Sequence record: MT932213.1
DNA: 64,000 bases
Source: Escherichia phage VEc74
Reading direction: 5' to 3' (one strand)
This document shows positions 1-64,000 of the stretch, one piece after another. The first letter of the stretch is position 1, and each line of letters begins with the position of its first letter. The notes under the pieces were generated by a model that had not been told where the DNA came from, did not search any database, and was given only the letters and a program-made list of their open reading frames with translations. Both the position numbers and the translations under genes were made by a program.

Positions 1-218
1 CTGCCCAGTACTTACAGGGAATTAAAGCTCTCGGTGGAATTTATGAATATCGTGTAGTTTGCGATACAACAAATAATACTCCGTCAGTAATTGATAGAAA
101 TGAGTTTGTTGCAACATTCTACATCCAACCGGCTCGTAGTATAAATTATATCCAACTTAATTTCGTCGCAACTGCTACTGGTGCAGATTTTGATGAGTTA
201 ACTGGTCTTGCAGGTTAA
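1..218 (+). CDS. 18: Tail sheath protein gp18, C-terminal fragment (5' end outside window)
   Basis: In-frame translation ends ...YIQPARSINYIQLNFVATATGADFDELTGLAG then TAA at 216-218; matches remembered T4 gp18 C-terminus and synteny upstream of gene 19. Confidence 0.8.
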   Translation, partial: AQYLQGIKALGGIYEYRVVCDTTNNTPSVIDRNEFVATFYIQPARSINYIQLNFVATATGADFDELTGLAG

Positions 219-863
219 TTGATTATGGGGCTTCGGCCCCTATTCTCGAGGAATCAAGTGATTATTTCTAAGTTTGTTACAATAAAACCAAGAAATCATT
301 CAAAAATGTGGTCGACAATTCTGGGATATAAAGTATTATATCATGATACAGTATCTGTTCCAATAGAATTAATGCCAAAGAATAGTAATAAAATAGTTGA
401 CGCTAAATGTGATTTATGTGGTATTAAATTTAGTAGAAGCATTCAGCTTTTAAATAGAACACCCACGCATGCATGTAGAAAATGTAGCATTAAACAAGTT
501 GCTATTAAAAATTCGGAAGTTCAATCTGGAATAAGTAGACCATGGCAAAGAGGTGATAAACATCCTCGATGGACTGGTAAAAGAAAAGAGTTTGCATTAT
601 ATGCTAGTAGAGTTCATTCTATAACTAAGTCAGCTAAAATAAGAAAAATCTGGTCAAAATGGCCGAATGCTGATAAAATAGGAGTGTGTGGCGTAGAAGG
701 TGCTTACCAACTCGATCATAAAGTATCTATCAAATATGGATTTGATAATTTAATTCCGCCGGAAATTATAGCAAGCGTAAAAAATTTAGAAATAATCACT
801 TGGGAATCTAACCGAGAAAAGTCAAAAAGAAATAGCGTAGATCTTTGGGATTTACTAGAATGA
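219..863 (+). CDS. Putative free-standing HNH-type (His-Me finger) endonuclease with N-terminal Cys4 zinc-ribbon-like motif; candidate homing endonuclease
   Basis: ORF track 214 aa; CDLCG...CRKC cysteine pairs; C-terminal QLDHKVSIKYGFDN...KNLEIITWESNREK resembles HNH D-H...N...N; track start at 219 is TTG, first ATG at 225 (SD AGGT 212-215), alternative ATG at 306. Confidence 0.5.
   Translation: MIMGLRPLFSRNQVIISKFVTIKPRNHSKMWSTILGYKVLYHDTVSVPIELMPKNSNKIVDAKCDLCGIKFSRSIQLLNRTPTHACRKCSIKQVAIKNSEVQSGISRPWQRGDKHPRWTGKRKEFALYASRVHSITKSAKIRKIWSKWPNADKIGVCGVEGAYQLDHKVSIKYGFDNLIPPEIIASVKNLEIITWESNREKSKRNSVDLWDLLE
227..240 (+). terminator. GGGGC-UUCG-GCCCC tetraloop hairpin just after gene 18 stop; overlaps the 5' end of the HNH ORF
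   Basis: Perfect 5-bp stem with UUCG loop. Confidence 0.5.
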
Positions 864-870
864 TTCTAAA

Positions 871-888
871 GGCCTGTTTCGGCAGGCC
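871..888 (+). terminator. Hairpin GGCCTG-UUUCGG-CAGGCC downstream of HNH ORF
   Basis: Perfect inverted repeat 8 nt after the stop. Confidence 0.45.
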
Positions 889-889
889 A

Positions 890-897
890 TATAAATA
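890..897 (+). promoter_or_regulatory. T4 late promoter motif TATAAATA
   Basis: Exact consensus; 80 nt upstream of gene 19. Confidence 0.5.
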
Positions 898-948
898 CAC
901 TATATCCTTAATTCTTTAATTCTATATGCCCTAGGTTAAACATAGGGA

Positions 949-956
949 TATAAATA
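949..956 (+). promoter_or_regulatory. T4 late promoter motif TATAAATA (gene 19)
   Basis: Exact consensus ~15 nt upstream of gene 19 ATG. Confidence 0.6.
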
Positions 957-970
957 CTACAGAGGCTAAT

Positions 971-1462
971 ATGTTTGTAGATGATGTAACACGAGCGTTT
1001 GAATCTGGTGATTTTGCTCGACCTAACTTATTCCAAGTAGAAATTTCTTATCTTGGACAAAATTTTACGTTTCAATGTAAAGCCACTGCTTTACCAGCTG
1101 GTATTGTAGAAAAAATTCCAGTCGGATTTATGAACCGTAAAATTAACGTAGCAGGCGATCGTACATTCGATGACTGGACTGTTACAGTAATGAACGATGA
1201 AGCTCATGATGCTCGCCAGAAGTTTGTTGATTGGCAAAGCATTGCTGCGGGGCAAGGAAACGAAATTACTGGTGGAAAACCTGCAGAGTATAAAAAGAGC
1301 GCTATCGTCCGTCAATATGCTCGTGACGCTAAAACAGTAACAAAAGAAATTGAAATTAAAGGTCTGTGGCCTACTAACGTGGGTGAACTTCAATTAGATT
1401 GGGATTCAAACAATGAAATCCAAACATTTGAAGTAACTCTTGCTCTCGATTATTGGGAATAA
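971..1462 (+). CDS. 19: Tail tube protein gp19
   Basis: 163 aa, sequence matches remembered T4 gp19 (MFVDDVTRAFESGDFARPNLFQVEISY...); late promoter motif just upstream. Confidence 0.95.
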   Translation: MFVDDVTRAFESGDFARPNLFQVEISYLGQNFTFQCKATALPAGIVEKIPVGFMNRKINVAGDRTFDDWTVTVMNDEAHDARQKFVDWQSIAAGQGNEITGGKPAEYKKSAIVRQYARDAKTVTKEIEIKGLWPTNVGELQLDWDSNNEIQTFEVTLALDYWE

Positions 1463-1467
1463 AATGA

Positions 1468-1485
1468 ATGGGGAGAAATCCCCAT
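1468..1485 (+). terminator. Hairpin AUGGGGA-GAAA-UCCCCAU after gene 19
   Basis: 7-bp stem, GAAA tetraloop. Confidence 0.5.
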
Positions 1486-1494
1486 CCTGCTTAA

Positions 1495-3119
<1,625 letters not shown>

Positions 3120-3120
<1 letters not shown>

Positions 3121-3362
3121 TGGAAGGTTTAATTGAAGCTATTAAATCAAACGACCTCGTAGCCGCTCGTAAATTATTTGCTGAAGCCATGGCTGCAAGA
3201 ACGATTGATTTAATTAAAGAAGAAAAAATCGCTATCGCTCGTAATTTCTTAATCGAAGGTGAAGAACCTGAAGACGAGGATGAAGATGATGATGACGAAG
3301 ATAGCGATGATAAAGACGACAAAAAAGACAAAGACTCTGACGAAGACGAGGATGATGAATAA
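3120..3362 (+). CDS. 67: Prohead core protein gp67
   Basis: 80 aa with acidic Asp/Glu-rich C-terminus, matches T4 gp67 size and position. Confidence 0.9.
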
Positions 3363-3787
3363 TGCTTCTGATCCCTGAAACTCATGAATTAGTTCTCGAG
3401 AATGTCGAAGCACTTATTCCTGAAGCACAGGGTCGCTTTGACGAATTGTCTTCTGCTTTAAATAAAGACGATATAAATACAATTGTCGAGAATATGCTTG
3501 ATGATGAAACTGATTTAGCGGTTGCATTAGCTTCTATTAATGAAAATATGCCGTTAAATGAATTCATCGTTAAACATGTTTCTGCCCGTGGTGAAATTAC
3601 TCGCACTAAAGATCGCAAAACCCGCGAACGAAATGCATTTCAAACCACTGGGCTGTCTAAAGCAAAACGTAGACAAATTGCTCGTAAAGCTACCAAAACG
3701 AAGATTGCCAATCCAGCAGGTCAATCTCGTGCTCAGCGTAAGCGTAAAAAAGCTCTTAAACGCCGTAAAGCATTAGGATTAAGCTAA
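3362..3787 (+). CDS. 68: Prohead core protein gp68
   Basis: 141 aa, position between 67 and 21 as in T4. Confidence 0.85.
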
Positions 3788-4425
3788 TGAATGAACCCCA
3801 ATTACTAATTGAAACTTGGGGTCAACCTGGCGAAATTATTGATGGCGTACCAATGCTTGAATCTCATGATGGAAAAGACTTAGGTTTAAAACCGGGTTTA
3901 TACATCGAAGGAATATTCATGCAAGCGGAAGTCGTCAATAGAAATAAACGTCTTTATCCAAAACGTATATTAGAAAAAGCGGTAAAAGACTATATTAATG
4001 AGCAAGTTTTAACTAAACAAGCTCTCGGAGAATTAAATCATCCTCCACGCGCTAATGTTGACCCGATGCAAGCCGCTATCATTATAGAAGATATGTGGTG
4101 GAAAGGAAATGACGTATACGGACGAGCTCGTGTTATTGAAGGTGACCATGGTCCTGGAGATAAATTAGCAGCTAATATTCGTGCCGGATGGATTCCAGGA
4201 GTTTCTTCTCGTGGATTAGGTTCATTGACTGACACAAATAAAGGTTATCGTATCGTAAACGAAGGATTCAAATTAACTGTAGGTGTTGATGCAGTATGGG
4301 GTCCAAGTGCTCCAGATGCATGGGTAACTCCTAAGGAAATTACCGAATCACAGACGGCGGAAGCCGATACAAGTGCCGATGACGCCTATATGGCTCTCGC
4401 AGAGGCCATGAAAAAAGCGTTATAA
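3787..4425 (+). CDS. 21: Prohead core scaffold protein and protease gp21
   Basis: 212 aa, T4 gp21 size and synteny. Confidence 0.9.
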   Translation: MNEPQLLIETWGQPGEIIDGVPMLESHDGKDLGLKPGLYIEGIFMQAEVVNRNKRLYPKRILEKAVKDYINEQVLTKQALGELNHPPRANVDPMQAAIIIEDMWWKGNDVYGRARVIEGDHGPGDKLAANIRAGWIPGVSSRGLGSLTDTNKGYRIVNEGFKLTVGVDAVWGPSAPDAWVTPKEITESQTAEADTSADDAYMALAEAMKKAL

Positions 4426-4455
4426 ATATTATTATCTAAACAACAGGACTACAAA

Positions 4456-5265
4456 ATGCTTAAAGAACAACTGATTGCCGAAGCGCAGAAAATTGATGCT
4501 TCCGTTGCTCTTGATAGTATTTTCGAATCAGTTAATATTTCTCCGGAAGCAAAAGAAACTTTCGGCACTGTATTCGAAGCTACCGTCAAGCAGCACGCCG
4601 TTAAATTAGCTGAATCTCATATCGCTAAAATTGCTGAAAGGGCAGAAGAAGAAGTAGAAAAAAATAAAGAAGAAGCCGAAGAAAAAGCTGAGAAGAAAAT
4701 CGCTGAGCAAGCTTCTAAATTCATTGACCATCTTGCGAAAGAATGGCTCGCTGAAAATAAATTAGCAGTTGATAAAGGCATCAAAGCCGAACTGTTTGAA
4801 TCCATGCTTGGTGGATTAAAAGAGCTCTTTGTTGAACACAACGTTGTTGTTCCAGAAGAATCAGTTGATGTTGTGGCTGAAATGGAAGAAGAGCTGCAAG
4901 AACATAAAGAAGAATCAGCTCGTCTGTTCGAAGAACTCAATATGCGCGACGCATATATTAATTATGTGCAGCGTGAAGTGGCATTGAGCGAAAGTACTAA
5001 AGATCTGACTGAGTCTCAAAAAGAAAAAGTCTCTGCTCTGGTCGAAGGTATGGATTATTCAGATGCATTCTCAAGTAAATTGAGTGCAATCGTAGAAATG
5101 GTGAAGAAATCTAATAAAGATGAAAGCACTATTACTGAGAGTATAAATACTCCTGATACTGAAGCAGCCGGACTGAATTTCGTCACTGAAGCTGTAGAAG
5201 ATAAAGCTGCACAGGGTGCAGAAGATATTGTAAGTGTATATGCGAAAGTCGCATCTCGTTTCTAA
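4456..5265 (+). CDS. 22: Prohead core scaffold protein gp22
   Basis: 269 aa, coiled-coil, charged; T4 gp22 size and synteny. Confidence 0.9.
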   Translation: MLKEQLIAEAQKIDASVALDSIFESVNISPEAKETFGTVFEATVKQHAVKLAESHIAKIAERAEEEVEKNKEEAEEKAEKKIAEQASKFIDHLAKEWLAENKLAVDKGIKAELFESMLGGLKELFVEHNVVVPEESVDVVAEMEEELQEHKEESARLFEELNMRDAYINYVQREVALSESTKDLTESQKEKVSALVEGMDYSDAFSSKLSAIVEMVKKSNKDESTITESINTPDTEAAGLNFVTEAVEDKAAQGAEDIVSVYAKVASRF

Positions 5266-5283
5266 TTTTAAAGGTTAACACAA

Positions 5284-6849
5284 ATGACTATCAAAACTAA
5301 AGCTGAACTTTTGAACAAATGGAAGCCATTACTGGAAGGTGAAGGTTTACCGGAAATTGCTAATAGCAAACAAGCGATTATCGCTAAAATCTTTGAAAAC
5401 CAGGAAAAAGATTTCCAGACAGCTCCGGAATATAAAGACGAAAAAATTGCTCAGGCATTCGGTTCTTTCTTAACAGAAGCTGAAATCGGCGGTGACCACG
5501 GTTACAATGCTACTAACATCGCTGCAGGTCAGACTTCTGGCGCAGTAACTCAGATTGGCCCAGCTGTTATGGGTATGGTACGTCGTGCTATTCCTAACCT
5601 GATTGCTTTCGATATTTGTGGTGTTCAGCCGATGAACAGCCCGACTGGCCAGGTATTCGCACTGCGCGCAGTATATGGTAAAGATCCGGTGGCTGCCGGT
5701 GCTAAAGAAGCATTCCACCCAATGTATGGTCCAGATGCAATGTTCTCTGGTCAGGGTGCTGCTAAGAAATTCCCAGCTCTGGCTGCTAGCACGCAAACCG
5801 TTGTAGGTGATATCTATACTCACTTCTTCCAGGAAACTGGTACCGTGTATCTGCAAGCTTCCGCTGTAGTAACAATCGATGCTGGTGCGACTGATGCTGC
5901 TAAATTAGATGTCGAAGTTAAGAAACAAATGGAAGCTGGTGTACTGGTAGAAATCGCTGAAGGTATGGCTACTTCTATCGCTGAACTCCAGGAAGGTTTC
6001 AATGGTTCTACCGATAACCCATGGAATGAAATGGGCTTCCGTATCGATAAACAAGTTATCGAAGCTAAATCTCGCCAGCTGAAAGCTGCTTACTCTATTG
6101 AATTAGCACAAGACCTCCGCGCTGTTCACGGTATGGATGCTGATGCTGAACTGTCTGGTATTCTGGCTACAGAAATTATGCTGGAAATCAACCGTGAAGT
6201 TGTTGATTGGATTAACTACTCCGCTCAGGTTGGTAAATCTGGTATGACCCTGACTCCGGGTTCTAAAGCTGGTGTATTTGACTTCCAGGACCCAATCGAT
6301 ATTCGTGGTGCTCGCTGGGCAGGTGAATCCTTTAAAGCTCTGTTGTTCCAGATTGACAAAGAAGCAGTTGAAATTGCTCGTCAGACCGGTCGTGGTGAAG
6401 GTAACTTCATTATCGCTTCCCGTAACGTAGTTAACGTTCTGGCTTCAGTTGATACCGGCATTTCTTATGCTGCACAGGGTCTGGCTACCGGATTTAACAC
6501 TGATACTACCAAGTCAGTATTTGCTGGTGTTCTGGGTGGTAAATACCGCGTATATATCGACCAGTATGCTAAACAGGATTATTTCACTGTAGGTTATAAA
6601 GGTCCGAACGAAATGGATGCTGGTATTTACTATGCTCCATATGTAGCTCTGACTCCGCTGCGTGGTTCCGATCCGAAGAACTTCCAACCGGTAATGGGAT
6701 TCAAAACTCGTTACGGTATCGGTATCAACCCATTTGCAGAATCCGCTGCTCAGGCTCCGGCTTCTCGCATCCAGAGCGGTATGCCTTCTATTCTGAATAG
6801 CCTTGGTAAAAACGCTTACTTCCGCCGTGTATATGTTAAAGGTATCTAA
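5284..6849 (+). CDS. 23: Major capsid protein gp23
   Basis: 521 aa, MTIKTKAELLNKWKPLLEGEGLPEIANSKQAIIAKIFENQEKDFQ... matches T4 gp23. Confidence 0.97.
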   Translation: MTIKTKAELLNKWKPLLEGEGLPEIANSKQAIIAKIFENQEKDFQTAPEYKDEKIAQAFGSFLTEAEIGGDHGYNATNIAAGQTSGAVTQIGPAVMGMVRRAIPNLIAFDICGVQPMNSPTGQVFALRAVYGKDPVAAGAKEAFHPMYGPDAMFSGQGAAKKFPALAASTQTVVGDIYTHFFQETGTVYLQASAVVTIDAGATDAAKLDVEVKKQMEAGVLVEIAEGMATSIAELQEGFNGSTDNPWNEMGFRIDKQVIEAKSRQLKAAYSIELAQDLRAVHGMDADAELSGILATEIMLEINREVVDWINYSAQVGKSGMTLTPGSKAGVFDFQDPIDIRGARWAGESFKALLFQIDKEAVEIARQTGRGEGNFIIASRNVVNVLASVDTGISYAAQGLATGFNTDTTKSVFAGVLGGKYRVYIDQYAKQDYFTVGYKGPNEMDAGIYYAPYVALTPLRGSDPKNFQPVMGFKTRYGIGINPFAESAAQAPASRIQSGMPSILNSLGKNAYFRRVYVKGI

Positions 6850-6864
6850 TCTTTGACGATTTAA

Positions 6865-6880
6865 GGGACCTTCGGGTCCC
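6865..6880 (+). terminator. GGGACC-UUCG-GGUCCC hairpin plus U-tract after gene 23
   Basis: Perfect 6-bp stem, UUCG loop, followed by TTTAGTTGTTTTT. Confidence 0.7.
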
Positions 6881-6897
6881 TTTAGTTGTTTTTATGG

Positions 6898-6905
6898 TAT
6901 AAATA
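6898..6905 (+). promoter_or_regulatory. T4 late promoter motif TATAAATA (gene 24)
   Basis: Exact consensus ~28 nt upstream of gene 24 ATG. Confidence 0.6.
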
Positions 6906-6932
6906 AATCATATAAACCAAAAGGAAAGCGCA

Positions 6933-8216
6933 ATGGCTAAAATCAACGAACTTCTGCGCGAATCAACCACAACGAATAGCAACTCAATCGGTCGCCCAAA
7001 TCTCGTTGCTTTGACTCGCGCTACCACTAAATTAATATATTCTGACATTGTAGCAACACAAAGAACTAATCAACCTGTTGCTGCTTTTTATGGTATCAAA
7101 TACCTTAACCCAGACAATGAATTTACATTTAAAACTGGTGCTACTTACGCTGGCGAAGCTGGATATGTAGACCGAGAACAAATCACAGAATTAACAGAAG
7201 AGTCTAAATTAACTCTCAATAAAGGCGATTTATTCAAATATAATAATATCGTTTATAAAGTATTAGAAGATACTCCATTTGCTGATATTGAAGAAAGCGA
7301 CTTAGAGTTAGCTCTTCAGATTGCAATTGTTCTTTTAAAGGTTCGTCTATTTTCTGATGCAGCATCAACAAGTAAATTTGAAAGCTCCGATAGCGAAATT
7401 GCGGATGCTAGATTCCAGATTAATAAATGGCAAACCGCAGTTAAATCTCGCAAACTTAAAACTGGTATCACAGTTGAATTAGCACAAGATTTAGAAGCAA
7501 ATGGATTCGATGCTCCTAATTTCTTGGAAGATTTGCTTGCAACTGAAATGGCAGATGAAATTAATAAAGATATTCTGCAGTCTTTGATTACAGTGTCAAA
7601 ACGCTATAAAGTTACAGGAATTACTGATAGTGGATTCATCGATTTGAGTTATGCATCTGCTCCTGAAGCTGGTCGTTCATTATACCGAATGGTATGTGAA
7701 ATGGTTTCGCATATCCAAAAAGAATCAACTTATACAGCAACGTTCTGTGTTGCTTCAGCTCGTGCTGCTGCGATTCTTGCTGCATCAGGTTGGTTAAAAC
7801 ATAAACCAGAAGATGATAAATATCTTTCACAAAATGCCTACGGGTTCTTAGCTAATGGTTTACCGCTTTATTGCGATACTAACAGCCCATTAGATTATGT
7901 AATCGTTGGCGTAGTAGAAAATATCGGTGAAAAAGAAATTGTTGGATCAATTTTCTATGCGCCATATACAGAAGGTCTCGACTTAGATGACCCTGAACAT
8001 GTAGGTGCATTTAAAGTTGTTGTTGACCCAGAAAGCTTACAACCGTCTATCGGTTTATTAGTTAGATATGCTTTATCAGCAAATCCTTATACCGTAGCAA
8101 AAGATGAAAAAGAAGCAAGAATAATTGACGGTGGAGACATGGATAAAATGGCGGGTCGTTCAGATTTGTCTGTTTTATTAGGTGTTAAATTACCAAAAAT
8201 TATTATCGATGAATAA
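6933..8216 (+). CDS. 24: Capsid vertex protein gp24
   Basis: 427 aa, gp23 paralog, T4 gp24 size; late promoter TATAAATA upstream. Confidence 0.95.
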   Translation: MAKINELLRESTTTNSNSIGRPNLVALTRATTKLIYSDIVATQRTNQPVAAFYGIKYLNPDNEFTFKTGATYAGEAGYVDREQITELTEESKLTLNKGDLFKYNNIVYKVLEDTPFADIEESDLELALQIAIVLLKVRLFSDAASTSKFESSDSEIADARFQINKWQTAVKSRKLKTGITVELAQDLEANGFDAPNFLEDLLATEMADEINKDILQSLITVSKRYKVTGITDSGFIDLSYASAPEAGRSLYRMVCEMVSHIQKESTYTATFCVASARAAAILAASGWLKHKPEDDKYLSQNAYGFLANGLPLYCDTNSPLDYVIVGVVENIGEKEIVGSIFYAPYTEGLDLDDPEHVGAFKVVVDPESLQPSIGLLVRYALSANPYTVAKDEKEARIIDGGDMDKMAGRSDLSVLLGVKLPKIIIDE

Positions 8217-8222
8217 AACAAA

Positions 8223-8238
8223 GGGACCGAAAGGTCCC
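8223..8238. terminator. Bidirectional hairpin GGGACC-GAAA-GGUCCC between convergent genes 24 and rnlB
   Basis: Perfect stem flanked by A-run and T-run. Confidence 0.7.
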
Positions 8239-8245
8239 TTTTTAT

Positions 8246-9250
8246 TTAGCTCACCAACTCAATCCAAGCTGGACGAAGTACATCTTGCACCATTTTAACT
8301 AATTCCTTTTTAATCAAAGAAGGATTATCTGCTTGAGTTAGAGTAATACCTTCACGAGAAGTTTCTTCCAAAATATCTTGAACAGTTAACCCCATCACCT
8401 TTCCAAAATCCTTTGGACCAATTTCGCCAATTTTAGAAATAACGTTATTTACGCGGTTCAGTGTAACGTAACAAGCTAAAATTCCAACCAATTTGTTATC
8501 AGCTTCTGATAGCTCAACTTTAGCTTTAATAGGCTTATCAGACTTTTTCTTTTCACTAAATTTGGAATTCTTGCATTTGATGGCTACACGATTTCCATTA
8601 TGAAGCCAAGAAGGATAACACGGTTTCAATACATATCCTTCGGCAGTAAATACTTCACCTTTTGCTTCGGCATTCCAAACGCATTTATTTGCATCAACTA
8701 ATCCAGCATGGTCTACTGTAAAATTATAATCTTGGACGACAGAATCTAAATCATTTGGCAATTTAATAAGCTCTTCAAATTTACCGCGACCTAAAAGTGG
8801 AGCCATTTTAAATTTAAATGTATTACAGAATGATTCCATCATATAATCGTCGACATAAGTCACATCACCACTTTCTGTAGTGACAATAATGTCAAATACA
8901 TAAAAATCTTTATCGCCATAATCAACATTCTTCTGAATGCCAGGTCCAGCGAATTCGCCAAAGACTTGATAAGATACAACCGCTGAGGTTTCCATAATAT
9001 CTTGTACTGCTTTAATGGAATCAGCGTAATTCTTTAAAATAATTTCATACCCAAAGAAATCTTCAGCGGGAAGAATCGGTCCAGTACGTTTAGCGCAAGT
9101 TACTTTATCACGCTCAATAATCAATGAGAAATTTGTACCGTGAATCTTTTCACGAGCTACCCACTCCCCACCAGTCAATCCCAAGCTATAAAGTTTTTCA
9201 ATAAATTTAGAGTTGTAATGATTTTCAAGACTGCTATACTTTTTAAACAT
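8246..9250 (-). CDS. rnlB: RNA ligase 2 (Rnl2, gp24.1)
   Basis: 334 aa, [42 protein letters not shown]... contains ligase motif I KIHGTN; T4 Rnl2 size. Confidence 0.93.
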
Positions 9251-9259
9251 AATTAATCC

Positions 9260-9538
9260 TCAAAACGTAATTTCTAACCAATCACCATCACGCTGATCAC
9301 TATTGACTTTAAAGCTAAATCCTTCTTTTCTCAGCCAATCACCAATTTCTTCAGTAATCAATTTATCACGAGCAATACAATAATAACTAAAATGTGTTTT
9401 ACCTTGTTCAGCTGCTTTATTAGCAAGTTCCGAAAAATCTTTAATAAAGCACTCTAGTTTAAACTGTTTACTTTTGAATGCTTTTTCGCGTAATTGATTA
9501 GCAAAAGATTCATTTTCATAAAGATCATACTGTTCCAT
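9260..9538 (-). CDS. 24.2: Hypothetical protein 24.2
   Basis: 92-aa ORF in T4-syntenic position. Confidence 0.6.
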   Translation of the reverse strand: MEQYDLYENESFANQLREKAFKSKQFKLECFIKDFSELANKAAEQGKTHFSYYCIARDKLITEEIGDWLRKEGFSFKVNSDQRDGDWLEITF

Positions 9539-9740
9539 TTTTCACCTTTTTATTGATATGTCTTTTTCTATAGACAACTTTTTCTCGAGTTTCAAATTTA
9601 TTCTTAGCAGTCATAGCTCGAGCCCATAATACAGCCACTTCTTTTGCCTGTAAGTTTAATTCACGAGCAATTTCAATGAATGACTTTCCAGACTCATGAA
9701 GAGTAAACACCACAACCTCAGTTCTCATAATCAATCTCAT
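9525..9740 (-). CDS. 24.3: Hypothetical small protein 24.3, possible HTH DNA-binding
   Basis: 71-aa ORF; segment SGKSFIEIARELNLQAKEVAVLWARA resembles a helix-turn-helix. Confidence 0.55.
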   Translation of the reverse strand: MRLIMRTEVVVFTLHESGKSFIEIARELNLQAKEVAVLWARAMTAKNKFETREKVVYRKRHINKKVKNGTV

Positions 9741-9809
9741 GTTATCGAGTTGGTGCCATTATATACATCATTTTCTGATTGTGTTTTGTGTGCTTTCAAA
9801 ACGAAGAAA

Positions 9810-9823
9810 GGGGCCGAAGCCCC
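9810..9823 (-). terminator. GGGGC-UUCG-GCCCC hairpin downstream of hoc (minus strand)
   Basis: Perfect stem; T-rich tract follows on minus strand. Confidence 0.6.
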
Positions 9824-9829
9824 TTATGA

Positions 9830-11248
9830 TTATGGATAGGTATAGATGATACCAGTTTCTAAAGCAGTTTTATGAATGATGTATCCATTACGCGATTCTT
9901 GGACATCAACTTCTGGATAATCTTTCATCATCTTCTGAAGAGTGTAACGATGCAGGTAGTATTTACTATCTGGATCTTCAGTTTTCCAATCTTTACCTTC
10001 TTCAGTCATTTTTTGAATTTCATCCATAACCCACCAACCACACCAGATGTAAGCTGAGCTACGGTGTGGAAGAGGATGAACATAAGGTAATTCACCTTCT
10101 GGTTCTGGAGCAACTTTATCAGTTACCTGAACTTGACCTTCTGCCGTAATAGTTTTGCTATCATAATCAGCAGCAGTAACAGTTGCAGTAACTTCAATAG
10201 TTTGACTTCCAATAGATGAGGTATCAACGGTATATACATTAGTTGACCCTTCTACAGGAGAAGAATCTTTCTTCCATGAATATTCAATTTGCGCTTCTTC
10301 TGGAGCATCAGTGACATTAGCAGTAAATGTAGCCGAAGCATCTTGTTGAACGTTAATAGAAGGAGGAGTCAATGTAACCTGTGGATTCATTGTCTTCTTA
10401 TTAACCGTTAATGATACTTCATTAGAAGTAACTTCCTTTTCATTGTAATTTTCAGCAGTTACTTGAGCTACGCATTTAATTCTTTTTACTCCACTTGTAG
10501 TTGGAGTATAGTTAAATGTAGAGTTAGTTTCTCCACCAACTTGTGAATCATCTACATACCACTGATACGTAGCAGATGCTCCATCAGGTTGAGAAGCTAA
10601 GGCAGCAGTAAATTGAACTGGGGTTCCGATAACTCCCGCTGGAGGACTATCAGGAGTTACTGCCAAAGTAGTTGTCTGCTCCTTTTTATTAACAGTCAGT
10701 GATACTTCATTAGAAGTAACTTCTTTTGCATCATAATCTGTCGCGGTTACTTGAGCCACACACTTAATTGTTTTAACTCCGCTTGTGGTAGGAGTGTAAT
10801 TGAATGTAGCAGAAGTTGCTTCGCCCACAGGAGAACCGTCAACGTGCCATTGATACGTAGCAGATGCACCTGGTGGCTGCGAAGTTAAGGCAGCGGTAAA
10901 TTCAACAGCTGTTCCAATCACTCCAGCAGCAGGACTATCAGGAGTTACAGCTAAGGTGGTCGTTTGTGTCTTATTTTGAACTGTGATAGTTGTAGTAGCT
11001 TCTGCTGTTTCAGCATCAGTATCTGGGACTGGGTTTGTTGCAACTACTTTAATAGTCTTTTGACCGGCAGGTCCTTTTAGTACATAATTAAAAGTTGCTT
11101 CAGCTCCATCTTGTGGAACATCATCTACAGTCCAAGCATATGTAATAGGTCCATCTCCAGTTTGACCACTGGGTGTAGCAGTAAACTGCTGAGTCTGATC
11201 TATAACTCCAGTAGGTGTTTTAGGAGTTATATCAACTGTAAAAGCCAT
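9830..11248 (-). CDS. hoc: Highly immunogenic outer capsid protein Hoc, 4 Ig-like domains plus capsid-binding C-terminus
   Basis: 472 aa; N-terminus MAFTVDITPKTPTGVIDQTQQFTATPSGQTG and C-terminus ...YIIHKTALETGIIYTYP match T4 Hoc; two near-identical ~95-aa Ig-like units in tandem. Confidence 0.9.
   Translation of the reverse strand: MAFTVDITPKTPTGVIDQTQQFTATPSGQTGDGPITYAWTVDDVPQDGAEATFNYVLKGPAGQKTIKVVATNPVPDTDAETAEATTTITVQNKTQTTTLAVTPDSPAAGVIGTAVEFTAALTSQPPGASATYQWHVDGSPVGEATSATFNYTPTTSGVKTIKCVAQVTATDYDAKEVTSNEVSLTVNKKEQTTTLAVTPDSPPAGVIGTPVQFTAALASQPDGASATYQWYVDDSQVGGETNSTFNYTPTTSGVKRIKCVAQVTAENYNEKEVTSNEVSLTVNKKTMNPQVTLTPPSINVQQDASATFTANVTDAPEEAQIEYSWKKDSSPVEGSTNVYTVDTSSIGSQTIEVTATVTAADYDSKTITAEGQVQVTDKVAPEPEGELPYVHPLPHRSSAYIWCGWWVMDEIQKMTEEGKDWKTEDPDSKYYLHRYTLQKMMKDYPEVDVQESRNGYIIHKTALETGIIYTYP
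10390..10985 (-). repeat. Tandem ~300-bp intragenic repeat in hoc (two adjacent Ig-like domain units)
   Basis: Two consecutive ~297-bp units with long identical runs, e.g. gatacttcattagaagtaacttc and ttacttgagc in both. Confidence 0.75.
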
Positions 11249-11257
11249 AAGTTATCC

Positions 11258-11938
11258 TTATTTTAATGTTACGAAAGAAGAATTGCGTGTTTCACGAATT
11301 AAAACTGATCCGTCACGGTTAATGTAATAAATTAAGCTAAATAAAGTTTGGTGTGCTGACGCATGCTCAAAACTTGTTGGGTGAGATTTCCAATCCGGAG
11401 TTTCAGCGATCCATTGATAAATCCACCAAGGAACAGTGCAGAATCCTGGATTTTTTCCAATCAGCTGAAGATTCGGACTAAAGTTTTCCGGAAGAGTAAA
11501 TACAGACGGCTTTTCAGATTCAATAATCTCAGCTACAGCCTGTTCGAATTTTTCTTCAACAAAAGGAGTATCTTCAATCAAAACATCGGTATTTTCAGGA
11601 ATTTTATCCGTTTCTACTACTTCAATTTTAATGTCAGATTTAACTGGAGAATCAATCAGAAGTACTGCTTCTGGATTGACTTCTTCATCGTCATATTTTA
11701 ATCCCTCTGCGGCATCAGCAGCATCAATTAAGTCTTTAATAGATAACCCATCAGTCTCTGGCATAGGTTCACTAGCGAGCTTCTGGAGGGCTTCTTCAAT
11801 ATCAACAACGATATTATCAAAAGATTTATTCTTTTTGACCTTTATACCAAACTGTTCAGCATATTCAGCTAATTTAGCTTTAGCTTCTTTATTATCATCA
11901 AGAGCCTTCAGCTCTGCAATATAATCTTTATCTATCAT
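11258..11938 (-). CDS. inh: Inhibitor of prohead protease (Inh)
   Basis: 226 aa, acidic, position between hoc and segE as in T4. Confidence 0.7.
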   Translation of the reverse strand: MIDKDYIAELKALDDNKEAKAKLAEYAEQFGIKVKKNKSFDNIVVDIEEALQKLASEPMPETDGLSIKDLIDAADAAEGLKYDDEEVNPEAVLLIDSPVKSDIKIEVVETDKIPENTDVLIEDTPFVEEKFEQAVAEIIESEKPSVFTLPENFSPNLQLIGKNPGFCTVPWWIYQWIAETPDWKSHPTSFEHASAHQTLFSLIYYINRDGSVLIRETRNSSFVTLK

Positions 11939-11987
11939 AATATTTCCTCAGTATAAATATAGATATATTTATTACTCGGAAAATAGT

Positions 11988-12605
11988 ATGTACCACTTTG
12001 TATATGAAACAACAAATCTAATAAACGGTAAAAAGTATATAGGAAAACACTCTACTGATGACTTGAATGATGGTTACCTTGGTTCCGGTAAGGCAATTCA
12101 GCAGGCTATAAAGAAATATGGTGAAAACAATTTCTCTAGAACAATACTAAAAGAGTTTAAAACTTCCGAAGAAGCGTACATGTATGAAGAAGAAATTATA
12201 ACTCCTGAAATAATAAAAAGCAAAAATTATTATAATATGAAACCTGGTGGAATTGGTGGAATTGTTATGACTACAGAGGTTATAGCAAAGATGAAAGAAT
12301 CTTCCGCTAAGAGATTTGAAAACTCACCGGGCACGGTATTAGGTACAACTTGTTACACTAATGGAACTAAAAATATTTTTATTAAACCTGGAGAACTTGT
12401 TCCAGAAGGATTTGTAAAAGGAATGGTTCATCCTAATAGAAAGTCCAGAAAAGGATGTAAAGTCAAACCGACTACCACAGGAACTTTTTGGGTCAATAAC
12501 GGTGCAATAAATAAATTAATACAACCAGACGGTATTATTCCCGACGGATTTATTAAAGGTCGTCTCATGAAAAGAGATTCTAAAGGCAAATTTAGTAAGG
12601 CATAA
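11988..12605 (+). CDS. segE: GIY-YIG homing endonuclease SegE
   Basis: 205 aa; N-terminal YHFVYETTNLINGKKYIGKH...YLGSG is a GIY-YIG motif; position between inh and uvsW as in T4. Confidence 0.88.
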   Translation: MYHFVYETTNLINGKKYIGKHSTDDLNDGYLGSGKAIQQAIKKYGENNFSRTILKEFKTSEEAYMYEEEIITPEIIKSKNYYNMKPGGIGGIVMTTEVIAKMKESSAKRFENSPGTVLGTTCYTNGTKNIFIKPGELVPEGFVKGMVHPNRKSRKGCKVKPTTTGTFWVNNGAINKLIQPDGIIPDGFIKGRLMKRDSKGKFSKA

Positions 12606-12607
12606 TT

Positions 12608-14116
12608 ATGGATATTAAAGTACATTTTCACGACTTCAGCCATGTACGCATCGATTGTGAAGAGAGCACGTTCCACGAATTAAGAGATTTCTTTTCGTTT
12701 GAGGCCGATGGATATAGGTTTAATCCTCGCTTCAGATATGGCAACTGGGATGGACGAATCCGTCTTTTAGATTATAATCGTCTTCTTCCATTCGGCTTAG
12801 TCGGGCAAATTAAAAAGTTCTGTGATAATTTTGGCTATAAAGCCTGGATTGACCCGCAAATTAACGAAAAAGAAGAATTATCAAGAAAAGATTTTGATGA
12901 ATGGCTTTCTAAATTAGAAATCTATTCAGGAAATAAAAGAATTGAACCGCACTGGTATCAAAAAGATGCAGTGTTCGAAGGATTAGTTAATCGTCGTAGA
13001 ATTCTTAATCTTCCAACATCTGCAGGTAAATCTTTAATTCAAGCTTTGCTTGCGCGATATTATTTGGAAAATTATGAAGGTAAAATTCTTATCATTGTTC
13101 CAACAACTGCTCTGACAACTCAGATGGCTGATGACTTCGTTGACTATCGTTTATTCAGTCATGCAATGATAAAGAAAATTGGCGGCGGAGCATCAAAAGA
13201 TGATAAATATAAAAATGATGCACCAGTCGTTGTTGGTACATGGCAAACTGTAGTTAAACAACCAAAAGAATGGTTCTCACAGTTTGGAATGATGATGAAT
13301 GATGAATGCCATCTTGCTACAGGAAAAAGTATTTCATCTATCATATCAGGTTTAAACAACTGCATGTTTAAATTTGGTCTATCAGGTTCATTACGTGATG
13401 GCAAAGCCAATATCATGCAGTATGTTGGAATGTTTGGTGAAATATTTAAACCAGTAACGACTTCTAAATTAATGGAAGATGGACAAGTAACTGAGCTAAA
13501 AATTAATAGTATTTTTCTTCGCTATCCCGATGAGTTCACTACTAAATTAAAGGGAAAAACTTACCAAGAAGAAATAAAAATTATTACTGGGCTTAGTAAA
13601 AGAAATAAATGGATCGCTAAATTAGCTATTAAGCTTGCGCAAAAAGATGAAAACACTTTTGTCATGTTTAAACATGTATCACATGGTAAAGCTATTTTCG
13701 ATTTAATTAAAAATGAATACGATAAAGTTTATTACGTATCAGGGGAAGTTGATACCGAAACCCGCAATATAATGAAAACCTTAGCTGAAAATGGTAAAGG
13801 AATAATTATAGTAGCTAGTTATGGTGTATTTTCTACTGGTATTTCAGTTAAAAATCTGCATCACGTTGTTTTAGCGCACGGTGTTAAATCAAAAATCATT
13901 GTATTACAAACAATCGGTCGTGTATTACGTAAGCATGGTTCTAAGACAATAGCAACCGTCTGGGACCTCATAGATGATTGTGGTGTTAAGCCAAAATCTG
14001 CTAATACGAAAAAGAAATATGTTCATTTGAATTATCTTTTAAAACACGGCATTGATCGTATTCAGCGCTACGCAGATGAAAAATTTAATTACGTAATGAA
14101 AACAGTTAATTTATAA
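12608..14116 (+). CDS. uvsW: UvsW DNA/RNA helicase
   Basis: 502 aa; superfamily 2 helicase features (Walker A region LPTSAGKS, DECH box); T4 UvsW size and synteny. Confidence 0.92.
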   Translation: MDIKVHFHDFSHVRIDCEESTFHELRDFFSFEADGYRFNPRFRYGNWDGRIRLLDYNRLLPFGLVGQIKKFCDNFGYKAWIDPQINEKEELSRKDFDEWLSKLEIYSGNKRIEPHWYQKDAVFEGLVNRRRILNLPTSAGKSLIQALLARYYLENYEGKILIIVPTTALTTQMADDFVDYRLFSHAMIKKIGGGASKDDKYKNDAPVVVGTWQTVVKQPKEWFSQFGMMMNDECHLATGKSISSIISGLNNCMFKFGLSGSLRDGKANIMQYVGMFGEIFKPVTTSKLMEDGQVTELKINSIFLRYPDEFTTKLKGKTYQEEIKIITGLSKRNKWIAKLAIKLAQKDENTFVMFKHVSHGKAIFDLIKNEYDKVYYVSGEVDTETRNIMKTLAENGKGIIIVASYGVFSTGISVKNLHHVVLAHGVKSKIIVLQTIGRVLRKHGSKTIATVWDLIDDCGVKPKSANTKKKYVHLNYLLKHGIDRIQRYADEKFNYVMKTVNL

Positions 14117-14128
14117 GGGCTTCGGCCC
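14117..14128 (+). terminator. GGGC-UUCG-GCCC hairpin after uvsW
   Basis: Short stem, UUCG loop, immediately after uvsW stop. Confidence 0.4.
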
Positions 14129-14141
14129 TTTGGAGAAAAAG

Positions 14142-14372
14142 ATGTTACTAGAATTTAAACAATTTCTTTATGAAGCTTCTATTGATGAATTTATGGGTAA
14201 AATTGCCTCTTGTCAAACATTAGAAGGTTTAGAAGAACTTGAAGCTTATTATAAGAAAAGAGTCAAAGAAACTGAATTAAAAGATACTGATGACATCTCT
14301 GTGAGAGATGCTTTGGCAGGAAAAAGAGCTGAATTAGAAGATTCAGACGATGAAGTAGAAGAAAGCTTTTAA
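14142..14372 (+). CDS. uvsW.1: UvsW.1 small acidic protein
   Basis: ATG at 14142 preceded by GGAG; track ORF 14130 is an extension across the upstream hairpin. Confidence 0.7.
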   Translation: MLLEFKQFLYEASIDEFMGKIASCQTLEGLEELEAYYKKRVKETELKDTDDISVRDALAGKRAELEDSDDEVEESF

Positions 14373-14427
14373 ATTAAAAAAGGCCCAACCAAAAAGGAAG
14401 GGCCAAAACTATAGACTAAAGGTCACA

Positions 14428-14595
14428 CTATAGCAAAAGTTGTGTTTCATTTAATTGTTCTTCCGAACTTTCTGAAACTGGTAGTTCTTTAATGTAATTA
14501 TAGCAAGGCCCAGGATGTACAGGACCTTTGTCTGTTTCAACAACCAATGCAGAATCGATTGGAGTTTTACAGACAACACAAATCTTATCTGACAT
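14428..14595 (-). CDS. Small hypothetical protein (uvsY.-2-like), ~55 aa with CxxC
   Basis: Hand-translated minus-strand ORF MSDKICVVCKTPIDSALVVETDKGPVHPGPCYNY...; preceded by minus-strand TATAAATA late-promoter motif at ~14621-14628; below ORF-track length cutoff. Confidence 0.35.
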   Translation of the reverse strand: MSDKICVVCKTPIDSALVVETDKGPVHPGPCYNYIKELPVSESSEEQLNETQLLL

Positions 14596-14620
14596 GATTG
14601 TCTCCTCTGAATTATATATC

Positions 14621-14628
14621 TATTTATA
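14621..14628 (-). promoter_or_regulatory. Late promoter motif (TATAAATA on minus strand)
   Basis: Forward-strand TATTTATA upstream of small ORF 14428..14595. Confidence 0.4.
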
Positions 14629-14718
14629 ACCCCATCTTAAAACGCATTTCTTGTACACGCTTTAAACATGCTTCCATTTCTGCTAAAAGTCTAAATACTT
14701 CTTTATAATTTGTCATAT

Positions 14719-14946
14719 TTACCCCATATCTCTCATATGCATATCAATGCCCATATCTTTAGAATAAAAATATTCATCAAGATATCCGGCAAATTTTCCT
14801 TTAATATAAAGGACATCTTCACCACACGGGTGGTCGGCCAGGATACGAATATCCTGACGCTTGAGATTATACTTTTTCATTAAGAATTGAATTTCCGTTT
14901 CAAATTCTTCTTCATAATTAAAAGCATCATCAATGCTATATCTCAT
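14719..14946 (-). CDS. Hypothetical protein (uvsY.-1-like)
   Basis: 75-aa ORF immediately downstream of uvsY, start overlaps uvsY stop. Confidence 0.55.
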   Translation of the reverse strand: MRYSIDDAFNYEEEFETEIQFLMKKYNLKRQDIRILADHPCGEDVLYIKGKFAGYLDEYFYSKDMGIDMHMRDMG

Positions 14947-15359
14947 TATTTTCCAGCCTCAAATGCTCGCATGTCTTGAATATGCTTAATAGCAAATCCA
15001 CGTGATTTAATAGCATCAAGAGCTCCGCTACAGAAATCTAATAAAATCCCCCAATACTGTAACGAGGTATCAACCTTTAAAACATCCTTATCAGCTGATA
15101 GAACTGTCTTCATTTCTGATTTCTCGTAACGATCCATACTAAATTCATCACCATCTCCTCGTCCCGAGTAGTAGTCTAATTTAGCTTTAAGAGCAACTTT
15201 TTTCTGTGCTTCAATTCTAAGCATTTCCTTTTTAATACTTGAATGCTTATTAAGCCATTTACTATATAACATCACATTATTAGCTGCTTCATATTGTAAT
15301 TTAGTCGAATCTATAAACACATCTTTCTTCAATTCTTCTTGAAGATCTTCTAATTTCAT
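14946..15359 (-). CDS. uvsY: UvsY recombination mediator protein
   Basis: 137 aa, MKLEDLQEELKKDVFIDSTKLQYEAANNVMLYSKWLNKH... matches T4 UvsY. Confidence 0.95.
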   Translation of the reverse strand: MKLEDLQEELKKDVFIDSTKLQYEAANNVMLYSKWLNKHSSIKKEMLRIEAQKKVALKAKLDYYSGRGDGDEFSMDRYEKSEMKTVLSADKDVLKVDTSLQYWGILLDFCSGALDAIKSRGFAIKHIQDMRAFEAGK

Positions 15360-15399
15360 ACTGTTCTCTATTCAATTGTTATTGGATGGACTTAGATTC

Positions 15400-15427
15400 A
15401 TTATACCACGTTTATACGTGAAGCATT
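15400..15427 (-). promoter_or_regulatory. Putative MotA-dependent middle promoter for uvsY
   Basis: On minus strand: AATGCTTCA (MotA box) - 12 nt - GTATAAT, ~40 nt upstream of uvsY ATG. Confidence 0.5.
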
Positions 15428-15824
15428 ATACTCTATTACTGGAAGCCAGTTGCAGTTTTATCTGCTCAATATCATCAGGGTTATCAATGACCGAAAAGCG
15501 TATTTCTACTATCAGAGTATAATCATCATAAACCGGTATTACATTAACTGCTAATTTATCAATACGTGGCTCATAGTTTCTTACTGCGCTTTCGATATTG
15601 CGCTCGACTGTGTCAGCAGTAAGAGGAGTCATATTTTCAAAAAGCTGGTCTGATAAATCACATCCAAATTCAGGGTCAAACGGTCTTGAACCTTTTCTTG
15701 TTGTAATAATTCCCAAAAGACTGTTTTTAATTGACCTTAATCCAAGCGATCTGGAAACGTCTTTGTTCCAATCCATTTTCATTTCCGGGTCAATATCAGA
15801 ATAAAGCTTATTAATATTTGCCAT
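15426..15824 (-). CDS. 25: Baseplate wedge protein gp25
   Basis: 132 aa, [54 protein letters not shown] matches T4 gp25. Confidence 0.95.
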   Translation of the reverse strand: MANINKLYSDIDPEMKMDWNKDVSRSLGLRSIKNSLLGIITTRKGSRPFDPEFGCDLSDQLFENMTPLTADTVERNIESAVRNYEPRIDKLAVNVIPVYDDYTLIVEIRFSVIDNPDDIEQIKLQLASSNRV

Positions 15825-16450
15825 TATAGTAACTCAAAGAACTCTTTGAGGCCTCTTATTACGTGAGCATGGGTTTTTCCACACTCTGGACACTTAATTG
15901 GAACAGCCAAATAAACGGTAGGCTTTAAAAGCATATCTTTTATAGCTACAATATCTGACTCTGTGATGATAGAATATAAATCTTCTAGTTCCTTTTCATT
16001 TAAGTCTTCAACTGGAATGCTTTCCCCGTTAGCATGAATCGTTTCTATGCATGATACTATCATGTGGGCTATATTTTTATCATCAAAAATTTTAGGGTAT
16101 CGGAATTTAATTTTAATGTCACCCAGTGTATACCAGAGGTCTTCTGGTGCATCTATTTGTGTATGTAATAGATTTATATGGGTTGGTATTTCAGTTCCAC
16201 AGGTGCACTTCCAGGAGTTTTCGTGATTAACTTCACCGAGAGAATGTGCCCATAAATGAATCAACAATAGTTCTGATTCTTGGCGGTTTAAATCTTTTGC
16301 ATTTGTGCAGTCTTTGATTAGCTTTTTAACAATTACTTCTACGGAACCATTATTTTTGGCAGTAATAAGTTCTAGATATTCTTTAAGCGTGAATGCGCGA
16401 CAATTGATTATTTTAGAACCAACTCTCACGTCAAATTTGTATTCATACAT
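15824..16450 (-). CDS. 26: Baseplate hub protein gp26
   Basis: 208 aa, T4 size and synteny. Confidence 0.85.
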
Positions 16451-16471
16451 ATTTAGCTCCTTTATTTATCA

Positions 16472-16483
16472 TATTTATAAATA
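16472..16483. promoter_or_regulatory. Overlapping divergent late promoters for gene 26 (minus) and gene 51 (plus)
   Basis: Forward TATTTATA (16472-16479) overlaps TATAAATA (16476-16483) in the 50-bp divergent intergenic region. Confidence 0.55.
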
Positions 16484-16500
16484 GAATAAAAGGAGCATCT

Positions 16501-17250
16501 ATGGCAAACATTATTCGTTGTAAATTACCAGATGGTGTTCATCGTTTTAAACCATTTACGGTAGAAGATTATCGAGATTTTTTGTTAGTTCGAAACGATA
16601 TAGAACATCGGTCACCACAAGAACAAAAAGAAATAATTACTGATTTAATTGATGATTATTTTGGAGACTATCCGAAGACTTGGCAACCATTTATATTTTT
16701 GCAGGTATTTGTAGGGTCGATAGGTAAAACTAAAGTACCGGTCACATTTGTATGTCCAAAATGTAAAAAAGAAAAGACAGTTCCATTTGAAATATACCAA
16801 AAAGAATTAAAGGAACCTGTTTTTGATGTAGCTAATGTTAAAATTAAATTAAAGTTTCCTTCTGAGTTTTATGAAAATAAAGCAAAGATGATTACTGAAA
16901 ATATTCATTCTGTTCAAGTAGATGAAATTTGGTATGATTGGAAGGAAATTAGTGAATCAAGCCAAATAGAACTTGTTGATGCCATCGAGATAGAAACATT
17001 AGAAAAAATTCTCGATGCAATGAATCCTATTAATTTAACTCTACATATGTCATGTTGTAATAAGTACATTAAAAAATACACTGATATAGTAGACGTGTTT
17101 AAGCTATTAGTTAACCCGGATGAGATATTTACTTTTTATCAAATTAATCACACACTCGTAAAAAGTAATTATAGCTTAAATTCAATAATGAAAATGATTC
17201 CTGCCGAGCGCGGATTCGTATTAAAACTGATTGAGAAGGATAAACAATAA
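16501..17250 (+). CDS. 51: Baseplate hub assembly protein gp51
   Basis: 249 aa, T4 size and synteny, divergent from gene 26. Confidence 0.85.
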
Positions 17251-18425
17251 TGAGTATGTTGCAACGCCCCGGATATCCAAATCTCAGCGTTAAATTATTT
17301 GATAGCTACGACGCTTGGAGTAATAATAGATTTGTTGAATTAGCTGCTACTATTACCACATTAACTATGCGGGATTCTCTTTATGGCCGAAATGAAGGAA
17401 TGCTGCAGTTTTATGATTCTAAAAACATCCATACAAAAATGGATGGAAATGAAATAATTCAGATTTCTGTAGCTAATGCAAATGATATTAATAATGTTAA
17501 AACACGAATTTATGGATGTAAGCATTTTTCCGTGTCAGTAGATTCAAAAGGTGATAACATCATTGCTATTGAATTAGGAACTATTCATTCTATAGAAAAT
17601 CTTAAATTCGGTAGACCATTTTTCCCTGATGCAGGTGAATCTATAAAGGAAATGCTTGGCGTCATTTATCAGGATCGCACATTATTAACTCCAGCAATAA
17701 ATGCTATAAATGCTTATGTTCCTGATATTCCATGGACTAGCACATTTGAAAACTATTTGTCATATGTAAGAGAAGTTGCTCTAGCTGTAGGAAGCGACAA
17801 ATTTGTATTTGTATGGCAAGACATCATGGGAGTTAACATGATGGACTATGATATGATGATAAATCAAGAACCATATCCAATGATTGTCGGTGAGCCATCT
17901 TTAATAGGTCAATTTGTCCAAGAATTAAAATATCCATTAGCATATGATTTCGTTTGGTTGACTAAATCGAATCCTCACAAACGTGACCCAATGAAAAATG
18001 CTACTATCTATGCTCATTCATTTTTAGATTCTTCACTGCCAATGATTACTACAGGAAAGGGTGAAAACTCTATTGTAGTGTCAAGGTCAGGTGCTTATTC
18101 TGAAATGACTTATAGGAATGGATATGAAGAAGCTATTCGTCTTCAAACTATGGCACAATATGACGGCTATGCTAAATGTTCTACTGTCGGTAATTTTAAC
18201 TTGACTCCTGGTGTTAAAATTATTTTTAATGATAGTAAAAACCAATTTAAAACAGAATTTTACGTTGATGAAGTTATCCATGAATTATCCAATAATAATT
18301 CAGTAACTCATCTATATATGTTCACTAATGCAACGAAACTGGAAACAATAGACCCAGTTAAGGTTAAAAATGAATTTAAATCTGATACTACCACTGAAGA
18401 AAGTAGTTCTTCCAATAAGCAATAA
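17250..18425 (+). CDS. 27: Baseplate hub protein gp27
   Basis: 391 aa, T4 size and synteny. Confidence 0.9.
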
Positions 18426-18903
18426 AGAAGTTTCTATTCCTAAAATGGGTCTTAAACATTATAACATTTTAAAAGATGTTAAAGGTCCTGATGAAAATTT
18501 AAAACTTCTTATTGATTCTATTTGTCCGAATTTATCACCGGCAGAAGTTGATTTCGTTTCTATTCATTTATTGGAATTTAATGGAAAGATTAAATCTCGT
18601 AAAGAAATAGATGGTTATACTTATGACATTAATGATGTTTATGTGTGCCAAAGATTAGAATTTCAATACCAAGGAAATACATTTTATTTTAGACCTCCTG
18701 GAAAATTTGAACAATTTTTAACGGTGAGCGATATGTTATCTAAATGCTTACTTAGGGTCAACGATGAAGTTAAAGAAATTAATTTTCTTGAGATGCCAGC
18801 ATTCGTTTTAAAATGGGCAAATGATATTTTTACAACTTTAGCAATTCCTGGCCCTAATGGTCCAATAACTGGAATTGGCAATATTATTGGATTATTTGAA
18901 TGA
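18370..18903 (+). CDS. 28: Baseplate hub distal subunit gp28
   Basis: 177 aa; start overlaps gene 27 end by ~56 nt. Confidence 0.8.
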
Positions 18904-20672
18904 AAAAGCCACAAGAAATGCAAACGATGCGTAGAAAAGTTATTTCAGATAATAAACCAACACAGGAAGCGGCTAAATCCGCTTCTAACACTTTATCTGG
19001 ACTTAATGATATATCTACGAAATTGGATGATGCTCAAGCTGCTTCTGAATTAATAGCTCAAACTGTCGAAGAAAAATCGAATGAAATAGTTGGAGCAATT
19101 GGTAACGTAGAAAGCGCAGTGAGTGATACTACTGCTGGTTCTGAGTTAATTGCTGAAACTGTTGAAATTGGCAACAATATTAATAAAGAAATAGGTGAAT
19201 CGCTCGGAAGCAAATTAGATAAATTAACAAGTTTACTAGAGCAAAAAATTCAGACAGCTGGAATTCAACAGACAGGAACCAGTTTAGCCACTGTTGAAAG
19301 CGCTATTCCTGTTAAAGTCGTTGAGGATGATACTGCCGAATCTGTGGGTCCTTTATTACCAGCTCCTGAAGCAGTTAATAATGATCCTGACGCTGATTTT
19401 TTCCCTACCCCTCAACCAGTTGAACCCAAACAAGAATCGCCAGAAGAAAAACAGAAAAAAGAAGCATTTAACTTAAAATTATCTCAAGCTTTAGATAAAT
19501 TAACAAAGACTGTTGATTTTGGATTTAAGAAATCTATTTCAATTAGTGATAAAATATCAAGCATGTTATTTAAGTACACCATCAGTGCTGCTATTGAAGC
19601 CGCTAAAATGACTGCAATGATATTGGCTGTTGTTGTTGGAATAGATCTGCTGATGGTTCACTTTAAATATTGGTCAGATAAATTTTCAAAAGCCTGGGAT
19701 TTATTTAATACTGACTTTACTAAATTCTCTAGCGAAACCGGAACATGGGGTCCTTTATTACAGAGCATCTTTGATTCTATTGATAAAATTAAACAACTTT
19801 GGGAAGCGGGAGATTGGGGCGGATTGACAGTAGCTATTGTTGAAGGGCTTGGAAAGGTTCTTTATAATTTAGGAGAACTTATTCAATTAGGTATGGCTAA
19901 ATTATCTGCGGCAATTCTTCGAGTTATTCCTGGAATGAAAGATACCGCTGATGAAGTAGAAGGAAGAGCGCTGGAAAATTTCCAAAATACTACAAATGCT
20001 TCTCTTAGCAAAGAAGATCAAGAAAAAGTTGCAAATTATCAATATAAAAGAATGAATGGCGATCTTGGTCCAATAGCAAAAGGATTAGACAAAATTGCGA
20101 ACTGGAAAACTCGTGCTTCTAACTGGATTCGTGGTGTTGATAATAAAGAAGCACTAACGACTGATGAAGAGAGAGCAGAGGAAGAAGAAAAATTAAAGCA
20201 ACTTTCTCCGGAAGAAGCTAAAATTGCTTTAATGAAAGCTAATGAAGCTCGTGCTGCTATGAATCGTTTTGAACAATATGCCGATTCAGCTGATATGAGT
20301 AAAGACTCAACAGTTAAATCAGTTGAATCTGCCTATGAAGACCTTAAAAAACGGATGGATGACCCGGATTTAAATAATTCACCGGCAGTTAAAAAAGAAC
20401 TTGCTTCTAGATTTGCTAAAATTGATGCTACTTATCAAGAGCTCAAGAAAAATCAGCCTAATGCCAAACCTGAAACTTCTGCTAAATCACCAGAAGCGAA
20501 ACAGGTTCAGGTGATTGAAAAGAACAGAGCACAGCAAGCTCCTGTTCAACAAGCATCTCCTTCAATCAATAATACTAATAATGTTATTAAGAAAAATACT
20601 GTCGTTCATAATATGACACCTGTCACAAGCACAACTGCTCCTGGTGTATTTGGCGCGACTGGAGTTAATTAA
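18900..20672 (+). CDS. 29: Baseplate hub / tail length determining protein gp29
   Basis: 590 aa, T4 size and synteny. Confidence 0.9.
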   Translation: MKKPQEMQTMRRKVISDNKPTQEAAKSASNTLSGLNDISTKLDDAQAASELIAQTVEEKSNEIVGAIGNVESAVSDTTAGSELIAETVEIGNNINKEIGESLGSKLDKLTSLLEQKIQTAGIQQTGTSLATVESAIPVKVVEDDTAESVGPLLPAPEAVNNDPDADFFPTPQPVEPKQESPEEKQKKEAFNLKLSQALDKLTKTVDFGFKKSISISDKISSMLFKYTISAAIEAAKMTAMILAVVVGIDLLMVHFKYWSDKFSKAWDLFNTDFTKFSSETGTWGPLLQSIFDSIDKIKQLWEAGDWGGLTVAIVEGLGKVLYNLGELIQLGMAKLSAAILRVIPGMKDTADEVEGRALENFQNTTNASLSKEDQEKVANYQYKRMNGDLGPIAKGLDKIANWKTRASNWIRGVDNKEALTTDEERAEEEEKLKQLSPEEAKIALMKANEARAAMNRFEQYADSADMSKDSTVKSVESAYEDLKKRMDDPDLNNSPAVKKELASRFAKIDATYQELKKNQPNAKPETSAKSPEAKQVQVIEKNRAQQAPVQQASPSINNTNNVIKKNTVVHNMTPVTSTTAPGVFGATGVN

Positions 20673-20680
20673 GGAATAAT

Positions 20681-21775
20681 ATGGCAATTGTTAAAGAAAT
20701 AACTGCTGATTTAATTAAAAAGTCTGGTGAGAAAATTTCAGCCGGACAGAGTACTAAATCGGAAGTAGGAACTAAAACATACACTGCCCAGTTTCCAACT
20801 GGGCGTGCTAGTGGTAATGACACTACAGGGGACTTCCAGGTAACAGATCTGTATAAGAATGGATTATTATTTACTGCATACAATATGTCATCTAGGGATT
20901 CTGGAAGTCTTAGATCGATGAGATCTAACTACTCTTCTTCATCTTCGAGTATTTTACGTACAGCAAGAAACACTATTAGTAGTACAGTATCAAAACTATC
21001 AAATGGATTAATATCAAATAATAATTCAGGAACAATAAGTAAAGCTCCTATCGCAAACATTCTTTTACCGAGATCTAAATCTGATGTTGATACATCATCA
21101 CATAGATTTAATGATGTTCAAGAAAGCCTTATCAGTAGAGGCGGAGGTACTGCTACTGGAGTGCTAAGTAATATTGCTTCAACCGCAGTATTTGGGGCGC
21201 TGGAAAGTATAACACAAGGTATAATGGCTGATAATAATGAACAGATTTATACGACAGCCAGAAGTATGTATGGTGGTGCTGAAAATAGAACTAAAGTGTT
21301 TACATGGGATTTGACTCCACGTTCAACAGAAGATTTAATGGCTATTATTAATATCTATCAATATTTTAATTATTTTTCTTATGGTGAAACGGGTAAATCT
21401 CAATATGCTGCTGAAATAAAGGGGTATTTAGATGATTGGTATCGTTCTACGTTAATTGAACCTTTATCTCCGGAAGACGCAGCTAAAAATAAAACACTAT
21501 TTGAGAAAATGACATCGAGTTTAACTAACGTTCTAGTAGTTTCAAACCCGACAATTTGGATGGTGAAAAACTTTGGTGCAACATCTAAGTTTGATGGAAA
21601 AACGGAAATATTTGGCCCATGTCAAATCCAGAGTATCAGATTTGATAAAACACCCAATGGTAACTTTAACGGATTAGCTATTGCTCCAAACCTCCCTAGT
21701 ACATTTACTCTCGAGATTACTATGAGAGAAATTATCACGTTAAACCGTGCTTCTTTATATGCGGGGACTTTTTAA
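20681..21775 (+). CDS. 48: Baseplate tail tube cap gp48
   Basis: 364 aa, T4 size and synteny. Confidence 0.9.
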   Translation: MAIVKEITADLIKKSGEKISAGQSTKSEVGTKTYTAQFPTGRASGNDTTGDFQVTDLYKNGLLFTAYNMSSRDSGSLRSMRSNYSSSSSSILRTARNTISSTVSKLSNGLISNNNSGTISKAPIANILLPRSKSDVDTSSHRFNDVQESLISRGGGTATGVLSNIASTAVFGALESITQGIMADNNEQIYTTARSMYGGAENRTKVFTWDLTPRSTEDLMAIINIYQYFNYFSYGETGKSQYAAEIKGYLDDWYRSTLIEPLSPEDAAKNKTLFEKMTSSLTNVLVVSNPTIWMVKNFGATSKFDGKTEIFGPCQIQSIRFDKTPNGNFNGLAIAPNLPSTFTLEITMREIITLNRASLYAGTF

Positions 21776-22740
21776 TGTATTCTTTAGAGGAATTTAATAA
21801 TCAAGCAATAAACGCAGATTTCCAACGTAATAATATGTTTAGCTGCGTTTTTGCAACAACTCCATCAACTAAAAGCTCTTCGTTGATAAGTTCAATTAGC
21901 AACTTTTCTTATAATAACTTGGGCCTAAATTCAGATTGGTTAGGATTAACTCAAGGCGATATTAATCAGGGAATTACCACGCTAATTACAGCTGGCACAC
22001 AAAAACTGATAAGAAAATCAGGGGTTAGTAAATATCTTATTGGTGCCATGAGTCAACGTACAGTTCAAAGTTTATTAGGCTCATTTACAGTTGGTACATA
22101 TTTAATTGACTTCTTTAACATGGCATATAACTCATCTGGATTGATGATATACTCTGTAAAAATGCCAGAGAATAGATTATCATATGAAACTGACTGGAAC
22201 TATAATTCTCCTAATATTCGTATAACTGGGAGAGAATTAGACCCTTTGGTTATTTCATTTAGAATGGACTCAGAAGCTTGTAACTATCGTGCAATGCAAG
22301 ACTGGGTTAACTCTGTTCAAGACCCAGTAACTGGATTACGTGCTTTGCCACAAGATGTCGAGGCAGATATTCAGGTTAATCTTCATTCTCGTAATGGATT
22401 GCCTCATACTGCGGTGATGTTCACCGGATGCATTCCAATATCAGTTAGCGCTCCTGAGTTATCATATGATGGAGATAACCAAATAACTACATTTGATGTT
22501 ACTTTTGCGTACAGAGTGATGCAGGCTGGAGCAGTTGATAGGCAAGCTGCGCTTGAATGGCTTGAATCTGCTGCTATAAATGGTATTCAAAGCGTTCTCG
22601 GAAATAGTGGAGGTGTTACTGGACTATCTAATTCGCTTTCACGACTCAGTAGATTAGGGGGAACTGCAGGAAGCATTTCAAACATTAATACTATGACAGG
22701 AATTGTCAATTCGCAAAGTAAAATATTAGGAGCAATATAA
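21775..22740 (+). CDS. 54: Baseplate tail tube initiator gp54
   Basis: 321 aa, T4 size and synteny; followed by hairpin terminator. Confidence 0.9.
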   Translation: MYSLEEFNNQAINADFQRNNMFSCVFATTPSTKSSSLISSISNFSYNNLGLNSDWLGLTQGDINQGITTLITAGTQKLIRKSGVSKYLIGAMSQRTVQSLLGSFTVGTYLIDFFNMAYNSSGLMIYSVKMPENRLSYETDWNYNSPNIRITGRELDPLVISFRMDSEACNYRAMQDWVNSVQDPVTGLRALPQDVEADIQVNLHSRNGLPHTAVMFTGCIPISVSAPELSYDGDNQITTFDVTFAYRVMQAGAVDRQAALEWLESAAINGIQSVLGNSGGVTGLSNSLSRLSRLGGTAGSISNINTMTGIVNSQSKILGAI

Positions 22741-22744
22741 CAAT

Positions 22745-22762
22745 GGGGACCGAAAGGTCCCC
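22745..22762. terminator. Bidirectional hairpin GGGGACC-GAAA-GGUCCCC between gene 54 and the alt operon
   Basis: Perfect 7-bp stem, GAAA loop, T-run follows on plus strand. Confidence 0.7.
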
Positions 22763-22768
22763 ATATTT

Positions 22769-23059
22769 TTATTTACGGAATGAAATGAAAGCAGCAACTG
22801 AAGCAACTAAACTGTCTTCAATATAAACTTCAATTTTTACCGGAGCTTCTGACTCAAATTTACCTGTTACTACACCCTGGAAAATACTTTCAGTCTGTTC
22901 TGGCTTTGAAAAATTTTCAGAAGGAAAAATTCCGAACTTTTTATCTGTTCCAAAAATTTTAATAAATTCATCGTAAACTGCTTCATTAAAAGCGTTATCA
23001 GCAGGAATAACGCCTTCAACTACAAGTTCTTGACCTAAAAAGCGCAAAGAAGATTTCAT
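22769..23059 (-). CDS. Hypothetical protein (alt-downstream ORF)
   Basis: 96-aa ORF with its own early-type promoter and SD GAGGA. Confidence 0.55.
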   Translation of the reverse strand: MKSSLRFLGQELVVEGVIPADNAFNEAVYDEFIKIFGTDKKFGIFPSENFSKPEQTESIFQGVVTGKFESEAPVKIEVYIEDSLVASVAAFISFRK

Positions 23060-23090
23060 TTTGTGTTCCTCATGTTATGTCAGTAAGACT

Positions 23091-23120
23091 ACTATAACAC
23101 AACATAAGGAACTTGTAAAC
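23091..23120 (-). promoter_or_regulatory. T4 early promoter (GTTTACA -35, N17, TATAGT -10), part of a repeated promoter/leader cassette
   Basis: Minus strand GTTTACA-17 nt-TATAGT; leader and GAGGA SD before 96-aa ORF; near-identical copy upstream of alc. Confidence 0.6.
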
Positions 23121-25177
23121 TACATTTTGAACTTTTTAGACATTCCGTTGATGTTAACCAAAGAAGCTAAGATTTGAGAAACTTCGTTTTCCTCTTCTTT
23201 TGATTCTTCTACAAGGAATTGATTAAATCCAACCATTGGACGAACTTCACCAGTTTCCATTAGATGGTCGCCATCATATACTGATTCTTCTAATTGTTCA
23301 GAAGGAGGAACGATTGTACCTTCGATTAGATACTTGTTATAAGCCGTTTCTTTCATAAAGTACGTACTTACTTTATTAATCTTCAGTAAAATTCCACGAG
23401 GTAGAATAACTTCAGCTTCTGATGGAAATCCTGATAAATGACCTGGAACGATAACTTTGATTCGCTCAGCTCCTTTAATTACCATACCCACGCTAGTTTC
23501 AGCATCTTCATTGGCATATGTAGAATGACTACCCATATGCATCAAATGTTCTGCATCAACGGAACCTTCTCCTTCACCAGAAAATACTGCGCCGGAATCA
23601 TCTAGAGCCATATAGTTTTTACCATGCTCACCGAAGATATTTGGTTTAAGCGATGTCGATACGAAGTTCTTGAAATAGAACATTTTGTTTTCAATGTTAT
23701 GACGCAAAGTTTTAAAGGTAACTTCTTGTCCACGGTAAAGTGTAGTTCCTGGAGGAAGAACTGAACCTTTAGCGAATGCAGAATCCAACGTCTCGATGTG
23801 CTTAATAGCTCGTTCCATATATTCTTCACGGGTAGAATCTGGTTTACCCAAAAGGAACGAGTTCATTTCAACATATGAATCTGCACAATAATCTTCAATT
23901 ACATCAGACTCAGCCTGAGTCAGTCCTTTTGGAGTTACTTCAGTACTTGCATATTCATATGCCTGAGCAGCAGATTCATTAATCAATTTATAAATGCCAT
24001 TCATGACAAATTGAATAATAGCTGTCTTTTCATCTGGCGTAGCATTAGAACCTTTAACCAAATCATTGATAATTTTCTTAATAACATCAAAGCTATTAGA
24101 AATATTAATGTCAGCAAGATCGCTTAAAATTTTATCAGTTTTATAATCAAAGAATTCTTTATTCTTTAAATATTCTTGAGAACCTTGATATGTTATATCG
24201 CTTTGCAACTTGATAGATGGATCACGTAAACGTGCATGGGCTAATGCAATATGATTTCGGAAGTTTTCTAGTTCATAATCGCTAGATTTAAAACGAGAAG
24301 CACTTCTCATACCACCAATAGCTCCTTTGTTGAAGTTTGAACCAATCTGAATAACGCCAGAGTTCATTGGTCCTTCTGCTTTATATACCGGAACTTTAGA
24401 TTCAAACTCTTGATATTTCTTAGCAGCGAAGCTATCACCCTGAAGTGAAGCATCAACAGTAGAATATTGAGCTTGTGCTGCTAATCGACGACTAATTTTA
24501 GTTTTCTGAATAACAGCTTGATCCGTGCGCTTATCATTTTCTAAAGCAATAGAAGCAGCAACAGCGACAGCTTTAGGAACAGCATTACCTGTTTTAACGT
24601 CTACATAAACATCACCGACCTTTGATTCAACTTTTGTGAATAACTCAGTTGAAATAGGAGGTACACCTGGAATGTCTTCTAAATTGGCATTTTTACGGTA
24701 AACCATAATATATGCGTACTTTTTATCATAGTCCCAGATTTCCTTTAAAAGAACATATCGACCTGCTCCTTTAGTACGTACTAAACGGTCAGCAATAACT
24801 TGCATTTGACGAGCTGCGCCATTTGTTTTACTTTTTAGTACGCGGAATAAGCATGCGTCGATTTTATACTGCTTCATTGTTTGAAGAGCAGTATCAAAAA
24901 CCGCATTAATGACGCCAATTGGATTTCCACCCAAGTTTCTAAGCTTAACCAGCGATAATTTCTCGTTGACGCCTATCATTACGATATGCATCATTTTGTC
25001 GCCTGGCTTAACGTTTTTATTTGTATCACCGCCAGAGGTGTATGTACAAAATCTAAATCCAGGAAGCACACTTTCTTCGCCGGCTTGAATAGCAAAAATT
25101 TGTGGTATTTTATGCTTAGGATTTAAGTTAACAACCGGCGCCGAAGCGCCGTCAAATAATTCTGTAATAAGTTCCAT
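23120..25177 (-). CDS. Alt-family mono-ADP-ribosyltransferase paralog (copy 1)
   Basis: 685 aa; N-terminus MELITELFDGASAPVVNLNPKHKIPQIFAIQ parallels adjacent Alt; ART motifs present (R in TLYRGQ, STS in FVSTSL, acidic EAEVILPRG). Confidence 0.8.
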   Translation of the reverse strand: MELITELFDGASAPVVNLNPKHKIPQIFAIQAGEESVLPGFRFCTYTSGGDTNKNVKPGDKMMHIVMIGVNEKLSLVKLRNLGGNPIGVINAVFDTALQTMKQYKIDACLFRVLKSKTNGAARQMQVIADRLVRTKGAGRYVLLKEIWDYDKKYAYIMVYRKNANLEDIPGVPPISTELFTKVESKVGDVYVDVKTGNAVPKAVAVAASIALENDKRTDQAVIQKTKISRRLAAQAQYSTVDASLQGDSFAAKKYQEFESKVPVYKAEGPMNSGVIQIGSNFNKGAIGGMRSASRFKSSDYELENFRNHIALAHARLRDPSIKLQSDITYQGSQEYLKNKEFFDYKTDKILSDLADINISNSFDVIKKIINDLVKGSNATPDEKTAIIQFVMNGIYKLINESAAQAYEYASTEVTPKGLTQAESDVIEDYCADSYVEMNSFLLGKPDSTREEYMERAIKHIETLDSAFAKGSVLPPGTTLYRGQEVTFKTLRHNIENKMFYFKNFVSTSLKPNIFGEHGKNYMALDDSGAVFSGEGEGSVDAEHLMHMGSHSTYANEDAETSVGMVIKGAERIKVIVPGHLSGFPSEAEVILPRGILLKINKVSTYFMKETAYNKYLIEGTIVPPSEQLEESVYDGDHLMETGEVRPMVGFNQFLVEESKEEENEVSQILASLVNINGMSKKFKM

Positions 25178-25180
25178 GAT

Positions 25181-27271
25181 TTATCCTTGAACGAACTTGT
25201 AAGGCATGTTTGTAATATCTATGCAAGACGCAATAATTCCAAGAGATGATTCTACTTTCTGTTTAACATTTGATGAAACAAATGATGCAAAGTCAACTCT
25301 ATCTTCTATATCACCTGTCATTGTAACCAATTCACCAGTTTCCATTAAATGGTCTCCGTCATAGATTACCGATTCAGTGAGTTCTTCTGTGGTCATAACT
25401 TCAGCTTGAATGAGTTTTGTATTATTAGACGTGGTTCCGTCATTATTAGAAGCATCAATTATTTTATTAACTTTGACCATCAATCCGCGCGGTAGAATAA
25501 CTTCAGCTTCTGTTGCTATTCCGAGACTTCCTGGATATACAACATTAACTTTATGAGCTCCATCAATTGCCCATCCTATTTGAACTTTAACGTATTCAGG
25601 ATTTTCTTTATACGCTCTTATTTCGTTTGGATTAATAGTTATTCCTTCTTCATTTTTATCAACTGTTAATTCATTACGAGCTTCTGGTTCTAAAAGACCA
25701 ATACCAGCATGTGTAATTCCAAAACGTCCAAAAATGATAGGAGTTAAAGAAGTAGATACAAAATTTCTGAAATAGAACACTTTATTTTTAACTAGTGCTT
25801 CGTATATAGGAGCAGTCATACTTTGAGCACGATAAACTGTAATGCCTTCCGGTATGCGGTCACCATTTTCAAAAGCTGAATCTAAATTATTTATAGCAGA
25901 TTCAATTTCTTTTTCACTCATTACATCATATCGTTCTGGATTGTAACGACCTAAAAGAAGATTATTAATGTCTGTATATCCTGAACCGCAATATTCTCTA
26001 ATGCCACGCTTTTGTGATGGAGTATATTTAGAACCATCACGGGCAATAGTAATATCAATCATTGGACCAGCACCAATTCCAGAAAAGCTATAAATCATTC
26101 GTTTGAGGAATTTAGTTTTTGCTGCATTCCAGGCATTTTTAGTTATTTCTCCCCAGACTTCATCTGGCTGCCCTTTACGAGTTTTATTATGTTTATCAAG
26201 CCAATTATCTTTATATTCTTCAAAGAGTTGATTAACAGCTGCTGCGTATTTCTCTAAACATTTTATTGAAGTAGTTGGTTCATTTTTAATCGCATTAAGA
26301 ATTACATCTTTAATTTTTTCAGAAACTTCATCAACCTCACTTTTTGAAAAGAATTTATATTCATAGTGAAGTTCATTTGCAGTTCCTTCAGCAATAATTT
26401 TTGCTGCCTTAGTTTTAGAAGCTAATGAATTAATTCCAAGCTTCATTTCTTCTGCTTCGGGAATTAAAGGAGCAGTAGCAGGTTTATTAAAATTAGCTGC
26501 GGTAGATTCATACTTCTGGAATAATTCACTTTCAAATCTAGAAGATTCTAATGATTGACTTTGCGCAATTGCTCTACGGGAAATTTTAACTTTAACGATT
26601 ACAGCTTGATCAGAACGTTTATCATTTTCTTGCGCAATAGATGCTGCAATTGCCTCATTTTTAGTTACTTGAGCTCCAGTATCTTTATTGATATAAACAT
26701 CACCGACCTTCGATTCAACTTTAGTAAAGAGTTCGGTACTAATTTCCGGAACTCCTGGAATGTCTTCTAGTGATACATTTTTGCGATGTATAAGAATATA
26801 TGCATACTTTTTATCATAATCCCAGAGTTCCTTAAGAAGGACGTATCTGCCACCTGAACGACTACGGATAAGTCTATCAGCAATAACTTGAATTTGTCGA
26901 GCTTGACCAGCAGTTTTAGACTTAAGAATACGGAGCATACAAGCATCAATTTTATATTGACGCATTGTTTGCATTGCAACAGTAAAAACTGAATTGATAT
27001 AATTAATTGGACTTGGACCAAGACCTTTCAATTTAGCAATTGAACCTTTAGCAGTTAATGTAAAAGGAACAATATGCATCATTTTATCGCCCATCTTTAA
27101 ATCACGATTAGTATCACCTCCAGATGTATAGGTACATAAACGAAAGCCTGGTTGTTCAATTGCATCATCAACGTGAACTGAAAAAATTTGCGGTATTTTC
27201 TTCTTTGGATTTAAGTTTGTAATCGGAAGAGTAGTATCTTCGTCAAATAATTCTGTAATGAGTTCCATCAT
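25181..27271 (-). CDS. alt: Alt mono-ADP-ribosyltransferase (virion-packaged, modifies host RNA polymerase)
   Basis: 696 aa; ART motifs (TVYRAQ, FVSTSL, EAEVILPRG); adjacent to ligase gene 30 as T4 alt; minus-strand late-promoter motif ~20 nt upstream. Confidence 0.85.
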   Translation of the reverse strand: MMELITELFDEDTTLPITNLNPKKKIPQIFSVHVDDAIEQPGFRLCTYTSGGDTNRDLKMGDKMMHIVPFTLTAKGSIAKLKGLGPSPINYINSVFTVAMQTMRQYKIDACMLRILKSKTAGQARQIQVIADRLIRSRSGGRYVLLKELWDYDKKYAYILIHRKNVSLEDIPGVPEISTELFTKVESKVGDVYINKDTGAQVTKNEAIAASIAQENDKRSDQAVIVKVKISRRAIAQSQSLESSRFESELFQKYESTAANFNKPATAPLIPEAEEMKLGINSLASKTKAAKIIAEGTANELHYEYKFFSKSEVDEVSEKIKDVILNAIKNEPTTSIKCLEKYAAAVNQLFEEYKDNWLDKHNKTRKGQPDEVWGEITKNAWNAAKTKFLKRMIYSFSGIGAGPMIDITIARDGSKYTPSQKRGIREYCGSGYTDINNLLLGRYNPERYDVMSEKEIESAINNLDSAFENGDRIPEGITVYRAQSMTAPIYEALVKNKVFYFRNFVSTSLTPIIFGRFGITHAGIGLLEPEARNELTVDKNEEGITINPNEIRAYKENPEYVKVQIGWAIDGAHKVNVVYPGSLGIATEAEVILPRGLMVKVNKIIDASNNDGTTSNNTKLIQAEVMTTEELTESVIYDGDHLMETGELVTMTGDIEDRVDFASFVSSNVKQKVESSLGIIASCIDITNMPYKFVQG

Positions 27272-27291
27272 ATCCTCTCTAGTGTTTATTC

Positions 27292-27299
27292 TATTTATA
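27292..27299 (-). promoter_or_regulatory. Late promoter motif (TATAAATA on minus strand) upstream of alt
   Basis: Forward TATTTATA ~20 nt upstream of alt ATG; consistent with late expression of a head-packaged protein. Confidence 0.55.
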
Positions 27300-27307
27300 A
27301 AATTAAA

Positions 27308-27319
27308 GGCCCGAAGGCC
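27308..27319 (-). terminator. Hairpin GGCC-CGAA-GGCC flanked by AAA/TTT
   Basis: Small palindromic hairpin abutting the stop of the 62-aa ORF. Confidence 0.35.
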
Positions 27320-27320
27320 T

Positions 27321-27509
27321 TTAATAATCTATAGGTAAGAGAGTACGATATATTTCAAACTTTGGACCTTTTTCATAAGCATCAAAAGTTTCTGTGAATT
27401 TATTATAAGCATATGCATCGATAAATTCAATCATGATTTGTGATACAGAAGTAGAAACATCTCCACCTTCTTTTTGAGCCACGACAATTGTTTCTAAGTA
27501 AGCTTTCAT
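27321..27509 (-). CDS. Hypothetical small protein between ligase and alt
   Basis: 62-aa ORF, start overlaps ligase stop (ATGA-type coupling). Confidence 0.5.
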   Translation of the reverse strand: MKAYLETIVVAQKEGGDVSTSVSQIMIEFIDAYAYNKFTETFDAYEKGPKFEIYRTLLPIDY

Positions 27510-28969
27510 AAACCAGTTACCTCATGAAAATCACCAAATACATCTTCGAACGTATTAGCTTTAGTTTTATCTTCGCGTAAACGAATCGCAATTGGAAGAA
27601 ATAATTTAACGTAATCAGTGCGGCCATCAGATTTTAACCAACCGTTGCATTCGCACTCTAGAATTTTTCCAATATAATAATTTTGGTTTTCCATAATGCG
27701 AGTACGGTCAAGTTCATGCGATTTTACACCGGCTTTATCTTTTAAGCCTGAACCAGCATTTACTTTAATTTTTCCACACTCTGACTCAAGAATAAATCCA
27801 CCTGCTTTAGTAGGGTCTTTACGGTGAGGATAAATTCCTACAATTTTTAAATCAACATCAATTACTTCTTTAAATTTATAGAGATTTTTTGAACGAGCAT
27901 TTTCCCATAATCCATCGATATTTTTGAGAATAATACCTTCAAGACCTTGGTCAATATACTTTTTATAAATTACCTTAGCTTCATCTAGGTTATTTACTAC
28001 CTGGTTTTCAATTAAAATTACTTTATCATATCCCGATGTCATTTGTTCTAGTTTAGAAAAACGTACATCATATTTCAAACGAAATGCTGGAAGACCGTAT
28101 ATTTCTACTAATGGAACATAATCCCAGACCTGAAACTTCATGCATTGTGCTTCTTTTTCTGAAATAGTTCCCTTTAAAGATTTATTGGCGATTCCATTAG
28201 AAGCAGTACGTGATTCAGCTACTTCAGCGAATTCTTTAACTTTACTGTTTTCAGGATGAGCATCAAAAAGAAAATCTAGGCCTTCTGGCTCCTTTTTAAC
28301 TTGCTCATGGTATACCAATTCGCCATCAATTAACACACCTTCTGGATGAATCTGGCGGGCTTCAGCGGTCATTTTGATTAACTCTTCTTTAAGAAGATCT
28401 AATCCTAGATATTCATTACCAGCTCGTGATAAAAGACGAACATCATCTAATTCATCGCCTCGGACTTCAGCAAAACACCGAGCTCCATCAGCTTTTAACT
28501 GCGCAAAAGCTGGAAACTTGATATTCTTACTAATGCCTTTTTCATCATAAGAACTTGCCAGCATTTGAGGTTGTTCAGGAATTAAACCTGGCCAAACTTT
28601 GTTTGCAATAGATACTGAAGCACCGCATTCAAGGTCTCGCATCATCACTCGACGCAAAACTTCAACATCATCTTTTTTACCATCGGTGATATATCCAGTT
28701 AATTCCTCAATTGCTGCATTTCCAGTCAATTTCCGAGTAGCTAATGTAAATTCAATGAAGTCAAGCATATCGGTAAGAGTCAACATTCCAAAACTCTGGG
28801 TAGCAATACCCGGTTTAGGCCATTTCTTGATATAATACTGTAACCCACGAGAATAAGTCAGACGATATACTCGTTTAAGCAATTCATTATCTTTATTCTT
28901 TTCAAGAATTGCTTGCTTCTGCTTAGTTGAACCAATAGATGCTATTTCGTTCAGAATTTTAAGAATCAT
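27506..28969 (-). CDS. 30: ATP-dependent DNA ligase gp30
   Basis: 487 aa, MILKILNEIASIGSTKQKQAILEKNKDNELLKRVYRLTYSRGLQYYIKKWPKPG... matches T4 DNA ligase; adenylation motif KADGAR. Confidence 0.97.
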   Translation of the reverse strand: MILKILNEIASIGSTKQKQAILEKNKDNELLKRVYRLTYSRGLQYYIKKWPKPGIATQSFGMLTLTDMLDFIEFTLATRKLTGNAAIEELTGYITDGKKDDVEVLRRVMMRDLECGASVSIANKVWPGLIPEQPQMLASSYDEKGISKNIKFPAFAQLKADGARCFAEVRGDELDDVRLLSRAGNEYLGLDLLKEELIKMTAEARQIHPEGVLIDGELVYHEQVKKEPEGLDFLFDAHPENSKVKEFAEVAESRTASNGIANKSLKGTISEKEAQCMKFQVWDYVPLVEIYGLPAFRLKYDVRFSKLEQMTSGYDKVILIENQVVNNLDEAKVIYKKYIDQGLEGIILKNIDGLWENARSKNLYKFKEVIDVDLKIVGIYPHRKDPTKAGGFILESECGKIKVNAGSGLKDKAGVKSHELDRTRIMENQNYYIGKILECECNGWLKSDGRTDYVKLFLPIAIRLREDKTKANTFEDVFGDFHEVTGL

Positions 28970-29235
28970 TGTTCATCCTTTAGAGTTTGGTTTACAGCTC
29001 TATTATAAATCAATTCATCATTAAGCTCAGTCAAAGACCTGTGGTACGTGGTTCTAACTTTATTTCCTTGCATCCAGTGCTTGACGTAAATGAAACCTTG
29101 CTCTACACATTTTTTAAAAATTCGTTCGTCTTTTTGAGCTCGGAATTCTGGATTGCATCTAAAAAATTGATTTACGTGACCGTAATCACGTGTAGTATTA
29201 CCTTCATTTTCATAAATAGTATGAACGACAAACAT
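28966..29235 (-). CDS. 30.1: Hypothetical protein 30.1
   Basis: 89-aa ORF, T4-syntenic. Confidence 0.6.
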   Translation of the reverse strand: MFVVHTIYENEGNTTRDYGHVNQFFRCNPEFRAQKDERIFKKCVEQGFIYVKHWMQGNKVRTTYHRSLTELNDELIYNRAVNQTLKDEQ

Positions 29236-30089
29236 TAGAATGCTCCTTGGAAAATATTATCACCACTACCACTAGTAAGTCTATTAAAATACCCTGCGTC
29301 GCCAGGCTTAATATAACTCCACGTATGGAATGGATGCATCTGATGTGAGTGTGTATAATATGGATGATATGGATTATAAGGATTAAATCCAGGAGTTCTC
29401 CAGGTAGTGTTCCAACGAAAAGAATCATTTTTAATCATCTTTTCAATTACATCTTTTATAGCTTTTTCACTATCAAAACTTTCTTTATTTTCCTTCGGTG
29501 AAAAAAGCTTATTCTCTACATCGTTCCATGTATAAACTCGCTGAGCGATTTTTGGAATACTGTCACGTTCCCCTCGAGCCATCCAATACACAGGAACACG
29601 TAATATTTCACTCGCATGATCGCAGTGGTGAGCGAGATCGTCAATATAACAAATTACGTTATATTTCTCTTTTGCCTTTTTGAACAACTCTTCTTTTGAA
29701 GAATCATGACCACACATCATTACTTCTGAGAAGGCACCAGGAAAAAGAGCATTCAAATTAAATTGGCGATTCAACAGAGCGTCAATAGAATCACCCAATG
29801 CTGTAACAGCTACAAAATTATAATCTTCTTTTAATTTGTTAATTACACACAGAGCATCTTTATATGGAGACAAGTAACGAATAAAATCTGATCGATTGTA
29901 TTTTTCAATTAACTTGACGCCAAGTTCTTCATCACAGTTAAAGAGTTTACCAGGAGAAATAAATTTCTCATCCTGGATCATTTTTAAAATATGTTCTAAC
30001 GGAAGATTATATTTCTGAGCAAAATAAGGAAGGCCTGATTGCCAGCTTAAACATACTCCATCAATATCAGTTAAAATAGTAGGCTTCAT
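29235..30089 (-). CDS. 30.2: HAD-superfamily-like hydrolase 30.2
   Basis: 284 aa; N-terminal LTDIDGV resembles HAD motif I (DxDG). Confidence 0.65.
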   Translation of the reverse strand: MKPTILTDIDGVCLSWQSGLPYFAQKYNLPLEHILKMIQDEKFISPGKLFNCDEELGVKLIEKYNRSDFIRYLSPYKDALCVINKLKEDYNFVAVTALGDSIDALLNRQFNLNALFPGAFSEVMMCGHDSSKEELFKKAKEKYNVICYIDDLAHHCDHASEILRVPVYWMARGERDSIPKIAQRVYTWNDVENKLFSPKENKESFDSEKAIKDVIEKMIKNDSFRWNTTWRTPGFNPYNPYHPYYTHSHQMHPFHTWSYIKPGDAGYFNRLTSGSGDNIFQGAF

Positions 30090-30550
30090 AGAGAGTCTCT
30101 TAATAGGTTTAACACATCAATAAATTCAGCTTCGGTTAGTATTGTATCATCTTTTGTTAGACCACTAGCCATGCTGTGCTTCAAAACTTTTCCTTTCGAG
30201 GCTTGTAATGCATCACGAAAGCCCTTGTTTTGGATCGCTGCTTCAAAATATGCATTTGTGTATAATTCTTTCCACGCTGGGGAGTATCTTGAAAACGGAA
30301 CTCCAAGCCAGAAGAGGGTCCCACGGTCCTGAGCTCTAGCATAAGACCTTCCAGCTTGTTGGGCGGCAAGCCCGGATAACCCAAATATACGACGTTGTTG
30401 TTCAACATTTTTCACCTTACACCCTTGGAGGAATCCTTCGAGACCTCCAAATTGAATACCATCCATAACGAAAGGCCAATGGGCGAAATTACTTAATGCG
30501 CATGATGGCCATCTAAAATTGCTTCTAATCTCTAACTCAGACATTTTCAA
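30086..30550 (-). CDS. 30.3: NADAR (YbiA-like) domain protein 30.3
   Basis: 154 aa; FRWPSCALSNFAHWPFVMDGIQFGGLEGFLQGCKV... resembles NADAR/DUF1768 family. Confidence 0.65.
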   Translation of the reverse strand: MKMSELEIRSNFRWPSCALSNFAHWPFVMDGIQFGGLEGFLQGCKVKNVEQQRRIFGLSGLAAQQAGRSYARAQDRGTLFWLGVPFSRYSPAWKELYTNAYFEAAIQNKGFRDALQASKGKVLKHSMASGLTKDDTILTEAEFIDVLNLLRDSL

Positions 30551-30743
30551 TGCTTATAATTTCAACATCAGCCCAATGACCATAGCAAGGAAGACGAAAT
30601 TCAACTGGCCAGTCACTGCCTTTTTCTAATATAATAGACTTAACTTGTGGTTCTTCGTGTTCATCGGTATACGGATTTTTATCTGTTACTTTATATGTGA
30701 CCTTAATGTACTGAATTCCAAAAATCTTATTAATTATATTCAT
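30537..30743 (-). CDS. Hypothetical protein (30.x)
   Basis: 68-aa ORF in operon-like array. Confidence 0.45.
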   Translation of the reverse strand: MNIINKIFGIQYIKVTYKVTDKNPYTDEHEEPQVKSIILEKGSDWPVEFRLPCYGHWADVEIISIENV

Positions 30744-30937
30744 ACTAATTCCTTTAATCCGTAAATAGGAGATAATTCATCACCCATACGAAGGTCTTCA
30801 TTTCCATCTACCCAGGAAACAATATAAGCCTCTTTTATTTGAATACCACTCCATTTAAATGGAGGTAGAACCTTAGAAATTAATCCAGGTATACCAACTC
30901 CCTTTAATTCAACAGTTTGACCTAAAAAGAATTTCAT
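30740..30937 (-). CDS. Hypothetical protein (30.x)
   Basis: 65-aa ORF, overlapping start/stop with neighbours. Confidence 0.45.
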   Translation of the reverse strand: MKFFLGQTVELKGVGIPGLISKVLPPFKWSGIQIKEAYIVSWVDGNEDLRMGDELSPIYGLKELV

Positions 30938-31224
30938 TAGAACCTCATCTGAAAACCGTGCGATTTAACATTACCGCCGCCAATATCAGAAATGTTAATT
31001 TCACGCGCAATTGAAGGGTCAATGTCAATTTCGCGATTGAGTTTAGTGATAGCTAAAGTATCACGCCCATTTACTGTACGGAATTCTAAAGGACAAACCA
31101 CATCAACGTAGTTTTTAATCGATTCGCTAGTAGGTTGCAAATGTGCAGGAAGGTCTTTAGGTGCCTTTGAGAAAACCACTTCACAGAAATTTTTGCGGGT
31201 ATCAAAATAAGTAGTCATAAACAT
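30937..31224 (-). CDS. Hypothetical protein (30.x)
   Basis: 95-aa ORF. Confidence 0.5.
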   Translation of the reverse strand: MFMTTYFDTRKNFCEVVFSKAPKDLPAHLQPTSESIKNYVDVVCPLEFRTVNGRDTLAITKLNREIDIDPSIAREINISDIGGGNVKSHGFQMRF

Positions 31225-31241
31225 AATATTTTCCTCAGTAA

Positions 31242-31255
31242 GGGGCCGAAGCCCC
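31242..31255 (-). terminator. GGGGC-UUCG-GCCCC hairpin between 30.x ORFs
   Basis: Perfect stem, UUCG loop on minus strand. Confidence 0.45.
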
Positions 31256-31265
31256 TCATTTATTT

Positions 31266-31643
31266 TTAAATATCAAATTCGTTAAGAACTACATCAAAGA
31301 TTGCTTCAAGATGCTCAGGTTTAGCTCTGTTACTCAGAATATGACGAATCCAAGTTTTAACTAAGAGTTTACGATTAACACCATTCCAGCAAGGATGAGT
31401 CCCTAAATCACGTTGACGGAAATCATCATCCAGAGCGATTTTAAAGTTGGAACCTTCCATCGTGATTGAAACCGTGATACCGTTTTCAAATCGCATATAA
31501 ACGTAGTTAGGAATCATATACTGTTCAATTTCGCATACTGATCCGTTTTGATGTTTCCAGAGGCAAATAGTATCAATAGAACCTGCAATACCATTAGAAA
31601 CATATTTACGTTCAAAGTTGATGTAGTTCATTTTATTCTCCAA
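31266..31643 (-). CDS. Hypothetical protein (30.x)
   Basis: 125-aa ORF, hairpin downstream. Confidence 0.5.
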   Translation of the reverse strand: MENKMNYINFERKYVSNGIAGSIDTICLWKHQNGSVCEIEQYMIPNYVYMRFENGITVSITMEGSNFKIALDDDFRQRDLGTHPCWNGVNRKLLVKTWIRHILSNRAKPEHLEAIFDVVLNEFDI

Positions 31644-31698
31644 GATGTTTAATTACGGTACAGGTATATAATATCATATCCTGTACCAAAGTAAACAA

Positions 31699-32031
31699 TT
31701 ATTTTACTACTTTCCAATGCTGCATGTCAAGTTTACCAACTTTTTTCATCTTCTCAATTAAGCGTTCGGCACGTTGGCGAGCTGTAACATAATACCATTC
31801 ACCTAATTCATTTTGTTCAATTTTTCCAACGATTACTGTATTCAATTCATAAATCCAACCAGTAAAGAAATTATGAACTTGAATTGTAAAGGTGAAATCT
31901 GTTCCCATACCTTCTGTTGTTTCTACTTCAATAATATCACCTTCAACCGCCATTAAGAACCACATAGTTTCATCATATTTACCATTGAAGCATTTAGTTT
32001 TAACTGTAGCGTTCAGATTAATCGTTTTCAT
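31699..32031 (-). CDS. Hypothetical protein (30.x)
   Basis: 110-aa ORF. Confidence 0.5.
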   Translation of the reverse strand: MKTINLNATVKTKCFNGKYDETMWFLMAVEGDIIEVETTEGMGTDFTFTIQVHNFFTGWIYELNTVIVGKIEQNELGEWYYVTARQRAERLIEKMKKVGKLDMQHWKVVK

Positions 32032-32118
32032 TTTATTCTCCTTTGTTTGTGTAAGATAATACTATCACAAAGGAACCGTACTGTAAACAACTTTGTGCAA
32101 TCTTTGGAAAATAAAAAA

Positions 32119-32136
32119 GGACTCCCGAAGGAGTCC
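32119..32136 (-). terminator. Hairpin GGACUCC-UUCG-GGAGUCC plus U-tract
   Basis: Perfect 7-bp stem followed by T-run on minus strand. Confidence 0.6.
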
Positions 32137-32141
32137 TCAAC

Positions 32142-32318
32142 TTATGCTTTCTGCTTACCAAAACGAGAAGCATCATCTCGAAGAACCGCACGTGCTCGGC
32201 GCATGATCTTCTCAACAGTTTGATTGATACGAGAGTTCGACCCACGCTTGTAACCAGCGCGTTTAGAATCACCAACTTTCTTTTCAACTGCTTTCTTTGC
32301 TTTAGCTTGTTTTGCCAT
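32142..32318 (-). CDS. Small basic protein (30.9-like)
   Basis: Lys/Arg-rich MAKQAKAKKAVEKKVGDSKRAGYKRG...; likely start at internal Met of the 72-aa track ORF; hairpin plus T-run downstream. Confidence 0.45.
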   Translation of the reverse strand: MAKQAKAKKAVEKKVGDSKRAGYKRGSNSRINQTVEKIMRRARAVLRDDASRFGKQKA

Positions 32319-32606
32319 TATAAATTCTCTTTTAAATGAAAATGCAGGACTTATTGGCATTGCCTGCGCAAGCCCTCAAGGGGGTACTTAGGTTTTGAAT
32401 ATTTACCGACAGGATAACCATAAACCTCGTCATCATACCACCAAGACTTACACAGATAACACTTTTCTGACGCATGATAGTAACATTCAAGAGGTACACC
32501 GTAAAACTGCCGGGGTCTTAAAACTATAATGATTCGCAAATCATTAATCAGACAGTTCGACGGCTCCTCGATTTAGCTCACACTAAGGCAGTGAATCTCC
32601 AATAAA

Positions 32607-32855
32607 TTACTTCAATGTTACCACAAAGTGACGAACTGCTTTTCGTGCAGCAGAAGCCAGAGGCTTAGCATACTTAAGTTCATCTTTTTCCTGAAGCTCA
32701 GCAGCTAATGCAGTTTGAGCAGGATTCAGATGTTTGAAATAACGCAGGATTTCAAGAGCTTCGGCTTCAACATCAATAGATGCGCCATAGTTTTCGTGAC
32801 CATTATTCCATGCGTTTCGTTGCAGTTCAAGAGCGTGTTGTAATTGTTTAATCAT
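32607..32855 (-). CDS. rIII: rIII lysis inhibition accessory protein
   Basis: 82 aa, T4 rIII size, position between 30.x and gene 31. Confidence 0.8.
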   Translation of the reverse strand: MIKQLQHALELQRNAWNNGHENYGASIDVEAEALEILRYFKHLNPAQTALAAELQEKDELKYAKPLASAARKAVRHFVVTLK

Positions 32856-33002
32856 TTAAAAATTCTCGTTAGAGATTAAAACTCGGTAGTCACGTTCTTC
32901 TGAATTTCATCTTCTTTCGACAGATCTCTCAGTTGTAGACTACCACATAGAATTGTTCGGTTAACTTATTATTCCGACACCCAATTCATATTATTATTTA
33001 TA

Positions 33003-33338
33003 TCACTTATAAAGACACGGAATAGCTTTATAGTGACAAGTAACGAATTTTTGTTTAATTTCTTTTGGCTGCTTAAGACCCAGAGCTACAAAAGGATGCG
33101 GAACATTTCGAATTTGACCAACTGGAAGAGAAGTCAAATCACCAACTTCGCAGAAACCTTCAGGAACATCAGGACCGACAGAGTGAACTACACACAGTTC
33201 AGGAACTTCACCTTGAACACGTTTACCGATAATAAGTCCTGATTCTGTGACTTCTTCATCGCCAGCTTGTGCAGGTTCAGAAACTAAAATAACATATTCA
33301 CCGACAGCACGAATTGGTAGCTGTTGTACTTCAGACAT
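33003..33338 (-). CDS. 31: Co-chaperonin gp31 (GroES analogue)
   Basis: 111 aa, [62 protein letters not shown] matches T4 gp31. Confidence 0.95.
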
Positions 33339-33394
33339 CGTTTTTCCTTTTTGTTAACAGATGAATTAATAATAACAAATAATTCTTAAAGCAT

Positions 33395-33703
33395 TTATTT
33401 ACCAATAAATTGGAGCAAATGCTCAACTTTCATACCATTAACGGAAATCAATTTGTCAATAGAAAAACCTCGCCATGCACCAAGTTCAACATCAAATACT
33501 GGAATCATGTCAGTAGATTCTTTCCTAGTAGATTCAGTCAATTTACCAGTTTGCATGGTTGGCATAAAGTCTGCATCACGAGTACCTTTCATAGTACGAA
33601 TAGTACCATCAGACTTTTCAAAAACTACGTTTGAAACACCCATGGACAATTTAGTTTTCAAAATTTCACGAATTGCTACTTTCTGCTCAGTTGTCAGTTT
33701 CAT
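33395..33703 (-). CDS. 31.1: Hypothetical protein 31.1
   Basis: 102-aa ORF, T4-syntenic. Confidence 0.6.
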   Translation of the reverse strand: MKLTTEQKVAIREILKTKLSMGVSNVVFEKSDGTIRTMKGTRDADFMPTMQTGKLTESTRKESTDMIPVFDVELGAWRGFSIDKLISVNGMKVEHLLQFIGK

Positions 33704-33940
33704 TTATTTACCTATCACAGTTTTAATATGAGTTGTTCCACGTTCTTTAAGGGTGGAAAGTAATTTTTGGCATTTTTCTAAATCAGATTTCCAACTATAT
33801 GGTCTATCAATACTAGTCCAATCAGTTTTATAATACTGTTTCCATTTAGAGAAAAAATATTTCTTATACTCTACAGCAAATGAGATGTTCTCGTTAGAAT
33901 AAGAACTAATTGCTGTGAGCTTTACCAAACGAAATTTCAT
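33704..33940 (-). CDS. 31.2: Hypothetical protein 31.2
   Basis: 78-aa ORF. Confidence 0.55.
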   Translation of the reverse strand: MKFRLVKLTAISSYSNENISFAVEYKKYFFSKWKQYYKTDWTSIDRPYSWKSDLEKCQKLLSTLKERGTTHIKTVIGK

Positions 33941-34521
33941 TATTCACCACAGAATTCGTTGATATTTTCCCAGTTTAACTTATTCAAGTTTTTCTTAGGA
34001 ACATTAAACACTTCAATACCTGCATTTCGCAGAATATCATCCCAACCGGGTTTATTTTTATCGTATGTTTCACAATAAACCAGCTTTTTAATACCAGATT
34101 GAGCTATCGCTTTTGCGCAATCTGGACAGGGAGAAAGTGTTACATACATAGTAGCACCTTCAATAGAAGAACCATTTCGTGCAGCAAACAAAATTGCATT
34201 TAGTTCAGCATGAATTTCATTTTTAGATGACCATTCCGAGTGAGCACTACGATGTTCTTTCGCCAAAACAAAACGATCAGTTGAACCAAATGATACGCAT
34301 TCAGGCTTATGACCTTTAATGATAGTATGTTTAGGCTTATTCAACAACCAACCTTGCTCAGCAGCATAATCACAACAGTTCACTCCCCCTGCGGGTGAAC
34401 CATTATACCCAGTAGAAATAATACGTCCATTCTTTTCAATTACTGCTCCTACCTTCCAGGAGCAACATTTTGATTCCTGCGATACTAAATATGCAATTTG
34501 AAGTACTGTACTCGCTTTCAT
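33940..34521 (-). CDS. cd: dCMP deaminase
   Basis: 193 aa; zinc-binding deaminase motifs HAELNAI and SPCPDCAKAI. Confidence 0.93.
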   Translation of the reverse strand: MKASTVLQIAYLVSQESKCCSWKVGAVIEKNGRIISTGYNGSPAGGVNCCDYAAEQGWLLNKPKHTIIKGHKPECVSFGSTDRFVLAKEHRSAHSEWSSKNEIHAELNAILFAARNGSSIEGATMYVTLSPCPDCAKAIAQSGIKKLVYCETYDKNKPGWDDILRNAGIEVFNVPKKNLNKLNWENINEFCGE

Positions 34522-34856
34522 TTCATAATCACCAGATAAGCAGATTTAGTAGTTTCAACACGATAAATTTCGTGACGAAGTTTAGTTATACTTTTAATAA
34601 CAGAACTAATTATATTCTGCCCATCTTTAAAGCGGTTTTTCTTATCAATAAAAACTGCGCCAGTCATCTTTTTGTGAAGCTCAACTGGATACTTCGTCAC
34701 AATAATAGCATCATACACAGAAGGATGAATACTATTCACCAGAGTATCATTCATTAAAGTTATTCTAATGAACTGTGCTGTTTCAGAATCAAGCGCTCTA
34801 TGATCGCCAGTATCATTTTCAAGACAATTATCAATTATATCAGTTAAATTCATCAT
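34518..34856 (-). CDS. Hypothetical protein cd.1
   Basis: 112-aa ORF. Confidence 0.55.
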   Translation of the reverse strand: MMNLTDIIDNCLENDTGDHRALDSETAQFIRITLMNDTLVNSIHPSVYDAIIVTKYPVELHKKMTGAVFIDKKNRFKDGQNIISSVIKSITKLRHEIYRVETTKSAYLVIMK

Positions 34857-35089
34857 AGTACGCCATACACCCTTTGTGCTTCAACTAATCCATCAAAATC
34901 CAGTTTAAGATGCGATATTTGATCGCCATCGCCTGGATTCACAATTACTAATACTGAACGAGGAGTTTCGGTAATAACACGAACCGATGTTTCAGGAAAT
35001 CGTTCAGAAACCTTATTTACTAATTCCTGTGCAAATAGTTTAACTTTTTCTTGGAATTCTTTAACAGTAATTGGTTTTTCACTTAGCAT
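34853..35089 (-). CDS. Hypothetical protein cd.2
   Basis: 78-aa ORF. Confidence 0.5.
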   Translation of the reverse strand: MLSEKPITVKEFQEKVKLFAQELVNKVSERFPETSVRVITETPRSVLVIVNPGDGDQISHLKLDFDGLVEAQRVYGVL

Positions 35090-35610
35090 GTTGATCCCAG
35101 CTCCTTACTTTCAACATTTTTAACTAATTTGACAGAAACTAATTCAGCATCTTGAGTAATCATTACCGGACCTTCTTCATACTCTTCAAGATATTCTAGA
35201 GCTTTCTTTTTAGCTTCTTCCTTCGTATCAGTTTGAGCATAGATATAAAACATACAACCAGTAATACCTACTACTTTCCACTTAATTTCTTTATCAGTTT
35301 TAATTTCAAATTTACTGGCAGAATCATCTTTTTGAACTTCTTCGAAAAAAGAATATTCTAACATATAAGCAATTGAAAATAACGGGCTAACTTTATAGGA
35401 TTCGCCCATTACATCAACAGCTTTATACCAACAGTCATCAATTTCGCGTTTAATGCTAATAACATTTTTCGCAGGATCTATTTTTACTTTAAATGAATTT
35501 TCTCCAATAAACTGAGCAATTCGTTTATTAGCCCCGCAAGTTTCATTAAAAATATCTTTATATCCAGCTTTAAAGCGATAAACCTTATCTTCTTCAAACC
35601 ATTCGCTCAT
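35083..35610 (-). CDS. Hypothetical protein cd.3
   Basis: 175-aa ORF. Confidence 0.55.
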   Translation of the reverse strand: MSEWFEEDKVYRFKAGYKDIFNETCGANKRIAQFIGENSFKVKIDPAKNVISIKREIDDCWYKAVDVMGESYKVSPLFSIAYMLEYSFFEEVQKDDSASKFEIKTDKEIKWKVVGITGCMFYIYAQTDTKEEAKKKALEYLEEYEEGPVMITQDAELVSVKLVKNVESKELGSTC

Positions 35611-35672
35611 TTCAATTTCCTCATTTGTTTTGGTAGAGCTATAATATCACAACTCTACCGTAAAGTAAACCA

Positions 35673-35948
35673 TTAAATCGCTTTGAATTCCGCAGTTTGA
35701 GATTCAAAACGAATGTCGCCTTTGATAACTAGCTCAGCATCAAGACCGAATACAACAATGATATGCGCGGAACCTGGATACAACGTGATGGCAACAGAAT
35801 CCACCTGGTCTGGAAGCAAAGTGTTCAATACATGAGTCACTTGAGCGTGGATTCGAAGCTCAGCTGCGTTATCAAGTTTTTCAAACATATTATTAGCGAT
35901 AATTTGGCTAAACACTACTTCTACGATTTTAGAGTAAGTCGGAAACAT
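35673..35948 (-). CDS. Hypothetical protein cd.4
   Basis: 91-aa ORF. Confidence 0.5.
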   Translation of the reverse strand: MFPTYSKIVEVVFSQIIANNMFEKLDNAAELRIHAQVTHVLNTLLPDQVDSVAITLYPGSAHIIVVFGLDAELVIKGDIRFESQTAEFKAI

Positions 35949-36012
35949 ATTTACCTCACATAATTTTCTTCAAGCCAATTAATAATATCCCAAGTTTCAT
36001 GGTGCAAAGCCA

Positions 36013-37234
<1,222 letters not shown>

Positions 37235-37238
<4 letters not shown>

Positions 37239-37465
37239 TTATTTTTCTCAACCAATGATTGAATATAATCATGCAGGTCTTTAGATGCTTTGCCCCACTT
37301 ATTTTGGTATTCATTTTTAAGATTAGCACGTGATTGAGCTAATAAAACATCATTAGTTGGAGGTAAAGATTCCAACCGCTGAATTTGGCGTCCATAAATC
37401 ATTGCAGCCATCTCGGATTCATAAATCAATCCTTTGAGATGTTCAAATTGATGCCATGAAATCAT
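37235..37465 (-). CDS. Hypothetical protein
   Basis: 76-aa ORF. Confidence 0.45.
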
Positions 37466-37761
37466 TTACATTTATCCTCTTTTAACTCTTGACGATAATA
37501 ACATATCATAGTTTTCTGGTCATGTACATATCGTTTTACATCATTAAGCCAAATACGAAATTCCTGAGAATCTTCAAATGGCATACCGACCCAAGCTTTA
37601 CCATCAATAACTTTAACTTGCCAAGATAATTTAGCTTCGTCATATGACTTTATTTGTACAGGCCAATTAGGATGAACTGTTTCTTTCTTTACTTCTAGAG
37701 GCTTTGTCGAACAACCAACTAGAAGACCAATAGATAATATTACTGCTGATAGTTTAATCAT
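37462..37761 (-). CDS. pseT.2: Outer-membrane lipoprotein, o-spanin
   Basis: 99 aa; signal peptide with lipobox LLVGC; T4 o-spanin position. Confidence 0.7.
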   Translation of the reverse strand: MIKLSAVILSIGLLVGCSTKPLEVKKETVHPNWPVQIKSYDEAKLSWQVKVIDGKAWVGMPFEDSQEFRIWLNDVKRYVHDQKTMICYYRQELKEDKCK

Positions 37762-38111
37762 TTAGAAAGGTCCTGGATGTCTTCTGCGAACTTGTTGAAG
37801 GAGTTGTTGATTTGTTTTTCAACCAATCCTGGCTTATGAGCCACCACATCCGCCTTCTTTGCATCTTTGCGCAGTTTTTCATTTTCACGCTCAATAGCAG
37901 CAATTGCCTCACGATTTTTATTATTCATCGCATCAATATAATTATACTGAATTTGCAAATTATTTAACGCTAAGGCGTTTTCATTGGCCGTTTTTGTAAT
38001 TTCAGTAACTGATGTTTCTAATCTTTCTACCTTATTTTTTAAAATAATAGATGTTCCGCCAAATGCTATTACAAGTAATAGCAATCCAGCTGTAAAATTA
38101 CTTACATGCAT
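37758..38111 (-). CDS. pseT.3: Inner-membrane i-spanin
   Basis: 117 aa; N-terminal transmembrane helix (FTAGLLLLVIAFGGTSIIL) then coiled-coil periplasmic domain. Confidence 0.7.
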   Translation of the reverse strand: MHVSNFTAGLLLLVIAFGGTSIILKNKVERLETSVTEITKTANENALALNNLQIQYNYIDAMNNKNREAIAAIERENEKLRKDAKKADVVAHKPGLVEKQINNSFNKFAEDIQDLSK

Positions 38112-38608
38112 AAAGTTTTAATAACCTCTATAATATCGTCTTGGGAAAGACCGTTAATTAAAATATGATGCTCAGCTGGAGATTTAGAAATTTTAAAGCA
38201 TGCCTCAACATCTTCTGCCATATCCGATGCACTACGATTTGGATTACTAATTCCAAGACGATGCTTTCCAGTCAAAGGATTAACAATAATGTAGCATTTA
38301 CAGCTATTGATATGAACATTAGGTTGAGTCTGATTAATGAACACTTCACAATCATACTTAGCGAGTTGATTTTCTAAAAAGACTTTCATCTCTTCAACCG
38401 CATCAGGAAGCATATCACGGGCTTGCTCAAGACGACGATTTCGATATTCTTTAATGGTCGTTTTCCGCTTGACTTGCTTAGCTAAATCTTTCTTAAGATC
38501 GGTGATATATCCAACTCGACGATTTCCTTTAAATACAGAAATCCCATCTGTAGTATCACCGTATGCTTCAACGACCATTTCAGTAGTAATGAGCTGCAAA
38601 TCCATCAT
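38102..38608 (-). CDS. alc: Alc, inhibitor of host transcription on cytosine DNA
   Basis: 168-aa ORF in T4 alc position between spanins and rnlA; early promoter upstream. Confidence 0.65.
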   Translation of the reverse strand: MMDLQLITTEMVVEAYGDTTDGISVFKGNRRVGYITDLKKDLAKQVKRKTTIKEYRNRRLEQARDMLPDAVEEMKVFLENQLAKYDCEVFINQTQPNVHINSCKCYIIVNPLTGKHRLGISNPNRSASDMAEDVEACFKISKSPAEHHILINGLSQDDIIEVIKTLCM

Positions 38609-38636
38609 AAAGTCCTCATGTTATGTCAGTAAGACT

Positions 38637-38666
38637 ACTGTAACACAACACGAGGGACTTGTAAAC
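38637..38666 (-). promoter_or_regulatory. T4 early promoter (GTTTACA -35, N17, TACAGT -10) for alc; second copy of the repeated promoter/leader cassette
   Basis: Minus strand GTTTACA-17 nt-TACAGT; ~50 bp nearly identical to 23063..23120. Confidence 0.6.
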
Positions 38667-38669
38667 AGC

Positions 38670-40257
<1,588 letters not shown>

Positions 40258-40264
40258 AATAAAA

Positions 40265-40280
40265 TGGGCCTTGCGGCCCA
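40265..40280 (-). terminator. Hairpin UGGGCC-GCAA-GGCCCA between nrdB and denA
   Basis: Perfect 6-bp stem in the 27-bp intergenic gap. Confidence 0.45.
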
Positions 40281-40284
40281 CTCC

Positions 40285-41454
40285 TTAAAAGTATTTTTTA
40301 AAACTCATCATAACTTTATCATCAACATCATTATCAATCTGCGCTACAAGATAAGATGACAGTTCTACTTCTTGCGGTGCAGATTGAACATTATCAGAAT
40401 TAAGATATTCACGAATCCAAGGATATGGATGTTTAACCGGAGCATCGGTAATTGGGCATGGAAGACCACACTGTTTCATACGAGATACAGTTAAGTAATC
40501 AATAAAGCTCCACATGCTATTTGTATTTAATCCAGGAACATCGCCATCTTTAAATAAATGAACTGCCCAATCTTTTTCTTGGCGGTTAACTTCCATGAAA
40601 ATATCAACTGCTTCTTGTTCACACTCTTGAGCAATTTTAACCCATTCATCGCCATCAGTACCGGATTGAAGCTGACGAATAATATATTGGGTGCCTTTAA
40701 GGTGAAGCTGCTCATCACGTGCAATGAACTTCATAATCTTGGCATTACCTTCCATGATTTCCATGTTCTTATGGAAGTTAAAGGTACATGCAAAAGATAC
40801 ATAAAAACGAATAGCTTCTAAGGCATTAATAACGTGCAAACAGAGGTAAAGAGATTTCATTAAAGCACGTTTAGTACATGCAACAACTTTGCCTAACTCT
40901 TCTTTACGAAATCCTTCTGATAAAATTCCTTCATATTCTTCTTTAGCATTTTCCCAATAACGAGTTTTAACCAGAACATCATCATAATATCGTCCGATAG
41001 ATTCAGCGCGCTTCATAATTGCGTCATCTAATACAATCTCATCAAATACCTTCGATGGATCTGTATAAAGATTTCGCATAATATGAGTATATGAACGAGA
41101 GTGAATAGTTTCACTGAAAGTCCATGTAGCAACCCATGTATCTAATGAAGGGTCTGAAAGCAATGACATAAGTACAGCAGACGGCGCACGACCCTGAATG
41201 CTATCCAAAAGTGATTGATACTTCAGATTATTAGTAAAAATATTTTGCTGATACTGAGGAAGTTTATTAAATTGTGCAGCATCCATCATTAAGTTTACTT
41301 CTTCAGGCCGCCAGAAAAATGACAATTGCTTTTCGGTCAAATCTTCAAAAACTTTATGGCGTTGAATATCATAACGCGCAATACCAAGACCTGAACCAAA
41401 AAACATAGGTTCTTTTAAAACATCAACTGGATTTGTATTAAAAACTGTGCTCAT
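40285..41454 (-). CDS. nrdB: Ribonucleotide reductase small subunit NrdB (uninterrupted, no intron)
   Basis: Continuous 389-aa ORF matching T4 NrdB from MSTVFNTNPVD to ...MMSFKKYF. Confidence 0.95.
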   Translation of the reverse strand: MSTVFNTNPVDVLKEPMFFGSGLGIARYDIQRHKVFEDLTEKQLSFFWRPEEVNLMMDAAQFNKLPQYQQNIFTNNLKYQSLLDSIQGRAPSAVLMSLLSDPSLDTWVATWTFSETIHSRSYTHIMRNLYTDPSKVFDEIVLDDAIMKRAESIGRYYDDVLVKTRYWENAKEEYEGILSEGFRKEELGKVVACTKRALMKSLYLCLHVINALEAIRFYVSFACTFNFHKNMEIMEGNAKIMKFIARDEQLHLKGTQYIIRQLQSGTDGDEWVKIAQECEQEAVDIFMEVNRQEKDWAVHLFKDGDVPGLNTNSMWSFIDYLTVSRMKQCGLPCPITDAPVKHPYPWIREYLNSDNVQSAPQEVELSSYLVAQIDNDVDDKVMMSFKKYF

Positions 41455-41505
41455 AAATTTTCCACTTAGTTAATAGATAGTGACTCGTCCATGAGTCAAA
41501 TTATA

Positions 41506-43770
41506 TCATAATTTACAGGATGAACAATCTTCAGCTTTTGGAGTTTCTATTTCATAATCATCAGTACCAGAACCATCACGGGTATTATGATAATAGAAAT
41601 TTTTTCCGCCAAAATACCAGAAATACAAAAGGTCATCAATCATTATTGACATTGGAACCTTTCCCTTTGGAAAAATCTGCGGATCATAGTATGTATTTGC
41701 TGAAGCTGATTGACATACCCATTTCAGCATAATAGCTACCTGCGTAAGATAAGGTTTATTACCTTTCTTAGCTAATTTCCATGTATAATCATATAGGTCT
41801 ATGTTATGCTCAATATTGGGCACGACTTGATTAAAGGAGCCCTCTTTTGATTCTTTAACAGAGACTGGTCCACGTGGAGGCTCGATACCGTTTGTACTGT
41901 TAGAAACTTGGGAAGATGACTCACATGGCATAAGTGCTGATAATGTGCTATTACGGATGCCAAAGAGCTTAAGGTCTTCCCGCAGCGACGACCAGTCACA
42001 AACGTATTTTGGAGCTGCGATTTGGTCAATCTTTTTATTGTACCAGTCGATAGGTAATTCGCCTCGAGACCAACGAGTGTCTGAATAATATTCGCAAGGT
42101 CCTTTTTCTTTGGCGAGCTTAATGGATGCTTTAATGAGTCCATACTGTAATCTCTCAAATAGTTCATGTGTTAAATCGTTAGCATCTTCATAAGAAGCAA
42201 AGTTACTTGCCAGCCAAGCTGCATAGTTAGTAACACCTACACCGAGGTTACGACGCTTTTTAGCTTTTTCTGCTTCAGGAACTGGATATCCTTGGTAATC
42301 CAACAGATTATCAAGAGCACGAACTTGAACTTCTGCCAATTCATTAATTTTATCTTGGTCTTGCCAGTCAAAATTATCTAGTACGAATGCAGAGAGAGTA
42401 CACAATCCAATTTCAGCATCAGGACTATTTACATCATTTGTTGGAATAGCAATTTCACAACACAAGTTACTCTGACGAATAGGTGCCTTTTCACGAATAA
42501 ACGGAGTATAGTTATTCGTATTATCAATGAACTGTACATAAATCCTTGCTGTTCCTGAACGTTCAGTCATGAGCAATTCAAATAATTCACGGGCTTTAAT
42601 ACGCTTTTTACGAATATTAGGGTCTTTTTCTGCTGCTTCGTATAATTCACGGAAACGGTCTTGGTCTTTAAAATAAGAATAATAAAGCTCTCCACCCATT
42701 TCATGCGGACTGAACAAAGTAATGTAATCGTTCTTTCCAAAACGTTCCATCATTAGGTCATTCAGTTGAACACCATAATCCATATGACGGATACGGTTTT
42801 CTTCTACGCCTTTGTTATTTTTCAAAACGAGAAGATTTTCAACTTCCAAATGCCAAATAGGATAATAAGCAGTAGCAGCGCCGCCACGAATTCCACCCTG
42901 TGAACATGATTTAACTGCAGTCTGAAAATGTTTCCAAAAAGGAATAACACCAGTATGGCGTACTTCACCCATGCCAATCTTAGAACCTTCGGCACGAATC
43001 ATACCAACGTTAATACCAATTCCAGCGCGTTTAGAGATATATTCAACAATTGAAGCGGAAGCCTTATTGATAGACTTTAATGAATCACCTGCCTCAATAA
43101 CAACACATGAACTAAACTGTCGAGTCGGAGTACGGCAACCAGCCATAATAGGAGTTGGCAATGAAATCTGTCGAGTAGATACTGCTTCATAAAAACGGAT
43201 AACATGTTTTAATCTATCAACAGGTTCATCTTGATGTAATGCCATTCCAATAGTCATAAATGCAAACTGTGGAGTTTCATAAATTTGACCAGTGGTTTTA
43301 TCTTTAACTAGATATTTTTCTTTTAATTGCATCGCCCCGGAATAAGTAAATTCCATATCCCGCTCGTGCTTAATTTTTGATTCTAAAAATGTAATTTCTT
43401 CTGCTGAATATTTTGACAATAATTCAGGGTCATATTTACCTTCATTTACACAGTAAGAAATATGGTCAATAAATGAACGTGGTTCATACTGCCCATAAAC
43501 ATGCTTACGAAGAGCAAACATTAAACAGCGTGCAGCTACATATTGATAATCAGGCTCTTCAACCGAAATAGAATTCGCAGCGGCCTTAATGACAATAGTC
43601 TGAATATCATCAGTTGTCATTCCATCACGGAGATAAGATTTAATATTTTCATATAATTCATAAGGATCTACTGATGTTCCCTCAGCTGCCCAAGATAAAA
43701 CTTTAATAATTTTTTGTGGGTCAAAGCTCTGAGAAACACCACTACTTTTGATAACATTAATTAATTGCAT
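41506..43770 (-). CDS. nrdA: Ribonucleotide reductase large subunit NrdA
   Basis: 754 aa, class Ia RNR alpha features, T4 size. Confidence 0.95.
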   Translation of the reverse strand: MQLINVIKSSGVSQSFDPQKIIKVLSWAAEGTSVDPYELYENIKSYLRDGMTTDDIQTIVIKAAANSISVEEPDYQYVAARCLMFALRKHVYGQYEPRSFIDHISYCVNEGKYDPELLSKYSAEEITFLESKIKHERDMEFTYSGAMQLKEKYLVKDKTTGQIYETPQFAFMTIGMALHQDEPVDRLKHVIRFYEAVSTRQISLPTPIMAGCRTPTRQFSSCVVIEAGDSLKSINKASASIVEYISKRAGIGINVGMIRAEGSKIGMGEVRHTGVIPFWKHFQTAVKSCSQGGIRGGAATAYYPIWHLEVENLLVLKNNKGVEENRIRHMDYGVQLNDLMMERFGKNDYITLFSPHEMGGELYYSYFKDQDRFRELYEAAEKDPNIRKKRIKARELFELLMTERSGTARIYVQFIDNTNNYTPFIREKAPIRQSNLCCEIAIPTNDVNSPDAEIGLCTLSAFVLDNFDWQDQDKINELAEVQVRALDNLLDYQGYPVPEAEKAKKRRNLGVGVTNYAAWLASNFASYEDANDLTHELFERLQYGLIKASIKLAKEKGPCEYYSDTRWSRGELPIDWYNKKIDQIAAPKYVCDWSSLREDLKLFGIRNSTLSALMPCESSSQVSNSTNGIEPPRGPVSVKESKEGSFNQVVPNIEHNIDLYDYTWKLAKKGNKPYLTQVAIMLKWVCQSASANTYYDPQIFPKGKVPMSIMIDDLLYFWYFGGKNFYYHNTRDGSGTDDYEIETPKAEDCSSCKL

Positions 43771-44087
43771 AAGTCCTCAACTTGAAAATCGTCTTTAAAC
43801 AATCGGTTAACTATATGAGCTATTATATCACCATGACACGGCTTTGGTTTACATGTGCATCCTAGCCTCATTCCACGTAAAGGCTCTAAATGCGCTTTAG
43901 TTATTTCTCCGGATTTAATTCGACGTATAAAATCTTTTTTAAATAATTCAATGGCAGCCTCCCGGCTGCCAGCATCTTTACCGACGTAATTTCCCCAAAA
44001 TGTACCGCGGTGAATATTAACATCAAAGTCGGATTTATATTTATTCACTACCCGGCATAGACGGCCCGCGCGGTGATAATTCAGCAT
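43761..44087 (-). CDS. nrdA.1: Hypothetical protein nrdA.1 (Cys/His-rich)
   Basis: 108-aa ORF with [12 protein letters not shown] motif. Confidence 0.55.
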
Positions 44088-44316
44088 ATTGTTTTTCCGT
44101 CAAAACAGTAATATCGTAGTAACAGTCAGAAGAAGTTTTAACTGTGGAAATTTTATTATCAAAATACTCACGGGTCATTTTATGAGTATAATATTTTTTA
44201 CCATAAATGATAATAGGCTGATTTGGTCCTGGAACTTCTAACTCACTTGGGTTAGGAAGTGTAAAAAGAACGGCACCAGAAGTATCTTTAAATCGTAAAA
44301 TCATATATCCTCTCAA
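44041..44316 (-). CDS. nrdA.2: Hypothetical protein nrdA.2
   Basis: 91-aa ORF. Confidence 0.5.
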
Positions 44317-44327
44317 TTAAATTAAAA

Positions 44328-45188
44328 TTATACCGCCATCTTTCCTTTAATTGGCGGGTGAGATACATAGTTGTTAAGAACGAAATCTTTAGGTCTAAGT
44401 TTAAGAACATATTTTAATTGTTCTTTAGTAGAAAGATATCGGAATTTATAAGGTAGACCACTTATTACCAGCTCACAAAGCTCTTTAGGTTCACGCCTCA
44501 AAATTTCTTTACACTGTTCTACGTGATTCATATAGATATGAGTATTACCACCAGAAAATATCAAATCTCCTGGAATAAGATTACACATCTTAGCTACAAT
44601 ATGAACTAACGTAGCATATGATGCAATATTAAATGGAAGACCGAGAAAAACATCTACCGAACGTTGATACCACTGCAAATCCAAATAGCCATTACGCACA
44701 TTAAACTGATAGAACATATGACAAGGCGGTAATGCCATATATTTAAGTTCAGCTGGATTCCATGCTGAAACAATTTGACGCCTATCATTTGGCAGTTTTT
44801 TAATACGATCAACAACTTCTATAATTTGGTCTACACCACCAAAATCACGCCACTGTTTTCCATAAATTGGACCAAGTTCACCGCTATGATACCCTAAATC
44901 TTTTGCCTGATTTTCGTAATTTTCATCCCAAACTGTTTTGCCTTGGATTAACGAATCGTGTTGAATTAATCGTAAATCATTGACATTTGTGCTTCCCGAT
45001 AAAAACCATATTAGCTCAGCGATGCAAGCTTTCCAAGCGAGTTTCTTAGTCGTTACTGCAGGAAAACCTTTAGTTAAATCCCAGCGTAATTTAGTACCGA
45101 ACAAAGCAATTGTTCCTGTGCCTGTTCGGTCATCGGTTTCATAGCCATTTTCAAAAATGTCTTTAATTAAATCTTGGTATTGTTTCAT
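44328..45188 (-). CDS. td: Thymidylate synthase (uninterrupted, no intron)
   Basis: Continuous 286-aa ORF MKQYQDLIKDIFENGYETDDRTGTGTIALFG... with catalytic PPCH motif. Confidence 0.96.
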   Translation of the reverse strand: MKQYQDLIKDIFENGYETDDRTGTGTIALFGTKLRWDLTKGFPAVTTKKLAWKACIAELIWFLSGSTNVNDLRLIQHDSLIQGKTVWDENYENQAKDLGYHSGELGPIYGKQWRDFGGVDQIIEVVDRIKKLPNDRRQIVSAWNPAELKYMALPPCHMFYQFNVRNGYLDLQWYQRSVDVFLGLPFNIASYATLVHIVAKMCNLIPGDLIFSGGNTHIYMNHVEQCKEILRREPKELCELVISGLPYKFRYLSTKEQLKYVLKLRPKDFVLNNYVSHPPIKGKMAV

Positions 45189-45191
45189 TTA
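45183..45191. repeat. 9-bp direct repeat TAAATGAAA (minus-strand sense), right copy at td start
   Basis: Forward tttcattta; includes the td ATG. Confidence 0.6.
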
Positions 45192-45233
45192 GTACCTTAT
45201 ATAAATTATAATACATTTTATGAAGCTAAATAA

Positions 45234-45593
45234 TCAATACGGTTTAGCATCAAATTTTCTTTCGATTTCAGGAGTGAAATATAATTCTTTACCGCGTTTA
45301 GAAAAGCGACCAATAATATGATAATTATTCTCATCAAACGTAATATTGCCAATATCCATGGCTTTCAACCAAATATCGATATTTCTATCCAGTTTTATAT
45401 CAAAATTCCAATACGGAGAACTATTACCGAAAATACTGCAAGCGGATTCAGTGAAACAACTACTATAAATCTTGTCTTTAGGAACTACTAATTGATAGAC
45501 GCCTTTAATAAACTGAGGACCCTGCCATTTAGGTTGTTTCGCGTCTTTTTCTAATAGAATAGGGTAATAATTAAAATTCATATTTTCCGCCAC
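45234..45593 (-). CDS. Hypothetical protein encoded by an insertion between frd and td
   Basis: 115-119 aa ORF (GTG at 45593 or ATG at 45581); no recognisable motif; lies inside a ~408-bp segment flanked by 9-bp direct repeats. Confidence 0.55.
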   Translation of the reverse strand: MAENMNFNYYPILLEKDAKQPKWQGPQFIKGVYQLVVPKDKIYSSCFTESACSIFGNSSPYWNFDIKLDRNIDIWLKAMDIGNITFDENNYHIIGRFSKRGKELYFTPEIERKFDAKPY

Positions 45594-45599
45594 GTGTTA

Positions 45600-46428
<829 letters not shown>

Positions 46429-46438
46429 ATTATTTTCC

Positions 46439-46681
46439 TTAAACAGACTTTTTCACAATTTTCCAATCAGCTTTAAACTGCTCGACGTCAGAATGGTAAA
46501 TCCAGAATCCTGCGCTTTCTCCGTCTTCATAAAGAGGACATCCATCACATTCATCTTCCCACCCCATGTCACGTAAAAGATGTTCAGCTTTTTCAACAAG
46601 TTCAGAATCTTTACCGATGATATTAAAATACCATTTACCTCTAACTTCCGAATCTTTGATGCTATGGCGTTGTAATCTCAT
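46439..46681 (-). CDS. frd.2: Hypothetical protein frd.2
   Basis: 80-aa ORF with early promoter upstream. Confidence 0.55.
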   Translation of the reverse strand: MRLQRHSIKDSEVRGKWYFNIIGKDSELVEKAEHLLRDMGWEDECDGCPLYEDGESAGFWIYHSDVEQFKADWKIVKKSV

Positions 46682-46707
46682 TTTATTCTCCTCAAGTTGA
46701 TAAGGCT

Positions 46708-46737
46708 ATAGTATCATTACAATAGCCTGTTGTAAAC
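46708..46737 (-). promoter_or_regulatory. T4 early promoter (GTTTACA-N17-TACTAT) with overlapping stem-loop, upstream of frd.2
   Basis: Minus strand GTTTACAACAGGCTATTGTAATGATACTAT; inverted repeat AGGCTAT...ATAGCCT spans the spacer/-10. Confidence 0.55.
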
Positions 46738-46739
46738 AT

Positions 46740-46967
46740 TTATTTTTGAATTAAGCCCATATAAAATTTAGCATCTTCAGGATACATGCCATCACAATAC
46801 TCATTGGTCATAAAACTGATAAGGTCTTCAAGAGGACCTTGGACTTCAATTTGAATACTAAAGAATTGGGTATCTTTAATGTAAGCCATACTCAAAGAAG
46901 GATAACGATTGCGGATAACTTCATAAGTGTATTCAAAATCAACAATATCAATATTAACCTTAGCCAT
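46740..46967 (-). CDS. Small hypothetical protein, paralog A (frd.3-like)
   Basis: ~75 aa from [13 protein letters not shown]...; SD GAGGAAAA; early promoter upstream; paralogous to 47436..47666. Confidence 0.55.
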
Positions 46968-46996
46968 TTTATTTTCCTCATGTAGTTGATAGGGTA

Positions 46997-47026
46997 ATAG
47001 TATCACACTATTACCATGATGTAAAC
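46997..47026 (-). promoter_or_regulatory. T4 early promoter (GTTTACA-N17-TACTAT) with stem-loop, upstream of paralog A
   Basis: Minus strand GTTTACATCATGGTAATAGTGTGATACTAT; inverted repeat GGTAATAG...CTATTACC. Confidence 0.55.
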
Positions 47027-47391
47027 TACTTTTTGAAAGTTTTTCGCAAAAGTTCAATGATTTCATCTACATTGTTTTCGTCTACAATGCAGTGAATTTT
47101 TGTTACGCCAGAAACTGTGTCTTCGGCTCCATCTTCTTCAGAAGTCGGTTCTTTATACTCGCGAAAACAATGAAATTCGTCTTCACAAACGTTAAAGTAA
47201 AAATGCTTTCCATTTGCGCATTCAATGTGTTTTATTACTCTAAATCCATCAACAAAGAAAGCTTCTTTAACTTCAAACCATCCACCATTTTCTTGAATAA
47301 TTTTAACTATTGATGAATTAGAACGTGGGCGATAATTAATAAATGTATCAATAAGTCTTGGAACAAGCTCATACTTTTTGCCAATATACAT
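47026..47391 (-). CDS. Hypothetical protein
   Basis: 121-aa ORF between the two paralogs. Confidence 0.5.
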
Positions 47392-47435
47392 TACGTTTTC
47401 CTCATTTTAACGGGGCTGTAATAGCCCCTTGATAA

Positions 47436-47666
47436 TTATTGTTCAATCAATCCCATGTAAAATTCTGCGTCTTCAGAATCCATACCATCACAATATTCAT
47501 TAGCCATAAAGCGGGTGAGGTCTTCAAGAGGACCTTCAATGACAATAGAAAAATTGCAATAATTGGGATCATCGTGAATACTTGTGATACTAAGTTCAGG
47601 ATAACGATTACGAATAATCTCTTCAATATATTCAAAATCAACGATGTCAATATCAACTTTAGCCAT
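47436..47666 (-). CDS. Small hypothetical protein, paralog B
   Basis: ~76 aa from [13 protein letters not shown]...; SD GAGGAAAA; early promoter upstream. Confidence 0.55.
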
Positions 47667-47709
47667 ATTATTTTCCTCTTTAATCATCAGCAGTATTGCC
47701 GATAGTTGT

Positions 47710-47739
47710 ATAGTACCACAGCATGCTTTGGTTGTAAAC
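47710..47739 (-). promoter_or_regulatory. T4 early promoter (GTTTACA-N17-TACTAT) upstream of paralog B
   Basis: Minus strand GTTTACAACCAAAGCATGCTGTGGTACTAT. Confidence 0.55.
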
Positions 47740-47769
47740 CGTTTTGTGAAAAAATTTTTGAAATAAAAA

Positions 47770-47788
47770 AGGGGACCTCTAGGGTCCC
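47770..47788 (-). terminator. Hairpin GGGGACC-loop-GGUCCCC plus U-tract downstream of gene 32
   Basis: Perfect 7-bp stem; A-run on forward strand equals T-run on minus strand after the stem. Confidence 0.7.
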
Positions 47789-47811
47789 CAATTAATTAGT
47801 AATATAATCTA

Positions 47812-48720
47812 TTAAAGGTCATTCAAAAGGTCATCCAGGTCCGTGTCATCAGCACTAGATGAACTGCCAGAGCTTGAGCTCATAAAATCATCTTCAGTTT
47901 TTGTTTTGAAGTCATCAACATTGAATGCATCCAAATCATCAGCAACTTTATCAGCTTTCTTAGCGGCAGTTGCTGCGGCACCACCCATAGCAGCAGTTCC
48001 CATAACTTGACTGAACTTAGTGCTCAGTTCTTCAAACGATTTGAATTTATCTTTAGAAGTCATTTCAGAAAGGTCAACCATTTGTTCGAACAGTTCTTTC
48101 TGGAAAGATTCATCATCAATGTTTGGAATCGCAGATTGATTCAGGAATTTAGATTCATCGTAGTTACTAAAACCAGAAACTTGTTTAACTTTCAGTACAA
48201 AGTTAGCACCTTCCCACGGACAAGTTACATCAACTGGAGTTTCACCCATTTCAACATCAACCGCAATCATTGCATTGATTTTATCCCAGATTTTCTTACC
48301 GAAACGGTATTTAAATACTTTACCTTCGTTTTCTGGAGCAGCTGGGTCTTTTACAACAAGAATATTAGCCCAGTAAGAAGTTTTACGTTTAACAAGACTG
48401 TACTCTTTATTGTCAGTGTTGTACAGATCATTTTTACTAATGTATTGACATACTGGGCAAGAATCGTAATCACCGTGGGTAGATGAACAATTTTCGATAT
48501 ACCATTTACCGTTTTTCTTGAAACCGTGATTTACAAGAATTGCGAATGGTGCTTGTTCATCATTTTTAGACGGAAGAAAACGAATTACTGCTTGACCGTT
48601 ACCCGCATTGTCGAGTTTCAGTTTCCACTCGCCTTTATCTTCAGAAGAAAAACCACCTTTATTTCCAGCCAGTTTAGCCATTTGTGCAGCGAGTTCAGCA
48701 GTAGATTTACGTTTAAACAT
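47812..48720 (-). CDS. 32: Single-stranded DNA-binding protein gp32
   Basis: 302-aa [55 protein letters not shown]... matches T4 gp32. Confidence 0.97.
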
Positions 48721-48790
48721 TTTTATTTCCTTTTTAATTTAATTAACAGTTGGTGCTATGACGATGTATGACCTCATAGCTGGTCAGTGA
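48721..48790 (-). promoter_or_regulatory. Gene 32 mRNA leader / translational operator (autogenous repression site)
   Basis: Minus-strand leader ends UUAAUUAAAUUAAAAAGGAAAUAAAA-AUG, the unstructured A/U-rich operator known for T4 gene 32. Confidence 0.65.
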
Positions 48791-48819
48791 GATAATTATA
48801 ATCTATTTATAATAAGCAA

Positions 48820-49473
48820 TTAATACTTGCAAGATTTCACAGTTTCAATGAAAACATTTTTAGCTTTCTGTGAATCAATATTTAAAATTTTTCTATAAGC
48901 CTTTAACTTTATAGAATAATTATTCCAGACTAAATTATCAGTCTGTTCATCATGTTTATCAATTATATTTAAAAATGAATCAAGCAAGATAAACGTCTCA
49001 AACGAAATTATGTTCGATTGCAGAAGTTTAAAAATATAACTTGATTGAACTTTTGGATTATACTCAAAAATTTCTTTAAAAGCAGAAACTTCAACTTTTT
49101 TACTAAAATAATAAATGTTGCGAATATCTTCTTCAAACTTAAATTTAATTTGCTTTAAGCGTCCGATATATTCACGATAAAACACAAGTGCATCAGCGTC
49201 AGAGATGTCACCAATCCAAGCATCTTGGTTAGCAACAAGATTGCTTATAAAGATTAAAGCAAGTTCCTTTAATTTATATTTTTCTGATAACTTCTGGAAA
49301 AAATACTTATCCCTTCGCTTTTGATAAGCGGCATCAGACACCCGCATGCACCAATTATACTTAATTACATCATACTTTCCATTCATATGTTGTTTTATCA
49401 TTAAGTATAATTTATAAACTGATTTACCATCAATGTATCTTTCACCACCAGCAGGCATGCGGAGTTTAATCAT
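48820..49473 (-). CDS. 59: Helicase loader gp59
   Basis: 217 aa, T4 size and synteny. Confidence 0.9.
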   Translation of the reverse strand: MIKLRMPAGGERYIDGKSVYKLYLMIKQHMNGKYDVIKYNWCMRVSDAAYQKRRDKYFFQKLSEKYKLKELALIFISNLVANQDAWIGDISDADALVFYREYIGRLKQIKFKFEEDIRNIYYFSKKVEVSAFKEIFEYNPKVQSSYIFKLLQSNIISFETFILLDSFLNIIDKHDEQTDNLVWNNYSIKLKAYRKILNIDSQKAKNVFIETVKSCKY

Positions 49474-49808
49474 AGTAGAAAATCTAATGTATTAGTTTTT
49501 TCACAACGAACAACAGAAGGACGTAAAAGATTTTCGTCAATAGCTTCTGACTGAATTTTTTCAATTATACCCGAAGGAATAAATTTAGCAAATTGAGTTT
49601 CAGGAATAGAATTTTCTTCTAAGAATGCTGTTGTAGCTTCAAGATAACTCATACCAAACTCTTCTACCATTTTTTCAATAATAAATCCATTTTCTTGACG
49701 ATCAAGAAGCTTTGCTATTTCATCCTTTTCTTTCTTAATTGAAAGTTCTTTTTCTGAAAGACCGGTCTCATCGACCGGACGAATATCATTTAGAGAAAAC
49801 TGTGTCAT
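49470..49808 (-). CDS. 33: Late transcription co-activator gp33
   Basis: MTQFSLNDIRPVDETGLSEKELSIKKEKDEIAKLLD...; 112 aa from internal Met. Confidence 0.88.
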   Translation of the reverse strand: MTQFSLNDIRPVDETGLSEKELSIKKEKDEIAKLLDRQENGFIIEKMVEEFGMSYLEATTAFLEENSIPETQFAKFIPSGIIEKIQSEAIDENLLRPSVVRCEKTNTLDFLL

Positions 49809-50055
49809 AAAGTTCAACTACCTCTTCAGTTTCAGCTTCAAACACATCACGGTTATCTTTATGATACAAAGCTAATAGACGATTAAACATCTTACCATCA
49901 ACGCCAAGTTCATCTTTGGCACGAATTCGAATATCTTTAATCAGTTCATTATAACCGGAAATTTTCAGTTTATGATCAGATGCTTCTTTAATAAATTTAG
50001 CCAAGTCTTCGCCATGGATAGCTTCATCAAATTCAACCATTTCTTTTTTAGCCAT
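49786..50055 (-). CDS. dsbA: Double-stranded DNA-binding protein DsbA
   Basis: 89 aa, T4 size and position. Confidence 0.8.
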   Translation of the reverse strand: MAKKEMVEFDEAIHGEDLAKFIKEASDHKLKISGYNELIKDIRIRAKDELGVDGKMFNRLLALYHKDNRDVFEAETEEVVELYDTVFSK

Positions 50056-50063
50056 TATTCACC

Positions 50064-50981
50064 TCAAAATTCATTAATGCTATTAGTTAATTTAGAAAGA
50101 CCCGCTTTTACAAAATATGAATAAATTTTGCCACGCGGTGGTAATTTATATGAATTATAGTAATTCACAATGTTTGAAGCAATATTATCAGGAATATAAT
50201 CAAAATCAATTAGAACTAAATTTTCTTTATAACGATTATATTCAGATTCTGTGAGAAGCACCTTAGCTTGCTCACGGTCATTAGCAATAGCTTCAACGAT
50301 TGAAGTTTTCATTGAAGGAGTTCGTTCACCTTCAACTCTGGTAAACCAAAAGTCAGATCGTACTTTAACTGAAGCAACGTTATCCTTTTTGTCGCCTTTA
50401 AGAATTTTAGTCATACAGTCAATTTCAGCAGAACCGCTTTTAATTTTAACCCATTTCTTATGCATCGGAGACCATTGCTTAACATTTGGATATTTGTGAA
50501 GCTGTGTAAAGTCACCATCAGATGAAATGATTAAAATTTTATGTCCTTCTAAAGAGAACTTTTTAACAAGAACAGCAATGTGGTCATCTGCTTCATACTT
50601 ATCAATATCCATAACAATGTATGGCATATAAGCTTTTAATTCATCTATAACTTTATGGCTGGATTCAAAATAACCTTCCCAGTCCCAAGTAGATTCTTCT
50701 CGCGCTTTTCCACGGTTTTTCTTATAGTAATAAGCGAAATCACGACGCCAGTATCCAGATTTCGCGTTATCAATACACAGTACAATTTTAGTGTATCCAA
50801 GCGTTTTTGCTTTTTTGACATTAAACTTAATTGAGTTCAATATCAAATGACGAACCATTGATAAATTAATTTTTTCTTTATCTGGGAAGTTTACAAGAGC
50901 AGTTGAAAGCGCAATTTGACTAAAGTCAATAAAGCAAATTCCTTCTTTGTAGTCTTCATCCAGCATCATTTCTAAATCCAT
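50064..50981 (-). CDS. rnh: RNase H (5'-3' exonuclease / flap endonuclease)
   Basis: MDLEMMLDEDYKEGICFIDFSQIALSTALVN...; 305 aa from internal Met. Confidence 0.92.
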   Translation of the reverse strand: MDLEMMLDEDYKEGICFIDFSQIALSTALVNFPDKEKINLSMVRHLILNSIKFNVKKAKTLGYTKIVLCIDNAKSGYWRRDFAYYYKKNRGKAREESTWDWEGYFESSHKVIDELKAYMPYIVMDIDKYEADDHIAVLVKKFSLEGHKILIISSDGDFTQLHKYPNVKQWSPMHKKWVKIKSGSAEIDCMTKILKGDKKDNVASVKVRSDFWFTRVEGERTPSMKTSIVEAIANDREQAKVLLTESEYNRYKENLVLIDFDYIPDNIASNIVNYYNSYKLPPRGKIYSYFVKAGLSKLTNSINEF

Positions 50982-51043
50982 ATGAACCTCGTTCAATTAG
51001 TGAGATTTCTATTATATACCATCCAAATCTTAAAGTAAACAAG

Positions 51044-51051
51044 TATAAATA
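51044..51051 (+). promoter_or_regulatory. T4 late promoter motif TATAAATA (gene 34)
   Basis: Exact consensus ~35 nt upstream of gene 34 ATG. Confidence 0.6.
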
Positions 51052-51085
51052 CTTATTATTGAAAACACAATAGGAGCCCGGGAGA

Positions 51086-54000
51086 ATGGCCGAGATTAAA
51101 AGAAAGTTCAGAGCAGAAGATGGTCTGGACGCAGGTGGTGATAAAATAATCAACGTAGCTTTAGCTGATCGTGCCGTAGGAACTGACGGCGTTAACGTTG
51201 ATTACTTAATTCAAGAAAACACAGTTCAACAATATGATCCAACTCGTGGATATTTAAAAGATTTTGTAATCATTTATGATAACCGCTTTTGGGCTGCTAT
51301 AAATGATATTCCAAAACCAGCAGGAGCTTTTAATAGCGTACGATGGAGAGCGTTACGTACTGATGCAAACTGGACAACTGTTTCATCAGGACCTTATCAA
51401 TTAAAGTCAGGCGAATCAATTTCAGTTGATACTGCAGCCGGTAATGACATTACATTTACTTTACCATCTTCCCCAATTGATGGAGATACTATCGTTCTCC
51501 AAGATATTGGAGGAAAACCTGGAGTTAATCAAGTTTTAATTACAGCACCGGTACAAAGCATTGTAAATTTTAGAGGTCAGCAAGTACGTTCAGTACTAAT
51601 GACTCATCCAAAATCACAGATAGTTTTAATTTTTAGTAATCGTCTGTGGCAAATGTATGTCGCTGATTATAGTAGAGAAGCTGTAGTTGTAACGCCTGCG
51701 AGTCTCTATCAGGCGCAATCAAACGATTTTATCGTACGTAGATTTACTTCTGCTTCAGCAATTAATATTAAACTTCCAAGATTTGCCAATCATGGCGATA
51801 TTATTAATTTCGTTGATTTGGATAAATTAAATCCTCTTTATCACACAATTGTTACTACATATGATGAAACAACTTCAGTACAAGAAGTTGGAACTCATTC
51901 CATTGAAGGTCGTACATCGATTGACGGTTTCTTGATGTTTGATGATAATGAGAAATTGTGGAGATTGCTTGACGGGGATAGTAAAGCACGTTTACGCATT
52001 ATAACAACTAATTCTAATATTCGTCCAAATGAAGAAGTTATGGTATTTGGTGCGAATAACGGAACAGCTCAGACAATTGAACTTCAGCTTCCGACTGATA
52101 TTTCTGTTGGTGATACTGTCAAAATTTCCATGAATTACATGAGAAAAGGACAAACGGTTAAAATCAAAGCTGCAGGTGAAGATAAAATTGCTTCTTCAGT
52201 TCAATTACTGCAATTCCCAAAACGCTCAGAATATCCACCTGAAGCTGAATGGGTTACAGTTCAAGAATTAGTTTTTAATGGTGAAACTAATTATGTTCCA
52301 GTTTTGGAGCTTGCTTATATAGAAGATTCTGATGGAAAATACTGGGTTGTACAGCAAAACGTTCCAACCGTAGAAAGAGTAGATTCTTTAAATGATTCTA
52401 CTAGAGCAAGATTAGGCGTAATTGCTTTAGCGACACAAGCTCAAGCTAATGTCGATTTAGAAAATTCTCCACAAAAAGAATTAGCAATTACTCCAGAAAC
52501 ATTAGCTAACCGTACTGCTACAGAAACTCGTAGAGGTATCGCAAGAATAGCAACTACTGCTCAAGTTAACCAGGATACTACATTCTCTTTTGCTGATGAC
52601 CTTATCATTACTCCTAAAAAGCTGAATGAAAGAACGGCTACTGAAACTCGTAGAGGTGTTGCTGAAATTGCTACGCAGCAAGAAACTAATACAGGAACCG
52701 ATGATACTACAATCATTACTCCTAAAAAGCTTCAAGCTCGTCAAGGTTCTGAATCATTATCTGGTATTGTAACCTTTGTATCTACTGCAGGTGCTACTCC
52801 AGCTTCTAGCCGTGAATTAAATGGTACGAATGTTTATAATAAAAACACTAATAATTTAGTTGTTTCGCCTAAAGCTTTGGATCAGTATAAAGCTACTCCA
52901 ACGCAGCAAGGTGCAGTAATTTTAGCAGTTGAAAGTGAAGTAATTGCTGGACAAAGTCAGGAAGGATGGGCAAATGCGGTTGTAACGCCAGAAACGTTAC
53001 ATAAAAAGACATCAACTGATGGAAGAATTGGTTTAATTGAAATTGCTACGCAAAGTGAAGTTAATACAGGAACTGATTATACTCGTGCAGTCACTCCTAA
53101 AACTTTAAATGATCGTAGAGCAACTGAAAGTTTAAGTGGTATAGCTGAAATTGCTACACAAGTTGAATTCGACGCAGGCGTCGACGATACTCGTATCTCT
53201 ACACCATTAAAAATTAAAACTAGATTTAATAGTACTGATCGTACTTCTGTTGTTGCTCTATCTGGATTAGTTGAATCAGGAACTCTCTGGGACCATTATA
53301 CCCTTAATATTCTTGAAGCAAATGAGACACAGCGTGGTACACTTCGTGTAGCTACACAGGTCGAAGCTGCTGCAGGAACACTAGATAATGTTTTAATAAC
53401 TCCTAAAAAGCTTTTAGGTACTAAATCTACCGAATCGCAAGAAGGTGTTATTAAAGTTGCAACTCAGTCTGAAGCTGTGGCTGGAACGTCAGCAAATACT
53501 GCTATATCTCCAAAAAATTTAAAATGGATTGTGCAGAGTGAACCTACCTGGGCAGCTACTACTACGATAAGGGGATTTGTTAAAACTTCATCTGGTTCAA
53601 TTACGTTCGTTGGTAATGATACAGCTGGTTCTACCCAAGATTTAGAACTGTATGAGAAAAATAGCTATGCAGTATCACCATATGAATTAAACCGTGTATT
53701 AGCAAATTATTTGCCGTTAAAAGCAAAAGCTGTAGATAGTAATTTATTGGATGGTCTAGATTCATCTCAGTTCATTCGTAGGGATATTGCACAGACGGTT
53801 AATGGTTCACTAACCTTAACCCAACAAACGAATCTGAGTGCCCCTCTTGTATCATCTAGTACTGGTGAATTTGGTGGTTCATTGGCCGCTAATAGAACAT
53901 TTACCATCCGTAATACAGGAGCCCCGACTAGTATCGTTTTCGAAAAAGGTCCTGCATCCGGGGCAAATCCTGCACAGTCAATGAGTATTCGTGTATGGGG

Positions 54001-54955
54001 TAACCAATTTGGCGGCGGTAGTGATACAACACGTTCGACAGTGTTTGAAGTTGGCGATGACACATCTCATCACTTTTATTCTCAACGTAATAAAGACGGT
54101 AATATAGCGTTTAACATTAATGGTACTGTAATGCCAATAAATGTTAATGCTTCAGGAACATTGAATGCAAATGGTGTAGCAACATTTGGTAATTCAGTCA
54201 CTGCAACTGGTGAAATTATTTCTCGAAGCGCAAATGCTTTCCGTGCTATTAACGGAAATTATGGTTTCATTGTTCGCAATGATGGACCAGTAACGAATTT
54301 TATGCTTACTGCATCGGGTGATCAGACTGGCGGATTTAATGGATTGCGTCCTTTAGCTATCAATAATGCATCTGGTCAAGTAACGATTGGTGAAAGCTTA
54401 ATTATTGCCAAAGGTGCTACTATAAATTCAGGCGGTTTGACTGTTAACTCGAGAATTCGTTCTCAGGGTACTAAAACATCTGATTTATACACCCGCGCTC
54501 CAACATCTGACACAGTAGGATTCTGGTCAATTGATATTAACGATTCAGCCACTTATAATCAATTCCCTGGTTATTTTAAAATGGTTGAAAAAACTAATGA
54601 AGTGACTGGACTTCCATATTTAGAACGTGGCGAAGAAGTTAAATCTCCTGGTACATTGACTCAGTTTGGTAACACACTTGATTCGCTTTACCAAGATTGG
54701 ATTACTTATCCAACGACCCCAGAAGCGCGCACCACTCGCTGGACACGTACATGGCAGAAAACCAAAAACTCTTGGTCAAGTTTTGTTCAGGTATTTGACG
54801 GAGGTAACCCTCCTCAGCCATCTGATATCGGTGCTTTACCATCTGATAATGCTATAATGGGTAATCTTACTATTCGTGATTTCTTACGAATTGGTAATGT
54901 TCGCATTGTTCCTGACCCAGTGAATAAAACGGTTAAATTTGAATGGGTTGAATAA
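51086..54955 (+). CDS. 34: Long tail fibre proximal subunit gp34
   Basis: 1289 aa, T4 gp34 size; internal repeated T-E-T-R-R-G-I-A-x-I-A-T motifs; late promoter upstream. Confidence 0.95.
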   Translation: MAEIKRKFRAEDGLDAGGDKIINVALADRAVGTDGVNVDYLIQENTVQQYDPTRGYLKDFVIIYDNRFWAAINDIPKPAGAFNSVRWRALRTDANWTTVSSGPYQLKSGESISVDTAAGNDITFTLPSSPIDGDTIVLQDIGGKPGVNQVLITAPVQSIVNFRGQQVRSVLMTHPKSQIVLIFSNRLWQMYVADYSREAVVVTPASLYQAQSNDFIVRRFTSASAINIKLPRFANHGDIINFVDLDKLNPLYHTIVTTYDETTSVQEVGTHSIEGRTSIDGFLMFDDNEKLWRLLDGDSKARLRIITTNSNIRPNEEVMVFGANNGTAQTIELQLPTDISVGDTVKISMNYMRKGQTVKIKAAGEDKIASSVQLLQFPKRSEYPPEAEWVTVQELVFNGETNYVPVLELAYIEDSDGKYWVVQQNVPTVERVDSLNDSTRARLGVIALATQAQANVDLENSPQKELAITPETLANRTATETRRGIARIATTAQVNQDTTFSFADDLIITPKKLNERTATETRRGVAEIATQQETNTGTDDTTIITPKKLQARQGSESLSGIVTFVSTAGATPASSRELNGTNVYNKNTNNLVVSPKALDQYKATPTQQGAVILAVESEVIAGQSQEGWANAVVTPETLHKKTSTDGRIGLIEIATQSEVNTGTDYTRAVTPKTLNDRRATESLSGIAEIATQVEFDAGVDDTRISTPLKIKTRFNSTDRTSVVALSGLVESGTLWDHYTLNILEANETQRGTLRVATQVEAAAGTLDNVLITPKKLLGTKSTESQEGVIKVATQSEAVAGTSANTAISPKNLKWIVQSEPTWAATTTIRGFVKTSSGSITFVGNDTAGSTQDLELYEKNSYAVSPYELNRVLANYLPLKAKAVDSNLLDGLDSSQFIRRDIAQTVNGSLTLTQQTNLSAPLVSSSTGEFGGSLAANRTFTIRNTGAPTSIVFEKGPASGANPAQSMSIRVWGNQFGGGSDTTRSTVFEVGDDTSHHFYSQRNKDGNIAFNINGTVMPINVNASGTLNANGVATFGNSVTATGEIISRSANAFRAINGNYGFIVRNDGPVTNFMLTASGDQTGGFNGLRPLAINNASGQVTIGESLIIAKGATINSGGLTVNSRIRSQGTKTSDLYTRAPTSDTVGFWSIDINDSATYNQFPGYFKMVEKTNEVTGLPYLERGEEVKSPGTLTQFGNTLDSLYQDWITYPTTPEARTTRWTRTWQKTKNSWSSFVQVFDGGNPPQPSDIGALPSDNAIMGNLTIRDFLRIGNVRIVPDPVNKTVKFEWVE

Positions 54956-54963
54956 GAGGTATT

Positions 54964-56082
54964 ATGGAAAAATTTATGGCAGAGTTTGGACAAGGATATG
55001 TCCAAACGCCATTTTTATCGGAAAGCAATTCAGTAAGATACAAAATAAGTATAGCGGGTTCTTGCCCGCTTTCTACTGCAGGACCACCATATGTTAAATT
55101 TCAGGATAATCCTGTAGGAAGTCAAACATTTAGCGCAGGCCTTCATTTAAGAGTTTTTGACCCTTCCACCGGAGCATTAGTTGATAGTAAGTCATATGCT
55201 TTTTCGACTTCAAATGATACTACATCTGCTGCCTTTGTTAGTTTCATGAATTCTATTTCAAGCAATAGACTTGTTGCTATATTAACTAGCGGAAAGGTTA
55301 ATTTTCCTCCTGAAGTAGTATCTTGGTTAAGAACAGCAGGAACGTCTGCTTTTCCATCTGACTCTGTATTGTCAAGATTTGATGTATCATATGCTGCTTT
55401 TTACACTTCTTCTAAAAGAGCTATCGCATTAGAGCATGTTAAACTGAGCAACAGAAAAAGCACGGATGATTATCAAACTATTTTAGATGTTGTATTTGAC
55501 AGTTTAGAAGACGTCGGAGCTACCGGGTTTCCAAGAAGAACATATGAAAGCGTTGAGCAGTTTATGTCAGCTGTTGGTGGAACTAATAACGAAATTGCAC
55601 GTCTACCAACTTCATCCGCGATAAGTAAACTTTCTGACTACAATTTAATTCCTGGCGATGTTCTTTATCTTAAAGCACAACTATATGCTGATGAAGATTT
55701 ACTCGCTCTTGGAACTACGAATATATCTATTAGATTTTATAATGAATCGGATGGATATATTTCTTCAACACACGCTGAGTTTACTGGTCAAGCTGGGTCA
55801 TGGGAATTAAAGGAAGACTATGTAGTTGTTCCTGAAAATGCAGTAGGATTTACGATATATGCACAAAGAACTGCACAAGCAGGTCAAGGTGGCATGAGGA
55901 ATTTAAGTTTTTCTGAAGTATCAAGAAATGGCGGAATTTCAAAACCTACAGAATTTGGCGTCAATGGTATTCGAGTTAATTATGTCTGTGAATCTGCTTC
56001 ACCTCCAGATATAATGGTACTTCCTACACAAGCATCGTCTAAAACTGGTAAAGTGTTTGGACAAGAATTTAGAGAAGTATAA
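54964..56082 (+). CDS. 35: Long tail fibre hinge protein gp35
   Basis: 372 aa, T4 size and synteny. Confidence 0.9.
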   Translation: MEKFMAEFGQGYVQTPFLSESNSVRYKISIAGSCPLSTAGPPYVKFQDNPVGSQTFSAGLHLRVFDPSTGALVDSKSYAFSTSNDTTSAAFVSFMNSISSNRLVAILTSGKVNFPPEVVSWLRTAGTSAFPSDSVLSRFDVSYAAFYTSSKRAIALEHVKLSNRKSTDDYQTILDVVFDSLEDVGATGFPRRTYESVEQFMSAVGGTNNEIARLPTSSAISKLSDYNLIPGDVLYLKAQLYADEDLLALGTTNISIRFYNESDGYISSTHAEFTGQAGSWELKEDYVVVPENAVGFTIYAQRTAQAGQGGMRNLSFSEVSRNGGISKPTEFGVNGIRVNYVCESASPPDIMVLPTQASSKTGKVFGQEFREV

Positions 56083-56087
56083 ATTGA

Positions 56088-56105
56088 GGGAGCCTTCGGG
56101 TTCCC
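56088..56105 (+). terminator. Hairpin GGGAGCC-UUCG-GGUUCCC plus U-tract after gene 35
   Basis: 7-bp stem with one G-U pair, followed by TTTTTCTTT. Confidence 0.6.
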
Positions 56106-56113
56106 TTTTTCTT

Positions 56114-56121
56114 TATAAATA
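56114..56121 (+). promoter_or_regulatory. T4 late promoter motif TATAAATA (gene 36)
   Basis: Exact consensus ~24 nt upstream of gene 36 ATG. Confidence 0.6.
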
Positions 56122-56144
56122 CTATTAAAATAAAGGGGCATACA

Positions 56145-56810
56145 ATGGCTGATTTAAAAGTAGGTTCAACAACTGGAGGCTCTGTCATTTGGCATCAAGG
56201 AAATTTTCCATTGAATCCAGCCGGTGACGATGTACTCTATAAATCATTTAAAATATATTCAGAATATAATAAACCACAAGCTGATGATAACGATTTCGTT
56301 TCTAAAGCTAATGGTGGTACTTATGCATCAAAGGTAACATTTAACGCTGGCATTCAAGTCCCATATGCTCCAAACATCATGAGCCCATGCGGTATTTATG
56401 GGGGTAACGGTGATAATGCTACTTTTGATACAGCAAATATCGATATTGTTTCATGGTATGGCGTAGGATTTAAATCGTCATTTGGTACAACAGGCCGAAC
56501 TGTTGTAATTAATACACGCAATGGTGATATTAATACAAAAGGTACAGTGACTGCATCAAAACAAGTAAGAAGCGATGCGGCTGCTCCTATAGCAGCGAAT
56601 GACCTTACTAGAAAGGACTATGTTGATGGAGCAATAAATACTGTTACTGCAAATGCAAACTCTAGGGTGCTACGGTCTGGTGACACCATGACAGGTAATT
56701 TAACAGCGCCAAACTTTTTCTCGCAGAATCCTGCGTCTCAACCTTCACATGTTCCACGATTTGACCAAATCGTAATTAAGGATTCTGTTCAAGATTTCGG
56801 CTATTATTAA
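56145..56810 (+). CDS. 36: Long tail fibre distal connector gp36
   Basis: 221 aa, late promoter upstream. Confidence 0.9.
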   Translation: MADLKVGSTTGGSVIWHQGNFPLNPAGDDVLYKSFKIYSEYNKPQADDNDFVSKANGGTYASKVTFNAGIQVPYAPNIMSPCGIYGGNGDNATFDTANIDIVSWYGVGFKSSFGTTGRTVVINTRNGDINTKGTVTASKQVRSDAAAPIAANDLTRKDYVDGAINTVTANANSRVLRSGDTMTGNLTAPNFFSQNPASQPSHVPRFDQIVIKDSVQDFGYY

Positions 56811-56818
56811 GAGGACTT

Positions 56819-59800
56819 ATGGCTACTTTAAAACAAATACAATTTAAAAGAAGCAAAACTGCAGGAGCACGTCCTGCCGCTTCAGTATTAGCCGAAGGTG
56901 AATTGGCTATAAACTTAAAAGACCGTGTACTTTTTACTAAAGATGACCAAGGAAATATTATTGATCTGGGTTTTGCTAAAGGCGGTAGTATTGACGGGAA
57001 TGTTATTCATATAGGAAACTATAACCAAACTGGTGATTATACTTTAAATGGCGCATTAACTCAGACAGGTAATTTTAATTTAACTGGTATTGCTCGAGTA
57101 ACTCGCGATATTATTGCCGCTGGGCAGATTATGACTGAAGGCGGTGAACTTATTACAAAAAGTTCAGGTACAGCACATGTTCGTTTTTTCGATGGCAATA
57201 GTCGCGAACGTGGAATCATTTATGCCCCGGCTAATGATGGTTTAACTACACAAGTACTTAATATCAGGGTTCAAGACTATGCCGCTGGTAGCGAAAGCAC
57301 TTATGCATTTTCAGGCAGTGGCCTATTTACTTCACCTGAAGTATCAGCATGGAAATCTATTTCGTCTCCACAAATTCTGACCGATAAAGTTATTACAAAT
57401 GGGAAGAAGACAGGCGATTATGATATCTATTCATTATCAAATAACACTCCAATGGCAGAAGGCGAAACGGCTATTAACCACCTCCGTGTTATGCGAAATG
57501 CTGTAGGAGCAGGTATTTTCCACGAAGTTAATGTTAATGACGGAATAACCTGGTATTCCGGAGATGGCTTAGACACTTATCTTTGGTCGTTTAACTGGGC
57601 CGGTGGATTGAAAGCGGGTCGTTCTATTGCTGTTGGCCTTCCTCACGGTTCTAAAAATTATTCAGAAATGGGCACGGCTTCTATTGCTTTAGGAGATAAT
57701 GATACCGGATTTAAATGGCATCAGGATGGATATTATTTCAGCGTCAATAATGGAACGAAAACATTTTTATTTAGTCCTAGTGAAACAACTAGTCTAAGAA
57801 AATTTGTAGCTGGATATTCTACTAACGGAACCGATTTAACGACTCCTCCAACTGAAAACTATGCTCTTGCTACTGTCGTGACATATCACGATAATAACGC
57901 GTTTGGAGATGGTCAGACTCTTTTAGGATATTATCAAGGCGGTAATTATCATCACTATTTCCGCGGTAAAGGTACTACAAACATTAATACTCACGGCGGT
58001 TTGTTAGTTACTCCAGGTAATATTGATGTTATTGGCGGTTCTGTTAATATTGATGGTAGAAATAATGCTTCTACACTGATGTTTAGAGGTAACACGACCG
58101 GAGCTAGTTCAGTTGATAATATGACAATTTCTGTGTGGGGCAATACGTTTACTAATCCTAGTGTAGGTGATCGTAAAAACGTCATGGAAATTTCTGATGC
58201 AACTAGTTGGATGAGCTATATTCAAAGACTTACAACAGGTGAAGTAGAAATGAACGTTAACGGTTCATTTGAATCATCTGGTGTTACTGCTGGAAATAGA
58301 GGAGTTCACACAACGGGCGAAATTTCATCTGGGGCTGTGAATGCACTTCGTATTTGGAATGCAGATTATGGAGCCATTTTTAGACGTTCAGAAGGAAGTC
58401 TTCATATTATTCCAACTGCTTATGGTGAAGGCAAAAATGGTGATATCGGTCCACTTCGTCCGTTTAGTATGGCTTTAGATACCGGTAAAGTTACTATTCC
58501 AGATTTACAATCAAGTTACAATACGTTTGCTGCTAACGGTTATATTAAATTTGTTGGTCATGGAGCAGGTGCCGGCGGTTATGACATTCAATATGCTCAA
58601 GCAGCTCCCATTTTCCAGGAAATCGATGATGATGCCGTAAGTAAATATTACCCAATTGTTAAGCAAAAATACCTTCAAGGTAAAGCTGTTTGGTCTTTAG
58701 GTACTGAAATTAATTCGGGAACATTTGTTTTACACCATATCAAAGAAGATGGTTCACAAGGCCATACATCAAGATTTAACGCTGACGGTACAGTTAACTT
58801 CCCGGATAACGTTCAGGTCGGTGGTGGTGAAGCTACTATTGCTCGTAATGGTAATATTTTCTCGGATATTTGGAAATCGTTTACTTCTGCCGGTGATACT
58901 ACAAATATTCGCGATGCTATTGCGACTCGTGTTTCGAAAGAAGGCGACACGATGACCGGTAAGTTGACTTTATCTGCTGGAGATGATGCCCTTGTTTTAA
59001 CTGCAGGCGTGGGTGCTTCATCACACATCCGTAGTGATGTAGGTGGTATAGGTAACTGGTATATAGGCAAAGGCGGCGGCGACAATGGTCTAGGTTTTTA
59101 CAGTTACATTACACAAGGCGGTGTATACATAACAAATAACGGCGAAATAGCGCTTTCTCCTCAAGGTCAAGGAACATTTAATTTTAATAGAGACCGCCTT
59201 CATATAAACGGTACACAATGGACTGCGCACCAGGCCGGCGATTGGGGAAATCAATGGCGCCAGGAAGCTCCTGTATTTGTGGATTTTGGTAATGTTGGTA
59301 ATGATAGTTATTATCCTATTATTAAAGGAAAATCTGGTATTACTAATGAAGGTTATATATCTGGTGTAGATTTTGGTATGCGCCGTATCACTAATACATG
59401 GGCCCAAGCTATTATCCGTGTTGGTAACCAGGAAAACGGTCATGACCCACAAGCTGTCTACGAATTCCACCACAATGGAGTTATGTATGCTCCTAACATG
59501 GTTAAAACTGGAGCAAGATTATCAGCTGGCGGTGGTGACCCGGTATGGACTGGGCCATGTCTTGTTATTGGTGATAATGATACTGGATTAGTTCATGGTG
59601 GTGATGGACGAATTAACATGGTTGCAAATGGAGTGCATATTGCTTCATGGTCAGCTGCTTATCAGATCCATGAAGGTCTTTGGGATTCAACTGGTGCTTT
59701 ATGGACTGAAACAGGAAGAGCTATTATTTCTTATGGGCATTTAGTCCAACAAAGTGATGCCTATTCCACATATGTTCGAGATGTTTATGTCCGTTCTGAT

Positions 59801-60130
59801 ATTCGTGTTAAAAAAGACCTTGTTAAATTTGAAAATGCTTCTGAGAAACTTTCCAAAATTAATGGTTACACTTATATGCAGAAGCGAGGCCTAGATGAAG
59901 AAGGCAATCAGAAATGGGAACCTAACGCCGGTTTAATTGCTCAAGAAGTTCAAGCTATTTTACCAGAATTAGTTGAAGGCGACCCGGATGGTGAAGCTTT
60001 ACTTCGTTTGAACTATAACGGTGTAATTGGTTTAAATACAGCTGCAATCAATGAGCATACCGCAGAAATTGCAGAACTTAAGTCAGAGATTGAAGAACTT
60101 AAAGCATTAGTTAAATCATTGTTAAAATAA
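56819..60130 (+). CDS. 37: Long tail fibre distal subunit gp37 (T2/T6-type with C-terminal coiled-coil extension)
   Basis: 1103 aa; gp36-like N-terminus, tail-fibre repeat body; C-terminus ...[26 protein letters not shown]. Confidence 0.9.
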
Positions 60131-60135
60131 TAAGA

Positions 60136-60149
60136 GGGGCTTCGGCCCC
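60136..60149 (+). terminator. GGGGC-UUCG-GCCCC hairpin between genes 37 and 38
   Basis: Perfect stem directly after gp37 stop and just upstream of the gp38 SD. Confidence 0.45.
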
Positions 60150-60161
60150 TTGGAGGTTTAT

Positions 60162-60935
60162 ATGGCAGTTGAAGGACCGTGGGTAGGATGGTCTGCAAGG
60201 GTACAGACTGGAGACCCTTGGATGGCAGGAGCAGCCGTAAGATTAAGAATGGGTGTTCCATTTTGGATGAGTAATATGATAGGTCGATCTGTTGAAGTAA
60301 TTCACACGCTTGGAGCAGACCATAACTTCAATGGTCAGTGGTTCCGAGATAGATGTTTTGAGGCAGGTAGTACACCTATAGTGTTTAATATCACTGGAGA
60401 TTTAGTATCATATTCTAAAGATGTTCCTTTATTCTTCATGTACGGAGATACACCGAATGAATATGTTCAACTGAATATACATGGTGTAACGATGTATGGC
60501 CGTGGCGGGAATGGCGGTAGCAATAGTCCTGGCTCAGCTGGGGGTCATTGTATTCAAAATGATATTGGCGGGAGACTAAGAATTAATAATGGCGGAGCTA
60601 TTGCTGGAGGCGGCGGAGGCGGTGGCGGCGGTAACAGGGGTAGACTAGTATTTGGTGGTGGCGGTGGTCGCCCATTCGGTAGTGGCGGGTCTTCCTCTCA
60701 TATGAGTGCTGGTGCAACCGCCGGCACTATTTACGCTCCGGGTGCAGGATCTGTCGGTGAGGGGTCTCTTAGTGCATATACAGGCGGGAATGGCGGTGAA
60801 GTTGGCTCCGCAGGAGGTAGATGTAATACTCACGGTACCGGTGCAGAATATGACGGCGGCGCTGGTGGTTATGCCGTCATAGGGTCTGCTCCAACGTGGA
60901 TAAATGTTGGAGCAATATATGGTCCAAGAGTATAA
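60162..60935 (+). CDS. 38: Receptor-recognising adhesin gp38 (T2-type, glycine-rich motifs)
   Basis: ~257 aa from ATG at 60162 (GGAGG SD); poly-Gly stretches [12 protein letters not shown] and [12 protein letters not shown] typical of T2-type adhesins rather than the T4 gp38 chaperone. Confidence 0.8.
60590..60690 (+). repeat. Imperfect GGN triplet repeats encoding poly-glycine in gp38
   Basis: ggaggcggcggaggcggtggcggcggt... and ggtggtggcggtggt... Confidence 0.7.
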
Positions 60936-60965
60936 TTTGAATAAATATCCTTAAAAGGAGGGTCT

Positions 60966-61622
60966 ATGGCAGCACCTAGAATATCATTTTCGCCCTCTGA
61001 TATTCTGTTGGGTGTTCTAGATCGCTTGTTCAAAGATAACGCTACCGGGAAAGTTCTTGCTTCCCGGGTAGCTGTCGTAATTCTTTTATTTATGATGGCG
61101 ATTGTTTGGTATAGGGGAGATAGTTTCTTTGAGTACTATAAGCAATCAAAGTATGAAACATACAGTGAAATTATTGAAAAGGAAAGAAATGCACGCTTTG
61201 AATCTGTCGCCCTGGAACAACTCCAGATAGTTCATATATCATCTGAGGCAGACTTTAGTGCGGTGTATTCTTTCCGCCCTAAAAACTTAAACTATTTTGT
61301 CGATATTATAGCATATGAAGGAAGATTACCTTCAACAATAACAGAAAAATCACTTGGAGGATATCCTGTTGATAAAACTATGGATGAATATACGGTTCAT
61401 TTAAATGGACGTCATTATTATTCCAACTCAAAATTTGCTTTTTTACCAACTAAAAAGCCTACTCCCGAAATAAACTACATGTATAGTTGTCCATATTTTA
61501 ATTTGGATAATATCTATGCTGGAACGATAACCATGTACTGGTATAGAAATGATCATATAAGTAATGACCGCCTTGAATCAATATGTGCTCAGGCGGCCAG
61601 AATATTAGGAAGGGCTAAATAA
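60966..61622 (+). CDS. t: Holin T
   Basis: 218 aa, MAAPRISFSPSDILLGVLDRLFKDNATGKVLASRVAVVILLFMMAIVWY... single TMD plus large periplasmic domain; matches T4 T. Confidence 0.95.
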   Translation: MAAPRISFSPSDILLGVLDRLFKDNATGKVLASRVAVVILLFMMAIVWYRGDSFFEYYKQSKYETYSEIIEKERNARFESVALEQLQIVHISSEADFSAVYSFRPKNLNYFVDIIAYEGRLPSTITEKSLGGYPVDKTMDEYTVHLNGRHYYSNSKFAFLPTKKPTPEINYMYSCPYFNLDNIYAGTITMYWYRNDHISNDRLESICAQAARILGRAK

Positions 61623-61895
61623 TTATTTGTTCGTATACATCTCTAGATATCGATATACACCCTCAAAACCCTCGTTGAATTCGTCGATGAGGGTTTTCTT
61701 ATCTTCTTGGGTTAATTCAGAAACAATTTTACGGAATGAATTCTGATTTAACTTTCTACCTTCATGCGTTACTCCAATCTCATTCAGAAATGCAATAAAA
61801 TTAACACGATTCTCAACAATATCTTCTCTGGAAAATTTAATCAAAATAGACGCAACAGTAATAATTTCACGAACTGTATCAATGTTTTTATTCAT
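61623..61895 (-). CDS. asiA: Anti-sigma70 factor AsiA
   Basis: 90 aa, MNKNIDTVREIITVASILIKFSREDIVENRVNFIAFLNEIGVTHEGRKL... matches T4 AsiA. Confidence 0.95.
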   Translation of the reverse strand: MNKNIDTVREIITVASILIKFSREDIVENRVNFIAFLNEIGVTHEGRKLNQNSFRKIVSELTQEDKKTLIDEFNEGFEGVYRYLEMYTNK

Positions 61896-61907
61896 TAACT
61901 ATACCAC

Positions 61908-62060
61908 TCAATTAGTTGACTTTGTTATAATATCATCAGACGCTTGATTTGTAAACTGGTCTGTGTTATTTTCTTCAAAAATTTTTTCTACGAATTCCTT
62001 GAACGACTCACGTTCCTGAGCTACATTATGCTCGATTACCTTTTCAAGATTATGACTCAT
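61908..62060 (-). CDS. Small hypothetical protein (asiA.1-like)
   Basis: Hand-translated 50-aa ORF MSHNLEKVIEHNVAQERESFKEF...; start overlaps arn stop; below track cutoff. Confidence 0.35.
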   Translation of the reverse strand: MSHNLEKVIEHNVAQERESFKEFVEKIFEENNTDQFTNQASDDIITKSTN

Positions 62061-62335
62061 TCGAAATAATCTTCAATTTCGTAATCATGGACGTAAATCA
62101 TTATAGTTTTTAATACATCATCAATACTTTTTCCTGGAGCTGGAATTACGTAGAAATATCCTTCTTTTGAGAGGTCTTTATAAGTTCCAATTAAGAAATC
62201 ATTATTCTCAAGATGTAGTTCTTCAACTAATTCATTAACAATTGAATGGTATAAATTTGGTAGAAACTTATATAGCTTTTCTAGAATATCAATTTTGATT
62301 GTGTATTGAACCACGGACTGAGAATCAATAATCAT
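62057..62335 (-). CDS. arn: Arn, anti-restriction protein (inhibitor of McrBC)
   Basis: 92 aa, MIIDSQSVVQYTIKIDILEKLYKFLPNLYHSIVNELVEELHLENNDFLIG... matches T4 Arn. Confidence 0.9.
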   Translation of the reverse strand: MIIDSQSVVQYTIKIDILEKLYKFLPNLYHSIVNELVEELHLENNDFLIGTYKDLSKEGYFYVIPAPGKSIDDVLKTIMIYVHDYEIEDYFE

Positions 62336-62418
62336 AGACCTTCCCCTTATGTTTCTGTTTGCGATTAGATTCTTTAAACGCTTTCTTCTTATCCTTATGA
62401 ACAGAAGCTTTATTAAAA

Positions 62419-62637
62419 TTATGTTTTGCGACTAAATTGTTCATAGTGCTGAATCACCTCTCTCAAACATTTGCATGTGAATGAAAACTTTTTAGCTACA
62501 CCACATTCAAATATATGTTCTCTTAAATCGCGTGTATCGGTATATCCCATCTCAACAATAAAATGCCGTATTAGATTTTTATCTTTATCATTGAGAGAAT
62601 TAAAATAATCAGATTTTGAATTAATTTCCCTGGCCAA
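62419..62637 (-). CDS. Hypothetical protein arn.1
   Basis: 72-aa ORF. Confidence 0.5.
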   Translation of the reverse strand: MAREINSKSDYFNSLNDKDKNLIRHFIVEMGYTDTRDLREHIFECGVAKKFSFTCKCLREVIQHYEQFSRKT

Positions 62638-62917
62638 ATTGAATCACCTTCAGTTGACGTTTTAATTCTTTTATCATTTCTTCGTTCATCGCAATATAAA
62701 GATCACGTAAAGCGGGTTTTAGCATTCCATTTACTGGAGAACTAAATGGACATACATAATCTTTTCCTACGAGCTTTTTAGTGAATTCCATATCACAGAA
62801 CTGAAATGCCGGTTCATTAGCATAAATTCCCCAATTAGTTGACATCATTTTATTGGCATATTCCAACGCCTGGATTTGATTCTTAATTCCATCAATTTGA
62901 AACTTTTTAATATTCAT
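62621..62917 (-). CDS. Hypothetical protein arn.2
   Basis: 98-aa ORF. Confidence 0.5.
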   Translation of the reverse strand: MNIKKFQIDGIKNQIQALEYANKMMSTNWGIYANEPAFQFCDMEFTKKLVGKDYVCPFSSPVNGMLKPALRDLYIAMNEEMIKELKRQLKVIQFGQGN

Positions 62918-63378
62918 TAGTAAAGGTCCTCAGAGTAAAGTTCTTTTTCATTACCACCACGTTCAATACGTACTTGTCCAGCGTAAGTTGCAATAATCAT
63001 TGCTTCTTCACGTGTCCAATAATTACTATATTGGTCAATAAACCCTTGGTCATCATCACAAACTTGTTGAGTAACTAATTGAGGTTTAACTACATCTAAA
63101 ACTTCTGCCATATCTTTAGAATAATGACGAGCACCAGGAATAACAAGAGTTCGTCCATCTTTTAATTTAAAACGATTAGCTGCGCAAACAATCCGTCGTT
63201 GATACTTTTGGTTTTCATCCCAGTATGCAGACTGCCAACAGATTTCAGGAACTTCTTTTAGAATATCTTCTTCTGTGCATTTATAACCATGCGCTTTAAA
63301 TTTTTCAGCAAGACTTTCTGGAGTTTCACGAGATAAAGGAACATTCAGCATTTTTAAACGATTGATAAATGGGTTCAT
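62917..63378 (-). CDS. Hypothetical protein arn.3
   Basis: 153-aa ORF. Confidence 0.55.
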
Positions 63379-63704
63379 TTAAACCATCCTTTAATACGTT
63401 GCCACAAAGTTTTCTGTTGAGCTTTGTTAACACCAATTGAGCGAATAACTGGTTGAGATTCCTGGAATTCTTTATAATCAGCAAGGTAAATTTCGTAAGC
63501 TGAATCTGTAAAGGAACTTATAGCTGCCATGAAATTATTGCGAATACCTACTGGAGCATCTTTACTTTCACGAATAATCATGTATTTGCCAGTCTTAATC
63601 TTTACAATAGTTCCAAGATAAGCCCCATGGTACCAGATGTCCCATCCCTCTTGAGTAGGTTCTGCGCAACGACGAAGTTCATTAACAATTTCTAACTTGT
63701 TCAT
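63375..63704 (-). CDS. Hypothetical protein arn.4
   Basis: 109-aa ORF. Confidence 0.55.
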
Positions 63705-63714
63705 TATTTATTCC

Positions 63715-64000
63715 TCACAGTTCAGATGCTACAGCGATTACTACTTCAATGTTTTCTGCCGAGCGTTTAATGTCAAGATACACATTACCGTTTTTAGCGA
63801 TTTTACATGACATTCCGATGTCAGTAAATTTCTGAATATGATGTTCCATCATTTTGTATCCAAAAATTCGCATATTTCCATTGTTGTTAATTTCAAAATT
63901 ACGAATTCCGTGAGTGCGTTTTTCTAAAATAGCAAGATAGTTACTGCGATAAGTTTCAACCTTTTTAAGAACAAATCCATTTTCATCTAAAAGTTTTAAC
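63715..64000 (-). CDS. motA: MotA middle-transcription activator, C-terminal DNA-binding domain (5' end outside window)
   Basis: Hand translation of minus strand: ...LKLLDENGFVLKKVETYRSNYLAILEKRTHGIRNFEINNNGNMRIFGYKMMEHHIQKFTDIGMSCKIAKNGNVYLDIKRSAENIEVVIAVASEL*, matches remembered T4 MotA C-terminus. Confidence 0.8.
   Translation of the reverse strand, partial: LKLLDENGFVLKKVETYRSNYLAILEKRTHGIRNFEINNNGNMRIFGYKMMEHHIQKFTDIGMSCKIAKNGNVYLDIKRSAENIEVVIAVASEL

Follow-up and report, generated by a model that had tools for sequence, protein, structure and literature searches.

The distal long-tail-fibre module of Escherichia phage VEc74: an S74-ending gp37, a gp38 adhesin and predicted adsorption to OmpA

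Positions 56819-60935 of the Escherichia phage VEc74 sequence (MT932213.1; the window is the whole 64,000-nucleotide stretch analysed) most probably constitute a Tequatrovirus distal long-tail-fibre module, a reading to which we assign a probability of about 90%. It comprises a gp37 that ends in an S74 chaperone and a gp38 adhesin expected to cap it, with adsorption to OmpA predicted. The two genes are adjacent, with the g37 stop at 60130 and the g38 start at 60162 (Table 1). In the list of open reading frames g38 begins at a TTG at 60150 (261 aa); we place the true start at the ATG at 60162 (257 aa), because a GGAGG Shine-Dalgarno sequence at 60152-60156 precedes it and all homologues begin MAV. 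Neither g37 nor g38 is a chance open reading frame, as indicated by Pfam matches to GP38 (7e-69), Gp38_N (2e-19) and Peptidase_S74 (1e-12), and the deposited VEc74 annotation lists the three proteins, identical in sequence, as QOI68427-9, with gp37 as QOI68428.1, labelled a tail fibre protein, and gp38 as QOI68429.1, already labelled 'tail fiber adhesin'. An earlier note on this DNA had pointed out that the products of genes 34, 35 and 36 have T4 sizes and those of the next two genes do not, and the lengths bear this out: 1289, 372 and 221 aa each equal the T4 value, and gp37 and gp38 measure 1103 and 257 aa compared with 1026 and 183 aa in T4. The exact match to the late promoter consensus is taken to correspond to the late promoter that precedes gene 36 in T4, and a g36-g37-g38 late transcript presumably begins there; the locus is not enriched in sigma-70 promoter hits (35, compared with 35.2 expected). 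The hairpin between g37 and g38 folds at -15.8 kcal/mol, a modest gain over shuffled sequences (z = -1.9), and in G2133 the same hairpin position is annotated as a terminator.

Table 1. Positions of genes, protein domains and other elements in and around the VEc74 distal fibre module.
Feature	Position	Strand	Description
T4-type late promoter consensus TATAAATA	56114..56121	+	exact match, upstream of g36
g36	56145..56810	+	hinge/distal connector, 221 aa, T4-type allele
Crossover interval, T4-type (g36) to Ac3-type (g37)	56757..56858	+	from informative-site run analysis
g37	56819..60130	+	distal subunit of the long tail fibre, 1103 aa, in the size class of Ac3, AR1 and G2133
gp37 residues 449-550	58163..58468	+	shaft module resembling the gp34 C-terminal trimerisation domain
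gp37 residues 914-992	59558..59794	+	fibre tip, triangular/interdigitated beta-helix
gp37 residues 993-1103	59795..60127	+	Peptidase_S74 intramolecular chaperone and C-terminal coiled-coil tail
UUCG-tetraloop hairpin	60134..60151	+	between g37 and g38, adjoining the g38 ribosome-binding site
g38	60162..60935	+	receptor-recognising adhesin (by homology), 257 aa
gp38 residues 1-40	60162..60281	+	attachment domain with W7, W20 and W35; Pfam Gp38_N
gp38 residues 113-241	60498..60884	+	polyglycine-II sandwich, five glycine-rich motifs (GRMs) and four hypervariable segments (HVSs)
gp38 GRMs			GRM1 113-118, GRM2 144-157, GRM3 165-176, GRM4 208-219, GRM5 232-241 (residues)
gp38 HVSs			HVS1 119-143, HVS2 158-164, HVS3 177-207, HVS4 220-231 (residues)
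Gene t (holin)	60966..61622	+	conserved right-hand flank; Pfam Phage_holin_T 1e-116

The family of gp38 is evident from profile, structure and motif alike. Its Pfam scores are 232 bits for PF05268 (GP38) and 69.6 bits for PF21721 (Gp38_N), with a cut-off of 25 for each, and against the PDB it matches 9V85 at 1.5e-79 and 6F45_D at 1.2e-52. The AF2 model (pLDDT 89.9) superposes on PP01 gp38 (9V85) with a Foldseek TM of 0.88 and an rmsd of 2.1, its PDB matches are gp38 structures only (6F45_D at E = 3e-20), and it displays the beta-helix and polyglycine-II sandwich by which adhesin gp38 is recognised. The poly-glycine stretches remarked on in the earlier note correspond to G149-G157 and G165-G169 and fall within the five GRMs and four HVSs that we located; residues 113-241 are 39% glycine, with a local G+C of 0.53 compared with about 0.35. 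Furthermore, W7, W20 and W35 are invariant across 14 aligned adhesins including that of S16, in the structure of which three tryptophans plug gp38 into the gp37 trimer (PMC6851490). These features place gp38 in the receptor-recognising adhesin family of T2/T6/S16, and by homology it would be present in virions.

The partner protein gp37 shares 94.5% amino-acid identity with UoN_LDJ77_1, 92% with G2133, 91% with AR1 and 84% with Ac3, and 36% with T4 gp37 (over residues 1-640 only) and 34% with T2 gp37; beside these pairwise values, a search among about 15 billion proteins returned none that reaches 90% identity. The gene is internally mosaic, a patchwork of Ac3-, UoN- and AR1-like pieces in which identity to Ac3, G2133 and UoN_LDJ77_1 ranges from 69% to 100% by segment. 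The gp34-like shaft module matches Pfam Gp34_trimer (2e-8) and the PDB gp34 fragments 4UXE and 5NXF (about 1e-12). Residues 914-1103 match 6F45 chain A, the S16 gp37 tip (phmmer 8.6e-44), and in S16 it is this beta-helix tip that carries gp38 (PMC6851490). Membership of the S74 family follows from a PF13884 match over residues 993-1052 (1e-12, 48.5 bits, cut-off 22) together with a Ser...Lys dyad (S-D-x-R-x-K) at the domain start, where Ser993/Lys998 (SDIRVK) aligns with SDRRIK in S16 gp37, SDERLK in the phage fibre 8JOV and the MYRF domain. By homology, the chaperone would be expected to release itself from the mature fibre by autoproteolysis.

On the molecular level, gp37 would form the trimeric distal half-fibre, the conserved N-terminus of which joins gp36. 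Its last 111 residues would drive folding of the trimer, and the S74 chaperone would then cut itself off at Ser993, with Lys998 acting as the base. One copy of gp38 would cap the gp37 trimer (a probable 3:1 stoichiometry), with W7, W20 and W35 of its N-terminal helical bundle filling three equivalent pockets at the gp37 tip. The glycine-rich motifs would pack as a polyglycine-II sandwich, leaving the hypervariable loops between them to contact the outer-membrane protein. As the loop set is that of the 'type 2' OmpA-binding adhesins (FL12, EV240), reversible adsorption to OmpA is predicted.

Known phages resemble this module to different extents. The nearest, Ac3 (AF060870 / OK040907), G2133 and UoN_LDJ77_1, have the same 1103 and 257 aa sizes and the same gene order g36-g37-g38-t, with 91-93% nucleotide identity over the module, 93-96% identical gp38 and shared HVS1-3, but differ in HVS4 by 1-3 residues and possess their own g36, a 218-aa allele that is 80% identical in amino acids. 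The OmpC binders PP01 and AR1 (9V85) have a gp37 of the same 1103-aa class and a gp38 that is 90% identical in the N-terminal and beta-helix parts, whereas their hypervariable loops bear no relation to those of VEc74 (57% identity in the receptor-binding region), and the receptors are accordingly taken to differ. Conversely, EV240 (T4_ev240) and FL12 resemble VEc74 in the receptor-binding region and differ in the N-terminal attachment domain of their 259-aa protein, a T2/T6-like variant (77% identical) that suggests a gp37 partner unlike that of VEc74. Salmonella phage S16 (6F45) shares the architecture, a trimeric gp37 tip with an S74 chaperone and a monomeric gp38 with three-tryptophan attachment, beta-helix and polyglycine-II sandwich (PMC6851490), but belongs to another genus, infects another host and is about 50% identical. 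T2 has the same protein families and gene order but a gp37 of 1341 aa and a gp38 of 262 aa (48% identical) with other HVSs, and its receptors are OmpF/FadL (PMC3157838). The label 'T2-type' in the earlier note is therefore apt for the broad class only, since the module itself is of the Ac3/AR1/G2133 class. T4 is colinear with VEc74 in the flanks (g34-g36 and t) and over the initial ~170 nt of g37, and its gp37 shaft is distantly homologous, but T4 gp37 has its own receptor-binding needle and T4 gp38 is an unrelated chaperone not found in virions (PMC3157838).

OmpA is predicted as the VEc74 receptor because the receptor-binding region is 95% identical to those of the OmpA-dependent phages EV240 and FL12. 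From GRM1 to the C-terminus, identity is 95.2% to EV240, 94.5% to FL12, 88% to FL20 and 85% to FL18, followed by 77-78% to the Tsx types (T6, FL23) and 49% to T2. HVS1-3 are letter-identical to those of FL12 and HVS4 differs from FL12 RCNTHGAGTEYN at three residues; relative to EV240, V163 (HVS2) and A186 (HVS3) differ. The three adhesins share one 90% cluster, and by its HVSs gp38 groups with the OmpA 'type 2' subgroup (FL12/FL18/FL20/EV240). The receptor of EV240 was identified as OmpA/HepI by RB-TnSeq, and a Tsx phage that received the EV240 gp38 sequence from HVS2 onward changed to OmpA use (bioRxiv 10.64898/2026.04.02.716166); FL12, FL20 and FL18 are ompA-dependent (PMC12032242). Our literature search gave two hits, both unrelated, and no publication or experiment on VEc74, and the receptor of Ac3 was not found in the sections of PMC3157838 consulted.

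Two other readings of the adhesin bear on this prediction. If gp38 were a T4-type assembly chaperone, the gp37 tip itself would bind the receptor as in T4, and the position of the gp38 gene between g37 and t, as in T4, is the one point that agrees with this. BLASTP of gp38 with T4 gp38 gives E = 0.97 without a meaningful alignment, its matches to adhesin families and structures are strong, and gp37 lacks a T4 needle domain match and, as in S16, terminates in an S74 chaperone, so that we give this reading next to no credence and reject a T4-type or lambda Tfa chaperone as the identity of gp38; a Pfam scan of gp38 likewise found no chaperone-family match. The claim in the earlier note of an adhesin-type gp38 rather than a T4 chaperone thus stands. 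Given an adhesin, its substitutions private to VEc74 could mean that the same module recognises Tsx, another porin or both OmpA and LPS. The change T227A in HVS4 is private, A227 being absent from all 150 retrieved homologues, and one residue can change the receptor: the single HVS substitution Q206L switched OmpF to OmpW (bioRxiv 10.64898/2026.04.02.716166). Moreover, Tsx-binding adhesins are the closest relatives of the type 2 OmpA adhesins (PMC12032242), the receptor-binding region retains its 77-78% identity to T6 and FL23, and PMC3157838 describes Tsx and OmpA use as separated by few residues and reports composite requirements in RB32, PST and Mi. Against this, HVS1-3 are those of OmpA-dependent FL12, the EV240 gp38 so similar in this region was by itself sufficient to transfer OmpA specificity, and the 5-residue insertion seen in the Tsx types (YYSPF...) is missing from HVS2 (NRGRLVF), and we consider a receptor other than OmpA alone unlikely.

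The earlier note also proposed a modular swap in a T4-like backbone. There is indeed a block unlike T4 bounded exactly at the distal fibre: nucleotide colinearity with T4 extends to 56985 and is regained at 60941, 6 nt past the g38 stop, at 96.8% identity. The crossover interval covers the end of g36 and the opening 40 nt of g37, sequence that is conserved in all T-evens; T4-type informative sites extend from 56282 to 56756, mixed sites lie just upstream (55920-56127) and an isolated patch in g34 (53800-54000) is 100% identical to T4. The g36 product (Pfam Phage_T4_gp36, 2e-50) is 96% identical to T4 gp36. Over positions 1-51000 of the window, identity is 96.0% with T4 and 96.4% with G2133, G2133 giving the better coverage, and the closest genomes, RB27, RB3 and ZCEC14, carry adhesins. 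The backbone is that of a generic Tequatrovirus and is at least as close to adhesin-carrying relatives as to T4; a specifically T4 backbone is rejected, as identity to T4 and G2133 is equal and the nearest genomes are of the RB27/RB3 type. Nor is an unusual swap indicated, the adhesin arrangement being the majority state, and its direction is not readable from the sequence: the T4-type g36 and g34 patches may equally be imports. We therefore weigh the reverse exchange, in which an adhesin-carrying Ac3/G2133-like phage gained a T4-type g36 core and a 200-bp g34 piece by gene conversion instead of a T4-like phage taking up a g37-g38 cassette from elsewhere, as only a little short of an even chance. 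It would account for the shortness of the T4-type stretch, the mixed sites upstream, the second, T4-identical patch in g34, a remaining window that is at least as close to G2133 as to T4 and in gene content (coverage) favours G2133, and the adhesins of the nearest genomes. However, the sequence has no feature that would polarise the events, and several exchanges are superimposed, as the patchwork of g37 indicates.

The joining of a T4-type g36 to an Ac3-type g37 is the sole mildly unusual point of the locus. Among 50,697 phage genomes none covers 56145-57500 above 90.2%, and none of 27 loci in an IMG/VR gp36 scan combines a gp36 above 90% with a VEc74-type gp37. Across the IMG/VR loci, gp36, gp37 and gp38 types are freely combined. 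It is possible, though we regard it as rather doubtful, that the VEc74 fibre is an unrecorded natural chimera of a T4-type gp36 and gp34 patch, an Ac3-type gp37/gp38 and the T227A change. In other respects the module is common: adhesin gp38 occurs in 840 phage records and a T4-type gp38 or Tfa-like protein in 297 (207 of them at 60% identity or more), and the adhesin form is described as predominant in T-even phages (PMC6851490; PMC3157838). T-even phages usually have the arrangement seen in VEc74, and T4 is the exception.

Adhesins of the gp38 type, their glycine-rich and hypervariable design and g37-g38 recombination at conserved motifs have been described since the 1980s-90s, with solved structures following in 2018 and 2026; the biology of the VEc74 g37-g38 module is already known and ordinary. 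In practical terms it is of use only for predicting host range: on sequence alone VEc74 can be placed in the OmpA 'type 2' adhesin group, whose host range across OmpA variants is reported to be narrow. The locus is also an example of how finely mosaic the fibre genes of T-even phages are. If the chimeric features are functional, the gp36-gp37 joint would tolerate mixing of alleles from T4 and adhesin lineages, and the HVS4 change might alter which OmpA loop variants are recognised.

The long-tail-fibre genes of the window are set out in the table below. The products of g34, g35 and g36 have the same lengths as in T4, whereas those of g37 and g38 do not (1026 and 183 aa in T4), as the earlier note had stated. 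The mechanical start of g38 in the ORF list is TTG 60150 (ORF end 60935). Since ATG 60162 lies 5 nt downstream of a GGAGG and every gp38 homologue begins with MAV..., we set gp38 at 257 aa, in agreement with the length first proposed. The poly-glycine stretches reported for this protein are present (G149-157 and G165-169), and the local G+C is 0.53, compared with about 0.35.

Fibre genes (window nucleotides) and gp38 domains (residues)
Feature	Position	Strand	Basis
g34	51086-54955	+	ORF list, 1289 aa
g35	54964-56082	+	ORF list, 372 aa
g36	56145-56810	+	ORF list, 221 aa
g37	56819-60130	+	ORF list, 1103 aa
g38	60162-60935	+	ATG 60162, GGAGG 60152-60156, 257 aa
gene t	60966-61622	+	ORF list, 218 aa
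Attachment domain	1-40		alignment; W7, W20, W35 invariant
Beta-helix	about 45-112		alignment, motif search
GRM1	113-118		alignment, motif search
HVS1	119-143		alignment, motif search
GRM2	144-157		alignment, motif search
HVS2	158-164		alignment, motif search
GRM3	165-176		alignment, motif search
HVS3	177-207		alignment, motif search
GRM4	208-219		alignment, motif search
HVS4	220-231		alignment, motif search
GRM5	232-241		alignment, motif search
C-terminal strand	242-257		alignment, motif search

Both g34 and g36 are preceded by the T4 late-promoter consensus TATAAATA, at 51044 and 56114 respectively. GC-rich UUCG-tetraloop hairpins follow g35 (56086-56107, then a T-run) and g37 (60134-60151, adjoining the g38 Shine-Dalgarno sequence); terminators are annotated at both sites in phage G2133 and are putative here.

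As the note had claimed, gp38 is an adhesin and not the T4-type chaperone. It matches Pfam families GP38 (PF05268, 7e-69) and Gp38_N (PF21721, 2e-19) and the solved adhesins of PP01 (9V85, 1.5e-79) and S16 (6F45_D, 1.2e-52), whereas BLASTP against T4 gp38, the alignment named beforehand as contrary evidence, finds nothing (E = 0.97). An AlphaFold2 model built from 44 homologues (mean pLDDT 89.9) superimposes on 9V85_C with a TM-score of 0.88 and an rmsd of 2.1 Å, and a PDB structure search returned only the PP01 and S16 adhesins, the next match having E = 3. Alignment with 13 adhesins, S16 among them, and a motif search located the glycine-rich motifs (GRM1-GRM5) and hypervariable segments (HVS1-HVS4), as the note had proposed. 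In S16, three gp38 tryptophans fill three equivalent pockets of the gp37 trimer and the binding face is formed by loops joining polyglycine-II helices (PMC6851490); the OmpC contacts of PP01 gp38 have likewise been placed in loops between such helices (PMC12892980).

The tip of gp37 accords with this class, residues 914-1103 matching the S16 gp37 tip (8.6e-44). Residues 993-1052 match Peptidase_S74 (Pfam), the intramolecular chaperone known from endosialidases and tail fibres, and the aligned counterparts of S993-D-I-R-V-K998 are SDRRIK in S16 and SDERLK in another fibre. Residues 449-550 are akin to the gp34 trimerisation domain. By contrast, T4 gp37 shows distant similarity (36%) to residues 1-640 only, and the T4 needle tip has no match anywhere in the window gp37.

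To predict the receptor, we compared the region from GRM1 to the C-terminus with adhesins of known receptor. Identity is highest to the OmpA adhesins of EV240 (95.2%), FL12 (94.5%), FL20 (88%) and FL18 (85%), followed by those of FL23 and T6 (Tsx, 77-78%), M1 (OmpA, 69%), AR1 and PP01 (OmpC, 57%), the type 1 OmpA adhesins (53%) and T2 (OmpF/FadL, 49%). FL12 has the same HVS1, HVS2 and HVS3, letter for letter. Deletion of ompA blocks plating of FL12, FL18 and FL20, the narrow-host-range 'type 2' OmpA group (PMC12032242); EV240 was assigned OmpA/HepI by RB-TnSeq, and a Tsx phage given EV240 gp38 from HVS2 onward switches to OmpA (bioRxiv 10.64898/2026.04.02.716166). Together, these likenesses and the OmpA dependence of those phages predict OmpA as the receptor, with a probability of about 75-80%. 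The prediction is tempered by the capacity of single HVS substitutions to switch receptor (same preprint), by A227 in HVS4 (60819-60854, GTGAEYD), unique among 150 retrieved homologues, the others having T (GTGTEY or GAGTEY), and by the differences from EV240 at V163 and A186. FL18 (Mosigvirus), FL20 (Krischvirus) and FL12 (Tequatrovirus) share near-identical receptor-binding regions with different N-terminal attachment domains, a pattern that fits a GRM/HVS cassette exchanged separately from the part that binds gp37.

The earlier note had further described a modular swap into a T4-like backbone. Relative to T4 a swap is evident and sharply delimited, with colinearity running from 50277 to 56985 and resuming at 60941, 6 nt past the g38 stop; as a distinctive event it does not stand. 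At sites differing between T4 and Ac3 the window is T4-type over 56282-56756 and Ac3-type from 56859 on, which places a crossover in the conserved stretch at the end of g36 and start of g37. The T4 likeness is confined to local stretches: gp36 has 96% identity to its T4 counterpart and 80% to that of Ac3, and within g34 a 200-bp patch (53800-54000) matches T4 at 100%, against 75-79% for Ac3, UoN_LDJ77_1, T2, T6, AR1 and G2133. The preference reverses at 54200-54400 (75% to T4, 96-97% to Ac3, UoN_LDJ77_1, T6 and AR1), so that on these alignments the proximal fibre gene is mosaic on a fine scale. Within g37 the best match changes at intervals of a few hundred bases, being variously Ac3, UoN_LDJ77_1, AR1 or G2133. 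The locus thus has a finely mosaic structure, of a kind already described for T-even fibre genes, and does not reveal in which direction any one exchange ran. The backbone as a whole is not especially T4-like: over 1-51000, shared positions are 96.0% identical to T4 (90% coverage) and 96.4% to G2133 (95% coverage), and the best genome matches at 20-45 kb are ZCEC14, RB27, teqhal and RB3-RB10.

Elsewhere in the window, ORFs at the g32 (47812-48720) and g59 (48820-49473) positions, identified by location and 97-100% nucleotide identity to T6, are 100 nt apart, so that the homing endonuclease gene segG is absent, as in T6 and unlike T4, where it lies between them. Window 24001-26000 is 79% identical to T4 at 75% coverage, against 97.5% to G2133. 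In place of the alt gene and the fragments alt.-1 and alt.-2 of T4, G2133 carries two alt-like ADP-ribosyltransferase genes in tandem.

The proteins gp36, gp37 and gp38 are exactly QOI68427.1, QOI68428.1 and QOI68429.1 of Escherichia phage VEc74 (166,100-nt record), whose annotation already calls them hinge connector, tail fibers protein and tail fiber adhesin; a literature search found no publication on this phage. In the phage collection searched, from which VEc74 is absent, the module is nearest to UoN_LDJ77_1 (92.8% nucleotide identity), Ac3 (91.6%) and G2133 (90.8%), all with exactly 1103 and 257 aa; AR1 (88%) shares the gp37 length and has a gp38 of 259 aa instead. The label T2-type thus holds for the adhesin class, and an Ac3/AR1-class gp37 with an OmpA-type-2 gp38 describes the module better. 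The 90% clusters of gp36 and gp38 include members recorded under Enterococcus faecalis, Bacillus cereus, Salmonella enterica or Escherichia coli, in some cases on contigs of about 166 kb; the most likely explanation is T-even phage DNA that contaminated bacterial assemblies or was co-assembled with them.

The junction of T4-type g36 with Ac3-type g37 occurs in none of 50,697 phage records (best full-length match 90.2%) nor in 27 IMG/VR loci, gp37 forms a singleton when proteins are clustered at 90%, and distal g37 reaches no more than 92.6% identity to any sequence in the phage collection; junction and singleton are modest curiosities. Of the two gp38 types, the adhesin occurs in 840 phage records and the T4 type in 297, 90 of the latter being distant lambda-Tfa-like matches. 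According to Trojet et al. (PMC3157838), the T2/T6 adhesin predominates over the T4 version, and Dunne and Leiman likewise regard the adhesin form as predominant (PMC6851490). The module is what most T-even phages carry as their distal fibre, a standard and well-studied form, and the genome that holds it is already deposited and annotated.
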